This document shows positions 1-64,000 of a stretch of 64,000 nucleotides of DNA, piece by piece (position 1 is the stretch's first letter; the number at the start of each line of letters is the position of its first letter). Source of the stretch: an uncultured Methanoregulaceae archaeon (GTDB taxonomy: Archaea > Halobacteriota > Methanomicrobia > Methanomicrobiales > Methanospirillaceae). A program made the position numbers and the translations under genes. The DNA lies in the NCBI GenBank assembly GCA_963841015.1, contig CAWJAX010000003.1:544001-608000 (forward strand). Reading direction: 5' to 3'. Below the pieces are notes generated by a model. It searched no databases, was not told the DNA's origin, and worked only from the letters and a program-made list of their open reading frames with translations.

Positions 1-439
1 GGTCAGCGAACTTGGCTTTCCCATCCGTGTAGGGGGTGATATGATTGTTGGTCGTGATCAGGGCACGGTTATTCTGGAGCAGCAGAAGAGCCATCCGCTG
101 GTACGCACCGGACCATCGATCGGTCAGCTTTGCCTCTTTTGTTTTTATTTCCTGTATCTGTGAAGCCATCAGATCTGTCAATCTCTGATCGGCCTCATTC
201 TTGAGGGAGAACAGCTTTTCTTTCCGGTAATTCTGACCAAAGACCAGGTATAAAAAAAATCCGAGGAACGGCAGCAATAACAATGCCAGAATCCACGCAA
301 CTGCACGTGTCGGGTTTTTTCTCTCAACAAACACAATCGTGATGGCAAAAAAAACATTTACGACAAAAAATATCGGATACAGGAAATAGTAGATTGCCTG
401 CAGGAAATCCCATATCTGGACAACAAGATCAGAAACCAT
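1..439 (-). CDS. cls: Cardiolipin synthase / phospholipase D family protein, 5' part (runs off window start)
   Basis: Manual translation from ATG 439: MVSDLVVQIWDF...ERKNPTRAVAWILALLLLPFLGFFLYLVFGQNYRKEKLF...NNHITPYTDGKAKFAD, i.e. the PLDc_N two-helix domain followed by the typical N..I..Y.DG..KF segment. HKD motifs lie outside the window. Confidence 0.8.
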   Translation of the reverse strand, partial: MVSDLVVQIWDFLQAIYYFLYPIFFVVNVFFAITIVFVERKNPTRAVAWILALLLLPFLGFFLYLVFGQNYRKEKLFSLKNEADQRLTDLMASQIQEIKTKEAKLTDRWSGAYQRMALLLLQNNRALITTNNHITPYTDGKAKFAD

Positions 440-721
440 AGTAAACCTCACCACAGGGTGATTTCAAACACCGTTTAGGGATAGTGGAATACCATATCCT
501 AAATAGTTTGCTTTTTTTAGGAGATTTGGAAAATATGAAAACCAGATCCTTTTCATGAAAGATCCCCTTTATCGTAAATGATATGATATTTTTGCAGCCG
601 GATAAAAAATCTGAGCAAATTTTTAATCGATTATCATTACGATAATCGAATTATCTGATTGAGTTAAAAACAAGTTAAAAATGAAAATAACCCGGAATAA
701 TGCCGGGGCAAAAGGGAAAAA

Positions 722-820
722 TTATTTTTTCTCTTCTTTCTTTTCTTCTTTTGCGTCTTTTTTATCGTCTCTTCGTCCTTTTACAGCCTTGACTGCGGCT
801 ACTTTACCAATTAGTCCCAT
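722..820 (-). CDS. Small 32-aa Lys/Glu-rich protein of unknown function (not in ORF track)
   Basis: MGLIGKVAAVKAVKGRRDDKKDAKEEKKEEKK*; GAGGAGG Shine-Dalgarno at 830-836 and TTTTATAA box at 902-909 on the minus strand. Confidence 0.65.
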   Translation of the reverse strand: MGLIGKVAAVKAVKGRRDDKKDAKEEKKEEKK

Positions 821-1201
821 TCGGTGTTCCCTCCTCAGCTCAACGTTTCAGTAAAGACTTACTGTCTTTTGATGTTGGGCTAATAGATACTTCCGTTGTT
901 ATTATAAAACTTTATTTGCAATTTGCAAAAATTAGAAGTTTTTTTTTGAATGGGATGGGAAAATAATTGATTCTTAAAATTCTTTTCTCCTGATATCTGC
1001 CTTTCATGGGGCTCCTGCTGCTATGGAATCCCCTGGTAGTGATTGCATCCACACGGGTTCCAATGTCGGTTCCCTATCAGAAAAGAGGTTGAAAGAAAGA
1101 GGTTTTCTCATTTCGGTTTTTCAGTATTGCCTGCAACTACAGGACTGAACTTTCCGAAAGTATGGAGATTCTCACCGGTAAAAAAAATCAATGTCTCAGT
1201 C

Positions 1202-2518
1202 TCATCGCTTTTTCATCAGGATTACGGATACCAAACCCACAAGAGAGAGGGCAACAATGATCGTCATCAGAGACACAGGGGATGCAGTGGTTGGCTGAGC
1301 AACGGGGGTGAGGGCAGCATTGATTACTACCGTCTGCCCGGGGCTTATCGAGCCAGAATCGGTATAGGTTTTATAGCCCTGCATCCGGATTTCAATCGTA
1401 TAGGATTTTGTTGCATCTAGGGGTACATTCTCGAGAGATAACGGGGTGACACCCTTATAGGCATTGTTAATGTAGATATCTCCCCCGCTTGGCTGGGAAT
1501 AGATCTCTGCACTTGCAGTTGTTGGTTTCGCGGAAGCAGGCTGAAGAACCGCCGCTACCTGTGCTGTCGTTCCTGCCACGATCTTTGCAGTTGTCGTGTA
1601 ATCCTGGTATCCTGATTTTTTCAGGACCGTGGTATAGGTTCCGGGAACCAGCGATGTGATGTACAGAGGACCGGAAGAGCGGGTTTCTCCCTGGTAATCT
1701 CCGTTGAGATAGACCGAAGCTCCGGTGGGTGTTGAGGAGACGTCAAGATCACCAGTCGTCGGGCTCGAGATAGGGGAGAGTGTAGCAGACAGGGAGGTGG
1801 TCTGTGCATTGTATACCGTAGCGGTCTGGGTAAAATCCTTATAGCCGGATTTTTTCAGGGTTACCGTGTGAGTACCAACAGCAAGGTTGCCGACTATCTG
1901 GTTAGTGTATCCCTGGTAGATGGTATCCACATACAGGCTTGCCCCAACGGGAAGTGAGGTAACTGAGATTGACCCGTATTGCGCATTCGGTACCAGGGTG
2001 GCGTACACATTGCTTGTTCCACCTGGTTTCACCTCGATGCTGGTAGAGTAGAGCTGGAACCCTGACTTTGACACCTGAACATTATGCCATCCTGTGCTGA
2101 CTGCATTGAACGTCCCGGGAGTGGTAAGCTGGTCATATCCGTTATCCAGGATCGCAGACGCACCCGAAGGATTGGAATTCACGTAGATGTTTCCTGTCTG
2201 GACAACCGGGACTAAGCTTGCGTGAACGGGGATGTGTTGTCCCACTGCAGGATTCCCGGAAAAATACTGACTCCATGGCTGATACCCCGCTAAATTGACG
2301 GCGATCGTATGGCCCGGAGTTCCCGTGACATACACGGTTGCCGTGGTTGGTGTATTTCCAACCGGCGTACTGTCAACCGTAACAGCTGCACCACTGGGAT
2401 ATGACGTGATGTCATAAAATCCTGCATCTCCACCAATAGGAGGCATGACAACAGCCGCGGATGTTATCCCTATCATCGCAATTGCGATAATGAGCATTAC
2501 CAGAAACTTCGTTTTCAT
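1202..2518 (-). CDS. PEGA-domain cell-surface protein
   Basis: Signal peptide MKTKFLVMLII..., about five repeats of S.P.GA.V..D/N....G.T...G.H.V.L.K.GY, C-terminal TM helix plus KKR. Start moved to ATG 2518, which lies just downstream of a TATA box. Confidence 0.88.
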   Translation of the reverse strand: MKTKFLVMLIIAIAMIGITSAAVVMPPIGGDAGFYDITSYPSGAAVTVDSTPVGNTPTTATVYVTGTPGHTIAVNLAGYQPWSQYFSGNPAVGQHIPVHASLVPVVQTGNIYVNSNPSGASAILDNGYDQLTTPGTFNAVSTGWHNVQVSKSGFQLYSTSIEVKPGGTSNVYATLVPNAQYGSISVTSLPVGASLYVDTIYQGYTNQIVGNLAVGTHTVTLKKSGYKDFTQTATVYNAQTTSLSATLSPISSPTTGDLDVSSTPTGASVYLNGDYQGETRSSGPLYITSLVPGTYTTVLKKSGYQDYTTTAKIVAGTTAQVAAVLQPASAKPTTASAEIYSQPSGGDIYINNAYKGVTPLSLENVPLDATKSYTIEIRMQGYKTYTDSGSISPGQTVVINAALTPVAQPTTASPVSLMTIIVALSLVGLVSVILMKKR

Positions 2519-2543
2519 AATAGATCTCAACTGGATTTTTAAA

Positions 2544-2551
2544 TTTATAAA
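2544..2551 (-). promoter_or_regulatory. TATA box of PEGA gene 1 (probably leaderless transcript)
   Basis: TTTATAAA about 26-33 nt upstream of ATG 2518; the context is conserved upstream of the paralogue (4432-4462). Confidence 0.55.
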
Positions 2552-2999
2552 CGAATCGCTATTCTCCTTAAAAATAATGCCTTTAAAAAAAGATTCTGGC
2601 AAGTCTGCTATTTTGCACACATGCGTATTAAACAAGGGTAAAGTGTAATTTTAACCCCCTAAATTTTTCATAAAATCTTCGGAAAATAATACTCTAATCG
2701 ATAGTTTTCATGCTCCTGGGGGCTTTTTTTAAAGCCTCCACCCCCGCCGCTGTGGCGACCCCATATCGCGATAGACCCGAATACAGGACAACACGAAAAG
2801 AATGCTTGAAAATCATAGTCACTTTTTTCATTCCAGTTGTAGTTACATAATTTTTTTTAAAAATGTCGTCGTGAGAATAAAAAAATTTACAGGCTAGATC
2901 GGTACATTACCCTAAACAAAAGTATACTAAAATGGATAACCTGAATTTTAAGTTCAGAAGTTCTCATCATTAAAAAAAATAATCAGGGTCTTTTTAGCC

Positions 3000-4422
3000 T
3001 CATCGCTTTTTCATCAGGACTACGGATACCAGACCCACAAGAGAGAGAGCAGCAATGATCGTGATCAGAGAGACAGGGGATGCCGTGGTTGGCTGTGCCA
3101 CAGGGGTTAAAGCCGCGTTGATTACCACATTCTGCCCGGGGCTTATCGAGCCGGAGTCGGTATAGGTTTTATAACCGTCAAGCCGTAGTTCAATCGAATA
3201 CGTCTTTGTTGCCTCTATCGGCACATTCTCGAAAGATAACGGGGTGACACCCTTATAGGCATTGTTGATGTAGACACCGGCCCCGCTGGGCTGGGAATAT
3301 ATCTCTGCGCTCGCGGTTGTTGGCTTCACCGTCGCAGGCTGGAGAGCCGCTGATACCTTCGCCGTTGTTCCTGCCACGATATTCGCAGTTGTTGAATAAT
3401 CATTGTATCCTGATTTTTTCAGGACCGTTGAATAGGCTCCAGGAGAGAGTCCGGTGATGTAAAGAGGGCCGGAGGAACGTGTTTCTCCCTTGTAAGCACC
3501 ATTGAGATAGACCGAAGCACCGTAGGGTGTTGAGGAGACGTCGAGATCACCGGTGGTCGGGCTTGCGAGCGGGGAGAGCGTGATAGACAGGTACGTAGTC
3601 TGTGCATTATTCACCGTGGCCGTTTGTGTATAATCCTGGTAGCCGGATTTTTTCAGGGTCACGGTGTGGGAACCCACGGCAAGGTTGCTCACGATCTGGT
3701 TGGTGACCCCCTGATAGATGGTATCCACGTACAGGCTTGCCCCGGTCGGATTTGAAGATACTGAAAGTGAGCCGTATTGCTTGGTCTGAACGAGGGTTGC
3801 GTACACGTTACTTGTTTCTCCCGATCTCACCTCTACACCCGTTGAGTAGACCTGGTACCCGGATTTTGATACCTGGATCTCGTGCCAACCGACAGGAACC
3901 GCATTGAATGTTCCCGGCGTGGTAAGCTGGTCATATCCATTATCGAGGACCGCAGAAGCACCTGAAGGATTGGAATTTACATAGATGTTTCCTGTCTGGG
4001 GAACCGGGTTGAGGGTGGCAAAAACGCTGACTGTCTGATCGACAGCCGGGTTCCCGGAATAAAACTGGCTCCAGGTCTGGTAGCCGGATTTGGAAACCGA
4101 GATAGTGTGGTCGGGAGTCCCGGTAGTACTCACGGTAATCGTAACCGGAGTTAATCCATAGTTTGTGCCATCGAATAGTACACTTCCCCCGGTAGGGTCT
4201 GAACTTACCTTGTAGTATCCCTTCTGGCTGCCAGGAGGGGGAGTGGGGGTTGGTGTCAGCTGTTGGAATAGGGGTTGGTGTCGGGGTCGGGGTCGCAGTC
4301 GGTACATCAGCCGGAAGAGTGCTGACTGCCGGTACATCAGCGGGAAGAGTACTTACTGCCGCTGACACTATTCCATTCATCGCAATTACGATGATAAGCA
4401 TTACCAGAAACGCCTTTTTCAT
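3000..4422 (-). CDS. PEGA-domain cell-surface protein, paralogue of 1202..2518, frameshifted near 4240-4260
   Basis: ORF 3940..4422 supplies the signal peptide and Pro/Thr linker; ORF 3000..4337 supplies the PEGA repeats and anchor. The junction lies in G-runs. Confidence 0.85.
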
Positions 4423-4723
4423 AATACGATGAACTGGATTTTTAGATTTATATAAGAATCGCTTTGTTTCAAAAAAAGAAGATTCAGGTTCCCTTCTTGA
4501 TTGAATCAGGTTATTAACTGGATCAGGAATACACGGATAATTGTCCCGAAACTGTCAATAACTGCAAAAATTCCGAAGCTCATAGGGCTGGTACGCAGCA
4601 CCGATCAAGGGGTTTGCCATCAGGACAATCACGAAGAGGGTTCCAAGGATCACTTCGCCTCATTCGCCACTTTTCCTAATCACAAAAGAGACGAGAAATA
4701 AATATGGTTTTTTTTATTCCCCC

Positions 4724-5590
4724 TCATAGGGGATTTACCTTCAGGCCAGCTGATTTGTATATCAGGATCTTTGTTCCCGTTGAATTAAAGAGCGTGAGCT
4801 CATCGCCGGAAATTTCATACTTCGCTGCTGTTGGCAATAACGAGAAGTACTGGGTTTCCTGCTGCATAACCGGCTCTGCACATGCCATCCTCGTAGAGGC
4901 AGGCTGGGTGATGGTAATGCCATTTGACCCAGGAGTTGTGTACGCTGCAGAATACTCATTACACCCTCCTGAACCGGAAAGTTTCCCGTTCGATCCGAAT
5001 ACCGCAGAAGTCTTACTCCCTGCAGTCACTGACTGGATACCTCCCTTGCCATTGTTATAATTGAACAGGTACCAGGTGCCGGTGATCGGGATACTCACTG
5101 CCTTTTTGTAGATCAGGAGTTTCACACCGGTTTTATCGAACAGGGTGAGCTGATCACCGGATATTTCGTACTTCGTTGCCTGCGGGAGTAACGAAAGGTA
5201 CTGGGTCTCCTGTTGCATGACTGGTTCCGCACAAGCCATTAGTGTCGTTATAGGCTGGGTGATGGTGATACCATTCGATGCTGTGGTTGTGTACTCTGCA
5301 TTATACTGATTACACCCGCCTGAGCCGGAAAGTTTCCAGTCAGCACGGAAATCCGCGGTAGTCTGGCTTCCCGTACTTACTGTCTGAATACCTCCTTTGC
5401 CATTATTATAAGAGTCCAAATTCCAGACACCAACAATCGAAGATTGTGATGCAATGGGTTGTGTCACGACGGGTAATTGAGTCGCGACTGGTGCCGGGGT
5501 AGTTGGTGGTGTAGCAGGCTGACTAGTGCATCCTGCAAAGCAAACCATAAGCATAACAATGCCCAGAATCAACAGAAGTAATTTTTTCAT
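4724..5590 (-). CDS. Lipoprotein with two META (HslJ-like) domains
   Basis: Lipobox FAGC; two copies of W.L..Y...LSGSGGCN.Y.A.Y...T.MACAEPVMQQETQY.SLL. Confidence 0.85.
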   Translation of the reverse strand: MKKLLLLILGIVMLMVCFAGCTSQPATPPTTPAPVATQLPVVTQPIASQSSIVGVWNLDSYNNGKGGIQTVSTGSQTTADFRADWKLSGSGGCNQYNAEYTTTASNGITITQPITTLMACAEPVMQQETQYLSLLPQATKYEISGDQLTLFDKTGVKLLIYKKAVSIPITGTWYLFNYNNGKGGIQSVTAGSKTSAVFGSNGKLSGSGGCNEYSAAYTTPGSNGITITQPASTRMACAEPVMQQETQYFSLLPTAAKYEISGDELTLFNSTGTKILIYKSAGLKVNPL

Positions 5591-5829
5591 AACTCAATTA
5601 GACAGAACCATTCCACTTAAACGTTTCTTTATGTTTCAAAAAATGTGAGATTACTTTGATCGTCTTGTTCTTCACCAATGGCTCAATTTAAAAATTTTTT
5701 TAAAAAAAAGAAAGGGATTATAAGAATAAGAGCCGGAAAAAATTACATTTTTACAATATGAAGGTATTTTCATCCTTCGAGGTTATCCACCTTAATTATT
5801 TTTTTTGGCAATTCCCCCAAAAATCCTTC

Positions 5830-7111
5830 CTAATCTTTCACCATCACATTCGTACGTGTTGGTGATTCCATAACTTCCTTGAGTTCCGGTGCATCGGCCG
5901 GCAACGATGCCATTTTTCTGGCATACCAGGTGATGGCCGGGTTTGCCGAAATACCGTGTGCAAAGACACTGAATAAAACAGTTGTACTCACTACCACGGC
6001 AATGGTCTGCAATCCGGGTATGTCCGGGGCTTCGTTGAGCGTTATGAGCAGCAGGACAATCGAAGCCAGTCCCCGCGGGCCAAACCACCCGATGAACAGG
6101 ACTGAATCCGTTTTTAATCCGGTTTTTACTAAAGAAAGTGCTACCGGAAGTATCCGGATGAGGGTGAGACTCAGAACTGCATAGAGGATAACAATTTGAG
6201 TGATGCCGGACAGGAGACTTGCTGCAATTACCCCAAAGATGAAAAATACGCCAAGACTGAAAATTTCTCCATCGGTGGAGGTAAATTTTATGATCGATTC
6301 ACCGACTCCCCTGCCCGCGAGAGAGGTAGCCAGTCCCCCCACAAATGCAGCAATGAAACCACTTCCTCCCACCGCGGTTGCAGCAGCATAGGAAATCACT
6401 GCGAGGGCCAGAAAGCCAATCCACTGGAATCTCCCCCGCATCAATCCCTTTTCTATGGCCTTGTTGACGAGATATCCCCCTGCAAGGCCAACAATGAGTC
6501 CTACAAGAATGCCAAAACCTATCTGCTCAAGGGCAAATATGACCCACTCGCTGGCGGGAACAGCGAGGCTCTTCTGCCTGGGCAAGAACCAGAAAGAAGG
6601 CAAAAAACGGGATTGCTCCCCCGTCATTGAGTCCGCTTTCCACGTTCAGCGCCTGTCGTATGCTGGCCGGGACTTTTGGACTATTGACAATCATCTGGCC
6701 AAGTCCGGCATCTGTTGGTGCAAGAATTACTCCTATCAGCGCTGCTTCAGCCAGGGAAAGATCGGTAAAAAGCAGTATTGCTATAACTGCCCCTAAAAAA
6801 ATCGTCAAAGGAAGACCTATTCCCAGTAATCGCGATGGAAAACTCCAGTTTCCTTTCAATTTACGGAAATCCAGGCGGGATGCGTCAGAAAAAAGGATTA
6901 ATACCAGCGCAATTTCTGCAAATACCAGTATTAACTCACTATTTTCACTCAGGGGGATGATATCCAGTCCCTCCGGACTGACCAGCAGACCAATCGCCAC
7001 AAAGATCATCGGGGCAGTAACCATTGACCCTTCGAGGCGATGCGAGACAAGAGAATAGGCAAAAAGTGCAAGGGTAAAAATGATGACACCGATGAGGATC
7101 AGAGACAGCAT
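5830..7111 (-). CDS. CPA1/NhaP-type cation:proton antiporter, frameshifted near 6570
   Basis: LAPTDA, NVESGLNDG and WFGPRGLASIV motifs split over ORFs 6527..7111 and 5830..6627. Confidence 0.85.
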
Positions 7112-7269
7112 ACCTAACGAACTAATACTTACGATGAAATCTATAAAAAAGTGCGTTTTATTTCGTGAGGATAAGGTGGTGCCATTCCAGGGATCAATAA
7201 CGTAGAGAATCGGGCAGATAACGAAGGAAAAAAGAAAAAAAATAGATTTTTTTAGAGAAGGTCCACGAT

Positions 7270-7662
7270 TTACTGAGGAACCCCGAATGCCTGCTTGGTG
7301 CCGGGTAACAGGCAGTAGATCAATATCAGTCCGCTGATGATGATAATCGGTGCCATTGCCTCCCAGGATGATCCTCCCAGCACGCAGATGATTCCGTAAA
7401 TCAGGTCAAAGATGGCAATCAAAACCATGAACATCCATCCCTGGGGCTGGACTTCCCACAACATACGAAATACCGCGAGCCAGATGAAGAATAACAGACC
7501 CCAGAAAAATGCCCCGATAAGGCTGAACTGGTAAAATGCAATCGGTCCAAGATAGGTGGGAAGCAGATGTAACATCTGCAACGTATAGATCAACGCGTTA
7601 ACCGCACCGAGAATAGCCAGAAAGGCCAGAATTGTAACGCCAATAGGTCGTTCTTTTGCCAT
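7270..7662 (-). CDS. Four-TM membrane protein of unknown function
   Basis: 130 aa, RPIGVTILA N-terminus, hydrophobic helices, GGAGTGA ribosome-binding site upstream. Confidence 0.75.
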   Translation of the reverse strand: MAKERPIGVTILAFLAILGAVNALIYTLQMLHLLPTYLGPIAFYQFSLIGAFFWGLLFFIWLAVFRMLWEVQPQGWMFMVLIAIFDLIYGIICVLGGSSWEAMAPIIIISGLILIYCLLPGTKQAFGVPQ

Positions 7663-7825
7663 AATTCAATCACTCCTTTAAGGAGGAATATTACGACGGC
7701 GGAGTATAAATACGTGGCGAAATCCGGCCAGAAAGAGCCATCAAAGTCGATAAAACGAAAAATACCATGATTTCGTGCACTATCCGGAAATATGGTGAAC
7801 AGAAAAAAAGATTGTTTCAGGATTA

Positions 7826-8098
7826 TTAACCAAGGAGCTTCTTCTTGGCAGCGGAAAACTCTTCGTCTGTCAGCACACCCGATTTGTGCAGGTCCGCCAG
7901 TTTTTGCAGCTCGGCGGTGACATCCTTGGCGGGTGCCGCTGCTGGTGCAGCGGGTGCCGCAGCCATGGCTTCGGTTGCACCCTGCTGCTTAGCCTGCTCT
8001 ACTGCTGCCTGCTGCTGCTGTTGGGCTGCAGCCTGCTGCTGGGCCTGTTGCTGCCCCATTTTCATCCCTGCAACAAGCATTAATCCTCGTCCTCTCAT
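7826..8098 (-). CDS. SHOCT-domain protein with Gln/Ala-rich linker
   Basis: C-terminus ELQKLADLHKSGVLTDEEFSAAKKKLL is a typical SHOCT motif; GGAGG SD lies within the end of the upstream gene. Confidence 0.85.
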   Translation of the reverse strand: MRGRGLMLVAGMKMGQQQAQQQAAAQQQQQAAVEQAKQQGATEAMAAAPAAPAAAPAKDVTAELQKLADLHKSGVLTDEEFSAAKKKLLG

Positions 8099-8099
8099 T

Positions 8100-8571
8100 T
8101 TACTTACCTCCTTTGGTAATTAATTTCTGCTCCACACTTCTGATTATTTCTGACGGGATACGACCCTGACTGACCAGTTCTGCACCTGAATGGAGGAGCG
8201 CTTCCTTGAAATGGATTGCCCATGTGTTCTCGAACAAAAGAATTGCAGCAGAGTCTGTTCTTTGGTAAATCTGCTGCAATCGCTTCAAGATCATCAATTG
8301 AGAACCATTCGGCATCGCTCATTGCCTGGGCGAAAGCGCTGAATGCATCTCCGGTATGTTTTCCCATATCCTTTGCTTCCGTGATCAAGATGTTTCCTTT
8401 TGTATCCTTTAACACGAATGCCAGATCTATGATGCGGATGATTTTATTCCTTTCAAGGTTGGAAAGCTCAGGGGCTATCTCACCACTGAACTTGTTCCCG
8501 GGAAACTTTACTACAAGATAGTCTACCGGGCCCATGATTTTACCGGGCTTATTGGTACCTTTTTTTGTCAT
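8100..8571 (-). CDS. DUF6325/DUF1269-like protein, frameshifted near 8258
   Basis: MGPVDYLVVKFPGNKFSGEIAPEL...IIRIIDL in one frame; SAAILLFENTWA...GAELVSQGRIP in the other. Confidence 0.75.
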
Positions 8572-8805
8572 ACTACTCCTTTTCTTTGCCTCTCGATTAT
8601 TGGAGCCGGCATAAGATACTGGTGGATATTCGTAAATAAATATACTGCGATAAATTACAGAGATTGAAAAGTACTGTCCCTGTCATCAACCTGCCATAAA
8701 CATCCGAAAAAACTCCGGTTTTGTCCGGCACATTGCATTTACCAGAATCCAAACTCCTCAGAACACAATTTTAGAATTTTAAAAAGGGGATTATTTAAAA
8801 TGGTA

Positions 8806-9441
8806 TTAGAGTTTTGGGAGCAAGGCGGCAGTTGAGCTCATAAATGCGATGATGACTGCAGACCAAAGACCCATAAGAATGATTACAAGAGTTACCGGTA
8901 TGAGTACAACCAGAACAGCTTTTCCGAGTTCCATTTCGTGGTTTTCCTTGAGACCAATAACCAGAAGGACGAGATACCAGATATACGCAATAATTGATAC
9001 AAACGGGATCCAGCCAAAGAGCAGAAACGGGGTTGCTGCGTACATCGTTGTCTTTATCGTCTGCCGGAAACCTTTCTCTCCACCCAATAGCAGGACAAAC
9101 GCATGGAAAAACAGACCCGAGACAAATATGCCTAACAGGCAAATGAGGAACACGAGATAGACAAAGAGTACTCCCAGGGCAATGACAAAGCCGGAGAAAT
9201 TCGCAACAGCACCCGCTGCAACGCCTCCGATGATTGGGAAGGCCCCCATCGTATCAACCATGGAGGTGAAGGCGGCAAGGCCCATGCTCACTACAACAAT
9301 TCCATACAGGACGGTGAAGATTACGAGGAGGGCTACATAATACTGGTAGGCTGCACCAAGGGATTTTCCGTTTGTTTTTTTAAAGGTCTCCGTGGGAGAC
9401 ATGAGGAATCCCTTCATTTCAGTCATAAAGTCGTTGAACAT
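8806..9441 (-). CDS. Yip1-family membrane protein
   Basis: L.SP.ETF N-terminus, GG...F.QT....Y..TP..L.GWIP, GL...H.....KA pattern. Confidence 0.8.
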   Translation of the reverse strand: MFNDFMTEMKGFLMSPTETFKKTNGKSLGAAYQYYVALLVIFTVLYGIVVVSMGLAAFTSMVDTMGAFPIIGGVAAGAVANFSGFVIALGVLFVYLVFLICLLGIFVSGLFFHAFVLLLGGEKGFRQTIKTTMYAATPFLLFGWIPFVSIIAYIWYLVLLVIGLKENHEMELGKAVLVVLIPVTLVIILMGLWSAVIIAFMSSTAALLPKL

Positions 9442-9561
9442 AATGGTTAAGATAACAACCACAAGGTATATAATACTTAACGTGTCAATCCGCAGAAAAA
9501 AGCGGGTTTTACTCCTTAACAATTCATCCGGGGTATTTGTTTTTTTAAAAAAAAGATACTA

Positions 9562-9762
9562 TCAGATAAGCCCGAAAAACACTATTCCTCCCGTTATGAC
9601 AAAGACAATCAGGATGACCACACCTATCTTGGTCTGGCATTTATGACATATTCCTGACGGGGTGGGGTGTTCAGGATAGACGTACTTTTCTTTACACAGA
9701 TGACAGGCAGCAGCTGGCTTTCCATCATCGTGTTTTTTTGAATCATGGTGTTTGGCACTCAT
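9562..9762 (-). CDS. Small protein with CxxC..CxxC motif and C-terminal TM helix
   Basis: MSAKHH...CHLC...GICHKC followed by a hydrophobic tail. Confidence 0.65.
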   Translation of the reverse strand: MSAKHHDSKKHDDGKPAAACHLCKEKYVYPEHPTPSGICHKCQTKIGVVILIVFVITGGIVFFGLI

Positions 9763-10242
9763 GGCTAGAGATAGGAAATAATCGGATATTAACATGAGTA
9801 TTGGTAAACGAGGTCTAACGCCAGAATCTCGAAGGAACGAGAGATATCCTGGAGCTCAATGTCGATAGATCGTGCCAGACACTGATGGGAAGGATCTCCG
9901 GGCAGATGGCTTGCTTTTCCCGGAATTTCCTTTCTGATTTCCCTTTTTTATTAATGCGAAATTGAGATCCGTACGAGCTCTGATAAACCCCTGTCTGATG
10001 CATTCCACTTGCAGTATTTACCTGGAAAAAGTGGTCCTGAAGAAAAAGCAATATTTCGCGTCATTCATAGAAGAAGAATTTTCCGATCTTTGCCTCAAAA
10101 CAGGTGTTCTTTTCCTGCTGACCGTGCTATCCCACCAGACCCTTGTAGTTTCGCCTCCCGATAGGTGCTATTAGCGGTGATTTTCTGCGTCGATTCAGCC
10201 CAGTATAGCCCAATTGGCTGTAGAATGGAGTATTCCGAAAAT

Positions 10243-10278
10243 ATTAGTGCTGTTTTTTTGCGAATTAGTGCTGTTTTT
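10243..10278. repeat. 15-bp direct repeat ATTAGTGCTGTTTTT x2, 21-bp period
   Basis: Copies at 10243-10257 and 10264-10278 in the intergenic region upstream of cbiT. Confidence 0.7.
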
Positions 10279-10479
10279 GAGGGCAGGAACCCTTCGCGAA
10301 GAGAAGTCTCCGTCGGAGAATGCGATTGCCGGGAATCCACGTCCCCGATGCACAGATTCATACATCCAAACAGGAAAAATAATAAAACAAGGTATATTAT
10401 TTTAAAAACCACATTTTCCAGCTTTGAAAAATCAGGGAATAAATACCATTAATACCTTCCCACAACCAAAATTGAGAAG

Positions 10480-11020
10480 ATGTCCGCACCAAAGTCTGCC
10501 GGCGGTCAGACCCAGGATGAGATTATGGCAGTCTCCCTGTTCAAGCTGGGACTCCGCAGCACAGACACCTTGCTTGAGATTGGCTGCGGAACCGGCAAAG
10601 TCTCGATAGCTGCTGCACAGCGAGTGAAAAAAGTCTTTTCCATCGATAAAAGGCCCGAAGCAATAAAGACTGCACGGGAATCGGCAGAAAAAACTACTCT
10701 GCACAACCTGGAATTTTTTTTGTACGGATGCTGCCGCTTTTCTTGCATCAGACCGTATTTTTGATTGTGCTTTTGTAGGCGGAACACAGCAGCTAACCCA
10801 GATCCTCCCTGTCCTTACAAAAAAAGTGAGGAGAACAATTGTGGTAAACGCGGTTCTTTTGAGCACACTGAGTCAGGCAGTTACGACCATGCAGCAGTCT
10901 GGCATATTATGTGAAGTTGTCCAGGTACAGGTCGCACGATCGCACGAGATTGCGGAAAGCATCATGTTCAAACCGATCGACCCGGTCTACGTGATCGTCG
11001 GGAAGGGAACTGCATGCTGA
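10480..11020 (+). CDS. cbiT: Cobalt-precorrin-6B C15-methyltransferase (decarboxylating), frameshifted in the T-run near 10715
   Basis: T.DEI.A..L.KL, SAM motif LEIGCGTG, then in the shifted frame FDCAFVGGT...IVVNAV...FKPIDPVYVI; first gene of the cbi operon. Confidence 0.85.
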
Positions 11021-11619
11021 TAGGTCTGGGACTGGGGCCGGGAAATCCTGAACTTCTTACCCTGCGGGCTGTACGGCTGCTCAAAGAGGCAGATACGGTG
11101 TTCGTACCGGGACGGATCGCCTATGATCTCGTAGCACCGTATCGTGATGCGGTGATACTCAAATTCCCGATGACCGAGGATGAATCCCTGATCAGGAAGT
11201 GCCTTTTAGAGAATGCAGAGAAGATTGCTTCTGCAGCACAAAGTGGTCTTGCGGTTTTTGGCATTCTGGGTGATCCGAATTTCTTCTCCACATTCTCACG
11301 GTTGTGCAGTATTCTGGCAGAGAAATATCCCGCTCTGGAATACCGGACAGAACCCGGGATCAGCTCAATCACTGCATTTGCGGCTGCTGCCGGTATCTCG
11401 CTCAATGGTGGTTTTACTGTATCCGACGGACCTGAACCCGATTCGCGGATTCTTCTCAAGGTAAAACATCCAAAGGAAAAGGCTGAGGAACTCCGCAGGG
11501 ACGGCTACCGTGAGTTTGTGCTGGTCGAGCGGATGTACTTTGCTGACATGAAAGTGTACAGGAATAACGATCTCCCGGAGAAAAGCGATTACTTAAGCGT
11601 CATGTATGCGAGGCGTTAA
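11014..11619 (+). CDS. cbiL: Cobalt-factor II C20-methyltransferase
   Basis: GLGPGNPELLTLRA, LGDPNFFSTF, PGISS motifs; operon position. Confidence 0.88.
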   Translation: MLIGLGLGPGNPELLTLRAVRLLKEADTVFVPGRIAYDLVAPYRDAVILKFPMTEDESLIRKCLLENAEKIASAAQSGLAVFGILGDPNFFSTFSRLCSILAEKYPALEYRTEPGISSITAFAAAAGISLNGGFTVSDGPEPDSRILLKVKHPKEKAEELRRDGYREFVLVERMYFADMKVYRNNDLPEKSDYLSVMYARR

Positions 11620-11621
11620 TC

Positions 11622-12341
11622 GTGCAGGCAAAGGTCTGGTTTGTCGGAGCAGGTCCCGGAAACCCTGACCTTATTACCGTCAAGGGACTCTCCCTTCTCC
11701 GAAATGCAGATGTTCTCATCTATGCCGGATCCCTGGTCAATCCTGTGCTCATCGAAAAGTCCGGAGCAGCAATCAAGCTTGACAGCTGGGGTATGCATCT
11801 GGATGAGCTTGTAACAGCGATGGAGATGCCGGCCAAATCCGGAAAAACCGTTGTCAGGCTCCATTCCGGTGACCCCTCGCTCTATGGGGCGATCGTCGAG
11901 CAGATTGAAGAACTGGAGAGGCGGGGGATCACCGTCGAGATCGTCCCCGGGGTATCATCACTCTTTGCAGCGGCAGCTGCACTGGGGACCCAGCTTACCC
12001 TTCGCGGGGTGTCTGAATCCCTGATTGTTACGCGACCGGCCGGAAAAACGCTCACTCACGACCAGATCGCAGAACTCTCATCCCTTGGTTCTACCATGGT
12101 CATCTTCCTCGGCACCGAAAAACTCGGGGAGATTACAAAAAAACTGAATTGTCCGCAGGACACACCGGCAGCAGTTGTGTATCACGCATCATGGCCGGAT
12201 CAGAAAATTGTACGGGGAACCATTGCAGATATTGCACAAAAAGCACAAGCTCACGGGATCGAACACACAGCACTCCTGATTGTAGGGGGTGTGGTTGACC
12301 CCCACAGGAAAGGTTACACGAGGTCATATCTCTACTCATGA
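11622..12341 (+). CDS. cbiF: Cobalt-precorrin-4 C11-methyltransferase
   Basis: VGAGPGNPDLITVKG, YAGSLV, RLHSGDPSLYGA, ASWPDQ, SYLY C-terminus. Confidence 0.93.
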   Translation: MQAKVWFVGAGPGNPDLITVKGLSLLRNADVLIYAGSLVNPVLIEKSGAAIKLDSWGMHLDELVTAMEMPAKSGKTVVRLHSGDPSLYGAIVEQIEELERRGITVEIVPGVSSLFAAAAALGTQLTLRGVSESLIVTRPAGKTLTHDQIAELSSLGSTMVIFLGTEKLGEITKKLNCPQDTPAAVVYHASWPDQKIVRGTIADIAQKAQAHGIEHTALLIVGGVVDPHRKGYTRSYLYS

Positions 12342-13211
12342 ATGATACGGTAGTCATCGCACTCTCCCGGTTTTTGGGCGAAGCAGAACAGGTCGCAAAG
12401 TTTCTTGGCGCTGATGTCCGGTTGTATACCCCTACAATTTTTTCAAAGCTGTTTCCGAATACACGGCGGATTGTCGCAATCATGTCGATGGGAATTGTTG
12501 TGCGCAGGATCGCTCCTCTGATGAATAATAAATGGAATGATCCCGCGGTGGTCGTGGTGAGCCCTGACCTTACCTACGCCATTCCGGTTATCGGCGGTCA
12601 TCATGGAGCAAATGAACTCGCAAAAGAGTTGTCAGCACTGGGTATCCGGCCGGTTATCACAACAGCAACTGAAGCTGACCGGCAGGGATTCTGTTGAAGC
12701 ACTCGCTCAACGAAGCAAATGTGAGGTCGTTAACAGGGAGTCAACACGAAAGGTGAATGCCGCTATGCTTGACGTGGATGTCCCGGTTTTTACCGTGAAA
12801 GGTCCCGGCATAGTCATAGCAGGTTCAGATGTTTCCATCCTGTTAAAGAAAGGGGAATATACTGTTGGTGTCGGGTGTCGCAAAGGAGTGAAAAGCCAGG
12901 AAGTTATCGATGCGATACGCAAGGCACTTGAAGAAGCAAAGGTGGCAGAACACGAAGTACTGGTCTATGCAACAACGCAGAAGAAGAGTGGTGAGAAAGG
13001 ACTCCTCCAGGCAATCTCTGCCCTTTCTGGCAACTTGATATTCCTTGACGATGATACCATAAACGCTCATGGCGGGGTTACCCCGTCCCGGGCAACAAAG
13101 ATCGGGCTTTTGGGTGTTGCCGAGCCAGCTGCCCTTGCCGTCGCAAAAAGAAAACAGCTTGTCATGCACAAGAAAGTATACGGGAGAGTTACGGTTGCCA
13201 TCGCACACTGA
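12338..13211 (+). CDS. cbiG: Cobalt-precorrin-5A hydrolase, frameshifted near 12676
   Basis: GIVVR.IAP...K..DPAVVV, GGHHGANELA, VITTATE; second frame VGVGCRKG...GVAEPAAL...VTVAIA. Confidence 0.9.
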
Positions 13212-13980
13212 ACCAAAAAAAGGGAGCCTTGCCATAGTCGGTCTTGGGCCCGGACGCAGGGAATACATGACCCCCCGGGCACTCAAGGTAATAGCCTGCG
13301 CGGACTATGTGATTGGCAATGCCCTCTATCTTGATCCTCTTGAACCATTACTTTCGGGAAAAACCGTGATCCGGAGCTCGATGGGAAAAGAGGTTGAACG
13401 GGCGCAACAGGCAATCGATCTTGCCCAGTCCTCCGTGGTTGCGATCGTCTCCGGAGGAGATGCCGGGGTCTATGGCATGGCGAGCATCGTCCTTGAAGTC
13501 CTCGAACATTCCGGTGCTGAGATCGATGTCGAGGTGATCCCGGGTGTCACCGCGGCAAATGCTGCAGCATCAAGGATCGGATCTCCCCTGTCCGGTGATT
13601 TTGCAGTCATCAGTTTATCGGACCTGTTGACCCCGCTCGAGGTGATTGAGCAACGGCTTGACGCGGTCTTTTCAGTAGGGATCCCGGTAGTGCTCTACAA
13701 CCCGAAGAGCCGGGGAAGACCGCATAATTTTGCACTTGCCATAGCACATGCCCGCAAGTATCTTGGGGCAGAAACACCCATAGCAATCATCAGGAACGCG
13801 TTACGCGATGATGAAGAAGTGATCGTGACGACACTCTCCGACGTGGAAAAGGTTGAGAACGCTGTGGACATGCATACAACAGTAATTATCGGGGGAAAAG
13901 AAAGCAGGATATGGAGGATGGGTGACGATGTCAAAGGAATTATCACGCCACGGGGATACCACCACAAATACGTATATTGA
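13195..13980 (+). CDS. cbiH: Cobalt-factor III C17-methyltransferase
   Basis: VGLGPG, SGGDAGVYGMA, ISLSDLLTP, LYNPKS, VDMHT, TPRGY motifs; TTG start inferred. Confidence 0.92.
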   Translation: MPSHTEPKKGSLAIVGLGPGRREYMTPRALKVIACADYVIGNALYLDPLEPLLSGKTVIRSSMGKEVERAQQAIDLAQSSVVAIVSGGDAGVYGMASIVLEVLEHSGAEIDVEVIPGVTAANAAASRIGSPLSGDFAVISLSDLLTPLEVIEQRLDAVFSVGIPVVLYNPKSRGRPHNFALAIAHARKYLGAETPIAIIRNALRDDEEVIVTTLSDVEKVENAVDMHTTVIIGGKESRIWRMGDDVKGIITPRGYHHKYVY

Positions 13981-14590
13981 TCCCGGTGCTGAAACCAAAG
14001 AAGCCTACGAGATCTCGAAAAAATCGCGGACACTTGCACGAACCATGGTTGGTAATGCAAATGACGAAGACCGTGTCCGGCAGCGGTGTTCTATCGCCGT
14101 CGGTGATTTTGGCATGGCTGAACTTATGAGATTCCAGCGTGATCCTATTGCCGCAGCACTGGCTGCACTGGAGCAGAACGCACTCATTATCACCGATATC
14201 CGCATGGTGCAGGTCGGGATCCAGAAAAAGGGGCACGCAAGCGAAGTGCTGTGTGCACTTGACTTCGGAGCAGGGATCGCAAAGGAGCAGGGAATTACCC
14301 GGAGTTCAGCCGGCTTTCTTGCCCTCAGGGAAAAACTTGCAGGGTCGATCGTCGTCATTGGCAACGCACCGTCAGCACTCCTGTCCCTGTGCGAAATGAT
14401 CAAAGCGGGAATTCACCCGGCCATTATCATCGGAGCCCCGGTAGGATTTGTCAACGCAGCGGAGTCAAAGGAACTGCTCCGCACGAGTGATGTGCCTTCG
14501 ATTTCAACGGAAGGAACACGGGGAGGCACACCGGTTGCAGTTGCCGCCATGAACGAGTGCATCACGATATTTATAGAAAGGCACCACTGA
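13928..14590 (+). CDS. cbiC: Cobalt-precorrin-8 methylmutase
   Basis: TRS..G, VIGNAPSAL, GAPVGFVNAAESKE, G.RGGTPVAVA. Confidence 0.92.
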   Translation: MSKELSRHGDTTTNTYIDPGAETKEAYEISKKSRTLARTMVGNANDEDRVRQRCSIAVGDFGMAELMRFQRDPIAAALAALEQNALIITDIRMVQVGIQKKGHASEVLCALDFGAGIAKEQGITRSSAGFLALREKLAGSIVVIGNAPSALLSLCEMIKAGIHPAIIIGAPVGFVNAAESKELLRTSDVPSISTEGTRGGTPVAVAAMNECITIFIERHH

Positions 14591-15594
14591 TGAGAGATCC
14601 GGTCACCGGCTTTGATTATCCTGAAGCGTGGGTGAAGAAGTGTTCATCCCCGGATTTACTCCATCTTGCAGAGGAAGGGTTGGCAGTCCTTACTTCCTCG
14701 GGTACAGTGATCCGGCGCGGCTATACCACGGGAACAACCGCTGCTGCTGCCTGCAAAGCTGCCATTCTTTCTCTTTCCGGTGTTGTGACCTCGGTTCCTG
14801 TCCATATCCCCTGCGGGCTTGTAGTTTCTGTCCCGGTCTTTGCATTAGCCGGGAATGCCTCCTGTAAAAAATTTGCCGGAGATTATCCGGATGATGTGAC
14901 TGCTGATTGTGAGTTTATCGCAGAAGCAAAACCGTTACCGGAAGGAATCCGGTTTGTTCCGGGGGAGGGGATCGGGCGGTTTTCACGCGACACCCCCCGC
15001 TTCCGGAAAGGAGAACCGGCTATCAGTCCTGCTCCGCTGGAATGTATCCTCACCTCTATACAGGAAGCAATGGACCAGCAGGAACTTTCAGGTGTCCGGG
15101 TCAAGCTCCAGATCCCCCATGGTGTTGAGATTGCAAAAAAAACTCTTAATTCCCGGGTAGGTATCGAGAGAGGAATCTCCGTGCTCGGTACTACCGGTCT
15201 CGTCGAACCATGGGATGATCATCTTGAAGATGCTATGCGGGAACGCGTATCCACATCCCACGATGCAGTACTCACTACCGGTCGTATCGGGCTCCGGTAC
15301 GCACGCCTCCTCTATCCGGATCGTGATATTGTGCTCGTGGGCGGGAAAATCGGAGAAGCACTCGAAGCAGCCAAAGGAGAGGTGATCCTTTTTGGCCTCC
15401 CGGCACTCATACTGCGGTATATCAATCCGCTTATCCTCGATGGGACTGGGTATGCCACTATTGAGGAATTTGCAGGATCTCCCGCATTTGACCCTGCCAT
15501 GAATGCCAGCCTTATGCAATTCAAAAAAGACTACCCGCAGGTCAGGGTAGTTCTTGTGAACCGGAATGGTGTGATTATCGGAGAAAGCCCATGA
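14590..15594 (+). CDS. cbiD: Cobalt-precorrin-5B C1-methyltransferase
   Basis: RRGYTTGTTAAAA.KAA, K.AGD..DVT, TLNSRVGI..GISVLGTTGLVEP. Confidence 0.93.
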   Translation: MRDPVTGFDYPEAWVKKCSSPDLLHLAEEGLAVLTSSGTVIRRGYTTGTTAAAACKAAILSLSGVVTSVPVHIPCGLVVSVPVFALAGNASCKKFAGDYPDDVTADCEFIAEAKPLPEGIRFVPGEGIGRFSRDTPRFRKGEPAISPAPLECILTSIQEAMDQQELSGVRVKLQIPHGVEIAKKTLNSRVGIERGISVLGTTGLVEPWDDHLEDAMRERVSTSHDAVLTTGRIGLRYARLLYPDRDIVLVGGKIGEALEAAKGEVILFGLPALILRYINPLILDGTGYATIEEFAGSPAFDPAMNASLMQFKKDYPQVRVVLVNRNGVIIGESP

Positions 15595-16172
15595 AAATTA
15601 TAGGAGTCGGTTGCGGACCAGGGATGCTCACCGAACAGGCAATCCGTGAGATTTCCCGGGCTACCATTATCTTCGGATCAGACCGGGCAATCGAACTGGC
15701 AAAATCACATATTCCATTTGACTGTACGGTAAAAACAATCGATGACTTCAAAAATCTTGACAAACTCGCAAAAGACGCCATTATTCTTTCCACCGGCGAT
15801 CCAATGCTTGCCGGATTAGGATATTTAAGGGGTGAAGTTATTCCCGGAATATCATCCCTCCAGGTCGCAACAGCCCGGTTGCATATTCCCGTTTCACGGG
15901 TATCAGTTGTTGTAGCACATGGCAAGGGACATGAAAAGGGCATGCAGGATACTGTTGAAGAGGTAAAACGTGGGAAGATCGTTTTCCTGCTGGCTGATCC
16001 AAAGTTCGACGTTCATGAGCTCTACGCAAGGCTTGAGACACTTTCCATTCCCCTGAATATTGCACTCTGTGAAAATCTCGGGTATCCTGAAGAACGCATC
16101 CTTATTCGGGACATCCGCTCTCCCCCCAACCCGGCTGAAGCACTCTATTCCCTGGTTATCGGAAATTTCTGA
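15591..16172 (+). CDS. cbiE: Cobalt-precorrin-7 C5-methyltransferase
   Basis: IGVGCGPG.LT, LSTGDPM.AGLG, PGISSLQ.A.ARL, ENLGYPEERI. Confidence 0.9.
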   Translation: MKIIGVGCGPGMLTEQAIREISRATIIFGSDRAIELAKSHIPFDCTVKTIDDFKNLDKLAKDAIILSTGDPMLAGLGYLRGEVIPGISSLQVATARLHIPVSRVSVVVAHGKGHEKGMQDTVEEVKRGKIVFLLADPKFDVHELYARLETLSIPLNIALCENLGYPEERILIRDIRSPPNPAEALYSLVIGNF

Positions 16173-16261
16173 CCAGACCAGATTTCCTTTTAGATTTATC
16201 GTGGAACAACAAAGTCTTTTTCCTGCCGGATTCGATACGTTTAATGAAAGGAAGTATACCG

Positions 16262-16438
16262 ATGGATAAAAAAACCAAAACACAGGTCAGTCTTGTATTG
16301 TTAATTATTGGTCTGATAATGCTCTTCATTCCTTACTTAAAATATTTTGATTCGATAGTTCCGGGGATATCCCAGTCTTTTAATCTTATGTTCTACCTGG
16401 GACTCGTGTTGATCGTTATCGGATACTACCTTAAATAA
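16262..16438 (+). CDS. Small two-TM membrane protein
   Basis: 58 aa from MDKKTK, two hydrophobic segments; TTTAAT box shortly upstream. Confidence 0.55.
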   Translation: MDKKTKTQVSLVLLIIGLIMLFIPYLKYFDSIVPGISQSFNLMFYLGLVLIVIGYYLK

Positions 16439-16461
16439 CGGGTACAGGTGAAGAAGAACCC

Positions 16462-16986
16462 TTATTTTTTTCCAGGCTCGCTGGCATCAGGTTTTTTTAC
16501 CTCTTCAATTTTAATTTCACACTGGCGATCGCCGGTACACATGGTCCTGACAAACCGTGCAGAGTACCCCTTATTCAGGAGTGGCACCGTAGTCAGGGTT
16601 AACACCATGCACTTGTGGAACGTGGAGGGGTCTCCCGCTTCCCGGTCAAGACCGCTGTCCGGTAACGGGCATCGTTTGACAAGAACCACCGCACCGCTCG
16701 GGGATATTTCAAGGGTTTCAGCAGTATAATCAGGGCCAAAGAGAATCCCCATAACAATCCGCATACTGTCAGCAAGCTGACCCGCATTACCATCAGGGAG
16801 AGAGAGATCGTGGACAATATCAGATGCCATACGTGAGAGTTCCATCCAGATCTCCTGCTCGATCTCATCGTATTTCTCTCCAACAACTCCCCGGTATGCA
16901 GAATCATAAAGAGCAGGGAGAAGAGCCGCCAGCTGTGCGGCAAGACGCCATTTCACGCCATCGGGAATAGATTTCAGGTCCGGCAC
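16462..16986 (-). CDS. Hypothetical protein with V4R/ATC-hydrolase-like Cys pattern
   Basis: VKRCP...HKC...MCTGDRQCEI.I spacing. Confidence 0.6.
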   Translation of the reverse strand: MPDLKSIPDGVKWRLAAQLAALLPALYDSAYRGVVGEKYDEIEQEIWMELSRMASDIVHDLSLPDGNAGQLADSMRIVMGILFGPDYTAETLEISPSGAVVLVKRCPLPDSGLDREAGDPSTFHKCMVLTLTTVPLLNKGYSARFVRTMCTGDRQCEIKIEEVKKPDASEPGKK

Positions 16987-17277
16987 AGGAATCCCCTCTA
17001 CCCGATTCTATCGTTGAAACAGCATATCAATACATTGGTTTGAAATATTGTTTGATAGATCAATACATTTTTCATCATGGATCATGGGGAATTAAATTCT
17101 GTCAATTATTCTGACAGGGAAGACATGAGGGGAACAAAGCCCTTTTCGTAGTACAAACATGAATTTTCAAAAGCAGAAAGATGGGGAAAATTTTTGAGAT
17201 GAGAGTGAAATATTTTTGTGTTCCCCGCATTGATCTGTTGTTTCCTGTCGAAAGCCTGTATAAATGACGGTTTCAGC

Positions 17278-17637
17278 TTACCTGCCGCAGTAGAGATCAA
17301 TCGATTTTTCGATGCACAACGTGGCTTCTTTGGCCTGCCCAAGTTTCTTCAGACTCATTCCTTTGTTAAACCACGCTTCTGCATGGCCGGGATCGATCTG
17401 TAGTGCTTTGTCATAGGATGCGATCGCATCTTCTGGTTTACCCTGGCAATCCTGACAATTCCCCAGTAAGGTATATGCCTCTGCATACCGGGGATATTTA
17501 TCGATTGCTTTTTTAAGATAATTCTCTGCTGATGCATGATCTCCTGCCATTGCTTTCTCCTGCGCCTGCCTGACCAGATATTCGGCTTCTCTTACGGTGC
17601 TGTGCATTGCCTGAAGTTCCATTTTTACTACCTCCAT
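17278..17637 (-). CDS. Tetratricopeptide repeat protein
   Basis: AEAY..LG..., EDAIASYDKALQIDP..AEAWFNKG repeats. Confidence 0.88.
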   Translation of the reverse strand: MEVVKMELQAMHSTVREAEYLVRQAQEKAMAGDHASAENYLKKAIDKYPRYAEAYTLLGNCQDCQGKPEDAIASYDKALQIDPGHAEAWFNKGMSLKKLGQAKEATLCIEKSIDLYCGR

Positions 17638-18381
17638 GCCACGTGATCATCGCCAGGATGCTCCGTGACTGAATTTTAATAATTTTTATTTATTTATATT
17701 AATTTGCACAATATAATTGCAATATATATATGAAATACAGGTCTGCATCAAAGGTTGCCATGCAAATATTCTTTTTGATATTCACCGAGGAAGATATCTT
17801 CTCATTCTACTGGTAACCTTCCTCATAAGGAATTCTCTCTGTGCACGAATACAGCAGTTCATCGAATTATTACTATTCATCCTGACTGGACAACCCCGCC
17901 AGTCGTTAATGAATGCATTTTTTAGTTACAGAAAAAAGAGGAATCTGTATTGCCGGAGAGCGATTGATGTAGTAAAAAGCAATGATCAGTAGTCAAGATC
18001 CGCCAAAATTTTCCCTTGTAAGAAAATAGATTGCAGAAATTCATATTATTTGAGGAAAACGTTTGGTCAGGGCAATGGCAGTTCCGTTGCTGGTAATAAT
18101 GAAAGGCATAAAAATCCTGAACCTGTTTTCATTTCATTAGTAAAAATACTAAGATATTCAGAAAGAAAAACGGTTTTCAAGAAGATATTTACTATTTAAT
18201 CCATGCGTTTGCGGCAAATGCCATTAGTGTTTCATGAATGATAATAACTAAAAACTGTAAATTTTGATTGAGAGTAAAATATATTAAAAATATATCTTTC
18301 GGATGTTATTTGAATTCCCCACCAATAAATCACAAGGTTTAATCTTGGTTGATCCAATTCGCAATTGTAGGAGGTATTCTT

Positions 18382-20445
18382 ATGGATGTAAAGTACGTAC
18401 CAACCACGTGTCCGTATTGCGGGACCGGCTGCGGCTTCAACCTTGTTGTCAAAGACAAGAAGGTTGTAGGAGTCGCGCCGTGGCACCGCAACCCGGTTAA
18501 CGACGGCAAGCTCTGCCCGAAGGGCAACTATGCCGCAGAATTTATCAACAGTCCTGACCGCCTGACAAAGCCGCTCATCAAGAAGGAGGGGAAATTTGTC
18601 GAGGCGAGCTGGGACGAGGCATACAAGCTGATTGCCGAGAAGTTCAAGATGTATCAGGGCGAACAGAGCGCCTGCCTTGCATCAGCCCGTGTCTCCAACG
18701 AGGAGAACTACCTGATGCAGAAGTTTGCCCGGGCGGTTTTAAAGACCCCCAACATCGACCACTGTGCCCGTCTCTGCCATGCATCGACGGTCGTCGGTCT
18801 GGCCGGTGCGTTCGGGTCCGGTGCGATGACCCAGTCGATTGCCGATATTGCCGAATCCAAGTGTCTCTTAATTATCGGCAGCAACACGTTTGAGACGCAC
18901 CCGCTGATCGGTCGCCGTGTCATGCAGGCCAAGGCGAAGGGTGCGAAAGTCATCTACGCCGACCCGCGGTTCACCCCCACCGGGAAGCAGGCAGACCTGT
19001 ACCTTCCGTTTTACTCCGGAACTGATGTCGCCATCTTCAACTGCTTCATGCAGCAGATCCTGAAGAACGGCTGGGAGAACAAGGACTTCGTTGCGAAACG
19101 GACCAAGGATTTCGAGAAGGTCAAAGAGATCGTCATGAAGGACGCCTATAGTCCGGCAAACGTCTCGAAGATCAGTGGTATCCCCGAAAAGGACCTCATC
19201 ACGGCGGCAGAGTGGTTTGGCAAGTCCGGCCAGTCCGCGGTCCTCTACTCCATGGGTATCACCCAGCACACGACCGGTGTCGACAATGTCAAGTCGATCG
19301 CCAACCTCCAGATGCTCACCGGCAATCTCGGCAGACCTGGTACCGGCATCTGTGCACTGCGTGGCCAGAACAATGTTCAGGGCGCCTGTGACATGGGTGC
19401 TCTTGCCAATGTGTATTCCGGTTATCAGGGAGTCATTGTCCCCGAAAATAAGAAGAAGATGGAGGATGCCTGGGGCTGCGAGATTGCCGAGGGCAAAGTC
19501 GGTTTAACCGTCACCAAGCTGATCAATGTACTTGCTGACGAGCCCGGCAAGGTCAAGTGCGTCTATATCATGGGTGAGAACCCGATGATCTCCGATCCGG
19601 ATCTTCACCATGTTGAAAAGGCAATGAAGAATACCGAATTCATGGTCGTGCAGGATATCTTCATGACCGAGACGGCGAAGTTTGCCCACGTTGTGTTACC
19701 CGCTGCCTGCTATGCTGAGAAGGACGGCACCCAGACCAACACCGAGCGCCGTGTCCAGAAGTGGAGAAAAGCCCAGGAACCGCCCGGCGAGGCCAAGGCC
19801 GACTGGCAGATCTTCTGCGAGCTGGCCAAGCACATGGGATTCGAAAAACAGTTCCCGTACAAGAGTGCAGAAGAGGTATTCACCGAGATCTCCAAGGTCA
19901 CCCCGTCCTATGGTGGCATGGACTATACACGGCTCGAGAAACCCGAAGCCCTGCACTGGCCATGCCCGACAAAGGAGCACCCGGGGACACCCATCCTGCA
20001 CAAGGAGAAGTTCACCCACCCGGACGGACTGGGTATCTTCACGCCGATTGAGTTCAAATACCCGGCAGAAGTTCCGGACAAGGACTACCCGTTGATCCTG
20101 ACCACCGGTCGCTGTATCTGGCAGTGGCACACCGGGACCATGACCCGCCGCTCCGAGAGTCTCGAGCGCGAAGAACCGACCGGCTGGGTCGAGATCAACC
20201 CGGAGGATGCAAAAGCCCTCAATATCAAGGACAAGGAGATGGTCAAGGCCATCACCCGAAGAGGGGAGATCAAGATCGGTGCACGGGTCACCCCCAACAT
20301 CAAGAAAGGTGTAGTCTTCATCCCGTTCCACTACGTGGAATGTGCAGCCAACACACTGACCAACAATGCGCTTGACCCGACGGCAAGTATTCCGGAGTTC
20401 AAGGCCTGTGCTGTGCGGATAGAGAAGATCCCGGAGGTGAAGTAA
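18382..20445 (+). CDS. fdhA: Formate dehydrogenase alpha subunit (Mo/W-bisPGD, Cys-type)
   Basis: CPYCGTGC...LCPKG Fe-S motif, DHCARLCH (Cys, not Sec), LRGQNNVQGACD, PEFKACAV; GGAGGT SD. Confidence 0.96.
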   Translation: MDVKYVPTTCPYCGTGCGFNLVVKDKKVVGVAPWHRNPVNDGKLCPKGNYAAEFINSPDRLTKPLIKKEGKFVEASWDEAYKLIAEKFKMYQGEQSACLASARVSNEENYLMQKFARAVLKTPNIDHCARLCHASTVVGLAGAFGSGAMTQSIADIAESKCLLIIGSNTFETHPLIGRRVMQAKAKGAKVIYADPRFTPTGKQADLYLPFYSGTDVAIFNCFMQQILKNGWENKDFVAKRTKDFEKVKEIVMKDAYSPANVSKISGIPEKDLITAAEWFGKSGQSAVLYSMGITQHTTGVDNVKSIANLQMLTGNLGRPGTGICALRGQNNVQGACDMGALANVYSGYQGVIVPENKKKMEDAWGCEIAEGKVGLTVTKLINVLADEPGKVKCVYIMGENPMISDPDLHHVEKAMKNTEFMVVQDIFMTETAKFAHVVLPAACYAEKDGTQTNTERRVQKWRKAQEPPGEAKADWQIFCELAKHMGFEKQFPYKSAEEVFTEISKVTPSYGGMDYTRLEKPEALHWPCPTKEHPGTPILHKEKFTHPDGLGIFTPIEFKYPAEVPDKDYPLILTTGRCIWQWHTGTMTRRSESLEREEPTGWVEINPEDAKALNIKDKEMVKAITRRGEIKIGARVTPNIKKGVVFIPFHYVECAANTLTNNALDPTASIPEFKACAVRIEKIPEVK

Positions 20446-20446
20446 C

Positions 20447-21622
20447 ATGGGACTATTCGGAAGTACTCCAGCAGTTAAAAAGGGCGATATGCTCTACGCA
20501 TGGACCAACGATGCGGACATCAAGAAGAAAGCTGAACTTGGCGGTGCTGTTACTGCACTCTGGAAACACGCGCTCGAATCCAAAATGGTCGATGCAGTCC
20601 TTGCCATCAGGAAAGGCACTGACCTGTACGATGCACAGCCCGTGATCATCACTGACCCCAAGGCTCTTGCGGGCACGGCTGGTTCACTCCACTGCGGAAC
20701 GCTCCTGCTGCCAAAACTCGTAAAGAAATACCTTGATGGTGCAAAGACCAAGAAGATCGGGGTTACCGTCAAGGGTTGCGATGTTATGGGTTTCCTTGAG
20801 CTTGCCAAGCGCAAGCAGATCAACCTCGACAATATCGTTATGATCGGTGTCAATTGCGGTGGTTCGGTCAGCCCGATCCTGGCCCGCAAGATGATAACCG
20901 ATAAATTCGGGGTCGACCCGGACAAGGTCCACAAGGAAGAGATCGACAAAGGCCAGTTCATCATCGAGTACGAAGGCGGCCACAAAGGCATCTCCATCGA
21001 TGAACTTGAAGATGCCGGTGACGGGCGCAGGTCCAACTGCCGCCGATGCAAGTACAAAATCCCGCGACAGGCAGACCTCGCCTGCGGGAACTGGGGTGTT
21101 ATCGGCGACAAGGCTGGCAAGGCAACCTTTGTGGAAGTCTGCAGCGAGAAGGGTGCAAACCTGGTCAGCGGAGCAGTGAAATCCGGTATCCTTGCAACTG
21201 AAGCTGCAAATCCCAAGGGTCTCGAGATCCGGGGCAAAGTCGAGGGCGCAATGTTCAAACTCGGCGACAAGTGGAGGAAGAAAGATTTCACCGCGCTTGG
21301 GGCAAATCTCTGGGAAACGATCAACAAAGAAACGTCGCGGTGCATCAAGTGCTATTCCTGTATTGAGAACTGCCCGGTCTGTTTCACTGCTGGAGACGAG
21401 CTGAAAAAGGACACCCTCATGATCAAACGGGGAGAGCTTCCGCCGAATCCAATGTTCCACGTCAGGCGTTTCGCCCACATTTCAGATTCCTGCATCAACT
21501 GTGGCCAGTGCGAAGAACTCTGCCCGATGGATATTCCCATGGCACTCTTCTCGCATGCAATCCGCGTGGAAGGAGACGCTGCTTTCGAGCCTAAACTGGG
21601 TAAAGCAACCTATTCCAATTAA
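20447..21622 (+). CDS. fdhB: F420-reducing formate dehydrogenase beta subunit
   Basis: FrhB-like GGAVT, GSLHCG, KGCD, G.NCGG, CRRC, ADLACGNWG, plus C-terminal 2x[4Fe-4S] motifs. Confidence 0.95.
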   Translation: MGLFGSTPAVKKGDMLYAWTNDADIKKKAELGGAVTALWKHALESKMVDAVLAIRKGTDLYDAQPVIITDPKALAGTAGSLHCGTLLLPKLVKKYLDGAKTKKIGVTVKGCDVMGFLELAKRKQINLDNIVMIGVNCGGSVSPILARKMITDKFGVDPDKVHKEEIDKGQFIIEYEGGHKGISIDELEDAGDGRRSNCRRCKYKIPRQADLACGNWGVIGDKAGKATFVEVCSEKGANLVSGAVKSGILATEAANPKGLEIRGKVEGAMFKLGDKWRKKDFTALGANLWETINKETSRCIKCYSCIENCPVCFTAGDELKKDTLMIKRGELPPNPMFHVRRFAHISDSCINCGQCEELCPMDIPMALFSHAIRVEGDAAFEPKLGKATYSN

Positions 21623-21742
21623 TTTTTTTGCCCACTGAAAACTCAGGATGAGTAATTTATATGTGCAAAAAGATGGATGAACGAAGTTGTTAATTAACCG
21701 GTTTAAATGAATTGGATTCTAAATAAGGAGATGAATGAAACG

Positions 21743-22198
21743 ATGAATGCAGATGAAGCAAAGAAGATCATAACAACTGCTATCGACAGGGAAGTCGAGG
21801 CGTATACATTTTACCGTACCGTATCCGAAAAGGCAAAAGACCCGTCATTAAAGAAACTTTTTACTGAACTTGCCGGAGAGGAGAAACAGCACCGGGAATT
21901 CCTGCAGGGGATGCTCACCAAGGATGTAGCAAAGATGCACTTTGAGGCAAAAAAGGACTACAAGGTTGTCAACGCACTCCCGAGCCCCCCACTCTCTGCC
22001 GATATGAAACCACTTGACGGAATTGTTGTTTCAATCAAAAAGGAACTTGAAGCCATGCAGATGTACACCCAGCTTGCAAACCTTTCAACTGACACAGAGC
22101 AGAAGTTTCTCTTCAGCCAGCTTGCAAACATGGAAAGTGGGCACAAAGCCCGGCTTGAGGATATCTATACCAATATGGCTTTCCCCGAAGTCTGGTAA
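21743..22198 (+). CDS. Rubrerythrin/ferritin-like di-iron protein
   Basis: AI.RE.EA..FY...LA.EE..H and KE.EA...Y..LA..E..H. Confidence 0.85.
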   Translation: MNADEAKKIITTAIDREVEAYTFYRTVSEKAKDPSLKKLFTELAGEEKQHREFLQGMLTKDVAKMHFEAKKDYKVVNALPSPPLSADMKPLDGIVVSIKKELEAMQMYTQLANLSTDTEQKFLFSQLANMESGHKARLEDIYTNMAFPEVW

Positions 22199-22480
22199 TA
22201 AAAGAGATATCTTCAGTTCATGGGCGGAGGGGAGGGAAAAGAAGCAGGGATGGAATCTTCTCTGGAGGTAAGGTACAAGTCCGTTACAAGGTGAATTTGA
22301 GGATGCAAATCGCCTTATGATGTAAGCATCTATCCCTGCCTCATTTTTTTTAGCATCTTTTCTGGTACGAACAGAATCTGTCATTTCTATTATGCAAAGG
22401 CAAAGATCGATGAGGTCTTCTATGCTGTTCCTATAGAATTATAACAAACTTATGTTAATAATTTTAATTTATTAAGATTA

Positions 22481-22540
22481 TTTAGTTAATTTTTGATAAA
22501 TAATTATAATTTAGAGATATAATATTAATAATTAACTAAA
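22481..22540. promoter_or_regulatory. 10-bp inverted repeat TTTAGTTAAT...ATTAACTAAA directly upstream of the TATA region of the HTH-PAS gene
   Basis: Arms at 22481-22490 and 22531-22540; AT-rich context lowers significance. Confidence 0.35.
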
Positions 22541-22578
22541 ATCGAAATATATATTATATCGGATGTCTATTTTCAAAT

Positions 22579-25500
22579 ATGCCGGTTTTCGATCAGGAGA
22601 AAGTTGATCGATTAAAACAGATCCTGAGGTGGCATCCACGAGGTATCACCATCTCAGATCTTGCAGCTAAAATGGAAATGAACCGTAACCTGGTAGCAAA
22701 ATATCTTGATATTCTTCTCATTTCCGGGCAGGTTGAGATGCAGGTGATCGGTGCTGCCAAAGTTTACTTTCTCTCTCATCGGGTTCCTATCTCCTCGTTG
22801 CTGGAATTTTCTTCTGACATAGTCATAATTCTTGATAGTGCCCTCACCATTATGCAGGTCAATGAACCGTTGCTCGTTGTAGTGAAAGGAAAGAAAGAAG
22901 ATTTCGCTGGCAGGAATATCAGAGAAATAGATCATCCCTTTCTCAAGGCAATTCCAATAACAGCATTTTCCAGCAAAACCGATCCTGCCCAGAATCAGGT
23001 ACAACAGTTTGAATGCACGATGGATGGGGAGAAAGACTATTACAAATTAAAACGGTTACAAACCGCGTTTGAAGACGGGAGCCAGGGTATTACCCTCATC
23101 ATCGAAGATATCACAACCCAGGTCACGCACCAGAAGACGCTGGAGCTCAGCGAGGCAAAATATCGTGGGATCGTAGAGGACCAGACCGAGTTTATCACAA
23201 GATTCCTTCCGGATGGGACGCTTGTTTTTGTCAATGATGCATACGCCCGCTACCTTGGCAAGGAAAAGGAGGAGCTCCTTGGGGGGCTGTATATACCCGA
23301 TATTGAGAGTGAGGATAGAACAACCCCTCACCAGTGCATCCAGTCACTGGATATGAACAACCCGGTTCAAACCTTTGAATGCAGGATCCATCATTCATGC
23401 GGGCAGGTCCGGTGGAATCTCTGGACCGTGCGTGCGTTGTTTGATGAGAACCAGAAACCCATCGAATATCAGGCAATAGGTAAAGACAACACAGAGAAGC
23501 GTGAAGCCGCAACGAGGATTAACCAGTATATCAGGGATATGGAATTCCTCACCCGGAAAGCACAGGAGTTCGTTGAGATATCTCCTGACGCCGATATTTT
23601 TCAGGCAATCGGGCAGAGCATTTCCGAAATTATTCCTGACGCACTCATTACGGTGAATTCAATTGATGTACAATCTGACACTCTCACCATCAGAGCAGTC
23701 CTGCCCGAACGGGATCGGGAATCTCTTAAAAAATACATTGGAAAAGACCTGCTGGGATTCCGGTTCAATATCAGTGCAATGCCAGAACACCATAAGATCC
23801 ATTTTTTCAACACACAACAGGCAGGAAAATTAGTACGTGTTGAAGAAAACCTGCACACGATTTTTTTTCAGCAGATTTCACAGGATTCCTGTGATATGAT
23901 CAAGCAGGGGCTCAACCTGGGAGAGAGCATTTACACCATCGGATTGATGCGGCACGGGATACTATTCGGGAATGTGTCGTTTTCACCCAGAAAAGGAGAA
24001 ACCTTAACCAGCTCATCAATTATTGAAACGTTTGTCCGTCAGGCATCCATTGTATTGCACCGGAGATTCACAGATAAGGCACTTAAGGCAAGTGAACAAC
24101 GTTACCGGAGTGTTATAGAAAACATTCAGGACGTTTTTTACCGTTCCGATCCAGCAGGAAATCTTATCATGGCAAGCCCCAGCTGGGCAGCGCTGCTCGG
24201 ATATGATTCGCTTGAAGACTGCATCGGGTACAATATCGCCGAAAAATTCTATTTTGAGCCGCATCGCCGAAAAGAATTCCTCGATTCTGTATACCGGAAT
24301 GGATCAGTAAGCGATTATGAAGTTGTTTTAAAACGCAAAGATGGCAGTCCCGTGTATGTCTCAACCAACAGTCACCTGTATTATGATCACAGGGGGGAAT
24401 TACTTGGCGTTGAAGGAATTTTCCGGGATATAAGTGAACGTCATGCAGCAGCGGAAAAAATTCAGAATTATATCACTACCCTCAGGGAAAGTGAAGAGAT
24501 TTTTTCAAGTGTAGCGCAATATGCGCCATTTCCTATTGCAATCGTTGAATCCGATGGTTCGTATCGGTACATAAATCAGAAATTCGTTGAAACCTTCGGG
24601 TATGATCTGAACGATTTTAAAACCGGAAGAGTCTGGTTTTCCCTTGCATATCCGGATCCGATCTACCGTAAAAAAGTCATTGACACATGGAAATCGGATC
24701 TTGAAGCATCGGAATCCGGTATCGAAAGACCGGAGAGATTTTCCGTACGATGTAAAAATGGTGCTGACCGCGAAATCGTTTTCCATCCGGTTTCACTCTC
24801 TGACAAGAAACAATGTATTGTATACGAAGATCTCACGGATCAGTATCAGGCAGCACGAATGGAGAGACTGCTCTCGTTGATTGTTGAGACTACCTCAGAT
24901 GCGATTACCGGAGAAAAGACTGATGGAACAATTATCAGCATGAACCCGGCTGCAGAGTACCTGTACGGGTATTCAAAAGAAGAGGCTCATTGGTCACAAT
25001 ATCTCCCAGATCATCCCCCCAGATCGACTGGATGAAAGCAACCGGATTTTTGAACGAATCCATAAACGGGAAGCAATCAAGAATATTGAGACACTTCGGA
25101 TGAATAAGGAAGGCAGGGTCATTGAGGTTGAATTAACCATTTCTCCCATAACCGATGAGAATGGCATGGTTATTGGTGCTTCCACTATTGCCCGGGATAT
25201 CTCGTTGAAAAAATCTGAAGAGCGTTTACGGGAAAGTGAGGAAAAATACCGCACTCATGTTGAAAATATGAATGTAGGTATTTACCGAAGTACGGGGGAT
25301 CCCAGGGGCAGGTTTGTGTGGGGGAATTCCTCGCTCGTGGAAATCTTAGGATACCCCTCTTTTGAAACACTCAAGCAGATTGCTGTAACCGATATCTTCA
25401 CCGAGCCTGATGGAAGAAAAAACCTTCTTGAGGACCTCAAGCGGTTTGGATTTGTGCAGAACAGGGAGATCTCTATGAAACGGGCAGACGGAGCCCGGAT

Positions 25501-26533
25501 ATGTGTCAGTGTCACAGCACTTGCGAAGTTTGAGCCGGACGGCAAAATTGAATTTATCAACGGAATAGTCGAGGATGTTACCCGGAAAAAAGAGATCGTA
25601 CCACAACTTCAGAAATTCAGGTATGAACTGGTGGATCTTGTCGGGTGTTTACCGGATCCGACATTTGTTGTCAGTGATGAACACAAGGTTATTGCATGGA
25701 ATGCTGCAATGGAACAGATGACCGGGGTCAGTAATAATGAAATTATCGGATCTGAAGAGTTTGAACACGCATTTCCAAAAAATATCTCTTCCCGCTCGGT
25801 CTTCGTTGATCTGATTACTCTCATCGATGCAGCTGATAATGAAATTGGAAAGCATGATCCTCAAATAACAAGGCAAGGATCCTCGCTTGTCGCAGAAGGT
25901 TATTTCCCTCAACTGTATTCGGGCAGGGGTTCGTACGTCTTGGCAACGGCTTCACCGCTCATTGGCCCTGATGGCGGAAGGATGGGAGTAATCGAAGTTA
26001 TCCGCGATATTTCACAGGTAATGGAACTCGGTCAGATGCTGAAAAACAAAAAGACGGGATGCATTCCAGGAACTGATTTGGAGATTTACATTCCTGATGC
26101 TGCGTATCCGGTTTTTCCTGATCATGATTCAATAAAAACTCCAGGACTGTTAAGCCCAAACTACCTGTCCCTTGCCCTGAAAATGGCGCGGGATTTTATA
26201 GCAATTCTCGATCAATCCGGTAAATTTGTCTGGGCAAATGATGCGCTGGCCGGTGCAGTGAATGCAGGAAGCTGCAATGATCTGGCGGGTAAGAGTATCG
26301 CACTCTATATCGCACCAGAATTTCGTAAAATGGCATTGGACTCCCTCGGAGAAGTCAAAAAAAACGGGCATAAAACCGTACCCTTCATGATGCTATCATC
26401 GTCCGGGAGAGTTCAGGTTGAAGCAAATATTTCTGCGATTACCACAGAAGAAGGCGATCTTTTCGGCTATATGGCAATCGCACGACATGTCGAAGGAAAA
26501 AAATCGAAAAATCACATTGATGACAAAAAGTGA
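22579..26533 (+). CDS. Large N-terminal winged-HTH plus multiple PAS (and GAF-like) domain protein, frameshifted near 24988
   Basis: PRGITISDLA..MEMNRN.VAKYL..L...G.V HTH; repeated SE.KYR.IVE...PAS/PAC units; the shifted frame LIGHNISQIIPPDR links to ORF 25100..26533. No kinase domain seen. Confidence 0.85.
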
Positions 26534-26726
26534 TAAAAGGGACTCAGGAGCATTTTTTATCGACCGATTCGTGTGTAGGTTTATATGCTTTCAATCTTTT
26601 TTTAATCAATGGATTGATTTTTTGTTAATAACTCAAAATATTTTGTTTTTTTCATTTTAATTAGTTATAAATTATTTTTTTTTAAAAGTAAAATTTATAT
26701 AGTATAAAAGTAATATGCACGTGAGT

Positions 26727-26969
26727 ATGGTTCTGTATCCGGCACCCAACGTCAAATCGGTTTCCCGGTTTGATCAATTCCTCTGCCAGGGACTGTTTCA
26801 TATTACGGGTAAAGAAATATCAGCAGACAGCATTTCAGGAAACCATGATCTGATACCCTGTATCTCAAATCAGCTTGCCAGAGAGACCGGTATTGATTCG
26901 TGTGATATTGCACAATGGATTTCACGCTCACTGAAAGAATACTGGGCCGAAGTCGGGTCAGCCGGATGA
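26727..26969 (+). CDS. Small hypothetical protein, tandem paralogue 1
   Basis: 80 aa, co-linear with 27173..27427; TTTATAT box upstream. Confidence 0.75.
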   Translation: MVLYPAPNVKSVSRFDQFLCQGLFHITGKEISADSISGNHDLIPCISNQLARETGIDSCDIAQWISRSLKEYWAEVGSAG

Positions 26970-27172
26970 ATCACTTTTTTGAAATCGTGAATACAGCAGC
27001 ACAATCACCTTTAAAGAATCAGAATATCCTGCCTGCAGGTACGACCCGGTAATCGCATTCATGACAGTTTTACCGGGTCGCGAATATCTTTTTAAAAATA
27101 CCCGGGAATGGTGGTGAGATTGAATTGCAGCTTCACTACTTTTTATTAAGAATGAATCATAAATATATGAGA

Positions 27173-27427
27173 ATGGTACGTTCTCCGTTACCCCGGGTCA
27201 AATCTGTTTCCCGGTTCGATCAATTCCTCTGCCAGGGTCTATCTCATATTACGGGTGAAGAAGTATCGATGGATACTATTTCCAATAACCGTGATCTGAT
27301 TTCCTGTATCTCTTATAAACTTGCCCGTGAGACCGGTCTTGATTCATGTGATATTGCACAATGGATTTCAGGATCATTAAAAGAATACTGGATTGAAATC
27401 GGGTCAGCGAGATCAACCGCTCATTGA
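27173..27427 (+). CDS. Small hypothetical protein, tandem paralogue 2
   Basis: Shares VKSVSRFDQFLCQGL.HITG, LARETG.DSCDIAQWIS.SLKEYW with paralogue 1, with synonymous differences. Confidence 0.75.
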   Translation: MVRSPLPRVKSVSRFDQFLCQGLSHITGEEVSMDTISNNRDLISCISYKLARETGLDSCDIAQWISGSLKEYWIEIGSARSTAH

Positions 27428-27686
27428 ATTCCTGTACCTGTTCAAAAGACAGGAGTATCTTGAAAGAGTCAGAAGATTCTCTGATTATCCGTAAGGTAAT
27501 ATCCTGTCTGCTGAATTATTGTTTTGGACAAAACAGGTAATTCATTGAGAAATGAGTAAAATTTTTGTTCTTACAAAATTTTACAAAATATCAATTAGTT
27601 TCTTTTAACTTTTATCTTGTATTCATAATAAAGGTTAAATAAAAATAATATAAATTTAATAATATTATATTAGTATATATAAAAAT

Positions 27687-28562
27687 TTATTCTGCAGGAA
27701 CAAATCCATTGTTTCTGCGTATAATGAATCCCTCCTCTTCAAGAGCGGAAAGCATCCTTTGTACCCGATACGGATCTTCACCAACGCAACCGATGATCTC
27801 CTCCACTCCAAGGAGTTTATGTTTCAGTAATAATTTCAGGATGGTACCACGAATTTTCCGGTCTGATCCTTCGAAAGGAGACTGCCGGGTATAATGAACG
27901 CTTCGCCGGTTCGGATTGGGAATCGTCTTTTTAAGTGCTGTGCCCAGATCCATCAGCGCCCAGTACCAGACACGGGGATTTTCACGGTATAATGCTTTTT
28001 TCACAAGCGGGAGGATCTCTGCATCATGTACCAAGTCTGTGTCATTAAAGAAAAAGTGAATAAAAACCCTGCGAATATTGGTCTCAATGAAGACAACGGG
28101 AATATTGAACGCGAATGCTGCAATGGACGAAGCAGTCGCCCTGCCAATACCGGGAAATGTTGCCAGAATATCCACATCAGCCGGAAGAATACCGTCGTAT
28201 TCGTTCATGACCCTGATAGCACATTTCTGTAACGCGATCGCCCGCCGGTTATAGCCAAGACCCTGCCAGACCGTGAGTACATTTGCTAAAGGTGCAGTCG
28301 CAAGTGATGCAAAGTCCGGGAATGCACGAATAAATTCCGGAAATTTTGCAGTGACCCGCTCTACCTGGGTCTGCTGGAGCATAATCTCCGACACGAGGAT
28401 CTGATACGGATCTGTGGTGTTTCGCCAGGCCATGTCCCGACCGTACTGCTCATAATGTGACAGTACCATCTGCCGGAACGCCAGAATGCCCTCATGGGAA
28501 CTATCATCGCGGGAAAATTGAGGTCCGCTCGTATCCAGCGTTTCCTGTTCTGAGTTTTTCAT
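27687..28562 (-). CDS. mutY: A/G-specific adenine glycosylase (MutY-like, HhH-GPD)
   Basis: WR.T.DPY.ILVSEIMLQQTQV, WQGLGYNRRA, PGIG.ATA, ETNIRRV. Confidence 0.88.
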   Translation of the reverse strand: MKNSEQETLDTSGPQFSRDDSSHEGILAFRQMVLSHYEQYGRDMAWRNTTDPYQILVSEIMLQQTQVERVTAKFPEFIRAFPDFASLATAPLANVLTVWQGLGYNRRAIALQKCAIRVMNEYDGILPADVDILATFPGIGRATASSIAAFAFNIPVVFIETNIRRVFIHFFFNDTDLVHDAEILPLVKKALYRENPRVWYWALMDLGTALKKTIPNPNRRSVHYTRQSPFEGSDRKIRGTILKLLLKHKLLGVEEIIGCVGEDPYRVQRMLSALEEEGFIIRRNNGFVPAE

Positions 28563-28686
28563 GGTTATAAAAAGTCCGGTTAATAATTTCAGACCCGATC
28601 CCTACCGTATGATCCTATCTGCTCATAATTGTTCAGGCATAGCAACAACGATAAAAGGGCGGGTGTAGTGCAAAAATTACAGTCAC

Positions 28687-30486
28687 TCATGTGCGCTTAA
28701 ACATAGTATCAAGATCGGTCCGGCTGAACCTGAGCATCGTTGGTCTTCCATGGGGGCAGGTGAACGGATTTTTTGCAAACCGTATCTGGTGTATCAGGCG
28801 CAGGCATTGTTCCCGTGTACAGACGGTACCCGCTTTTATTGCACCACGGCATGCAATGACCCGGGTGATTCTTTCCCGGGTGTTTACTGAACGAACTGCT
28901 TCTTCACTTACAAGATCACTCACCATCTCATCAATCATGGTCGTATCTTCCAGTTTACCCAGAACAACCGGGATTGCCCGGACAAGAAAGGTATCCCTGC
29001 CAAATTCCTCAAGAATAAATCCTTCCTGTGCAAGGGCAGGTATAAGATCGCGAAGGATTGCCGTCTCCTGCAGGGTCCGGTGCAGGATAACCGGAACGAG
29101 CAGCTCCTGTGAGCGGTGATCCCCTTCGGTTCGTGCGATGACCTGTTCGTACAGGATACGCTCATGTACGGCATGCTGGTCAATAATCACCAGTTCACCG
29201 GTATCCGTTGTTGCGAGGATATAGATCCCACCCAACTGACCAATAACCTCCATGACCGGGAGTTTCGCATCGACCGGTACCATGCCGGTCGGCAGTTCGG
29301 TCTGCCGAAGCTGGCGGTCAGTCATGACAGTACCTGCATGGAGTGCTTCACTGATTCCGTACGGTGCCGTTGGAGTGAAGTCATAGCCCGGGTCGGGAAC
29401 GGTTGCAGTTTTCCTGCCGGATTCCTCCAAATATATTTGCGAGGGGGCAGCTGCATCGGGAATCAAATCATTGCTGAGCAATGCAGTTTTTACTGCTTCG
29501 CTCATTGCCCGGGCGATCTCGTTTTCCCGGGAGAGCCGCACCAGTTTTTTTGTCGGGTGCACATTTACATCGACCAGTCCGGTATCAATCTCTAGGCTGA
29601 GGAAGGCAAGGGGGAACCGCTCTTTTGCGAGCAGAGTGCCATACCCCTCCCTGACGGCGCCGGTGACTACTGTCGAAGATACATAGCGCTGATTGATCGC
29701 TATCATTATCCGGGATGTATCCTTTCGGGATAGTGATGGGCGTGAGGTGTATCCGGAAATCTTCATGAAGGGAAGTGAAAGATTCACCGGAATAAGATCC
29801 TTTACAACATCACTCCCGTAGATACGGGCAATGGTGTCGAGAATCCGGGATGATCGATCCGTTACGAGCTGCTCATGCTGATTGGAATACAACCGGAATG
29901 ATATCCCGGGATGGGCGAGGCAGATGCCTTCCAGAATCGCGTGGATATGTGCAGTCTCAGTATTTTTACTCTTCTGGAACTTTTTTCGTGCCGGGGTATT
30001 ATAGAAAAGATCTTCGACCAGCACACTGGTTCCTTCCGGAGCCCCGGTCTCTCCCGTCTCCTGAATTTGTCCCCCCTCAACAAGCACCCTCGTTCCAATA
30101 ACTTCCCCTGCATTCCGAAGCCGGGTTGTCAGCGTGACTCTCGACACAGCAGCGATGCTGGCAAGAGCTTCTCCGCGGAACCCAAGAGTGTGAATTTTAT
30201 GGAGATCATCGATCCGGGAAATTTTGCTCGTTGCATGGGGAGTGAATGCAAGCACAGCATCGGCAGGAGACATACCGGATCCGTCGTCGATGATACGAAT
30301 ACTCAGAATTTCTTTTGCAGACGAGGTAATATCTATCCGGATTGAGCGGGCTCCGGCATCGATTGCATTTTCCACCAGCTCTTTTACAACAGATGCAGGA
30401 CGTTCGACTACCTCACCGGCAGCAATCTGGTTAACGGTTGCCTGATCAAGGATGTGGATAGCAGAAACAGTATTCCGGGACTTCAT
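28687..30486 (-). CDS. mutL: DNA mismatch repair protein MutL
   Basis: IAAGEVVERPASVVKELVENAIDAGA, GFRGEAL, DQHAVHERILYE, ACR and CPHGRP endonuclease motifs. Confidence 0.97.
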   Translation of the reverse strand: MKSRNTVSAIHILDQATVNQIAAGEVVERPASVVKELVENAIDAGARSIRIDITSSAKEILSIRIIDDGSGMSPADAVLAFTPHATSKISRIDDLHKIHTLGFRGEALASIAAVSRVTLTTRLRNAGEVIGTRVLVEGGQIQETGETGAPEGTSVLVEDLFYNTPARKKFQKSKNTETAHIHAILEGICLAHPGISFRLYSNQHEQLVTDRSSRILDTIARIYGSDVVKDLIPVNLSLPFMKISGYTSRPSLSRKDTSRIMIAINQRYVSSTVVTGAVREGYGTLLAKERFPLAFLSLEIDTGLVDVNVHPTKKLVRLSRENEIARAMSEAVKTALLSNDLIPDAAAPSQIYLEESGRKTATVPDPGYDFTPTAPYGISEALHAGTVMTDRQLRQTELPTGMVPVDAKLPVMEVIGQLGGIYILATTDTGELVIIDQHAVHERILYEQVIARTEGDHRSQELLVPVILHRTLQETAILRDLIPALAQEGFILEEFGRDTFLVRAIPVVLGKLEDTTMIDEMVSDLVSEEAVRSVNTRERITRVIACRGAIKAGTVCTREQCLRLIHQIRFAKNPFTCPHGRPTMLRFSRTDLDTMFKRT

Positions 30487-30488
30487 GG

Positions 30489-33161
30489 TTATTCTTCCTT
30501 ATTTTCCAGCATTTTACGTAACCCGGCAATCTTTGCAAGTGCCTGAAGGGGAGTCATCTCGTCCGGTCTGATGCTGGCAAGTTCGACAAGTGCCGGGTGC
30601 TGTGTTGCTGTTGTTGTGTTTTCATTATCGAATAAAAGGATCTGGGTGTACCGCTGGGGACGGGTGCCGGTCGGGACATCGCGGTTCATGGTTTCGGTAA
30701 GAATACTCCCTGCACGCTCGGTCACTTTTTTCGGGATACCGGCAAGACGGGCGACATGAATCCCATAGCTTTTATCGGTTGCACCAGGAATGAGTTTTCG
30801 CAGGAAGACCACTTCATTTTTTGTCTCTTTTACCGCGAAATGATAGTTTTTGACCCTTTTAAGCTCGCCTTCCACCTCAACAAGTTCATGAAAGTGTGTG
30901 GCAAAAAGGGTCTTTGGCCCGGCACCTGCCCGTCCATGAAGATATTCGAGCACTGCTTTTGCAATCGAGCATCCGTCTACGGTGCTGGTCCCCCTGCCGA
31001 TCTCATCGAGGATCACGAGACTCTTTGCGGTAACATTATTGAGAATATTGGCCAGTTCGAGCATCTCTACAAAAAATGTACTCTGTCCGCTTGCGAGATC
31101 GTCAAAGGCACCAACTCGGGTGAATATGCGATCAAGAATGCCAATACTCGCATGCCGGGCCGGAACAAAACTTCCTGCCTGGGCCATGATACAGATGAGC
31201 GCTACTGCCCGCATGTACGTGGACTTTCCAGCCATATTTGCTCCCGTGATGATCATCACCTGAATGCCGGAACTGGCAAGTTCGGTGTCGTTGGGGACGA
31301 AATTTCCACAAACACCCCGTTCGACGACAGGATGGCGTCCGTCACGGATAATAATCGCATCGCTGGTGTTCAGCTGGGGGCGTATGTAGTCACGGGTCTG
31401 GGCAATCTCAGCAAGTGCGGTGGAAACATCAAGGACAGCAATGCCACGGGCAATTGCCTGAAGATCGGGTACAGCAATTCGAAGTACTTCGACAAGTCCG
31501 GTATAGAGTTCACGCTCAAGAGCCAGGACACGCTCATCAGCATGGGTAATGAGAGTCTCCTTCTCCTGCAGCTCAGGAAGCGTATAACGCTCACCTGTAG
31601 CTGTTGTCTGACGGCGCTGGTAATGGGGCGGTACGAGATGAAGGTTCGGTTTTGTTATGTCAATGAAATAACCAAAAATCCTGTTATACCCGATCTTGAG
31701 AGATTTAATGCCGGTCTGTTCCCGCTCTTTTTGCTGGAGCTCGACAATCCAGTCTTTTCCTGAATGCAGGACCCCTTTGATTTCATCCAGTTCTTTTGAA
31801 TACCCTGGCCGTATTACTCCACCATTGCGTGCAATCGGGGGGGGTTCATCAACTAAAGCACTCTTTATAAGATTGATACTACCGGGCAGATCACGGAGCT
31901 CCTGCAGGGCATTGATGATATGCTGAGGGATGGCAACGGTTCGGCAATCCTGTATCGTATACCTGATTTCCGGAAGAGCTGAAAGTGATTCTGCAAGCGC
32001 GATAAGATCCCGGGGTCCTGCATTCCCATAGGAAATCCTCGCCGCAATTCTTTCAATATCGGCGCACCGGGTAAGCAGGGTCCTGAGTGCAAGTCGTTCA
32101 GGAGTACAGGCAATGAAAAATTCAACCGCATCCAGCCGTTTATTGATTTCATCGATATCGCTAAACGGGCGGGAGAGATTACCCGTCAGCAGCCGGCTTC
32201 CCATAGGTGTTTTTGTCAGGTCAAGACTGGATAAAAGGGTTGTCCCTTTTGTTTCGAGGCGGATACTTTCTTTCACTTCAAGGTTACGCAACGTGATGGC
32301 GTCAAGCATAAGCCCCTGTGCAGGTGAACGCAAAAAAAGACTGCTTATGTGGGTGAGCGGTGAGTTCTGCGTCTCTTTAGCATAGGCAAGTGCTGCACCA
32401 GCCGCCCCTATGGCTGCAGGAGACCCGTCGCATCCATACCCGGCAAGTGAAGCAACATGGAAGTGTTCCAGAAGGGTACGTCGTGCCTGTTGTTCGGAAA
32501 AAACCTCGTCTTTATAGATTGTAACAACGACCCCCCGGTCCCGTACACGTTCCATCAGATCGGCCGGGATTGTTGAAGGCAGGATACATTCTGCCGGGCG
32601 GTAGCGGGCGATCTCAGAAAGGATATTCTGGAAGCCGGAGTCGTTTTCCGCCATCGCAACAAAAAATTCCCCGGTCGATATATCGAGAATTGCCATTCCC
32701 CAGAGATTTGTTTTCAGATCGGGGCAGAGTGCGAGCAGGCAGGAAGAAGCCAAGGAGGAAAGCATTGCAGAATCGATCACCGTACCAGGAGTTATCACCC
32801 GTACCAGCTCGCGTTTTACGATTCCTTTTATGTTTTTTGTATCCCCGACCTGATCGACAATGGCTACTTTGTATCCCTTCCCGACAAGTTTGGTAATGTA
32901 CCCGTCTGCAGCATGGTAGGGCACACCGGCAAGAGGGATCCGGTTATCACCGCTTTTTGAGCGCGAGGTAAGAACAATTTCCAGTTCCCGTGAAATGAGT
33001 TCCGCATCGCTTTCAAATGTCTCATAAAAGTCACCGATGCGGAAAAACAGGATGGTGTCCGGATACTTTTCCTTGATCTCCCGATACTGCCGCATCACCG
33101 GAGTGAGACGGGCACCATTTTCACTATCAGCGGGGTGATCTTTGGGAGACACGTGCTTCAT
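30489..33161 (-). CDS. mutS: DNA mismatch repair protein MutS (MutS1)
   Basis: TP.M.QY, FR.GDFYE.F, TGANMAGKSTYMR, STFFVEM, DEIGRGTST, SYGIHVA. Confidence 0.97.
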   Translation of the reverse strand: MKHVSPKDHPADSENGARLTPVMRQYREIKEKYPDTILFFRIGDFYETFESDAELISRELEIVLTSRSKSGDNRIPLAGVPYHAADGYITKLVGKGYKVAIVDQVGDTKNIKGIVKRELVRVITPGTVIDSAMLSSLASSCLLALCPDLKTNLWGMAILDISTGEFFVAMAENDSGFQNILSEIARYRPAECILPSTIPADLMERVRDRGVVVTIYKDEVFSEQQARRTLLEHFHVASLAGYGCDGSPAAIGAAGAALAYAKETQNSPLTHISSLFLRSPAQGLMLDAITLRNLEVKESIRLETKGTTLLSSLDLTKTPMGSRLLTGNLSRPFSDIDEINKRLDAVEFFIACTPERLALRTLLTRCADIERIAARISYGNAGPRDLIALAESLSALPEIRYTIQDCRTVAIPQHIINALQELRDLPGSINLIKSALVDEPPPIARNGGVIRPGYSKELDEIKGVLHSGKDWIVELQQKEREQTGIKSLKIGYNRIFGYFIDITKPNLHLVPPHYQRRQTTATGERYTLPELQEKETLITHADERVLALERELYTGLVEVLRIAVPDLQAIARGIAVLDVSTALAEIAQTRDYIRPQLNTSDAIIIRDGRHPVVERGVCGNFVPNDTELASSGIQVMIITGANMAGKSTYMRAVALICIMAQAGSFVPARHASIGILDRIFTRVGAFDDLASGQSTFFVEMLELANILNNVTAKSLVILDEIGRGTSTVDGCSIAKAVLEYLHGRAGAGPKTLFATHFHELVEVEGELKRVKNYHFAVKETKNEVVFLRKLIPGATDKSYGIHVARLAGIPKKVTERAGSILTETMNRDVPTGTRPQRYTQILLFDNENTTTATQHPALVELASIRPDEMTPLQALAKIAGLRKMLENKEE

Positions 33162-33223
33162 GTATGCAGAAAAATTGCCTCCGGATCAATTAATACCGAT
33201 CTTATGGCAATGCCCGAAATGCT

Positions 33224-33955
33224 TCATGAGCGCCTGAGAACATACCAGACCATCAGCGGAGATGAGATCACAAGCGCGATAATCTCAGACATGAGACCGA
33301 AAGCAAAACCAATCCCTATGAAACGGGAGATTTCCTCCAGCAGACTTACCGCCAGGGTAAGGTTACTCCAGAGGATCAGTATGCCGACAAGGGTAATCAT
33401 GCCGATCCCTATTGCCGCATTTTTCATATCCTGCGTACTCGGGGCAAGCGACAATACGAGCGTGAGCGTCAGGTAAAGGTAGAGAAGGAACCAGGGGTTG
33501 AACTGGATAATAAGGTTCCAGGTAAACATACCGAAGATTCCTATTAACAGTCCAAAAAGCGCATCCGTTGAATCAACACCCACCGGTAAGGGAGGGAAAA
33601 CGCAGCCAAGATACTGCGAAAATAACCACGTGCATCCCGCCAGCACAAGAGGAATACAGATGAGGGGTGCCGTACTGATTACAACATCACCAAGACAGGG
33701 AATTTTTGAAGAAGTATGGGTTACAGAACCCCCCGTTTCTGAAAAAAACACTACTTTTTTTACTTTTGCACCGGTGATAAGGCATCCGAAAATATGGCTG
33801 CATTCATGCACGATAACACCGGGAGCGCGGATAAAATAATAAAAAGATCGTAAGGGAATTACCCGGGCCCAGAGGACGTCTAGCGCCATAGAAATACCTA
33901 TCAGTCCTGTTCCTGTCAGAATAACCAAGAGAAACGGCGCTGCATGCATGTCCAT
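33224..33955 (-). CDS. Membrane metalloprotease-like protein (M50-like)
   Basis: PGVIVHECSH (HExxH), AP motif, PS..D, several TM helices. Confidence 0.7.
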   Translation of the reverse strand: MDMHAAPFLLVILTGTGLIGISMALDVLWARVIPLRSFYYFIRAPGVIVHECSHIFGCLITGAKVKKVVFFSETGGSVTHTSSKIPCLGDVVISTAPLICIPLVLAGCTWLFSQYLGCVFPPLPVGVDSTDALFGLLIGIFGMFTWNLIIQFNPWFLLYLYLTLTLVLSLAPSTQDMKNAAIGIGMITLVGILILWSNLTLAVSLLEEISRFIGIGFAFGLMSEIIALVISSPLMVWYVLRRS

Positions 33956-34061
33956 TCAACAAGTACCTATGCTCTTTTTGAAGCAACTCCCACATAATTA
34001 CACCGCTATGTTCAGGCTGCCTGGTGAAAGTCTCATTATCTCTGACTGCCTATGAGCAGCT

Positions 34062-36215
34062 ATGACGCCGGAAGAACCGCTCCATCAGGCTCCCGCTGCA
34101 TCAGAAAAACACCATAACCGGCTCATCCACGAAAAGAGTCCGTACCTTCTCCAGCATGCACATAACCCGGTTGACTGGTATCCATGGGGAACCGAAGCGT
34201 TTACCCGTGCGGCGAGGGAAAATAAACCCGTCTTCCTTTCCATTGGTTATTCCACCTGTCACTGGTGCCATGTTATGGCGCATGAATCTTTTGAAGACAG
34301 CGGTGTTGCTGCCATACTGAATAAGGATTTCATCTGCATCAAGGTAGATCGTGAAGAACGCCCGGATATCGACAGCACCTATATGGCAGTCTGCCAGGTG
34401 ATGACCGGAAAAGGAGGATGGCCGCTCACCATTTTTTTGACCCCCGAAAAAAAACCGTTCTTTACCGGAACATACATTCCCAAAGAAAGCCGGTTTGGTA
34501 TGACCGGACTTACTGAACTGCTTCCGCGTATCTCCCGATCCTGGCAGGAGCGGCGCAACGATTTAGTTGCATCAGCAGAGGAAATAACCGCTACCCTTCG
34601 CCAGGAACAGGAATCGCACCACGAGGATATTCCGGATATTTCACTCCTCCATCAGGGTTATGAAGAACTGCTCCTGCGATTCGATGCAGAATACGGGGGG
34701 TTTGGTCGTGCACCCAAATTCCCTGCCCCGCATTCACTCCTTTTCCTGTTACGGTTCTGGAAGCGGAATGGTACTCCACGGGCGCTTACCATGGTGGAAA
34801 AGACCCTTGGTGCTCTGCGCAGCGGGGGTATCTTTGATCAGGTTGGCGGTGGATTTCACCGCTATTCAACGGATGCCCTGTGGCGGGTGCCGCACTTTGA
34901 AAAGATGTTGTACGACCAGGCACTCCTTGTGATGGCATATACCGAAGCGTATCAGGCAACACGCAATCCTGAATTCCGGAAAACTGCTGAAGAGGTGATA
35001 TCATATGTTATTCGTGACCTCGCCTCAACTGAAGGGGCCTTTTTCTCTGCAGAAGATGCAGACAGCATTGGGGGTGAAGGCGCTTTTTATCTCTGGACAA
35101 AAAGTGAGACCGGGAAGGTCCTGGGAAAGGAAGATGCAGTTGTTGCTGCCCAGATCTTTGGCATAACAGATGCCGGTAATTATCAGGATACGGGGATGGG
35201 CGGCGGACAGAATATTCTCTACCGTAAAAAAACCATCACAGAAGTAGCATCATCTTACGGCATTTCAGAAACGGATCTGGAAATACGGCTTGAATCCATC
35301 AGGACCAGACTGTTTACCGCACGGGAGCTGCGATCCCGCCCATCACTCGATGATAAAGTCCTGACCGACGGGAACGGCCTTTTTATTGCCGCGCTTGCAC
35401 GGGCAGCACGTACATTCGGCAATGAGAATTATCTCGCAGCTGCCCGGAGGGCAATGGAGTTTGTTTTAACCCGCATGCGTACTTCAGACGGTGGGCTCCT
35501 GCACCGGTATCGCGACGGTGAACCTGCGATCCCGGCATTTGGTGATGATTATGCGTTCATCATCAAAGCTTTACTTGAGTTGTACGAATCCACCTTTGAG
35601 TTATCGTACCTCATATCCGCATGTGAACTGAACACCTTTTTCCTCGCACATTTCTGGGACGAGGCCCGGGGGGGATTTTTCATGATATCGGACACTGCCG
35701 AAATCCTGCTGGGGCGTAAAAAGGAGATCTATGACGGGGCAATCCCGTCATGCAATTCAGTTGCACTTGAAAATCTGGTAAAACTCGCCCATCTCACGGG
35801 CGAAGTGTCAAATGAACAACGGGCGTCAGAACTTTCACGCTGTTTTGCTGCAGCCGTGCACCAGTCACCTTCAGCGCATGCATGGTTCCTGTGCGCTCTT
35901 GATAGTGCGATTGGACCCGTTCATGACGTTGTTATTGTTGGTGAGCGACATGCTGATGATACCCGGGCAATGATCAAAGTACTCTGGGATCACTATCTCC
36001 CCAGTGTAATGATAATCTGCAGACCAACTGGTGAAGATGATCTCCTGCTTACCAGCCTGGCGCCCTTCACTCACAATCTGAATGCAATCGGGGGGAATGC
36101 AACAGCGTATATCTGTACAGGAAATACCTGTGCCATGCCAATAACAGATCCACATAAGATGCTCGATTTGTTAAACAGGGTGAATGCAGATTCACAAATC
36201 AAAAAAAATACATAA
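34062..36215 (+). CDS. Thioredoxin-domain/six-hairpin YyaL (DUF255, SPATA20-like) protein
   Basis: [52 protein letters not shown]. Confidence 0.93.
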
Positions 36216-36421
36216 AATATCTCAGGAGAAGCGCAATTCAATCTATAACGTTCACACCGGAATCATAAAAATCGCCAGAACAGGATGGAACCCCACCTCA
36301 GGGCCTCTCCGAGGCACAGCTGGGCAAGGAAAGGTACGGTTTTGTCCGTCATTTTACCAGAGAATTGTATTTTATTAATTCGTAGGGGGAATTCCACAGA
36401 CCTTAAAAATAACAAAAAAAA

Positions 36422-36898
36422 TCAAAGGTTTTTCAGTGCAACGAGATCCTTGACCCCTACCAGTTTCCAGACCAGCGAACGCTCCTCTTCAGCGATCGCT
36501 GCCGGCGGGTCGAGGGGAGAGTGTCCTAGTGCTGCAAGGATGTTGCAGGAGAGATTCCTCTCAACAATTAAATCAACAAATTTTTCCCGTATAATCTTCT
36601 TCTCTATCGAGTCGTGGACTTCCTCGAGGTAACCCTGGAGAGTCACAAACATGTAGGACGAGAGGTCTTTTGTGTATTTCTCAATTTCAACAGAAACATA
36701 GGGACTTTTTCGGAAATGCTCGATCTTTTTCCCGTATTTTGTTGACAGGAAGTAGAGGAATGATCCATCGAAGACATAGAGGAATGGTGCGATATAAGGA
36801 TATTTCTCACCCTGGAATGCGATCCGACAGACATATCCCTTTTCAATAAGCCGATCGTATTCCTGTTTTTCCATTCTCGGAATTTTCAAGATATCCAT
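36422..36898 (-). CDS. Pyridoxamine 5'-phosphate oxidase-like flavin-binding protein
   Basis: CRIAF....PYI.P..Y......YF.....GKK......P.V..EI. Confidence 0.8.
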   Translation of the reverse strand: MDILKIPRMEKQEYDRLIEKGYVCRIAFQGEKYPYIAPFLYVFDGSFLYFLSTKYGKKIEHFRKSPYVSVEIEKYTKDLSSYMFVTLQGYLEEVHDSIEKKIIREKFVDLIVERNLSCNILAALGHSPLDPPAAIAEEERSLVWKLVGVKDLVALKNL

Positions 36899-36974
36899 AA
36901 ACTTACACCATTGGAATTCCCAACGTGACCTGATAAACTTTATTAATTTTTTTTAAAAAAATAAAAAGAAGAAA

Positions 36975-38343
36975 TTATTTCTCTACCCGTAATCCTGCCT
37001 TTTTCCATGCGGTCATCCCTCCCAATACATTTGTCATGGTGTGGTACTGGTGAAGTGCAAGAATGCTTGCCGCAAGGCTCCCCTTATAGCCGGCATCGCA
37101 ATAGACTACTATGTGTTCATTTTTGGGGATTTGGTCAAGGTGATTTGGTAGTTCCCCGATATAGATATGGTGGGCGCCAGGGATATGGCCGACAGCGTTC
37201 CAGTTTTTTATGTCCCGCACATCAAGAATGAAGGGATGTTCTTTTTCGAGACGATCCTTTAATTGCTGGACTGAACAGGTTGGGACTGTTCCAATATCCT
37301 GTGCTGCTTTAGTCCATGCGGGAAATCCTCCGGAGAGTACCCCCGCAATAGTATCATAACCAAGCCGGATAAAATGTCGGATCACCGGATCCAGATCCAG
37401 ATTGAAGTCATCAACAATAACAATCGGTCTCTGGTAATCAAGGAACCAGCCCATAAAGGCGGGGAGACCTCCCCTCCAGATGGAGAGGCTGCCCGGGATA
37501 TGACCTGCCCCAAAACTGGCAGGTGACCGTATATCAAGGATCTGGCAACCGGATTTTCGGAGCTGGTTGACTTCGGGGATCGAGAGCGGGTGCAGGTCCG
37601 GTCAGCCGGTTCAGGATCGGTGCACCATCCCGATTGTAGGTTTCCATCTGCCGGAAATAAGGAGGGGTATAGGGTGATTCGGTTACCCGCCGCGAGATAA
37701 AACGTTCAAGTCCTGATGCAAGCTGGGGATTTGTCGTTTTTTCATAACCAATGGTAGTGAATGGGTGATCAGCAATCTCGCCACCGCAAACAGAACCGGC
37801 ACCATGGGCCGGACAGAGAATCACTCCGTCACCAAGCGGCAGGATTTTATGTGCAATGCTTTCATAGATTTTTTTTGCCATCTCCGCTTTTCGTTCCTGC
37901 CCAAAAAAGTCAGTCCGGGCAATATCACCGGCAAAGAGCGTATCGCCGGAAAATACCATATATGGCTGATCAGAAACCTCAGTGTCCTGCAGCACAAGAG
38001 AAATACTCTCCTCGGTATGCCCGGGGGTCTCAAGAACCGACAACACCAGCGACCCCAGCGTGAACCGGTCTCCCTCCTTTACCGGTTTTCCATAGGTAAA
38101 CGCCATTTTTGCACCATGAAAAATCTCCGCTCCGCACCGTTGTTTGAGTTCAAGCGATCCTATGGTGTAGTCCTCATTCCGGTGTGTCTCGAAGATATGG
38201 GTAATAACCAGTTCATTCCGGCGGGCAATCTCAAGGTAGATATCGCAGTCCCGCCGTGGATCAATTACCGCTGCCCTGCCACCGGATCCAATGAGATAGG
38301 AATTATGGGCTATACCATCAGAAACAATCCTTTCGAATAACAC
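36975..38343 (-). CDS. MBL-fold hydrolase/persulfide dioxygenase-like protein fused to two rhodanese domains, frameshifted near 37605
   Basis: ETHRNEDY, TPGHT.ES, FSGDTLF, PAHGAGS.CG; then DIR....F..GHIPG and DVR...GHIPGA...YCDAGY...GGM.AW. Confidence 0.85.
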
Positions 38344-38428
38344 GTTGTCTTCCCCTCTATCGTGGAATTACACACCCGGTCTGTATATAGGTTATGAACC
38401 GGACAAAACCAGTAAATGAAATGTTCCC

Positions 38429-39730
38429 TTATTCAATGCTGAAGGGATACTTCAGCAGAATCGGGGTCATGTCTCCACGGAACACACGCCCGCATATGAG
38501 CTCACAGATATCCTTCAGGCTCACCGGGATGTAACCGATCACTTCAGCACTCACGTTAATCCGCCGGTGCTCAAAATCGATGAACGGATAGTGGCGGAGG
38601 TCATTGTTATGGTGATGACCGTGGATCACCCAGCCATCAAATTCTGACCGGCAATCAGCAGGATCATGAACCAGCAGGAACCGGAAACCACCATAATCAA
38701 GCAGACATGATGGAACTGCATCCGGTACTCCATCATCATGATTCCCGGTAACAAAGGTAATGTTGCCTTTGAGTTTTTGCCGGTACTGTTGAGCGGGCAA
38801 CGCTTCTGTTCCATATCGCAAATCTCCCAGATAATACACGCGGTTTGCGGGAGAAATGGTATAATTCCAGTTTTTTATCAACACATGATCCATTTCCCGG
38901 ACATCGGAAAAGAGGAACGGACGTGAACAGTAGCGGATGATATTCGCATGGCCGAGATGCAGATCAGCAATCAGGTAAATATCCTCAGGGTGTGGGGGAG
39001 AGGGATCTAATCGTTCAAATCCCGATTGCTCCCGATAAAGTGCGAGTGTTTTTTGCCAGGATTTACTGGTATGACTGTGATCACCGGTGATCCACCGTTT
39101 CTCCAGAAGATCATATTCCGTGAGGATATTTTCCCCCTGCATCACGGTAATCCTGAGTCCCGCATCATCCAGGGTGAGTGGTCGGACTGCGTGCCCTTTT
39201 CCGGGGCTGATCAATCGTCGAAGCACATTTCTCAGCCTGAAAAGAATTCCCGTGGGGATTTCCTCCTGCTGCCGGCCGGTGAGTACAGAAAATACCGTCG
39301 ATGCCTGAAGGGGATCCATACGGTTTGCTACGGTAACATGAAACCATTTGCTGTCAGGCTGGGCATCCCATAAATTGTGGCTGTGAGTAAGAGGGGAAAG
39401 CATGTCGGCTATCGAAGAGGTGAGATTTTTTAAGGAATCTGAGGGTCTGACCGGGAAGGCAATAACGCTACCGTGAATTCCCTGACGCATTTCCCACCCG
39501 TCAATAGTGAATGTGAGGGGTTTATACCCTGCTGCCACCTGGCCGAGGATGTCAATAAGCTGCTGAGGGCTGACACCTTCATTCAGGGTAAAAGGTCCAA
39601 ACAGCGTGACATGAGGATGATGTTCGAGAAAACCTTCAATAGCGAATAACCGGCCAATATAAGAAATCGTTTCCCTGATCCGCCATTTTGTCATTGCGAG
39701 GCGGATCTCAATGAGGTAGATATCGTCCAT
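38429..39730 (-). CDS. 2H phosphoesterase (2'-5' RNA ligase-like) fused to calcineurin-like metallophosphoesterase
   Basis: Two HxT motifs (PHVTL, FHVTV); C-terminal ADLHLGH...LGD...GNHD...H...HGHHH. Confidence 0.85.
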   Translation of the reverse strand: MDDIYLIEIRLAMTKWRIRETISYIGRLFAIEGFLEHHPHVTLFGPFTLNEGVSPQQLIDILGQVAAGYKPLTFTIDGWEMRQGIHGSVIAFPVRPSDSLKNLTSSIADMLSPLTHSHNLWDAQPDSKWFHVTVANRMDPLQASTVFSVLTGRQQEEIPTGILFRLRNVLRRLISPGKGHAVRPLTLDDAGLRITVMQGENILTEYDLLEKRWITGDHSHTSKSWQKTLALYREQSGFERLDPSPPHPEDIYLIADLHLGHANIIRYCSRPFLFSDVREMDHVLIKNWNYTISPANRVYYLGDLRYGTEALPAQQYRQKLKGNITFVTGNHDDGVPDAVPSCLLDYGGFRFLLVHDPADCRSEFDGWVIHGHHHNNDLRHYPFIDFEHRRINVSAEVIGYIPVSLKDICELICGRVFRGDMTPILLKYPFSIE

Positions 39731-39937
39731 GAAAGACAGTCCGGAATTAATGTCTCTATAGGGTTTCTCTGGTTAAATCCTTGATATATTTATTTTTAAA
39801 ATTCCGGATCCTCCATGAGCTGTCAATTTCTTTGCAGGGTGGAAAATTAGGATAATGCAGTCCAGGGATTACGAACAGGTTTTCTTTTTTGCCCAGACAC
39901 AGGGTCTTTTATACTCCTGCACCAGTATAGAACGACC

Positions 39938-40489
39938 ATGAAACATGCTGCATATGTGCGATATCAGCAGCAGCACCTGCGGCAAAAATTATCAATCCTG
40001 TTCAGGTTCTGCAGGCATGAAGGAATTGAAGTGGTGGTCGTACCGGATCCCCACAAGTGGATCCTCAAGAGTGAAATCAGGAAAAAAAACGATAAAATCA
40101 AACGGAAAAATATGATACTGGGTTTTATCCCGCAATTTGAATCCCGGGATTATAAAAAAAATGCTCCTGAAAATATCGGGAGTAAAAACAGATCCGGGAA
40201 AAAGGGCAGGGGGCTTCCTGAAATGAGCCATCAGATCTTTGTAACCAGCAAAAGAAAAAAAATTGAATTTGTACTATCTCATGAAATCGGGCATTACCTT
40301 GCAAAAAAATTCTACAACCAGGAATGCCTTCACCAGAATGAAGATTTTGCAAATGGAATGGCGTGGTGCATCATGAACCAGTGCCTGTACCGGTTTGATA
40401 TCGATGACGATTGCGATGATTACACAAAAAAAGCACAGACCTGTTATACCTATTTTTTTGATACAGTGAATTCCGGAAAAGCACCCTGA
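39938..40489 (+). CDS. ImmA/IrrE-like Zn metallopeptidase domain protein
   Basis: FVLSHEIGHY...EDFANGMA (HExxH plus downstream E..AN..A). Confidence 0.6.
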   Translation: MKHAAYVRYQQQHLRQKLSILFRFCRHEGIEVVVVPDPHKWILKSEIRKKNDKIKRKNMILGFIPQFESRDYKKNAPENIGSKNRSGKKGRGLPEMSHQIFVTSKRKKIEFVLSHEIGHYLAKKFYNQECLHQNEDFANGMAWCIMNQCLYRFDIDDDCDDYTKKAQTCYTYFFDTVNSGKAP

Positions 40490-40865
40490 ACGGTGGCAGG
40501 TCCTTGAGAGAAACAATCCAACATATACTGCTGCATGTCTATTGCCTGCAAAAACAGGGTACAGGTTCTTGTGCTATCGATTGAGGATAGCAAAAAAACC
40601 TGCCGACGATATCGAACTTCAGAATCATAGGCACACGGTCCTGGCACATCGTGCTACAACCCAGTCACCTCTTCTCATTTCAACAGGTATTTTTGTATTT
40701 TTTTGGGTATTAACCGATACACAAGAGATGCGGACACTTTCAAGGTCAAGACGCAGAATTCGTGGGAATGCCGAATCAGTACAGGTGAATATGAGGCAGG
40801 ATATGTCAAAAACCGGATTGTAACGTCAGAGAAGATTTTCCTGGAAAAAATGAGAATAGATCATC

Positions 40866-41387
40866 CTAGACCTTATCATACGACAGCTCGTTCAAGCCAG
40901 AGCCCCTGAGTAGCATCTTGTTATTGGTGATAGAGTAGGTCTTGGTGTTCTGGAGATTGGCAAGATATTTCGATTCCAGATCAGCGGTATCAGCGCAGTA
41001 CATTTTTGTTGATGCGATAGGCCCGATAGTAATGGTTTTTCCAAATTCCGTGGTCTGTCCGGTAAGATTGTAGCCGCCATTGTAATTGTTGCATCCACCA
41101 AAACCAGTGAAGGTTCCGTCATTGTTAAACTTCAGGGTAATCTGGACATTTGGGATAACGGGCATTGATCCCGCGATTGTTGCTCCTTTAAAATTCCAGT
41201 TCCCTGTCAGTACCGGATCGGTCGCGGGACCAGAAATTACTACAACAACTGATGTAGGTACGGGTGTTGGTACGGTAGCAACCGGGGTCGGTACAGGTGT
41301 CGGTACGGGTGCCGGTGTTGTTGTGCATCCCGCTGCGAGAATGCCCACAAACAACACTGCACAAACCAGAAACAGTAAGGATTTCAT
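40866..41387 (-). CDS. META-domain lipoprotein
   Basis: Lipobox AAGC, Pro/Thr linker, GFGGCNNY.G.Y...IASTKMYC...E..YL..L. Confidence 0.85.
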   Translation of the reverse strand: MKSLLFLVCAVLFVGILAAGCTTTPAPVPTPVPTPVATVPTPVPTSVVVVISGPATDPVLTGNWNFKGATIAGSMPVIPNVQITLKFNNDGTFTGFGGCNNYNGGYNLTGQTTEFGKTITIGPIASTKMYCADTADLESKYLANLQNTKTYSITNNKMLLRGSGLNELSYDKV

Positions 41388-41515
41388 ATCACAGAAATAT
41401 TAAGATCTTATATAAATACGTTTCTTTATGGTATCGCGACAGGTAAAAGGTCTGCATTTATAATGGTAATCATCGACATACTGATTAGAGAATCGGGATT
41501 AAAAACAGAGCAAGA

Positions 41516-42211
41516 ATGACAACAACGAACGTTCAAAAACCTGTCAAGTGCCTGCTATTTGATATGGACAACACCCTGTTTGACCTTGTAGGGGCCCAGA
41601 TTGCCGCATGCGAGGCAGTTGTACAACATCTCGGGCAGGATAAAGGGGAGGAATTATTTTCCTATTTTTTAACTCCTTCCCATGGATTTGAATCCCATGA
41701 AAATATCCGCCAGTATATGAACGAGAGATGCATCCCTGTTGATGGGTTGTTCAAAAAAGCATGCCATATATACGAAATGGTGAAACTTCAGCACATTCAC
41801 CCTTATGAGGGTGTTACCGGAACACTGCAATCACTTCAACTACTGGGGTATGATATGGGAATTGTGACTGACGCTCATTCCCGGGATGCAACACGTCGTC
41901 TGGAAAAAACCGGGTTGCTGCCTTTTTTCTGCTGTATGGTCACCTATGACATGGTAAAGGTGAAAAAACCTGCACCGGAGCCTTTCCTGTTTGCCCTTGA
42001 GATAATGAAAGCCGGCGCTGATGAGGCAATTTTGATCGGGGACAGTCCACGGAGGGATATCGAGCCCGGCCACATTCTGGGCATCCGGACCGTGTATGCC
42101 CGCTATGGCGACCGGTTCTCCGATGACCGTTCAGATATTCCGGCAGATTTTGTTATTGATGCAATTGCAGATCTGCCGGCAATAATTCACGGACTTGCGA
42201 TAAAAAAATGA
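41516..42211 (+). CDS. HAD-superfamily hydrolase
   Basis: FDMDNTL, KKPAP, IGDS..RDI. Confidence 0.9.
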   Translation: MTTTNVQKPVKCLLFDMDNTLFDLVGAQIAACEAVVQHLGQDKGEELFSYFLTPSHGFESHENIRQYMNERCIPVDGLFKKACHIYEMVKLQHIHPYEGVTGTLQSLQLLGYDMGIVTDAHSRDATRRLEKTGLLPFFCCMVTYDMVKVKKPAPEPFLFALEIMKAGADEAILIGDSPRRDIEPGHILGIRTVYARYGDRFSDDRSDIPADFVIDAIADLPAIIHGLAIKK

Positions 42212-42554
42212 TAACAGCTCATTTTCCCTCTATAAAATTCTGTGCTGGTACCCACAAAAAATCATTCAGGTGTGGAAAGGTCAGGGCCAGTCCATTTTTA
42301 CAATTTTTATTGTACTGGATGAATTGACGCTTTTACCTCTGCTGGAATTATCATATTTCAGGGATACAGAGAAATACGGCGAAATCGCGTGAACATACAG
42401 ATTTATTGAGGAATTCTTCGGATCCCTTATATTGTTCATGGAAATCCCGGAAATTAAAAAAAATGGCGCGATACTACGTATCCTGTATTTATCCTGTGTA
42501 TTTACATCATTTTTGACCAAAACTTAAAGAAATAAAAAGATACAATAAAAAAAT

Positions 42555-43097
42555 ATGTATGTCCCGACCAGGATCTTTTTCACCAAGGGGGTTGGTGTGC
42601 ATAAAGACCGTCTTGCATCCTTTGAACTTGCATTGAGAAAAGCCGGGGTTGAAAGGTGCAACCTTGTATACGTTTCGAGCATCTTCCCTCCAAAATGTAA
42701 ACAAATATCAAAATCAGAAGGATTGAAATGTCTCCAGTCGGGGGGTATTACTTTTTGTGTCATGGCAAGAAATGAGACCAATGAACCGAACCGCCTGGTT
42801 TCAGCCGCAATTGGCCTTGCCCTACCCAGTGATTCCGAGGAATACGGGTACTTATCTGAGCACCACGCTTTTGGTGAAACACAGGAAAAGACCGGCGAAT
42901 ATGCCGAAGATCTTGCAGCTACCATGCTTGCAACAACCCTTGGTATTGAATTTGATGTAAATGCTGCATGGTCAGAGCGGGAGCAGACCTATAAAGCGAG
43001 CGGTAAGATTATCAAAACCCAGAATGTGTGTCAGTCTGCTGAGGGGGACAAGAACGGTCTCTGGACAACAACGATCGCCGTAGCAGTCTTTTTATAA
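42555..43097 (+). CDS. pdaD: Pyruvoyl-dependent arginine decarboxylase
   Basis: FFTKG.G...SFELALR.AG....NLV.VSSI.PP (Ser-Ser self-cleavage site), GYLSEHH. Confidence 0.92.
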
Positions 43098-43190
43098 CCT
43101 TTTTTTAACGAAAAAATGGTTAAAATACCTTTTCCCTGATAGTATTCCTGATAATTTTTTTAAAAGACAAACCATTGGAGCCTTAAAAAA

Positions 43191-43964
43191 TTATTCTGAT
43201 TTTTCTTGTCTTTCGTGCGCACGTTTTTGGATTATCTTAGCAAGATTCAGCACAGCAACACGGGCAGGACTGTCAAACGGGATCTGTGAAACCGGTGTGG
43301 CCGCAAGATCCGCGGTTTCGACGTGGGGATCATCAGGAATTATGGCTATAGGTTTTTCATTGCCAATATCAACCGGTGCAGTACCTGATTTGAAACGGTT
43401 GAAAACAATCTGAATTCGTTCCGGTTCAAGCCCAAGCTGCGTTGCGATATCCTTAATGCGGGCAATTGTACGCAATCCCCGTGCACCAGGATCACTCACA
43501 ATGAGCAGCATATCCGGTTTTCCGATCGTTCCCCTGCTGATATGCTCCATGCCAGCCTCTGTATCAATGATGATAAAACGGTAATCGCGCTCAAGCTGAA
43601 TCATACATTCTGAGAGCAGGTCATTGGCAAAACAATAACAACCGCTCCCCTCCGGTCGGCCCATTGCTACAAGATCAAAACCCTTCGCTTCGACAAGAGC
43701 CTGCCGAAACCGGAACCTGACATAGTCGTGGCGATTCATGCCCGGGGGAATATGACGGGTGAATGCTTCCTCCCGCATGCTCCCCAGGGTTTCGTGGACA
43801 GTAACACCCAGCGCTTCATGCAGGTTGGCATTCGGGTCCGCATCGACTGCAAGAACAGGAGTTTCTGCCAGATCAATAAGCGAATGGATCAGCAGTGAAC
43901 TGATTGTGGTCTTGCCGGTTCCTCCTTTTCCTGACAAGGCGATGGTAAAGGGATGTTTTAGCAT
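43191..43964 (-). CDS. acsF: CooC/AcsF-type nickel-insertion ATPase
   Basis: SGKGGTGKTT, DADPN.NL, MGRPEG.GCYC, DTEAGMEH.SR; last gene of the ACS operon. Confidence 0.88.
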   Translation of the reverse strand: MLKHPFTIALSGKGGTGKTTISSLLIHSLIDLAETPVLAVDADPNANLHEALGVTVHETLGSMREEAFTRHIPPGMNRHDYVRFRFRQALVEAKGFDLVAMGRPEGSGCYCFANDLLSECMIQLERDYRFIIIDTEAGMEHISRGTIGKPDMLLIVSDPGARGLRTIARIKDIATQLGLEPERIQIVFNRFKSGTAPVDIGNEKPIAIIPDDPHVETADLAATPVSQIPFDSPARVAVLNLAKIIQKRAHERQEKSE

Positions 43965-43993
43965 ACTATGTCCTGTTTGGTTCTGACGCAGGG

Positions 43994-45035
43994 TTATGCT
44001 CCGGTTTCTTTATCCCGTATTCGTCGGGATATCTCAGCTGCGGTTTTCATGATGGCAAGGGAACCATTCCGGTCAGCAAAACGTATCCCGCAGCTGGGTG
44101 TGATGAGAGACTGTGCGTCAAAAAGGTGTTCCGGCATGCATGAGCATAGACGGGTCCTGATAGCAAGATACTTCTGATAGAGGGTTTCGAGGTTCTCGGC
44201 AGCAAAGATTTTGTATTCTGCCGGGACAATCCCCCATGCCACAACCCCACCCTGCTCCATATCAGCTTACAATGGAATCAGCGTACAGCAAAAATTCCTT
44301 TGCTGTTGCGTAAGCATCGACAGATACAACTGAAGGATTGAGCCCCAGCACAAATTCCCAGTCCGTATTCGAGCAGCAGTGTATCCCAAGCCCACCTTCA
44401 ACCAGTGCAGCAATGTCTTCCCAGCCTGCTCGTACGGTTTCTTTATCGACTGGCACCACTGAAGATCCCAGTGATGCAAGATATGGCTCATTCAAAACAA
44501 CGAGTGTTTCTGTAACGCCGGTTCTTTTTCTCATCTCACTCTCACACCATCGTGCCTTGAGTGCAATCATTTTCGACAGCACATCAGCAAGCTGCGTATC
44601 ATAGTAAATCGGGCGTTTGTTGGCATCGACAACCTGCATGCCAAAGGTGACCGGCCCGGTGACCTGGCATTTCAGCACCTTCGCATGAGACAGGGAATGA
44701 GACATCATTTCGATAAAACCGGATGCATATTCCTTATGCAGTCCGTAGGGGATGTAATTGCCCTCAACATAATCCATGTATACCTGTTCCATCGCCTCTG
44801 TCTGATCCGTTGTACTGTCAAAAAGAAGCCGGTCATCCCTGATGATCCTTCCTGGCAACTGCTCGGAATCATTAAAGACAATACTTTCCAGCTGACCCCG
44901 ATCCGGAAGGGTAGGCACATACGGAAACTCGGCAAAGATCTCCAGAACATCACTGCATGCTGCCGCCGGATCCGTATGGGGAAGCGCACCTACGCCGGTT
45001 GCCAGAGAGTGGGGAGATGGGATCATCTTTGCCAT
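43994..45035 (-). CDS. Core (folate-independent) methionine-synthase-like Zn methyltransferase, MesB-like, frameshifted at ~44262
   Basis: TGVGALPHTD, K.QVTGP.T, NEP, GIHCC.NTDW, S.DAY, AWGIVP, ITPSCG. Removing one base joins ...SIVS to (Y)MEQGG.... Confidence 0.8.
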
Positions 45036-45039
45036 AAAT

Positions 45040-46941
45040 TTACTTCCTCCTGAGCCGACAGGATTCGAGGAGTTTCTGGACCCTGGGGAACATGGTGAGA
45101 TCCGTGTGAGGTAAAAATGTACTTGAAGTGTACTCATCCATAAATGATGCCTCCGCATTCAGTTCGATGTACGCAATTTTACCGGCGATCTCATCGAGGG
45201 TTTTTCTCTCTCTCCGGTTAATAAGCGCAAGATTTGCGCCCGTAACTGCCCCGTTGCCGATATTTTTAATCCGATCTGCGTCTATCTCCGGGATCAGGCC
45301 AATAATTGTCGCATTTTTCTTGTCCAGATAATTGCCAAATGCACCGGCTACATAGATAGTAGCGATTTCGTGTCGGGTCACCCCCGCCTGTTTCATCAGC
45401 GTTACACAGGCAGCATGAATCGAAGCCTTGCTCATGATCAGGTTTTTGATATCATTTTCAGTGATTACGATATCTTTTCCGATATCGGTCTCACTGGCCC
45501 AGACTACAACATACTCCGGGAAATGAGGACCTGTGCGGATTCTTTTGTTTTCCAAGCTGGAATTTATCCTTCCGGTCCGGTCAATGACGCACGCTGAAAA
45601 AAGTTCTGCAACCAGGTCGATTAATCCGGATCCGGTAATGCCCCGTGGTTTGATGTTGTTTATTGTGCTGAAATGAGGATCGAGGGTCACGGGGTTGACC
45701 TCAATCTTCTCTATTGCACCGGGATTTGCCCGCATACCAAAGAGCACTTCACCTCCTTCAAGTGCCGGTCCGGCAGCACCGGCACAGGAAAACATCCATT
45801 CTTTGTTACCGAGCACAATCTCGAAGTTGGTGCCGATATCGATTAAAAGCGAGACCTCTTCGCGTTCATGCATACCGCAGGAAAGGATGTCAGCGATAAT
45901 GTCCCCCCCGATAAAATCGCTGACAGCAGGAAAGGCAAAGAGCCCGCTATTCTGATTAATGGCAATGCCAATCCTTGCTGCCGCTACAGACAGAGCCCGC
46001 TGAACTACCGGAACATAGGGCTCCGCGATAATATACGCTGGATCTATCCCGAGAAGCATATGCGTCATTACCGTATTACCAGCAACCACCACTTCATAAA
46101 TATCCTCACGGTCGATACCCGCGGTATTTGCAGCAGAGGTAAGTGCTGCATTGATGCTCTCTACAGCGAGGGCCTGGAGTTTTGTAAGCCCGTTTTTCCG
46201 GGCAAAATTCACGCGTGCGAGGATATCTTCTCCACAGCTGATCTGCCGGTTATAGTTCGAGGCAACAGCAACTACCTTGCCATCCACCAGATCCCAAAGA
46301 TAAACAACTACCGTCGTAGACCCGAGATCTATCGCAGCACCATAAATATGTTTTGAGGTATCATTCTCCTGGAGATCAATAAGGCGGTAGCCGCCCGGGA
46401 CGAGGGCAATTGTCCCGGTAACTTTCCAGTCACTATGACGAAGGAGTGTCGGGATTTCACGCATTACTTCAAGAGGTACATAAATTTTCTCTGCAACAGG
46501 CCCGCCACTTTTCTGGATACCCCATAAAAGCCGGGTGAGATCCGGTGATGGATCGGTGAGTGTTGGTGGCTGGAGCTCGACATAATATTTTCTGACAGAT
46601 GGATGAATCTCTATGCCGGTATCCCGGCCTGCGATCAGAATTTTTTGTTCCTGGATCAGGGTACTCTCGGGAACCAGAACCTGCAAATCGCCTTGCACTA
46701 TAGTTGTACAAGCAAGACATGCCCCTTTTTTCAGTTCATCCTCGTTAAAAAACTGCGAATATTTCTGCCGGTCAAATTCCGTTTTTCCTGATTGTACATA
46801 GACAACACACTTGCCACATTTTCCCTGTCCGCCGCAGACAACATTTATGTTCAGTCCTGCTCTCTGGGCAGCATCAAGAATAGTGCTGCCACGTGCTACG
46901 TCAATTTTGCGATAACTCGGAAGAAAGGTTACCGTGCGCAT
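45040..46941 (-). CDS. acsV: ATP-dependent reductive activator of corrinoid proteins (RACo/AcsV; 2Fe-2S plus ASKHA)
   Basis: CGGQGKCGKC...LAC, DLGSTT, N.Q...GEDI..R, GNTVM.H, DIGTN.E, AGPALEG, AGAFG. Confidence 0.92.
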   Translation of the reverse strand: MRTVTFLPSYRKIDVARGSTILDAAQRAGLNINVVCGGQGKCGKCVVYVQSGKTEFDRQKYSQFFNEDELKKGACLACTTIVQGDLQVLVPESTLIQEQKILIAGRDTGIEIHPSVRKYYVELQPPTLTDPSPDLTRLLWGIQKSGGPVAEKIYVPLEVMREIPTLLRHSDWKVTGTIALVPGGYRLIDLQENDTSKHIYGAAIDLGSTTVVVYLWDLVDGKVVAVASNYNRQISCGEDILARVNFARKNGLTKLQALAVESINAALTSAANTAGIDREDIYEVVVAGNTVMTHMLLGIDPAYIIAEPYVPVVQRALSVAAARIGIAINQNSGLFAFPAVSDFIGGDIIADILSCGMHEREEVSLLIDIGTNFEIVLGNKEWMFSCAGAAGPALEGGEVLFGMRANPGAIEKIEVNPVTLDPHFSTINNIKPRGITGSGLIDLVAELFSACVIDRTGRINSSLENKRIRTGPHFPEYVVVWASETDIGKDIVITENDIKNLIMSKASIHAACVTLMKQAGVTRHEIATIYVAGAFGNYLDKKNATIIGLIPEIDADRIKNIGNGAVTGANLALINRRERKTLDEIAGKIAYIELNAEASFMDEYTSSTFLPHTDLTMFPRVQKLLESCRLRRK

Positions 46942-47061
46942 GATGATCTGACCTTAACATTACCATTGGTAAGAGAGATAAGAAATATGCTACGGTGATT
47001 ACCCTGCCGTTTTTTAAAAATATAATGCAAATACCCGACAGAAATTTTTTACCCTGGGTTT

Positions 47062-48405
47062 TCAGGATTCAGGCTTCTTCCACTCCTCATGCAGATATTC
47101 TCCGATTTCTGCTGCATCGCGGGGTCCGACCATCACCTTCCAGCCGGTTGCTTCTTCAATCCTGCCTGACAGCGGTGCGGAATAGCCCGGGATAATCAGC
47201 GTTTTGTGAGACACTTCCTGCTCGACACTAAATTTCCTGATCGAATCACGCACCAGCGTTTCATTCAGTTTTCCTGCAGCTACCGCAGTCAGCACTGAGA
47301 GACCTTCTGTGTCGACAATCAGCATAAAACAGGGAATGCGGGTGGACTCCAGGTAACCCTGGAGAGTAAAAAATGTCAGAGAGAAATTCACCGTCAGGAG
47401 AACCGGGGCATCTTTTCCCGGGGTTCCTACACGGTACAGTCCGGGATTCATCTGGATCGGTTTCTGGGGATCCGTGTAAATGTTCTGGCGAAGCGTCAGG
47501 GCGGCTTTGGCGGATGCAGGGGAAAGCGGCTGTGTAATAATTACCGATGCATATTTAACGATGCCCAGTGCGATTTCAGCATCCTGAAGAGGAGGCTGTG
47601 TGGCATCCATAAACACGGGATACCCAAGATCCGGTACTGTACGCGTGATTGCCAGCTGCCGGACAGAGGTTGATGTAATAACAAAATCACCAAGGGATTG
47701 CGGGCAAAGATCCATGACCAGTTTCTTTACCCCTTCACCAACACAGTTTTTTACAAGACAGGTAAGGTTCTCCAGTCCATGAGCCTTAATGACAAGAGGA
47801 CAACTGTGTTTTTTGGCGAGAGCACATATTTCCCTGAAATTTTCATTCGTGGCTGCGTGAAGCAGGGGTTGATAGCTGCCGACCTGAATAAGAGCCTCAT
47901 TAAACGCTTCGATATTCCTTGATATCAGCACGAGAGGGAGATCTGCTGATTCCTCGACTATGGCAACAGCTCGTGCGAATACATCCGGTGAACCGCTGGT
48001 ATTTTCAATTGCAATACCATTAAACCGCAGATCGGTGCCAATACGGGTGAATGATTCGTCCCTGACCCTGACTGTTACCGAAGTGATCTCTTCAGGTGAC
48101 CAGGTATCTGATACCCTGAAGAGGATCCCCGGAGGATGATAGAAGGTCTTGTCATGGCGGTAAAGCACAAATTCCTCACCAACAGCAAACGACCGTTCTC
48201 CCACACCAACGTTAACCAGCTGTATGGGGGGCCGCGTGGTTGCACCCAGCACAGACTTTGCCTGTTCGTCAAGATACGGGCAGAGATCCACATCCGCTTT
48301 TCCGCTGGCGAGCTTCATCGCAAACGTAAGGCAGGTGGGATCGCCACATTCCTTGCAGTTCTTTTTCGGCAGAAGTTTGTAGACATCAAGTGCTTTGAGC
48401 GCCAT
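47062..48405 (-). CDS. acsC: Corrinoid iron-sulfur protein large (gamma) subunit
   Basis: LPK.NC.ECG.PTC..FA...CP, RQNIYTDPQKP, T.NFSLT, GLSVLTA.AAGK, IIPG, VGPR.A. Confidence 0.95.
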   Translation of the reverse strand: MALKALDVYKLLPKKNCKECGDPTCLTFAMKLASGKADVDLCPYLDEQAKSVLGATTRPPIQLVNVGVGERSFAVGEEFVLYRHDKTFYHPPGILFRVSDTWSPEEITSVTVRVRDESFTRIGTDLRFNGIAIENTSGSPDVFARAVAIVEESADLPLVLISRNIEAFNEALIQVGSYQPLLHAATNENFREICALAKKHSCPLVIKAHGLENLTCLVKNCVGEGVKKLVMDLCPQSLGDFVITSTSVRQLAITRTVPDLGYPVFMDATQPPLQDAEIALGIVKYASVIITQPLSPASAKAALTLRQNIYTDPQKPIQMNPGLYRVGTPGKDAPVLLTVNFSLTFFTLQGYLESTRIPCFMLIVDTEGLSVLTAVAAGKLNETLVRDSIRKFSVEQEVSHKTLIIPGYSAPLSGRIEEATGWKVMVGPRDAAEIGEYLHEEWKKPES

Positions 48406-48407
48406 TG

Positions 48408-49364
48408 CTATTTCACCTCTGAAAAAGCCGCAACGCTTCTCATGTCAGTAAACGCTTTTTTTAGCAAACCGACCGTTTTTGGATGACGGACACAGATAAT
48501 CTCGGCACCGGCAACGGCAGCGGCAATCCCCGTATAAAATTCCCACTGGATGGCCATCTCATCCTGCAGGGCAGGCTCAGATTCCCTTACTTCTTTTATC
48601 GTAAGTGAATCGATAGCAGAACAGATTACCGGCATGGCAAGATCGGTGTCCCCTTTCAGTGCAGAAAACCTGATCCGCTCCATGGCTGAATAGGAATATT
48701 CAAACCCATAACCGAGTGCACCGGTATAGGGATCGATCATAATATGATCGTGTTGCACCCCAATCTCCCTCAGCAGGATATTGAGTTGCTTTGCGAGGTT
48801 GACATCAATGGGAGACTGGGCAATTAGTGAGTGGTTATAGGCAAGAGCTGCTGCTGCAATACTCCGGTACCTTCCTGCCTCGGCGGTTCCCAGGAGAAGT
48901 CTTTCTCCCTGGCCGGTCTCACCACACTTCAGAAAAACCTCGCTGTCGATTTTAGGTTCATTGCTCCCTTCAATGATGAGCGGGAGACCGGTCGCTGAAA
49001 GCACGGCTTCCACGGTTTTTCCGACAGTGGAAACATCAGCAAAATTCCGCTGTCGTGTACTGGTCAGGTAAAGGCGAACCAGATCCGCCTTGTAAACCGT
49101 TTCAGCAGCCTTCGCCCAGTCATGCACATTATTTACCAGATCGCCACAGTAATTTCTGATGATCGGCGACCAGTATTCCGGGTTATCGCAGATTTCTAAT
49201 GCTACAAGTGGTGATGTAGATGCTGGGTTTCCATCAAGGAACGGGAGGGTTGTTCCCCCACCTATGCGGTAAGAAATGGATCTTGTTCCCCCTTCTGCTC
49301 TGGTGGCTCCAAGAATTACCTGACCGATAGCGCCATTCCAACCAAAATTAAGATCATATCCCAT
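48408..49364 (-). CDS. acsD: Corrinoid iron-sulfur protein small (delta) subunit
   Basis: GG...LPF, SPIDVNLAKQLN, DP.TGALGYGFEYSYS.MERIR..AL.GD, RHP. Confidence 0.93.
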   Translation of the reverse strand: MGYDLNFGWNGAIGQVILGATRAEGGTRSISYRIGGGTTLPFLDGNPASTSPLVALEICDNPEYWSPIIRNYCGDLVNNVHDWAKAAETVYKADLVRLYLTSTRQRNFADVSTVGKTVEAVLSATGLPLIIEGSNEPKIDSEVFLKCGETGQGERLLLGTAEAGRYRSIAAAALAYNHSLIAQSPIDVNLAKQLNILLREIGVQHDHIMIDPYTGALGYGFEYSYSAMERIRFSALKGDTDLAMPVICSAIDSLTIKEVRESEPALQDEMAIQWEFYTGIAAAVAGAEIICVRHPKTVGLLKKAFTDMRSVAAFSEVK

Positions 49365-49373
49365 ACTATCTCC

Positions 49374-51404
49374 TCACACGAGCGGTTTCATCTGGAGTGC
49401 CGGATGTTTTACCCGTTCAAGGTAGGAGATCAGGTCTTCAATAGAGGTCGCATTTGTCTCATCCGCGATCTTGTCAAAGAGATCCGGTTTATTCTTGATC
49501 CATAAGTTTTTTTACCAGCTGGTTTTTCAGCTCCTCTTTAGCTGGAAAGGCATCCAGACAAGGCGTTCGATGCCTCCGTCTCCCTGCAGGAACCGGTCGG
49601 AGAGAATATAGTTTTTTGAGATGCCGGCAAATCCCGGTGTCTGAGCCCCACCGCCAATAGTTCCGGCAAGCGTTGAGAACGTCATCCCCGAGGGGGTGAT
49701 ACCCTTAAATTCCCGGTTGACTATCATGATCCCGTTCACTTCGGGAAGCATCAGGGCGATACATTCAAAACAGCCACAGCACGTCATCGGGTATTCCATC
49801 ACACTATACAAAGAGCAGCGGTCAATCTCGCCGTGACTTGCCTTTTTAACAAATTTGTTGACTCCTTCAAATTCCCCGTTCTGGGTGTTTATGACCGCTC
49901 CCTTTTCGATCGGCTGATTGGCACCGGAGGGTGCTATCTCATAGGCAATTTTTCCATCCAGCCAGCTTATCGCCCCGCAGAGAGCGGGGTGTTCAGGAGT
50001 GATAACGCAGACATGGTTGGGGGCAAAGGTCTGGCAGAGCGTGCAGGAATAATAGGTGTTCACCTCTGCATCCCGCATTCCTTTGATGCGTGCATCCCGC
50101 TCTGCATATACCCTCTCTGCATCTTTTTTTGCTGCCAGCACCTTTGCTTCATCGGTAATAAGCGTAACAGATACTGCATCAAGAAGCTTGGGGAAATCCA
50201 TGCGGAACTTGCTTGCCAGCAGCTTACCGATATGCTCAATTTTTACCCCTTTTGCGACGACCTCTCTGGAGATTCTCACCCAGATGATATCCCGCTGGGC
50301 AACATGCCAGGATCCTTCCCCATAATTTACAAAATTATGGATCCGCCGCTCAAGAACCGGTTCGTAATCTTTTTTCATCGTCTTCCCGGCTACATCGATG
50401 ACTATTGCAAGCGGGTAGGCACCACCCTCCTTCATCATGTCAATCTCAGGACCGATAACGGTCACCTGACCGTCGGTTATCTCGTCTGCGGAACGCATGC
50501 GCAAAAGTTCAAAGGCAGGAGACCGTCCCCCGCCAAATTCGACATACATCTCCTCTTTCCGGATGCTCTTTCCCTCAAATGCAGGTGAGCACCCCATAGG
50601 GATGGGGATGGCAGTCACATTCACCTTTATTCCTTTTTGCTCCATCCCCTGACGCACAACCTCTTCAGGAGTTGCGGGTATCCAGTCGCCTCCCTGATAA
50701 TCCCCGAGTGACAGGATGGGAAAACCAAGGACTCTCATCCCATCAACCAATGCAATTTCCTGGTCAGAAAGCCCGGGAAATGCAATCACAATCGCTTTTG
50801 CCCGTTCCTTGGCGTACGCGAGAAGACGGGATAAATCACCCGGAGTAACACCCCCAAACATCATTGCAACCCGTGCAATGACATCGACAAAATGAATCCC
50901 GTATGCCGGTGTCGAACCAAGCGGGATAAGACGATATTCGAGTCCGAGCTTCACTCCGGCATGGGAAAGGGATTTGACAATATCGCCTGCAAGGAACGTA
51001 AGCATGTATTTTTCCTGCAGTTCCCGGCAAACAGCAGAAACGCTGTCTGCACCCGGGGGGGTGCCAACAACAAGGGCAAGCCCGAGGATACTGCCATCAA
51101 CAAGGGAGTACCCAAGTTTCCGGATTATGGTGTCATCGATAAAACCGGTATAAGGAGCAGGTTCCCTGCCTTCAGCTGCTGTTTTCTCCGCAAGAATGCA
51201 TTCCGATGCAACGAGGGGATTACCATCAGTCTTTCCAAACACGGCAAGTGCTGCTTTCTGGTCATGAACAGCTATTCCGGTAAGCGCAAACGAGATGGGC
51301 AGGTGATAGGCGGTTTCGTCATAAGAAAGTGAGTGTCTGATTGTGGTGAGCATCGTTTTAAGGTGAGTTTCACCGTTTTTTTTCGCTATTCCCAAATCTG
51401 TCAT
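49374..51404 (-). CDS. acsB: Acetyl-CoA synthase, bacterial (AcsB) type, about 676 aa; two compensating indels near 49500-49540
   Basis: A-cluster ligands YSCTLCQTFAPNHVC...LCGA...PMTCCGCFE; N-terminal TAYHLP/TGF..D domain; manually read C-terminus DKIADET.AT..EDL..YL....HPALQMKPLV* ends at 49374. Confidence 0.93.
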
Positions 51405-51815
51405 AGAATTATTCCTTCTGATTATGGGTTGCCCGGTAGTATTGATATAGTTTCGTCAAAGGGTAAGCCAGTATTTTTTTCCTCCCAGACGACAATTCAC
51501 CAGCAATTTGGTGATAACAATAGGTATCATCTCTATGCTAGCCTGTTTAACAAGAGAGTTGATAGTGAATATTTTACACAAAAATATCTATTTTTCCTCT
51601 TATCATGGTCCTGGTATTGGTAGCTGTCATTCAACCGGTGCTCGTATTATCTACTGAACGCAGGAGACAATAAAAAAAATAAGTGCGTTTTTTCGTTTTT
51701 CAGGTAATTTCTCCGTTCATGTTTGAAAAAAAGAGATATCCTGAATAATTATGATTTCTACCGTAATGTATATCGGAACTCCCATCCAAAGTTAAGGCAC
51801 ATCCGGTGGACATCT

Positions 51816-53327
51816 TTGAAGAAATTCTCCTTTATCGCCCATATGCCAGATACTCCGGGATCCCTTCACCGGGCTGCTGAGATCATCAAAAAATATGAAG
51901 GTAATATTAATCGTATACAGTATGATCGGCGCATTGACCCCGCAACCGTGTTTTATGAAGTTACAGCTTCACAAGAAGCGTTCAGGGAAATTACCCGGGA
52001 TCTTGCACTGATCGGGTATCTTCAGACGTCATTAAAACCTCAGGACTTTTTAAAGTTCTGTGTTTATCTTCCGCACCAGCCCGGTGCTCTTTATGAATTC
52101 CTGAATATTACAACATCGGTGGGAGCAAACATAGCGTTTATTGATTTTGATGATAAGGGAAGACACCCCGATCGTCTCACCGTAAGCCTGAACCTTGAGC
52201 AGAGTTCGGTTGTCGACCACATTTTAAACAAGCTGAAATCATGCTACCGTCTCGAAATCCTTGAATATGACACAACCGGAAAACACCTGGATGATACGGT
52301 TTTTTATGTCAGGTATGCCCAGGCAATACGCGAACTTATCGGGGAGTCAGAAGAAAATTTTTTACTTTCATTCCTTGCTGATACAAATCACATCGTACAG
52401 GAGCTGATGGCACAGGGGAATGATCCACGGAAAGTTTTTGAGAGTGTTCTTATAACCGGCAAGACGATGTGGGCGACAACCCGGGACAGGTTCTATGCAG
52501 ATGTCCAGAAATTTCAGATTACTGAACAATGCACCCTTTTTTGTTTCCAGGTCCCCTGTGGAGGGAATATTTTTTTGATTGCTACAGCCGAAGAAAAAAT
52601 CCTGATCGATACCGGTTACGGCATATATCACCATGACGTTCTGTCAATGCTTTCGCGGTATGGTCTTGGAGATGAACGGCAGGTATCGCGGATCATTGTC
52701 ACTCACGCAGATGCGGATCATTGCGGAGCTGCAGGGTATTTCACAGCACCGATTTTCATGCATGAAGATACTCTTGCAATCATAAAAAAGAACAACCGTG
52801 CATTTGGCTCCCGGAGCGAACATTCTATCCTTGAAGAGTTTTATACCAAGATGATCAACCTTTTCTCAAAGTTCAATACCCCGGCCAACGTAGTATGCTT
52901 CTCCCAGCAACCGGTAACGATGCGGGGAATTTTTCCGGTAATTGGTCTGGTAAGAATCGGAGATCTTGAACTGGAAGTCCTGGAAGGTCTTGGAGGCCAT
53001 ACCTGTGGACAGATCTATCTTTATTCCCGAAAAAATGGGCTGCTGTTCGCTGCAGACAGTCTGATCAACTTTTCGAGTCTCACAAAAGAGCGTGCTGAGT
53101 ACAGCTCACTTGCTGCTTTTCTTGTAACCTCGGTAAACGTGGACAGCGAACTGGCAAAAAAAGAGCGAAGAGCACTGCTTGAAATTGCTTTTGAAACTGA
53201 TAAGGCCATGTCAGCCACGGGCAAACGATGCCTTATCTGCGGAGGTCATGGAGCTGTATCAGTTCTTGAAGAGAACAAGCTTTTTTCTTATGGAACTGTT
53301 GAGCGCTATCAGCCACATACCCCATGA
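51816..53327 (+). CDS. Tandem ACT-like domains fused to MBL-fold metallo-hydrolase
   Basis: MPDTPGSLH.AA.II....GNI and LPHQPGALY..L......GANI (ACT-like); IDTGYG, THADADHCG, GGHT.G, GGHG (MBL). TTG start inferred. Confidence 0.78.
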   Translation: MKKFSFIAHMPDTPGSLHRAAEIIKKYEGNINRIQYDRRIDPATVFYEVTASQEAFREITRDLALIGYLQTSLKPQDFLKFCVYLPHQPGALYEFLNITTSVGANIAFIDFDDKGRHPDRLTVSLNLEQSSVVDHILNKLKSCYRLEILEYDTTGKHLDDTVFYVRYAQAIRELIGESEENFLLSFLADTNHIVQELMAQGNDPRKVFESVLITGKTMWATTRDRFYADVQKFQITEQCTLFCFQVPCGGNIFLIATAEEKILIDTGYGIYHHDVLSMLSRYGLGDERQVSRIIVTHADADHCGAAGYFTAPIFMHEDTLAIIKKNNRAFGSRSEHSILEEFYTKMINLFSKFNTPANVVCFSQQPVTMRGIFPVIGLVRIGDLELEVLEGLGGHTCGQIYLYSRKNGLLFAADSLINFSSLTKERAEYSSLAAFLVTSVNVDSELAKKERRALLEIAFETDKAMSATGKRCLICGGHGAVSVLEENKLFSYGTVERYQPHTP

Positions 53328-53429
53328 AATTTGAAGGAGGGATAAAATAATCGCAATTCAGGTTTTTTTGTGTTGAAGACTTCCTTGTAGAGAGTCCTGA
53401 TTAGGACCCTGAAAATAATTATTTCCAAT

Positions 53430-53860
53430 ATTGCAGAGGTTCAATTTGATTTTAAATTCCTTATCCCGGGTTCTGAAGCTTCGGGCTTTGAGGGAATTTC
53501 AAACTTACTTCTGAGAACGGAGAATACGGTTTCGACTAAGTTTTTTCTCTTATGTCGTGTCCAATCGAATAGATGGGAGATTTTACGTCGCTATAATCCA
53601 AAGATCCGTTTTCGTGACGGCTATGGGTTCAGGTCATCTTGGATAAGTTTAGGAATATCTTCAGAGTTGTATCTTTTGCCGAAAACGAAGATCGGTTTTT
53701 CTGGTTCTGTGGCTTAAAAAGAGATGTTTTTCGGGATTGGGGGGTGTCATGAACTTGCTATTGAGAGATCACGAACTTGGCAATTATCTGATAATCCTTG
53801 TTCGTCGACTTGGAGGTTCAGGATATTTACTCTTGAGATAATTCGATTCAATGAAATTGG
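53430..53860 (-). mobile_element. Degenerate IS5-family transposase remnant
   Basis: Manual translation ...VHD...FVFGKRYNSEDIPKLIQDDLNP*..RKRIFGL*RRK...FD...KRKNLVETVFSVLRSKF, resembling the DKGYDSE and R..VET.FS.LK motifs, with stops and frameshifts. Confidence 0.7.
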
Positions 53861-53887
53861 CCATTAAAAATTTTCCCCGTATTGTTT

Positions 53888-55030
53888 TTATTTATGTAAT
53901 TGTTTAGTTCTTATCAAGGATTGATAATAAGCTTCAATATTCGATGTGATACCATTCCAATCATATGAAACAACTGATTCTATACAGAAGCCTTTCATTT
54001 CTGCGTGGTGCTGGAGTGCATGACTGATCTTGTCGGCAAGATCCTGGGCAGAAAGAGAACAAAGGTATCCGTTATTTTCTGTAATTAAATCACGGACCGC
54101 ATTTGCCGGATGATCTACCGTTACAACCGGGAGCCCACATGCCAGGGCTTCAAGCGCGGTAATACCAAATCCCTCCCGTGTGGAGGGAAGCACGAAAACC
54201 TGAGAAGATTTTAATTGAGCAATGAGATCATCATGATTCTGAAAAAATCCATATAAATGAATGGTGTTTTTATCCTTTTTGTCATTAATAAGGTTGTGAA
54301 TTTTTCCATATTCCGGACCTTCCCCTATAATAACTCCACGAATATCCGGTTTTTCATGCTGGAGGAGTTTAACCGCATGTATTAGCAAATCTGCATGTTT
54401 TTCTTTGATGAGCCTTCCCACAAAAATAATATCCCATGATTCAGAAGATGACGAGACCGATCTTATTCTGGAGAGATCTATTCCGTTAGGGATAATTTTG
54501 ATTTTATGACGAACTCCCAGATTATTAAGGTTTTTCGCAGTAGTTTTCGACACAGCTACATTCTCTGAAGTGAACCGGGCAACCAGTCGCTCAGTCGCTT
54601 TCCCGACAAATCCTCTCCATCCAAGATATTCGTACCAGTAATCTCCCCATACTTCATGCCATGTAATGACAAGCGGGATTTTTTTTAATGTTGCAAAAAA
54701 TTTTGCAGAAAAGCAGGAGAAATAGGGAAACTGCTGGCAATCGATTACATCAAATCTTTCCTTTAATAAGGGAGCGATGAGGTGTATGCTGAAATAGAGA
54801 GCCTGCCATATGGTCCTCCTGCCCCCGAAATATAGTTTTTGAGCTGGACAGACTCCGTGCAGGAACACCCCTTCGCGGATAAGTATCTCCTCCCCATCCC
54901 AGAATTTCATTCCGAAAAGATGAACCTCATGCCCGCGACGGGTGAGCCGTGTTGCAAGTTCCCAAACGCGTTTTTCCACGCCACCTTTTACGTAAGGGTA
55001 GATAACATCGTAGACAAAGGCAATTTTCAT
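53888..55030 (-). CDS. Glycosyltransferase family 4
   Basis: GGVEKR, IPNGID, GRL.KEK, PSTREGFGITALEALACG. Confidence 0.92.
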   Translation of the reverse strand: MKIAFVYDVIYPYVKGGVEKRVWELATRLTRRGHEVHLFGMKFWDGEEILIREGVFLHGVCPAQKLYFGGRRTIWQALYFSIHLIAPLLKERFDVIDCQQFPYFSCFSAKFFATLKKIPLVITWHEVWGDYWYEYLGWRGFVGKATERLVARFTSENVAVSKTTAKNLNNLGVRHKIKIIPNGIDLSRIRSVSSSSESWDIIFVGRLIKEKHADLLIHAVKLLQHEKPDIRGVIIGEGPEYGKIHNLINDKKDKNTIHLYGFFQNHDDLIAQLKSSQVFVLPSTREGFGITALEALACGLPVVTVDHPANAVRDLITENNGYLCSLSAQDLADKISHALQHHAEMKGFCIESVVSYDWNGITSNIEAYYQSLIRTKQLHK

Positions 55031-55039
55031 CCTACAAAC

Positions 55040-56197
55040 CTATTCAGGATAATTGTTCTCATTGAGGAGCATCATACTTTGGAACACAGCGAAGAGAAAT
55101 ATCTGTATTCCGCTTACGATCAATACGAGGGAAAAAATTGCAGTAGAGATTTCAGAAAGAAATCCGAAATCAGTCAAGACCCAGTGGAGGAAGATATTGA
55201 AACCGAGTAGAATTCCTGTAAAGATTGAAAAAAATCCCACAACAAGAAGTATTTCCAGACTGTGGTATTTCATGAGGAATTCGATAAAACCCTGCTTCTT
55301 CTCATATCCATGGATTACTGAATAGGTCTTCATCAGAAAGCCAGAAAGGACAACCTGAATACCGCCTATTACCAGGATTGCACCAAGAATGAAAGTGTGA
55401 AGATGGGATGATTCGATATCCCCCTTAATTGAAAAAAATGTCATGAGTAAAATCCCAACAACAAAGAATAAAAATCCCGGTACAGCAATGAAGGGGAGGG
55501 GTTTCATTAGGAGGACAAACCGGATGTGGCGCCAGCCATCGGCAAAACTGTGTAATTTGGAAGGGGTCAGCCGCGGGTAGTAGGAGATAGGCACTTCTTC
55601 TATGCGCAGCCTTTCTTTTGATGCCATGACAAGCATTTCCGAAGCGAATTCCATTCCTCCTGTAGTAAGAGGCAGCCGGTCAAGTGCTTCACGGGTTATC
55701 GAGCGAAACCCGCTGTGAGTATCAGAATAATGGGTATGGAAAATGAAGTTAAGCATCCACGTCAGAACCGGATTTCCAATATACCGGTGAAGCCCATCCA
55801 TCGAACCCTTATGGATTGTCCCTTTGAACCGGGAACCGATTACAAAATCGGCACCGTTCTTAAGAGGAAACAGGAGTTTTGGTATTTCAAGAAAATCATA
55901 GGTATTATCTGCATCTCCCATGACAATATAACGGCCTCGAGCATGCTTGAATCCGGTAAGGTATGCATTCCCATACCCTTTTTTTTCTGCGTTTACGACA
56001 TTTGCTCCGAGGGAATAGGCAATTTCAGCGGTTTTGTCCGTTGATGAATCAACGACAATTATCTCGCCATCGATGGCATTTTCCCGGAGCACCTTTTGAA
56101 TTTTTGTTATACACTCACCAATGGTATGCGCTTCGTTAAGAGCTGGAAGAACGACTGAAACATCAACCTTATTTCCCTTATCTGATTCAGCATCCAT
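55040..56197 (-). CDS. GT2 polyprenol/dolichol-phosphate glycosyltransferase-like protein with C-terminal TM helices
   Basis: PALNE, GYG.A...G, DAD.TY, GSRF, D..SGFR, SKL..F.DG. Confidence 0.88.
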   Translation of the reverse strand: MDAESDKGNKVDVSVVLPALNEAHTIGECITKIQKVLRENAIDGEIIVVDSSTDKTAEIAYSLGANVVNAEKKGYGNAYLTGFKHARGRYIVMGDADNTYDFLEIPKLLFPLKNGADFVIGSRFKGTIHKGSMDGLHRYIGNPVLTWMLNFIFHTHYSDTHSGFRSITREALDRLPLTTGGMEFASEMLVMASKERLRIEEVPISYYPRLTPSKLHSFADGWRHIRFVLLMKPLPFIAVPGFLFFVVGILLMTFFSIKGDIESSHLHTFILGAILVIGGIQVVLSGFLMKTYSVIHGYEKKQGFIEFLMKYHSLEILLVVGFFSIFTGILLGFNIFLHWVLTDFGFLSEISTAIFSLVLIVSGIQIFLFAVFQSMMLLNENNYPE

Positions 56198-56329
56198 TGT
56201 CTGTCCCTAAACAGTTTCGTGCGATTGTAAAAATACTCAATGTTTTGATTTCAGAAAAAGGTTGGGAAAACGTTCGGAATATAATTGTTACCATTTTTCA
56301 AAACAAGGCATGATCTCTATTAGGGTAAT

Positions 56330-56660
56330 TTGGATAACTTTGGTTTTTTGATACGCCTTAAGGGGTCTAAAGAAAAATGTGACCTCTTTGGACAATTTCT
56401 TTGCGTCCCTGGCATCTCTCGATGCCGCAACACTGCTTAATGCCTCGGGGGTATTCTTCGATATTCCACCCGAGATCTTTGAACGTTTTTCTTTCGGGTT
56501 CTGATACACCGAGGATATCTGTTGCCCAATGTTCAGCATCTCCATCCGAATGAACAACTCTGAAAACTTTGATGAAACCATATTGGCACAAGTGAACAAC
56601 TCTTCCTTCAGGAGGTATGTCAATCTCCGAGATTTGGCGATTATTCGTATGATCCGGATC
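56330..56660 (-). mobile_element. IS701-family transposase remnant
   Basis: YGFIKVFR......EHWAT...WNIEEYPRGIKQCCGIERCQGR....QRGHI fragment; no full-length ORF. Confidence 0.72.
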
Positions 56661-56886
56661 TTATTTCATTAATTTCGTTATAATGTTGGCTAAAATTTCC
56701 GCTGTGCATATCAATCTCAATTTTACACCAAATCACATTTTGAAAAGCAGATCTCTGACATGAAAATAATTATAGTCGGAAATTCATAGCATAATCATCA
56801 AGTGTATCGTATACAAAATCTTGAAAAAAGAGTTATAAGTCATCTCTTGGTGTAGAAATGGAATTTATTCATATTGGTGCAATAAC

Positions 56887-57978
56887 GTGAAAATTGCGAT
56901 ATTTCATGATTACTTCGGTGCGATTGGCGGGGGAGAAAAAGTAGTTGTGGCTATGGCAAAGATCCTCAATGCCGACATCATTACCACTGACACCGATGCT
57001 TTGAAGAAACTGGATTCATCTGTCCATGTCATCAGCCTGGGAAATACGATTACATATCCGGGACTCAAGCAGATTTCTGCTGCATTGAAATTTTATTTCT
57101 GCAATTTTTCCAGAGATTATGAGGTTTTTATTTTCAGCGGCAACTGGGCGCACTATGCTGCGCACCAGCATCATCCTAACATTTGGTACTGTCATACACC
57201 GGTTAGAGTATTTTATGATAATTATGAAAATTTTCTCAGCACGTTACCCTTTTTCAAACGATTTTTTTTCCGTTTTTATGCATATCATTTCAGGTCTTTT
57301 GAGATTAAATCCCTTCCAAACATTGATCATATCATAACAAATTCATACAATATTCAAAAGAGGATTGATCGCTATTTCCAGAGAAAATCTGAGGTTATTT
57401 ACCCCCCAATAGAGACTTCAAAATTTTATTGTTCTGAATATGGAGCATTCTGGTTATCCGTGAACCGGCTGTATCCAGAGAAACAGATTGAACTGCAGAT
57501 TGAGAGTTTCCGTGCCATGCCGGAATTGGAACTTATTGTCGTCGGGGGTTTTGCAAGGGGGGATCATTCAGCACCATATGTTAAAAAAATTCAGTCAAAT
57601 ACTCCATCAAATGTGACTTTTTTTGGAGAATTACAAGAAACTGAATTACTTTATCTGTATGCGCATTGCCGGGGACTCATCTGCACTGCATTAGACGAAG
57701 ACTTTGGAATAACACCCATTGAAGCAATGGCAAGCGGTAAGCCGGTTGTTGCAGTTGATTCCGGAGGATTCCGGGAAACTGTGACACCGCACACCGGTAT
57801 ACTCGTAAAACCGGATGTGATGAGTATAGTAACTGCAATTCGGCAAATATCAAAAAATCCTGCCCAGTATCATGACTCGTGTATAGCCCGTTCAAAGGAG
57901 TTTAATTGTGAGGCGTTTGAGAAAAAGATACGGCAATGGGTACGCGACAACATTTCTCCTTTATCAGTCTCTCTGTAA
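56887..57978 (+). CDS. Glycosyltransferase family 4
   Basis: HDY....GGGEKV, YCHTP.R, NRL.PEK, EDFGITPIEAMASGKPV. Confidence 0.92.
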   Translation: MKIAIFHDYFGAIGGGEKVVVAMAKILNADIITTDTDALKKLDSSVHVISLGNTITYPGLKQISAALKFYFCNFSRDYEVFIFSGNWAHYAAHQHHPNIWYCHTPVRVFYDNYENFLSTLPFFKRFFFRFYAYHFRSFEIKSLPNIDHIITNSYNIQKRIDRYFQRKSEVIYPPIETSKFYCSEYGAFWLSVNRLYPEKQIELQIESFRAMPELELIVVGGFARGDHSAPYVKKIQSNTPSNVTFFGELQETELLYLYAHCRGLICTALDEDFGITPIEAMASGKPVVAVDSGGFRETVTPHTGILVKPDVMSIVTAIRQISKNPAQYHDSCIARSKEFNCEAFEKKIRQWVRDNISPLSVSL

Positions 57979-58039
57979 ATGGAGCGTTGTCCGATTTTTA
58001 TTCTTATCTTTTTTTATATTCCAGATGCCAAACAATGGT

Positions 58040-58516
58040 ATGGATAGATCCATTGAGGGGGTCAGAGTAAAAAACCTGCGAGTTATCCCGGATGAGCGCG
58101 GGTGGCTCATGGAAATATTGCGGTGCGATGATAATATTTTTGAAAAATTCGGACAGGTCTATCTCACTACTGCATATCCAGGTGTGGTGAAAGCCTGGCA
58201 TTATCACAAGAAACAAACTGATAATTTCACCTGCATTCACGGGATGATGAAAGTTGCGCTTTATGATGCGAGGAAGGATTCACCAACCTATCGGGGACTG
58301 ATGGAAATTTTTGTCGGAGAAAAGAATCCGGTTCTTATCAGCGTCCCACCCGGAGTCTACCATGGATTCAAAGGGATCGGTTCGGATACTGCATATTTCC
58401 TGAGCATCCCTACACTCCCGTACGATTACAAAGAACCGGATGAATATCGTATCCCACCAAATACACCGGAAATCCCTTATGACTGGGGACTCGCACCGGG
58501 ACTTAAACATGGCTAA
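58040..58516 (+). CDS. rmlC: dTDP-4-dehydrorhamnose 3,5-epimerase family
   Basis: DERG...E, WHYH, VPPGVYHGF cupin motifs; operon context. Confidence 0.88.
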   Translation: MDRSIEGVRVKNLRVIPDERGWLMEILRCDDNIFEKFGQVYLTTAYPGVVKAWHYHKKQTDNFTCIHGMMKVALYDARKDSPTYRGLMEIFVGEKNPVLISVPPGVYHGFKGIGSDTAYFLSIPTLPYDYKEPDEYRIPPNTPEIPYDWGLAPGLKHG

Positions 58517-58540
58517 GTTCAGGGAGCGGGAGCAAAAATA

Positions 58541-59503
58541 ATGAAATTACTCATTACCGGGGGCGCGGGATTCATCGGGAGCAATTTTATTCTCTACATG
58601 ATGAACTCGCATCCAGATGTTGAGATAATCAATCTCGATGTCCTGACGTATGCAGGCAACCTTAATAATTTAAAAAGTGTTGATAAAAATCCGCGTTATA
58701 CTTTTATCAGGGGTGATATTTGCGACCAGAATATTGTCAATTCGATTCTTGACAGGTACAGAGTTGATACAATCGTCCATTTTGCTGCAGAAAGTCACGT
58801 CGATCGTTCTATTACAAAGTCTTCGGAATTTGTTCGGACAAATGTTCTTGGAACCCAAAACCTCCTGGAATGTGCACGGCATCACCTGATCGAGAAGTTC
58901 ATCCACATATCGACAGATGAAGTATATGGGAGCACCATAACGGGATCGTTTACAGAAAATAATATCCTTTCACCCTCCAGCCCCTATTCAGCAAGCAAGG
59001 CGGGATCAGACCTTCTCGCCCTTTCTTATTTTACGACATATAAACTGCCTGTCATCATCACACGGTGCACGAACAATTTCGGCCCCTGCCAGCATCCTGA
59101 GAAATTAATACCTCTCTTTGTAACCAATCTCCTTGAAGGCAGGAAAGTCCCCGTTTACGGGACAGGTAAAAATGTTCGCGACTGGATCCATGTAAGTGAT
59201 CATTGCCAGGCAGTTGAGTTCCTCCTAAAGAAGGGAAATTTCGGAGAAATTTATAATATCGGTGGCGGTAACGAGATGACGAATATCGAAATTACCGAAA
59301 AAATTTTAGCGTTCCTGAAAAAAGATGAATCATTAATTGAGTATGTAACTGATCGACCGGGACATGACTTCCGGTATTCTCTTGATTGTTCGAAGTTGAG
59401 GAATATGGGCTGGAGTCCCCGGTATTCATTTGAAGAAGGCCTGAAAGATACAGTTGAATGGTATATCAGGAACGAATGGTGGTGGAGACCATTAAAGAAA
59501 TAA
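58541..59503 (+). CDS. rmlB: dTDP-glucose 4,6-dehydratase
   Basis: TGGAGFIGSNF, AAESHVDRSI, STDEVYG, PYSASKA, DRPGHD.RY. Confidence 0.96.
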   Translation: MKLLITGGAGFIGSNFILYMMNSHPDVEIINLDVLTYAGNLNNLKSVDKNPRYTFIRGDICDQNIVNSILDRYRVDTIVHFAAESHVDRSITKSSEFVRTNVLGTQNLLECARHHLIEKFIHISTDEVYGSTITGSFTENNILSPSSPYSASKAGSDLLALSYFTTYKLPVIITRCTNNFGPCQHPEKLIPLFVTNLLEGRKVPVYGTGKNVRDWIHVSDHCQAVEFLLKKGNFGEIYNIGGGNEMTNIEITEKILAFLKKDESLIEYVTDRPGHDFRYSLDCSKLRNMGWSPRYSFEEGLKDTVEWYIRNEWWWRPLKK

Positions 59504-60306
59504 ATCACCAGAAAACCATTCTTTTCGGTGCTTACGGAATGCTCGGGCATGCGTTGCAGGAGGTATTTCCTCATGCACTCTGTATTGGACATCACAATGT
59601 GGATATCACTGATGAAAATGCGATAATGAAACTAGTGAAACGGGAGCGTCCGGCTATTGTTATCAATGCAGCGGCATACACAAATGTTGACGGATGTGAG
59701 GATAACCGCGAATACGCATTTGCAGTGAATGGAAATGGGCCTGGATATATTGCAAAGGTTTGTGGTAATATTGATGCGATTCTTGTTCACTTTAGTACCG
59801 ATTATATTTTTGATGGGACCAAGACAGAATATCGGGAGGATGACCGTCCGAATCCGATCAATGCATATGGTGAATCAAAACTGCTTGGGGAGGTATCAGT
59901 TACAAAAAACCTGGAGAATTACCGGATTATCAGAACATCGTGGTTGTATGGGAGTCACGGAAAAAATTTTGTGGACACGATTCTTACCTTATCACGGCAG
60001 ATGCCGGTTGTTCGTGTAGTAAACGATCAGGTTGGAAAACCTACCTATACTGTTGACCTTGCAAATAAAGTACCGGAGATAATATCGTGTGATCCCGGGA
60101 TATATCATATCACCAACGATGGCCAATGCAGCTGGTATGAGTTTGCAAGTGCATTTATTCCAAACGCTACACCCTGTTCTACCGAAGAATTCCCAAGAAG
60201 AGCAAAGCGTCCCGCATATTCAGTTCTGGCAAATACAAAGACACTACCACTCCGACACTGGAAGGAAGCGGTACATGAGTATATTCGAATAAAGGAAAGG
60301 ACCTGA
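59476..60306 (+). CDS. rmlD: dTDP-4-dehydrorhamnose reductase
   Basis: GAYGMLG, NAAAYT.VD..E, STDY.FDG, YG.SKL.GE, A.RP.YS.L; start uncertain (59458 or 59476). Confidence 0.93.
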   Translation: MVVETIKEINHQKTILFGAYGMLGHALQEVFPHALCIGHHNVDITDENAIMKLVKRERPAIVINAAAYTNVDGCEDNREYAFAVNGNGPGYIAKVCGNIDAILVHFSTDYIFDGTKTEYREDDRPNPINAYGESKLLGEVSVTKNLENYRIIRTSWLYGSHGKNFVDTILTLSRQMPVVRVVNDQVGKPTYTVDLANKVPEIISCDPGIYHITNDGQCSWYEFASAFIPNATPCSTEEFPRRAKRPAYSVLANTKTLPLRHWKEAVHEYIRIKERT

Positions 60307-60307
60307 A

Positions 60308-61039
60308 ATGAAAGGGATTATTCTTGCCGGAGGAACCGGCTCACGATTATTTCCGTTGACTAAAGTGACCAACAAACACCTGTTGCCCGTTTATGACAGG
60401 CCAATGATCTATTTTCCGCTTCACACGCTCGTCAATGCAGGAATAACCGAGATCATGATCGTATCAGGACGCGGACATGCGGGACATTTTCTTGAATTGC
60501 TCGGTTCTGGAATGGAATTCGGGATCAACCTTACATATGAGATCCAGGAAACTGCAGGAGGAATTGCACAGGCGCTGGGGCTTGCAGCAAACTGGGCAGA
60601 CGACGATGATGTTGCAGTAATCCTTGGGGACAATATTTTCCAGGATAATGTGAAAGCTGATGTTGCCTCATTCAAGGATGGTGCAAAGATATTCTTAAAA
60701 GAGGTTGAAGATGCCCAACGGTTTGGTGTTGCTGAGCTCAAAAAAGATGATGTCATTTCCATTGAGGAGAAACCCCAAAACCCTAAGTCAAACTATGCGG
60801 TGACGGGGTTGTATCTTTATGACAATGAGGTCTTCTCAATTATCAGGACGTTGAAACCATCACGTCGGGGGGAACTTGAGATCACGGATGTAAATAATGC
60901 CTATCTCCGGAAAAAGATGATGCAGTACGCAATATTAAAGGGATTCTGGAGCGATGCTGGGACATTTGATAGCTTGCTAAAGGCAAGTATTCTCGTGCAG
61001 CAACATAGTAAGAAAAAGCAATTTGATAGTCAGATATAA
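60308..61039 (+). CDS. rmlA: Glucose-1-phosphate thymidylyltransferase (short form)
   Basis: KGIILAGGTGSRL.PLT...NKHLLP.YD.PMI, LGDN, EKP, RGELEITD. Confidence 0.92.
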   Translation: MKGIILAGGTGSRLFPLTKVTNKHLLPVYDRPMIYFPLHTLVNAGITEIMIVSGRGHAGHFLELLGSGMEFGINLTYEIQETAGGIAQALGLAANWADDDDVAVILGDNIFQDNVKADVASFKDGAKIFLKEVEDAQRFGVAELKKDDVISIEEKPQNPKSNYAVTGLYLYDNEVFSIIRTLKPSRRGELEITDVNNAYLRKKMMQYAILKGFWSDAGTFDSLLKASILVQQHSKKKQFDSQI

Positions 61040-61157
61040 AAAAAATGAGTTTTAGGGTAATCACCGGGTAATTTTCGGTAATAATAGGATAGAATCAATG
61101 ATATTATTTCAAATCTGATTGATTTACATAATAATTAAAAATTCACAAAGGAACCTT

Positions 61158-62127
61158 ATGCCCAATGAAGCTTCTCATCCTTTGATCAGCGTTATTGTTG
61201 TAAATTACAATGGGAAGAAATTCTTATCAGATTGTTTCAATTCCCTCCTTCACCAGACATACAGGCCGTTTGAAATGATAATGGTTGATAATGCTTCAAA
61301 CGATGGCAGCGTTGGATATGTTCAAAAGAACTTTCCTGATGTAAAAATATTCACTCAATCCACTAATCTGGGGTTTGCCGGGGGTACGAATGTCGGAATA
61401 CGGGTAGCAAAAGGCGAGTTAATTTTCACACTCAACAATGATACGATTGCAGACTCACACATGCTTGAAGAAATTGTTCGACCCATGCAATTGGATTTGT
61501 GTGTGGGGGTATGCGGTTCAAAGATGCTCCTGCCCGATGGGAGGATCAACTCGACCGCAATCTGCATCTCACGGAGTGGAGTGTGCATGGGACCGGGGCA
61601 TGGGTGAGCCGGATCGTGGTCAATACGATTTACCAGAAGAAGTGTTCGGAGCCTGTGCGGGAGCGGCGCTCTACCGGCGCTCAATGCTTGAAGAGATCGG
61701 GCTCTTTGACGAGGACTTTTTTCTCTTTATGGAAGATGTCGATCTTGCATTTCGTGCACAGCTGTCGGGGTGGAAGTGTATGTATGTACCTTCAGCACGG
61801 GTCGTTCATATTCATGGGGGAACATCAGGACCTGGATCAGATATGGCAGTATATTATGGGAACCGGAATTTATTTTGGAATGTAATCAAGAATTTTCCCT
61901 TAAAGACACTTCTTTTTTCAAGTCCTTGGATAATTGGAAGGAATTGCGCAGACATTCCGTATTATATCTTAAAAGGCAGGGGGCTTTCAATCTTTCGTGC
62001 TAAAATTGATATGATGAAAGGAGTGAAAATGATGATGAGAAAGCGTCAGAGTGTTAAAAAGAAGGTATCCGATGAGACAATTGAATTATCAATTAGTTTT
62101 TGGAGCAGGGGCCGTACAAAAAAATGA
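61158..62127 (+). CDS. GT2 glycosyltransferase (rhamnosyltransferase-like), frameshifted near 61585
   Basis: VNYN, VDNAS.DGS, NLGFAGG.N, LNND; second frame GA...Y...G.FDEDFF...EDVDL..R. Confidence 0.87.
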
Positions 62128-62228
62128 TTGTAAAAAATTTCAATACATTTTCCCGTTTTTCACTGCTATGAAACGGTAACATTTAATGAAAAAGTAAGTG
62201 TAATTAAACATCAACATTTGAGATTAAA

Positions 62229-63011
62229 ATGAAATCCATCTTTGAATATCGGGGACTTATCTGGAATTTTATAAAGCGGGATATCTCCTCGAAGTATGTG
62301 GGATCATTTCTGGGGTTATACTGGTCGTTGCTCAACCCGATCATCACCCTCATGGTCTACGTTATGGTCTTTGGCGTTCTTTTGAAAGTACGTCTTCCCG
62401 GGGATACAAGTATATGGGACTATACCTTGTATTTCGCATCCGGGTTTCTTCCCTGGCAGGCATTCCAGGATTCCGTTATGAGAGCATCGCGCTCGATCAT
62501 CGAAAATAAAAATTATATCAAAAAAGTGCCTTTCCCCAGTGAGATCTTTCCCATCTATACCACATTATCTGAATTTGTTAACCTGTTCATAGGGCTGGCA
62601 ATTTATTTTATACTGTTTTTTTCCTTAAAAGGGGCACCTACGGTGTATATCCTCCTCCTCCCGCTGGCTATTATCCTGCAGATGGTGTTTACCCTTTCGC
62701 TGGCTTTCTTCCTGTCAAGCGGTGCGGTTTACTTCCGGGATATCCCGACGATGCTGGGGCCTCTGTTCATGATTTGGTTCTGGGTTACACCGATTGCATA
62801 TACGGTCAATCTTATCCCTGAGAATTTCCAGTGGATTGTGAAACTTAATCCTGCTTATTATATGCTGGAGATTTATCGTGACACATTATTCTATGGGAAA
62901 TTTCCGGAACTCAACATCCTAATACCATTCTTTGTCTTTTCTTTTGTAATGTTGGCACTAGGTATCCTGTTCTTCCGGAAGACAAAACGCGGATTTGGGG
63001 AGCTCTTATGA
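62229..63011 (+). CDS. wzm: ABC polysaccharide exporter permease (Wzm)
   Basis: RDI..KY.GS.LG..W.L.NP, KKV.FP, FRD, TPI.Y, NP. Confidence 0.9.
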   Translation: MKSIFEYRGLIWNFIKRDISSKYVGSFLGLYWSLLNPIITLMVYVMVFGVLLKVRLPGDTSIWDYTLYFASGFLPWQAFQDSVMRASRSIIENKNYIKKVPFPSEIFPIYTTLSEFVNLFIGLAIYFILFFSLKGAPTVYILLLPLAIILQMVFTLSLAFFLSSGAVYFRDIPTMLGPLFMIWFWVTPIAYTVNLIPENFQWIVKLNPAYYMLEIYRDTLFYGKFPELNILIPFFVFSFVMLALGILFFRKTKRGFGELL

Positions 63012-64000
63012 TTGCAATTTCTGTGAATACCCTCGGGAAAAAGTTCAAATTATACAATTCGCCGATGGGACGCTTCTTAGAGTATCTGAGTCTGGGAAAG
63101 ATGACACGCCATACCGATTTCTGGGCGCTGCAGGATCTCTCCTTTGAGATTCCCAGCGGTACAACGCTGGGAATCCTCGGGCAGAACGGTTCAGGTAAAA
63201 GTACCCTGCCTGAGCATCCTTGCAGGTGTCCTTGAACCGAGTGCTGGATCCTTTACGATTAATGGGAAAGTCTCGGCGATTCTCGAGCTGGGGTCCGGGT
63301 TCCACCCGGAGTTTTCCGGACGGGACAATGTATACATGTACGGTTCCATCATGGGGCTCTCGAAAGAGGAGATCGATAAAAGGTTTGATGAAATAGTCCT
63401 GTTTTCAGAACTGGGAGATTTCATCGACCAGCCCCTCCGCACCTACTCATCCGGCATGATCGTTCGGCTCGCATTCTCAGTCGCGGTGAATGTGGATGCA
63501 GATATCCTCATTGTAGACGAGGCACTGGCTGTCGGAGATGCCATCTTCCAGCACAGGTGCTTCCGGAAGATCAGGGAGATGCAGGCCGCTGGAAAAACAA
63601 TTTTATATGTGGGACACGATACCGAAGCGGTGAGGAATCTCTGCACATCTGCGCTCCTTCTTGATGGCGGCCGGGTCATCGAACGAGGTGATCCAAATTA
63701 TGTGGTCAATAAGTATCATGCCTTGATTACTGAACGCGAACGAGCATATACAGAAGGGAACTTAATCGAACATGGGGAGATGCCGGGCGAGGGGTACGAA
63801 ATGGTATATAATCTTGTCCAAAACTTGAACGTGGCAAAGGTTGTCAGCGCGGAGGTTGCACCTGTCCAGGTCCAAACAATTGAGATCCAGTCGACATCCC
63901 GAAAAGTGATCTTTGCTCACCCCCCATCACAGATCATGTTCTCTGTTACGATTGAACCCGGGTCATCACTTGCATTTGCTATCGGGATTATGCCATATGT
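63008..64000 (+). CDS. wzt: ABC polysaccharide exporter ATPase (Wzt), frameshifted near 63210, runs off window end
   Basis: FWAL.DLSF, GQNGSGKSTL; shifted frame LELGSGFHPE.SGR.N, TYSSGM..RLAF, ILIVDEALAVGD. Confidence 0.9.

Follow-up and report, generated by a model that had tools for sequence, protein, structure and literature searches.

Within a 64,000-nucleotide stretch of DNA from an uncultured Methanoregulaceae archaeon (hereafter the window), we analysed a six-gene unit on the minus strand (43191-51404) with the order acsB-acsD-acsC-RACo-mesB-like-acsF, which we tentatively interpret as a bacterial-type corrinoid methyl relay, in its Methanomicrobiales version, that may run toward acetyl-CoA cleavage. 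The preliminary description of this DNA overstated the novelty of pairing mesB with acs genes, as Price, Deutschbauer & Arkin (2021, PLoS Genet, PMC7857596) had already reported methanogen operons that combine mesB with acsC and acsD, proposing the corrinoid iron-sulfur protein (CoFeSP) as the methyl donor of MesB in an organism that also has MesA. The unit in the window very probably belongs to these operons, with which it shares the MesB core methionine synthase, both CoFeSP subunits and the additional presence of MesA. The section 8 text of that paper makes no mention of RACo or AcsF in the unit, of the bacterial type of AcsB, of coexistence with the archaeal ACDS, of CooS in trans or adjacent, or of the loss of the Ser433 and Asp599 equivalents in the methanogen clade. 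What is new here is the order-wide spread of the unit, the strict link between the mesB-like gene and a bacterial-type acetyl-CoA synthase (ACS), the coexistence with ACDS, the persistence without Ni-CODH, and the replaced residues.

The unit had been described as bounded by a convergent pdaD and a divergent ACT-metallo-β-lactamase gene, and this was confirmed, with all six genes present on the minus strand at the coordinates given. From acsB to acsF the intergenic gaps were 162, 2, 120, 4 and 29 nt, and the E-values of the gene matches (1e-35 to 1e-256) ruled out chance. Outside the unit, pdaD (42555-43097, plus strand), encoding a pyruvoyl-dependent arginine decarboxylase (Pfam PvlArgDC, E 4e-61), kept this convergent position in 62 of the 80 related loci. 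The divergent, ODP-like gene (51723-53327, plus strand; Pfam Lactamase_B, ODP and ACT) occupied the flank in 46 of the 80, the remaining loci being limited by flank length, and was missing from this position in the other genera fetched. A scan of 68 ORFs covering 88% of the window gave no match to the Prismane/CODH, CdhB or pterin-binding families, and the window contains neither CODH nor AcsE, as had been noted for the unit itself.

The gene identities first given were supported by Pfam and NCBIfam scores and by solved relatives. AcsB (49527-51404, minus strand, 625 aa; Pfam CdhC and ACS_CODH_B_C), of the bacterial type with the N-terminal domain present, scored 847 bits against NF040764 (cut-off 800), and its closest solved structure was 8cjb/1ru3 (603 bits), the archaeal chain 9c0s_E reaching only 372 bits. 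Alignment to solved relatives showed that the four cubane-motif Cys residues and the Cys-Gly-Cys motif are all conserved, and AcsB is predicted to act as a Ni-dependent acetyl-CoA synthase whose A-cluster ligands are intact; it is ~45 residues shorter N-terminally and ~55 C-terminally than the bacterial 731-residue chain. AcsD (48408-49364, minus strand, 318 aa; Pfam CdhD) scored 356 bits against NF003376 (cut-off 280) with 4djd_D, a CoFeSP small subunit, as the closest solved structure (216 bits), and is of the short bacterial type, the archaeal cdhD model being matched only from position 72. AcsC (47062-48405, minus strand, 447 aa; Pfam FeS and CdhD), with an N-terminal 4Fe-4S and a C-terminal corrinoid-binding domain, scored 539 bits against NF003195 (cut-off 306) and aligned over its full length to 2h9a_A (393 bits); its residues 316-444 also matched the HgcA corrinoid domain. 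The two proteins are predicted to be the large (AcsC) and small (AcsD) subunits of a bacterial-type CoFeSP.

The RACo/AcsV-like reductive activase of corrinoid enzymes (45040-46941, minus strand, 633 aa) consists of 2Fe-2S ferredoxin, linker, middle and ASKHA ATPase domains (Fer2, RACo_linker, Raco_middle and RACo_C_ter), all four exceeding the Pfam cut-offs; against NF040756 (AcsV) it scored 570 bits, under the 800-bit 'exception' cut-off. Its predicted role is that of an ATP-dependent Co(II)-to-Co(I) reactivase of CoFeSP. The last gene, acsF (43191-43964, minus strand, 257 aa; Pfam CbiA and AAA_31), encodes a CooC-type P-loop ATPase with no NCBIfam model above cut-off, whose closest solved structure was the CooC accessory protein 3kje (67 bits) with the Cys-x-Cys motif (GSGCYC) aligned; we assign it as a predicted CooC/AcsF-type Ni chaperone, presumably for Ni insertion. 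The best solved relatives of the unit, in which the cofactor motifs are kept (1ru3/7zkj, 2h9a/4c1n, 4djd and 3kje), represent the bacterial ACS/CoFeSP/RACo/CooC machinery of carboxydotrophs and acetogens. Unlike that machinery, the operon here has no acsA or acsE, carries a mesB-like gene between RACo and acsF, and resides in an archaeal host.

The mesB-like gene (43994-45035, minus strand) encodes a core-MetE-type zinc methyltransferase of 346 aa when an extra base at 44263 is left out. As assembled, it forms two ORFs, 45035-44262 (257 codons plus TGA) and 44260-43994 (88 codons), separated by this one surplus base, which was uncompensated in comparison with four 346-aa relatives and with four public runs. 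The start once placed at 45158 was not upheld, the gene beginning instead with the ATG at 45035, four bases past the RACo stop. The product is 98% identical with the 346-aa protein P0001, the frame is intact in 78 of 78 complete relatives, and all public contigs spanning the site in the four runs lack the surplus base, including one from run X1 that matches exactly across 116 bases beside it. The same assembly splits mtrH and cooS, has a short mcrA frame and a stop within the acetyl-CoA synthetase match, and in the window also splits cbiG and a Na+/H+ exchanger gene. Since the relatives and public contigs are intact and mtrH and cooS are likewise split, the interruption is most likely an assembly error and not decay. 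Real pseudogenizing mutations of mesB-like and cooS in this organism are very improbable: each gene does carry one uncompensated surplus base against every relative compared, and no public run with the exact window sequence was found (top share of 31-letter words 0.54), but the damage extends to the essential mtrH and the other genes just listed, the X1 contig is clean, and the remaining five genes of the cluster are intact.

No Pfam or NCBIfam family matched the mesB-like product. Its AF2 model (pLDDT 96) had MetE catalytic domains as the top fold matches, and hhalign against the MesA of the same genome (probability 97.3) aligned the DEP motif, His-x-Cys, Asp/Glu and Cys. The Zn ligands, H219, C221, D240 and C315 of 346 aa, match in spacing those of the characterised core-MetE at 215, 217, 236 and 312 of 343 aa (Deobald 2020, PMC7005905), and are conserved in 81 of 82 mesB-like loci, the one exception being incomplete. 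Relatives at 30-36% identity were labelled methionine synthase II by their source. The original identification as mesB-like stands, the product being a MetE-fold zinc enzyme with MesB-type His/Cys/Asp/Cys ligands, and the fifth gene is predicted to encode a MesB-family, MetE-fold zinc thiol methyltransferase.

We then considered the genome as a whole, which is 94% complete. It encodes cooS-cooC on contig 4, not the window contig, and MesA; cdhA, cdhB, a second ACS and AcsE were not found, DHPS being the sole pterin-binding match. The idea of a self-contained unit lacking CODH is thus not supported. A CODH and AcsE co-purifying or co-expressed with this ACS had been named as evidence against it; of the two, a CODH is encoded elsewhere in the genome and AcsE was not found. 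The genome also has mcrA and a single copy of mtrH (methyl-H4MPT chemistry), with no extra MtrH paralogue, and an AMP-forming acetyl-CoA synthetase.

The cluster was detected in 39 of 101 Methanomicrobiales genomes, representing five of six families. Gene order and strand were identical in 80 of 80 related loci, 61 of which had all seven pieces, and the same arrangement recurred in four other Methanomicrobiales families, so that the expected conservation of the mesB-like gene beside acs genes was confirmed. Within the family, the mesB-like gene was present in 48 of 61 genomes, exactly those with a bacterial-type AcsB, and missing from the other 13, including G014, which has the archaeal type only. 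Across the order, all 39 mesB-like-positive genomes had a CdhC-domain match, and eight genomes had CdhC without a mesB-like match, seven of them with short, archaeal-length frames. The mesB-like gene thus always accompanies a bacterial-type ACS and never the archaeal ACDS alone. Although the archaeal ACDS (cdhABCDE) has the same A-cluster and corrinoid chemistry and a common CdhC domain, the unit here differs from it in having no cdhA or cdhB, an N-terminal domain in AcsB and a short AcsD. The two systems occurred together, with a complete cdhABCDE, in 25 of the 61 family genomes; at L095 the separate complete cdhA-B-C-D-E set is accompanied by a RACo of its own and by two CooC-like genes. Neither CooS nor CdhA was found in six of the 48 cluster-bearing genomes (G042 and G030 among them), four of which had no Prismane-family gene at all. 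A truly CODH-free cluster therefore exists, but in relatives and not in this genome. That the cluster stands beside a complete ACDS in some genomes and is kept in others without CooS or CdhA suggests a role distinct from carbon fixation.

In the proposed cleavage relay, acetate would be activated by the AMP-forming synthetase, and AcsB would catalyse acetyl-CoA + Co(I)-CoFeSP <-> CoA + CO + CH3-Co(III)-CoFeSP. The MesB-like enzyme would then pass the CoFeSP methyl to a zinc-activated thiol, homocysteine by family precedent, to give a methyl-thioether, with oxidized cobalt rescued by RACo, the Ni site matured by AcsF and no pterin methyltransferase involved. CO would be made or removed in trans by the stand-alone CooS (oxidized, in the cleavage direction), and the unit would not be CODH-free by design. 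A similar arrangement has been described in Dehalococcoides mccartyi, which has an incomplete Wood-Ljungdahl pathway with the core-MetE cbdbA481/DET0516 (Deobald 2020, PMC7005905; Zhuang 2014 therein). It likewise has a bacterial-type AcsB with AcsCD, no AcsE, a core MetE of 343-346 aa with equal zinc-ligand spacing, and a proposed flow from acetyl-CoA through CH3-CoFeSP to a thiol, CO being released as a by-product. However, Dehalococcoides lacks CODH and any other methyl route, whereas cooS-cooC, mtrH, mcrA and MesA are all present here, and the methanogen enzyme has other residues in place of the homocysteine-binding Ser and Asp.

Several observations do not favour cleavage. A methanogen is already rich in methyl-H4MPT and methyl-CoM, and a second methionine route looks redundant, since a MesA with all canonical residues was present in each of the six genomes checked. 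The N-terminal domain of AcsB, which contacts CODH in bacteria, is retained. Three sister genera have cooS-cooC immediately 3' of acsF and on its strand; cooS is in this place in G012 and G015, and in G025, G027 and G037 it is ≤10 kb from the cluster. With a β-carbonic anhydrase gene upstream of acsB in G012, this adjacency would suit CO2 reduction and acetyl-CoA synthesis no less well than cleavage. The cooS neighbours, the β-carbonic anhydrase gene and the AcsB N-terminal domain, together with the cooS-cooC of this genome, would support an ordinary carbon-fixing CODH/ACS, which we nevertheless regard as rather doubtful. CO would then be supplied from CO2 by CooS (or by archaeal CdhAB where present), AcsB would build acetyl-CoA, CoFeSP would receive methyl groups of the methanogenic C1 pool through some further putative methyltransferase, and MesB would be a side tap to methionine only. 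CooS was found in 17 of 23 family genomes with the bacterial-type ACS only, where the cluster would be the sole route to autotrophy, and a genome paper reads the Methanoregula genes simply as CODH/ACS making acetyl-CoA (PMC10579272). Against synthesis, neither AcsE nor an extra MtrH paralogue was found, the short AcsD is bacterial in type, the 25 genomes with a complete ACDS already have a system for the same job, and Ni-CODH is missing from the six noted above. CooS was also present in 6 of 13 family genomes without the cluster, and the cluster-adjacent CooS was closer to stand-alone CODH chains (740 bits) than to ACS-bound ones (605, 459 and 450 bits). Moreover, cultured Methanoregula is reported to need acetate.

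The acceptor thiol was considered from the residues of the MesB-like clade. Among 82 loci, 77 have Ala/Gly at the Ser433 equivalent, placed by its GS-x-P motif and not by alignment (the hhalign alignment begins at residue 43), and 79 have Asn at the Asp599 equivalent, whereas 53 and 54 of 56 other family representatives have Ser and Asp respectively. Both losses were also seen in the four other families of the order. Thus the Methanomicrobiales MesB clade, newly described here, has replaced both homocysteine-binding residues and retained its zinc ligands, which weakens the case for homocysteine as the acceptor. [quoted passage not shown] In that case the operon would directly connect the acetyl-CoA methyl to a methyl-thiol pool, and could replace AcsE in feeding ACS or give a pterin-free outlet from acetate. 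Consistent with this, the stem of the clade is long (1.43 changes per site, SH-aLRT 100, in a quick tree only), more clade-specific positions lie close to the motifs (T42, I52, N55 and R318), a canonical MesA was present in each genome checked, and another function has been allowed for distant MesB homologues of organisms that have other methionine synthases (PMC7857596). On the other hand, Asn could still form a hydrogen bond to the amino group, and Ser is kept in five loci and Asp in three, with both in G042 and G016, so the positions may be merely tolerant. The Arg at Cys+3, common to the clade and MesA (Lys in MetE), is a methionine-synthase-like trait, and no candidate sulfonate-binding residue was identified. 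Demethylation of a thioether onto Co(I) is, in addition, uphill. The methylcobamide:CoM methyltransferases MtaA, MtbA and MtsA of the UROD family, relevant only to a non-homocysteine acceptor, also use zinc to transfer methyl groups from corrinoid proteins to thiols and belong to the same fold superfamily; the likeness of the MesB-like model is at the fold level only (4ay7: Foldseek E 5e-5, TM 0.53, 10% identity), MetE chains matching better.

The cluster consists of six minus-strand genes, namely acsB (49527–51404, bacterial equivalog model NF040764), acsD (48408–49364, NF003376), acsC (47062–48405, NF003195 plus the FeS domain), a RACo/AcsV-type activase gene (45040–46941, four Pfam domains), a mesB-like gene (45035–43994, without a Pfam or NCBIfam match) and a gene for a CooC/AcsF-like ATPase (43191–43964, by alignment to 3kje_A). 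The gaps between them are 162, 2, 120, 4 and 29 nt, and the cluster is bordered by pdaD, which is convergent, and by an ACT-metallo-β-lactamase gene, which is divergent. Among 68 ORFs scanned with Pfam, amounting to 88% of the window, there was no match to CODH, CdhB or a pterin-binding protein. Taken with the Pfam and NCBIfam identities of the genes, this result shows that the preliminary description was right to place a six-gene cluster without CODH or AcsE at 43191–51404 of the window.

Judged from their sequences, the enzymes of the cluster are all of the bacterial kind. AcsB scored 847 bits against NF040764 (CODH_ACS_al_bet; cut-off 800) over residues 13–623, a match that spans the N-terminal domain, whereas the archaeal cdhC model covered residues 268–624 only; archaeal CdhC, unlike the AcsB of the window, has no such N-terminal domain. 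The best solved relatives of AcsB were bacterial ACS chains (603 bits, compared with 372 bits for an archaeal ACDS beta chain), and the four cubane cysteine residues and the Cys-Gly-Cys nickel motif of the A-cluster aligned with, and were identical to, those of 8cjb_B, with roles that we take to be those of the solved bacterial enzymes. The operon contains no acsA, the gene for the CODH partner to which AcsB of the bacterial type is tunnel-linked. AcsC (539 bits to NF003195, cut-off 306, with its FeS domain found) aligned over its full length to 2h9a_A (393 bits), and AcsD (356 bits to NF003376, cut-off 280) aligned likewise to 4djd_D (216 bits), the latter protein falling below the WLP_AcsD ‘exception’ model (186 vs 430). 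The two fit a corrinoid iron–sulfur protein (CoFeSP), with 4Fe-4S, TIM-barrel and corrinoid domains in the large subunit and a TIM barrel in the small one. The activase has the 2Fe-2S ferredoxin, linker, middle and ASKHA ATPase domains, all four above their Pfam cut-offs, and scored 570 bits to NF040756, under the 800-bit exception cut-off of that model. In the ATPase, the deviant Walker A motif (GKGGTGKTT) and the Cys-x-Cys motif (GSGCYC) aligned to the CooC accessory protein 3kje_A and no NCBIfam model was matched above its cut-off, the label AcsF instead of CooC being given from gene position alone. Predicted sigma-70 promoters (10 vs 11.1 expected) and intrinsic terminators (8 vs 8.7) were at chance level, in a type of scan that is inapplicable to archaea. 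The divergent neighbour of acsB, an ODP-like ACT plus metallo-β-lactamase gene (51723–53327, plus strand), was seen in 46 of 80 Methanoregula-type loci, but not at the acsB flank in loci of other genera; it may have a sensing or regulatory role, or be a neighbour without relation to the cluster.

The fifth gene belongs to the MetE/MesB family, as indicated by its sequence and structural model, and methyltransferase activity is predicted for it. In the assembly it is broken into an ORF of 257 codons and another of 88, which lie in differing frames, and it starts from an ATG at 45035, four bases past the RACo stop; its closest relatives, hypothetical proteins by annotation, are single 346-aa chains from Methanoregula MAGs with identities of up to 98%. 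The pieces matched no Pfam or NCBIfam model even at E≤10, and phmmer and profile searches against PDB sequences gave chance-level hits only (3rpd, E 0.93). PF01717 was touched weakly by 10 of 61 homologues, and the ESM Atlas returned clusters without names and, at rank 20, one PF01717-bearing cluster, which is a lead only. An AF2 model built on 61 homologues (pLDDT 96) had as its best Foldseek matches the C-terminal catalytic domains of MetE, the cobalamin-independent methionine synthases (E 1e-7), followed by UROD-family enzymes including an MtaA-type methyltransferase. The protein is thus a single MetE-type catalytic barrel of 346 aa without the folate-binding N-terminal half. Against the MesA of the same genome, hhalign gave a probability of 97.3, with the DEP motif, the His-x-Cys, the acidic ligand and the last cysteine aligned. 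The zinc ligands His219, Cys221, Asp240 and Cys315 were invariant or nearly so in the alignment of homologues, the HCDC set being present in 81 of 82 loci, and Asp240 stands where MetE has Glu665. This spacing equals that of His215, Cys217, Asp236 and Cys312 in the 343-aa Dehalococcoides core-MetE cbdbA481, as given in the relevant part of Deobald et al. 2020 (PMC7005905). The operational definition of MesB in Price et al. (2021 PLoS Genet, PMC7857596) asks that DET0516 be matched by phmmer with 130 bits (or 173) or more; as a proxy for that comparison, an intact relative (346 aa, 98% identical to the protein of the window) scored 150–220 bits to 30–36%-identical proteins from Thermodesulfobacteriota and others carrying the source name ‘methionine synthase II’, which are comparators other than DET0516.

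The mesB-like gene is split by a single additional base at 44263; in a comparison with four relatives, no other uncompensated indel was seen anywhere in the cluster. The gene was intact in all 78 complete relatives, four more being cut by contig ends, and its two halves shared one frame in every one of the 80 loci fetched. Four public runs, from three DNA libraries and one RNA library, were examined as Logan contigs from populations sharing 0.26–0.54 of the window's 31-letter words; in them, every contig crossing 44263 lacked the extra base, with depth without the base over total depth of 15.1/15.1, 14.8/14.8, 11.6/11.6 and 2.46/2.46, and one such contig was identical over the adjoining 116 bases. 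The exact window sequence was in no run, the best share of 31-letter words being 0.54. In a sediment metatranscriptome library (X15), acsF and the mesB-like gene are each partly spanned by contigs (43390–45084), also without the base, which is no proof of transcription. Other frames of the same assembly are broken too: on contig 5 (537574–538561, 546338–546718 and 233039–234874), mtrH is split, the open frame of mcrA is only 263 aa and a stop (TAA) lies inside the acetyl-CoA synthetase match; cooS on contig 4 (38094–39930) has one extra base; and in the window a Na+/H+ exchanger (5830–7111, minus strand) and cbiG (12338–13211, plus strand) are each present as two overlapping ORFs. Because essential genes cannot all be broken, we read the frameshift at 44263 and the other breaks as indel errors of the assembly consensus, and therefore no gene of this genome should be called a ‘pseudogene’ without support from reads. 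An ORF at 57908–58516 of the window, with mixed Pfam matches, may be a frame error as well.

We then compared the substrate-binding residues. In the section of Price et al. (PMC7857596) on this family, the homocysteine-binding residues of MetE are Ser433, Glu484 and Asp599 (Ser22, Glu73 and Asp188 in 3RPD), and the equivalents of Ser433 and Asp599 are described as ‘mostly conserved’ in MesB. Once the numbering of 3RPD is shifted by 3 to fit its deposited chain, Glu73 is the glutamate of DGE and Asp188 the aspartate of DEP; MesA has a glutamine at the Glu73 position, in agreement with the same part of Price et al. The protein of the window has Ala17 as the Ser433 equivalent, mapped by the N-terminal G-S-x-P motif only, and Asn182 as the Asp599 equivalent, mapped via 3RPD and hhalign. 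Across 82 Methanoregulaceae loci, position 17 was Ala in 70, Gly in 7 and Ser in 5, and position 182 was Asn in 79 and Asp in 3; among 56 other family representatives, Ser was kept in 53 and Asp in 54. The two positions read A/N, G/S, G/N and A/N in four other families of the order, and T42, I52, N55 and R318 are further clade-specific positions. In a quick tree, 11 Methanomicrobiales sequences grouped together with an SH-aLRT of 100, and the stem of the group measured 1.43 changes per site. This diverged MesB clade offers a new lead of modest weight. A few of the mesB-like genes keep the canonical Ser and Asp (loci L108 of genome G042 and L112 of G016; also L064, L074 and L075). Two of the six carriers without CODH are G042 and G016, numbers too small to interpret; this overlap may have arisen by chance, or it may hint that two functional subtypes exist.

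The cluster is a real, conserved operon of an already published kind, Price et al. 2021 having described mesB in one operon with acsC and acsD in methanogens. The preliminary description had staked its proposal on the mesB-like gene keeping its place beside acs genes, and in related loci from Methanoregula and Methanoregulaceae this held: the cluster genes reached were in the same order and on the same strand in 80 of 80 loci (all pieces in 61; acsB reached in 64), AcsC and AcsD being observed directly in the loci fetched, and the same six-gene order recurred across Methanomicrobiales in four loci from four other families. In a family sample of 61 genomes including that of the window, which may overlap in genomes with the 80 loci, bacterial-type AcsB was found in 48 (46 complete, two cut) and the mesB-like gene in the same 48; the other 13, one of which (G014) has the archaeal type only, had neither. 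Through the order, 39 of 101 genomes from five of six families had the mesB-like gene. A CdhC-domain match accompanied it in 48/48 family and 39/39 order carriers, mostly about 5.5–6 kb away on the same contig, and eight genomes of the order had CdhC without a mesB-like match (seven short frames and one long, the latter in an 85% complete genome). Of the 61 family genomes, 26 have an archaeal cdhA adjoined by a short cdhC, so that 25 carry both types and 23 the bacterial type only. One locus of the same genus (L095, G005:C1:1398000–1410000) has a separate archaeal cooC-cooC-cdhA-cdhB-cdhC-cdhD-cdhE followed by a RACo homologue 35% identical to that of the window; one cell therefore has two complete corrinoid/ACS systems, with an activase for each.

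The preliminary description had further held that the cluster is self-contained and lacks CODH, and this did not survive inspection of the genome (2.28 Mb, 5 contigs, completeness 94%). A cooS followed by cooC lies on contig 4, so the genome differs from the Dehalococcoides system, where a CODH-less ACS works with no Ni-CODH present. It also differs from archaeal ACDS (cdhABCDE), since the CdhA/CdhB module is absent: no PF02552 (CdhB) match and no cdhA (TIGR00314, E≤1e-30) was found, and the acsB of the cluster is the sole CdhC-domain gene. The claim that AcsE is missing stood, the only pterin-binding match in the genome being a DHPS above the DHPS cut-off. Thus, of the genes for which a genome search had been outlined, cdhAB, acsE and a second cdhC were absent, but cooS and MesA were present. 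The genome also has one mtrH locus, mcrA, canonical MesA and an AMP-forming acetyl-CoA synthetase; with mtrH, mcrA and MesA, a methyl source other than the cluster exists despite the absence of AcsE. An extra MtrH paralogue as a substitute for AcsE was rejected, there being a single mtrH locus, and none of five relatives checked lacked MesA.

CooS was above its cut-off in 33 of the 61 family genomes. Of these, 15 carry the bacterial type alone, 12 carry both types and six lack the cluster; the split copy in the genome of the window and one further copy, truncated where its contig ends, come in addition to those 15. Neither CooS nor CdhA was found in six of the 48 carriers (completeness 78, 88, 91, 96, 98 and 98%); four of these (G042, G030, G046 and G016) had no Prismane-family gene and G038 had HCP-like genes only. 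In G012 (L092, C2:185000–201500) and G015 (L093), acsB-acsD-acsC-RACo-mesB-acsF, a membrane-protein gene and cooS-cooC follow one another on one strand, with a β-carbonic anhydrase gene just upstream of acsB in G012 (cooS-cooC side region and β-carbonic anhydrase at 1694–5750 and 15874–16455 of L092), and by coordinates cooS lies within about 10 kb of the cluster also in G025, G027 and G037. The cluster-adjacent CooS scored 740 bits to stand-alone CODH chains, whereas its scores to ACS-bound chains were 605, 459 and 450 bits. In G012 and G015, the gene of 335/368 aa that separates acsF from cooS was considered as the missing methyltransferase and rejected; by eye its product resembles a repeat-and-membrane protein, and it has neither a Pfam match nor a counterpart in the genome of the window.

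From the families of its genes, the cluster is predicted to encode an ACS, a CoFeSP, its activase, a nickel chaperone and a corrinoid-to-thiol zinc methyltransferase. An AcsB to CoFeSP to core-MetE route has been proposed in the pertinent part of Deobald et al. 2020 (PMC7005905). That the mesB-like gene is strictly tied to the bacterial-type ACS, and that the cluster persists both beside a complete archaeal ACDS and without CODH, argues for a role apart from ordinary carbon fixation, and the same three findings fit the Dehalococcoides model, in which acetyl-CoA cleavage would supply a corrinoid-bound methyl group to a thiol. We tentatively lean towards such cleavage here, at slightly less than an even chance. 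Counted against it are the universal presence of MesA among the genomes checked, the methanogen's own methyl pool, the altered homocysteine-binding residues, and the cooS-cooC adjoining the cluster in three sister genera, together with the carbonic anhydrase in G012. Operation in the synthesis direction instead is somewhat less likely. The Methanoregula genes are read as a CODH/ACS making acetyl-CoA in the part of the Pelomyxa symbiont paper (PMC10579272) that concerns them.

An altered acceptor in the MesB-like clade, which overlaps with either direction, is unlikely on the present evidence. In its most specific form, which we consider improbable, a different thiol would have taken the place of homocysteine as acceptor, coenzyme M being the most attractive candidate, giving a pterin-free bridge between the methyl group of acetyl-CoA and the methyl-CoM pool. 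If true, this could replace AcsE by bringing the methyl group of methyl-CoM and CooS-made CO into the bacterial ACS or, alternatively, could provide an outlet that bypasses Mtr, from acetate-derived methyl to methyl-CoM. It would explain why the gene is tied to the bacterial-type ACS in every carrier, how it coexists with MesA and archaeal ACDS, and why the amino-acid-binding residues are lost with the zinc site kept. Such a change of substrate would connect corrinoid and thiol in a way that is new for methanogens; acetyl-CoA cleavage would open, in acetate-dependent methanogens, a second path by which acetate carbon reaches C1 and sulfur metabolism, as well as an internal source of CO.

Methanoregula dominate peat and lake sediments, and models of Methanomicrobiales usually treat ‘a CODH/ACS’ as either present or absent. 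Many of them have two systems, the bacterial-type one always with a MesB-like thiol methyltransferase, and this one can persist where no CODH is present; autotrophy inferred from these genes is therefore unsafe. Full-text searches brought up no paper on a bacterial-type ACS in Methanoregulaceae, though Adam et al. 2018 (PNAS, CODH/ACS evolution) may cover it, nor on coexistence with archaeal ACDS or on MesB residue changes in this family.

Elsewhere in the window, a cobamide biosynthesis cluster (11014–16172, plus strand) with four tetrapyrrole methylases, CbiG, CbiC and CbiD lies about 27 kb from the CoFeSP operon. Formate dehydrogenase FdhA/FdhB, with an F420-type beta subunit, followed by rubrerythrin (18349–22198, plus strand), is consistent with a formate- or H2-using methanogen. 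The window also encodes two tandem PEGA-repeat proteins (1202–4337, minus strand), a bacterial-type MutS–MutL mismatch-repair pair (28687–33161, minus strand) and a block of glycosyltransferase and dTDP-rhamnose (rml-like) genes (53888–61039).

Follow-up and report, generated by a model that had tools for sequence, protein, structure and literature searches.

A MesB-lineage methyltransferase gene in the acs operon of Methanomicrobiales: candidate for a thiol methyltransferase no longer specialised for homocysteine

What does a gene resembling the methionine synthase MesB do inside the acetyl-CoA synthase (ACS) operon of a methanogen, and which thiol would its product use? The locus that raises this question comes from an uncultured Methanoregulaceae archaeon, a Methanoregula-like methanogen whose genome assembly (GCA_963841015.1) comprises 2.28 Mb in 5 contigs. 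We analysed a stretch of 64,000 nucleotides of contig CAWJAX010000003.1 (positions 544,001-608,000 of the forward strand), hereafter the window. The gene, here called mes, lies on the minus strand; translation from 45035 to 43994 reads MAKMIPSPHSLATGVGALPHTD..., and continues through VVLNEPYL, GIHCCSNTDW and SVDAY to a TGA at 44264-44262. An earlier sequence-only reading had treated 43994..45035 as one continuous gene and listed five motifs in it, two of them with their codons. All five motifs were recovered on the minus strand, and the codons GCG (in TGVGALP) and AAT (in LNEP) are correct; the frameshift had been overlooked, and TPSCG sits in the other frame. The features of mes are as follows.

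44262..45035, minus strand: mes 5' part (MesB-like), 257 codons closed by an early TGA (44264-44262)
44985..44987, minus strand: Ala17 codon GCG, aligned with E. coli MetE Ser433 and with Ser15 in the characterised MesB
44490..44492, minus strand: Asn182 codon AAT, aligned with E. coli MetE Asp599, 3RPD Asp188 and MesB Asp177
44381-44379 and 44375-44373, minus strand: His219 and Cys221 of the IHCC motif
44318-44316, minus strand: Asp240 of the S.D motif
44263..44263, minus strand: one surplus base, a G in minus-strand reading, which disrupts the frame, identified from the sequence, homologues and contigs of other runs
43994..44260, minus strand: mes 3' part of 88 codons, closed by TAA and read in the other frame, carrying TPSCG
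44092-44090, minus strand: Cys315 of the TPSCG motif, the fourth zinc ligand

The 5' part, which carries Ala17, Asn182, His219, Cys221 and Asp240, is 98% identical to an intact 346-aa homologue (P0001), its closest database relative. The span 43994-45035 contains 1042 bases, a number not divisible by three. Over the break, intact homologues (about 346 aa) read ...SIV(R/S)YMEQGG... (SIVRYMEQGG in P0001), and deletion of the G at 44263 (minus strand) brings this reading back. Comparison with near-identical contigs from three other metagenome runs revealed exactly one indel within 2 kb, at 44263; the letter was missing in every covering contig (X1, 2/2; X2, 3/3; X3, 1/1). Other genes of the same assembly are also split: cooS on contig 4 lies in two frames, a Na+/H+ exchanger in the window is divided at 5830-7111, and a glycosyltransferase at 61119-62127 is possibly divided. 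Since the extra base is absent from the contigs of the other runs and other genes are split, an assembly error is the most likely origin of the base at 44263. Within our order set (151 Methanomicrobiales genomes, completeness at least 90%), the window copy was the only one of 65 mes genes with internal stops, and two more were truncated by contig ends. As a separate observation, an earlier sample of relatives had contained two further low-completeness, few-contig assemblies in which mes is fragmented.

The other genes of the operon, all on the minus strand, are listed here in their order of transcription.

49527..51404, minus strand: acsB, long bacterial-type acetyl-CoA synthase (NF040764, 847 bits, cut-off 800)
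48408..49364, minus strand: acsD, small subunit of the corrinoid iron-sulfur protein (CoFeSP), short bacterial-like form (NF003376, 356 bits)
47062..48405, minus strand: acsC, large subunit of the corrinoid iron-sulfur protein (NF003195, 538 bits)
45040..46941, minus strand: RACo/AcsV, reductive activator of corrinoid protein
43191..43964, minus strand: cooC-like nickel-insertion ATPase, last gene of the operon (CbiA/AAA_31)

In the order acsB-acsD-acsC-RACo-mes-cooC, mes is the fifth gene; RACo stops 4 bases upstream of its start, and cooC starts 29 bases past its stop. The acs cluster contains no CODH gene. The genome's single CdhC-domain gene is acsB, and its two CdhD-family genes are acsC and acsD. 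We found no AcsE-type gene in the operon, and the genome as a whole lacks AcsE, because its sole pterin-binding (PF00809) protein is dihydropteroate synthase. The sole methyltransferase gene of this CoFeSP/ACS operon is mes, in a place that bacterial operons give to AcsE, a methyltetrahydrofolate:CoFeSP methyltransferase. AcsE belongs to the unrelated pterin-binding family PF00809; the substrate of an enzyme with zinc-thiol chemistry would be a sulfur compound and not a pterin. RNA contigs of run X15 overlap parts of cooC and of the mes 3' part, which is not proof of transcription.

We then compared 39 archaeal loci, drawn from Methanoregula, Methanosphaerula, Methanolinea, Methanoculleus, Methanofollis and Methanospirillaceae. 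All 39 showed the same gene order as far as their contigs extend, with RACo upstream of mes in 37/39, cooC downstream in 38/39 and acsB in 33/39, and beyond the six genes no flanking gene was kept across genera. Some Methanoregula loci hold an unrelated membrane ORF between acsC and RACo. This placement inside an acs operon distinguishes archaeal mes from its bacterial relatives (mostly Chloroflexota, 32-38% identity), 40/41 of which had no acs genes in the flanks that were fetched. Across the order set, mes occurred in 65/151 genomes and a CdhC domain in 73/151, all 65 mes-positive genomes included. Seven of the eight CdhC genomes without mes have the short archaeal CdhC only, and the remaining one, a 91%-complete assembly, has the long type. 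Many Methanoregula genomes carry both ACS types; that of the window carries the long type only. Furthermore, among 301 sampled genomes of the phylum, the close mes clade was found in Methanomicrobiales families only.

Family membership was evaluated against MesB/core-MetE of Dehalococcoides mccartyi (DET0516, cbdbA481), a methylcobalamin:homocysteine methyltransferase. The Dehalococcoides enzyme has been used to complement an E. coli metE metH mutant given B12 (PMC7005905). Price et al. 2021 (PMC7857596) set the MesB rule at 130 bits or more (phmmer) to DET0516, and their account of the functional positions assigns 214, 216, 235 and 311 to the zinc site, with homocysteine contacted at 15, 69 and 177. 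A 342-aa protein of genome G253 carries S15, W69, D177, H214, C216, D235 and C311, all seven of the published MesB coordinates (Q3Z939), and reads TMIGSMPHTD and IIFVDEP. Against this protein, P0001 scored 196 bits at 30% identity and the window 5' ORF alone scored 152 bits; by the published bit-score rule, the window protein is a MesB. It further shares with Dehalococcoides MesB its lineage, a length of about 343-346 aa, the His-Cys-Asp-Cys zinc set, and a host organism with AcsB, AcsC and AcsD, with acsC and acsD here in the same operon. In Price et al. (PMC7857596), the CoFeSP is the proposed methyl donor of MesB.

A profile of 72 relatives aligned with the genome's own MesA at an hhalign probability of 97.4%, pairing Asn182 with the Asp of IDEP, His219/Cys221 with H.C, Asp240 with Glu and Cys315 with Cys. 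MesA has in common with the mes product the core-MetE fold and zinc-thiolate chemistry, but is distant from it (about 23% identity over half the length) and, unlike it, has Glu in place of Asp as third zinc ligand, keeps Ser, Gln and Asp for homocysteine, and has no acs link. The AlphaFold model (pLDDT 96.1) is a MetE-type (beta/alpha)8 barrel. Its best structural matches are the MetE domain and MesD (1XDJ, 3BQ5, 1U1H and 3RPD; Z 24.4-26.3, rmsd about 3.0 A, 284-293 residues), of which MesD 3RPD reaches Z 26.3 (284 residues, rmsd 2.9 A) and the MetE catalytic domains Z about 25; Foldseek matched MetE and MesD at E 6e-8. The DEP and H.C motifs of MetE/MesD align, but identity is only 12-16%, the folate-binding N-terminal barrel is missing, and the homocysteine contacts are replaced. 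Matches to MtaA (4AY7/4AY8, Z 20.0-20.1) and UroD (Z about 20) were lower.

The two window ORFs matched no Pfam family at E up to 0.001, and P0001 matched none, PF01717 (Meth_synt_2) included, at E up to 1; PF01717 gave weak matches in 14/72 relatives (best E 2.5e-5). NCBIfam assigned no family to the window protein, a blank that is uninformative on membership because the G253 MesB also has no family above cut-off. A search of the PDB with the single protein returned matches at chance level only, and one with the family profile returned 3RPD alone (E 0.27), with dEP aligned to FDEP. The earlier description of the protein as MesB-like with its zinc ligands kept is nevertheless borne out by the 196-bit match, the hhalign result, the model and the orthologues described below.

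The residue pattern was investigated in 62 orthologues of full length, taken from genomes that each represent a species of the order; the broken window copy and two copies cut by contig ends were dropped. The zinc ligands of the MesB family (His, Cys, Asp/Glu, Cys) are present in the window as His219, Cys221, Asp240 and Cys315, each of which was found in 62/62 orthologues. In the window, Ala17 and Asn182 stand in for the homocysteine head-group contacts known from E. coli MetE as Ser433 and Asp599, confirming that Ala/Asn stands where MetE, MesD, MesA and bacterial MesB have Ser/Asp. At positions 17/182, we observed Ala/Asn in 39/62 orthologues, Gly/Asn in 6/62, Ala/Ser in 6/62, Ser/Asp in 5/62, Ser/Ser in 2/62, and Ala/Gly, Ser/Asn, Ala/Asp and Gly/Ser in 1/62 each; Ser/Asp was found in 65/71 bacterial relatives. 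The sequence-only reading had proposed checking whether Ala/Asn is constant in the acs-linked clade: the pair is no private error of the window, yet it is not universal, given the five orthologues with Ser/Asp. That reading had also allowed that a validated MesB might itself carry Ala/Asn; Ser15 and Asp177 are what we found in the G253 protein, which carries all coordinates of the characterised enzyme. Ala17 occurred in 118/120 and Asn182 in 120/120 of the best 120 matches, a uniformity that is overstated since nearly all of these are Methanoregula-like, and 129 distant representatives had Ser in 119/129 and Asp in 123/129.

The differences extend beyond these two positions. W40, Q42, M52 and Q55, each present in 71/71 bacterial relatives and in the G253 MesB, were found in 0/62 archaeal orthologues, in which position 52 is Ile in 62/62, position 42 is Thr in 57/62, and Phe180 is retained in 1/62. 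Many of the clade-wide changes put a small residue in place of a large one (V/I/A for W40, V for F180, I for M52, T for Q42), and none of 18 family-conserved positions that differ in the clade has turned to Lys, Arg or His. W40, Q42, M52 and Q55 may belong either to the thiol pocket or to the interface with the corrinoid protein.

In a tree of 82 rows, the archaeal proteins formed a single clade on a long branch (SH-aLRT 100). With the bacterial rows as root, three of four rows carrying Ser/Asp fell outside a well-supported group of 33 rows with mostly Ala/Asn or Gly/Asn, and one was nested among Methanoregula rows, in a lineage that appears to have regained Ser, Phe180 and Asp. Whether positions 17 and 182 change in concert was assessed on the tree with only 2 independent pairs, which leaves that comparison without power. 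Because Ser/Asp is kept in 5/62 orthologues and position 17 shifts between Ala, Gly and Ser, both residues look released from constraint, and not recruited for a defined new ligand. The most economical history would have two steps: a pocket or interface was remodelled at the archaeal base, and later most lineages gave up the two homocysteine contacts.

Is the enzyme still at work, and does the cell need it for methionine? In 12 Methanoregula loci, the median dN/dS of mes was 0.085 (dN 0.152) and that of its five neighbours 0.058-0.081, ratios that are rough because dS is saturated (about 1.6-1.9). Thus mes is under purifying selection similar to that on its neighbours, and its amino-acid divergence equals that of acsC and acsD, which, together with the invariant zinc ligands, argues for a working enzyme. 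The window's genome encodes a MesA (G000:C5:314741-315592) with intact Ser, Gln and Asp, at 393 bits against a cut-off of 258. MesA was found in 150/151 Methanomicrobiales genomes, which suggests that mes is redundant for methionine.

Our preferred explanation, quite possible if short of probable, is that the mes product is a thiol methyltransferase that is coupled to CoFeSP and has given up its specialisation for homocysteine; the leading candidate substrate is coenzyme M (CoM). The gene encodes a zinc enzyme of the MesB lineage (core-MetE-like), a type that passes methyl groups between a zinc-activated thiol and a methyl-corrinoid. The corrinoid partner would be the AcsC/AcsD protein encoded just upstream, presumably kept active by RACo and also serving AcsB, a CODH-less acetyl-CoA synthase. 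Four bacterial-invariant residues would have been replaced where the archaeal clade arose; most lineages, that of the window included, would then have lost the Ser and Asp that grip the carboxyl and amino groups of homocysteine, with the zinc ligands invariant throughout and purifying selection kept. In this way methyl-CoFeSP, and via ACS the methyl group of acetyl-CoA, may be linked to a thiol without an amino-acid head. We infer the partnership with CoFeSP, the change of thiol, the identity of the thiol and the direction of flux.

CoM is the most attractive candidate as an abundant thiol of these cells. Geometric reasoning would place its sulfonate where homocysteine has its alpha-carbon and substituents, a group that Asp would repel and to which Asn or Ser could donate a hydrogen bond. 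If CoM is the substrate, the enzymes MtaA/MtbA, which methylate a thiol from a corrinoid protein, would be functional analogues. They are likewise zinc TIM-barrels (UroD family; 4AY7, 4AY8) and share the superfold at Z 20.0-20.1, but appear to belong to a different family, with a fold match below that of MetE and no match at the sequence level. The sequence-only reading had suggested that the protein might replace AcsE functionally and tie ACS to the methyl-CoM pool, an idea that stays conjectural. Several observations count against the proposal. The absence of new Lys, Arg or His at the changed conserved positions speaks against sulfonate binding, and the variation of position 17 among Ala, Gly and Ser looks like relaxation instead of a new specific contact. 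Asn or Ser at 182 could still hydrogen-bond an amino group, which counts against a loss of homocysteine. When residues 312-446 of AcsC, its corrinoid domain, were modelled in complex with the Mes family, the score was 0.12 against a mark of 0.32, which speaks neither for nor against binding.

A possible but more doubtful alternative is that the enzyme is still a MesB-type methionine synthase, which passes the methyl group of methyl-CoFeSP to homocysteine and tolerates the changes from Ser to Ala and Asp to Asn through backbone amides and other residues. The score of 196 bits, well within the 130-bit MesB rule, and the intact zinc ligands fit this explanation, as does the persistence of Ser/Asp in 5/62 orthologues with the same operon, from which it follows that the operon may still serve methionine synthesis; moreover, position 17 remains small and position 182 polar. 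The acs-linked methanogen genes are filed under MesB with a prediction of methionine synthesis by Price et al. 2021 (PMC7857596), where the acsCD operon link is already in print and the third homocysteine contact is described as variable within MesB. Weighing against methionine synthesis is the contrast of Ser/Asp in 65/71 bacterial and 5/62 archaeal relatives, along with the loss of four more bacterial-invariant residues in 62/62 orthologues. The archaeal proteins also differ from Dehalococcoides MesB in forming their own clade on a long branch and in occurring in genomes that also hold MesA, so that a second synthase would be unneeded in 150/151 genomes. In fungal MetE (Candida Met6), a change from Asp to Asn at the equivalent position reportedly abolishes activity.

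Distinctly unlikely is a methyltransferase for another small sulfur compound (sulfide, methanethiol, dimethyl sulfide, methylmercaptopropionate or coenzyme B), which would act as a sink for the methyl groups of CoFeSP or, conversely, supply them for acetyl-CoA synthesis; this judgement leaves CoM aside, and is largely contained in that on the preferred explanation, not added to it. The same residue and operon evidence applies, and the large-to-small changes could widen the pocket for a bulkier substrate; on the other hand, no conserved gene for a transporter or for methylated-sulfur metabolism lies beside the operon, and for a smaller substrate one would expect the pocket to have become tighter and not wider. 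That the window copy is a true pseudogene and the family a redundant relic being lost is very improbable: the in-frame TGA with its frameshift, the cover of methionine needs by MesA, which would make mes dispensable, and the patchy presence of the module in the order (65/151 genomes) suit such a relic, but no covering contig of the three other runs carries the extra base, other genes of the assembly are split, mes is intact in the remaining genomes of the 151 set apart from the two cut by contig ends, dN/dS of about 0.085 resembles that of neighbouring genes, and the zinc ligands persist in 62/62 orthologues.

Returning to the CoFeSP-coupled thiol methyltransferase with CoM as its candidate substrate, a further step, which we regard as unlikely, would make the operon a self-contained, Mtr-independent shunt between the methyl-CoM pool and acetyl-CoA through direct methyl exchange between CoM and CoFeSP. 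If this were true, hydrogenotrophic Methanomicrobiales could make acetyl-CoA from methyl-CoM and free CO or, alternatively, cryptically split acetyl-CoA that stems from acetate into methyl-CoM and CO, and the shunt would account for ACS in Methanospirillum and its relatives. The passages on ACS in the genome papers PMC4704411 and PMC11346949 call its role in Methanospirillum undefined or unclear. Our literature searches returned nothing usable on a stated role of the module in Methanoregula or on methionine labelling from acetate in Methanospirillum, and those on MesA/MesB and core methionine synthase returned no enzyme assay for the archaeal clade.

What is new here, as judged by comparing sequences, is that the Ser/Asp exceptions of MesB concentrate in an operon-bound archaeal clade with further losses of MesB-invariant residues. 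Also new are the presence of MesA in 150/151 sampled genomes of the order and the purifying selection on the clade; in the literature on MesA/MesB, core methionine synthase and Methanoregula ACS/CoFeSP, we found no paper stating this pattern. The homocysteine head-group contacts are lost in 57/62 species representatives, with the zinc site kept. A bacterial-type ACS/CoFeSP module is present in about four in ten Methanomicrobiales genomes (65/151), beside the archaeal Cdh complex or replacing it, and what had been a routine annotation becomes a testable question of which thiol is used and in which direction carbon flows. If the thiol is homocysteine, two textbook contacts would be dispensable in MesB; if it is CoM, carbon assimilation and methane formation would be joined in peat and sediment methanogens by a link that is absent from current pathway maps.

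The MesB-like zinc methyltransferase gene of the window (mes) encodes two cysteines, at residues 123 and 164, that many members of its archaeal clade share; the bacterial relatives have Gly and Gln there, respectively. Both are invariant in the best 120 hits, and among the 62 full-length archaeal orthologues Cys123 was found in 48 and Cys164 in 46. Two sister sequences from the comparison loci L034 (match 9001-10032) and L033 (match 989-2020) are nested among Methanoregula proteins with Ala17/Asn182; both have Ser17, and in one of the two, position 180 is Phe and position 182 Asp as well, which looks like a reversion to what the bacterial relatives have.

Further genes of the window and of the comparison loci L021–L023 are as follows.

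Window 12603-15594, (+): several cobamide biosynthesis genes in a row (CbiG C-terminal domain, tetrapyrrole methylase, CbiC, CbiD)
Window 51723-53327, (+): ACT-domain and metallo-beta-lactamase-fold protein gene, adjoining acsB and divergent from it
L021 3835-4953, L022 5831-6760, L023 6029-6952: extra ORF between acsC and RACo in some Methanoregula loci

The extra ORF, absent from the window, is roughly 307-372 aa long in these three loci, and the N-terminus of its product is hydrophobic. The ACT-domain gene is not kept beside the operon in other genera. The corrinoid-dependent operon lies about 30 kb from the cobamide biosynthesis genes.

Two further sites in the window each hold a pair of overlapping ORFs.

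Window 5830-7111, (-): Na+/H+ exchanger gene, split
Window 61119-62127, (+): two ORFs, both matching family-2 glycosyltransferase models

The exchanger ORFs cover positions 3-161 and 173-373 of the Pfam profile, and this split is a further frameshift in the assembly; the two glycosyltransferase ORFs are possibly a third split gene.

The order-wide search revealed both ACS types in many Methanoregula genomes, with the long bacterial-type AcsB adjoining mes and the short archaeal CdhC encoded elsewhere; in the window's genome (94% complete) the same search found the long type only, and no short CdhC was seen. The sole anaerobic CODH catalytic subunit of this genome is encoded outside the window, far from the ACS operon.

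Contig 4, 38208-39870 (loci L016 and L017): cooS, anaerobic CODH catalytic subunit (TIGR01702), in two frames
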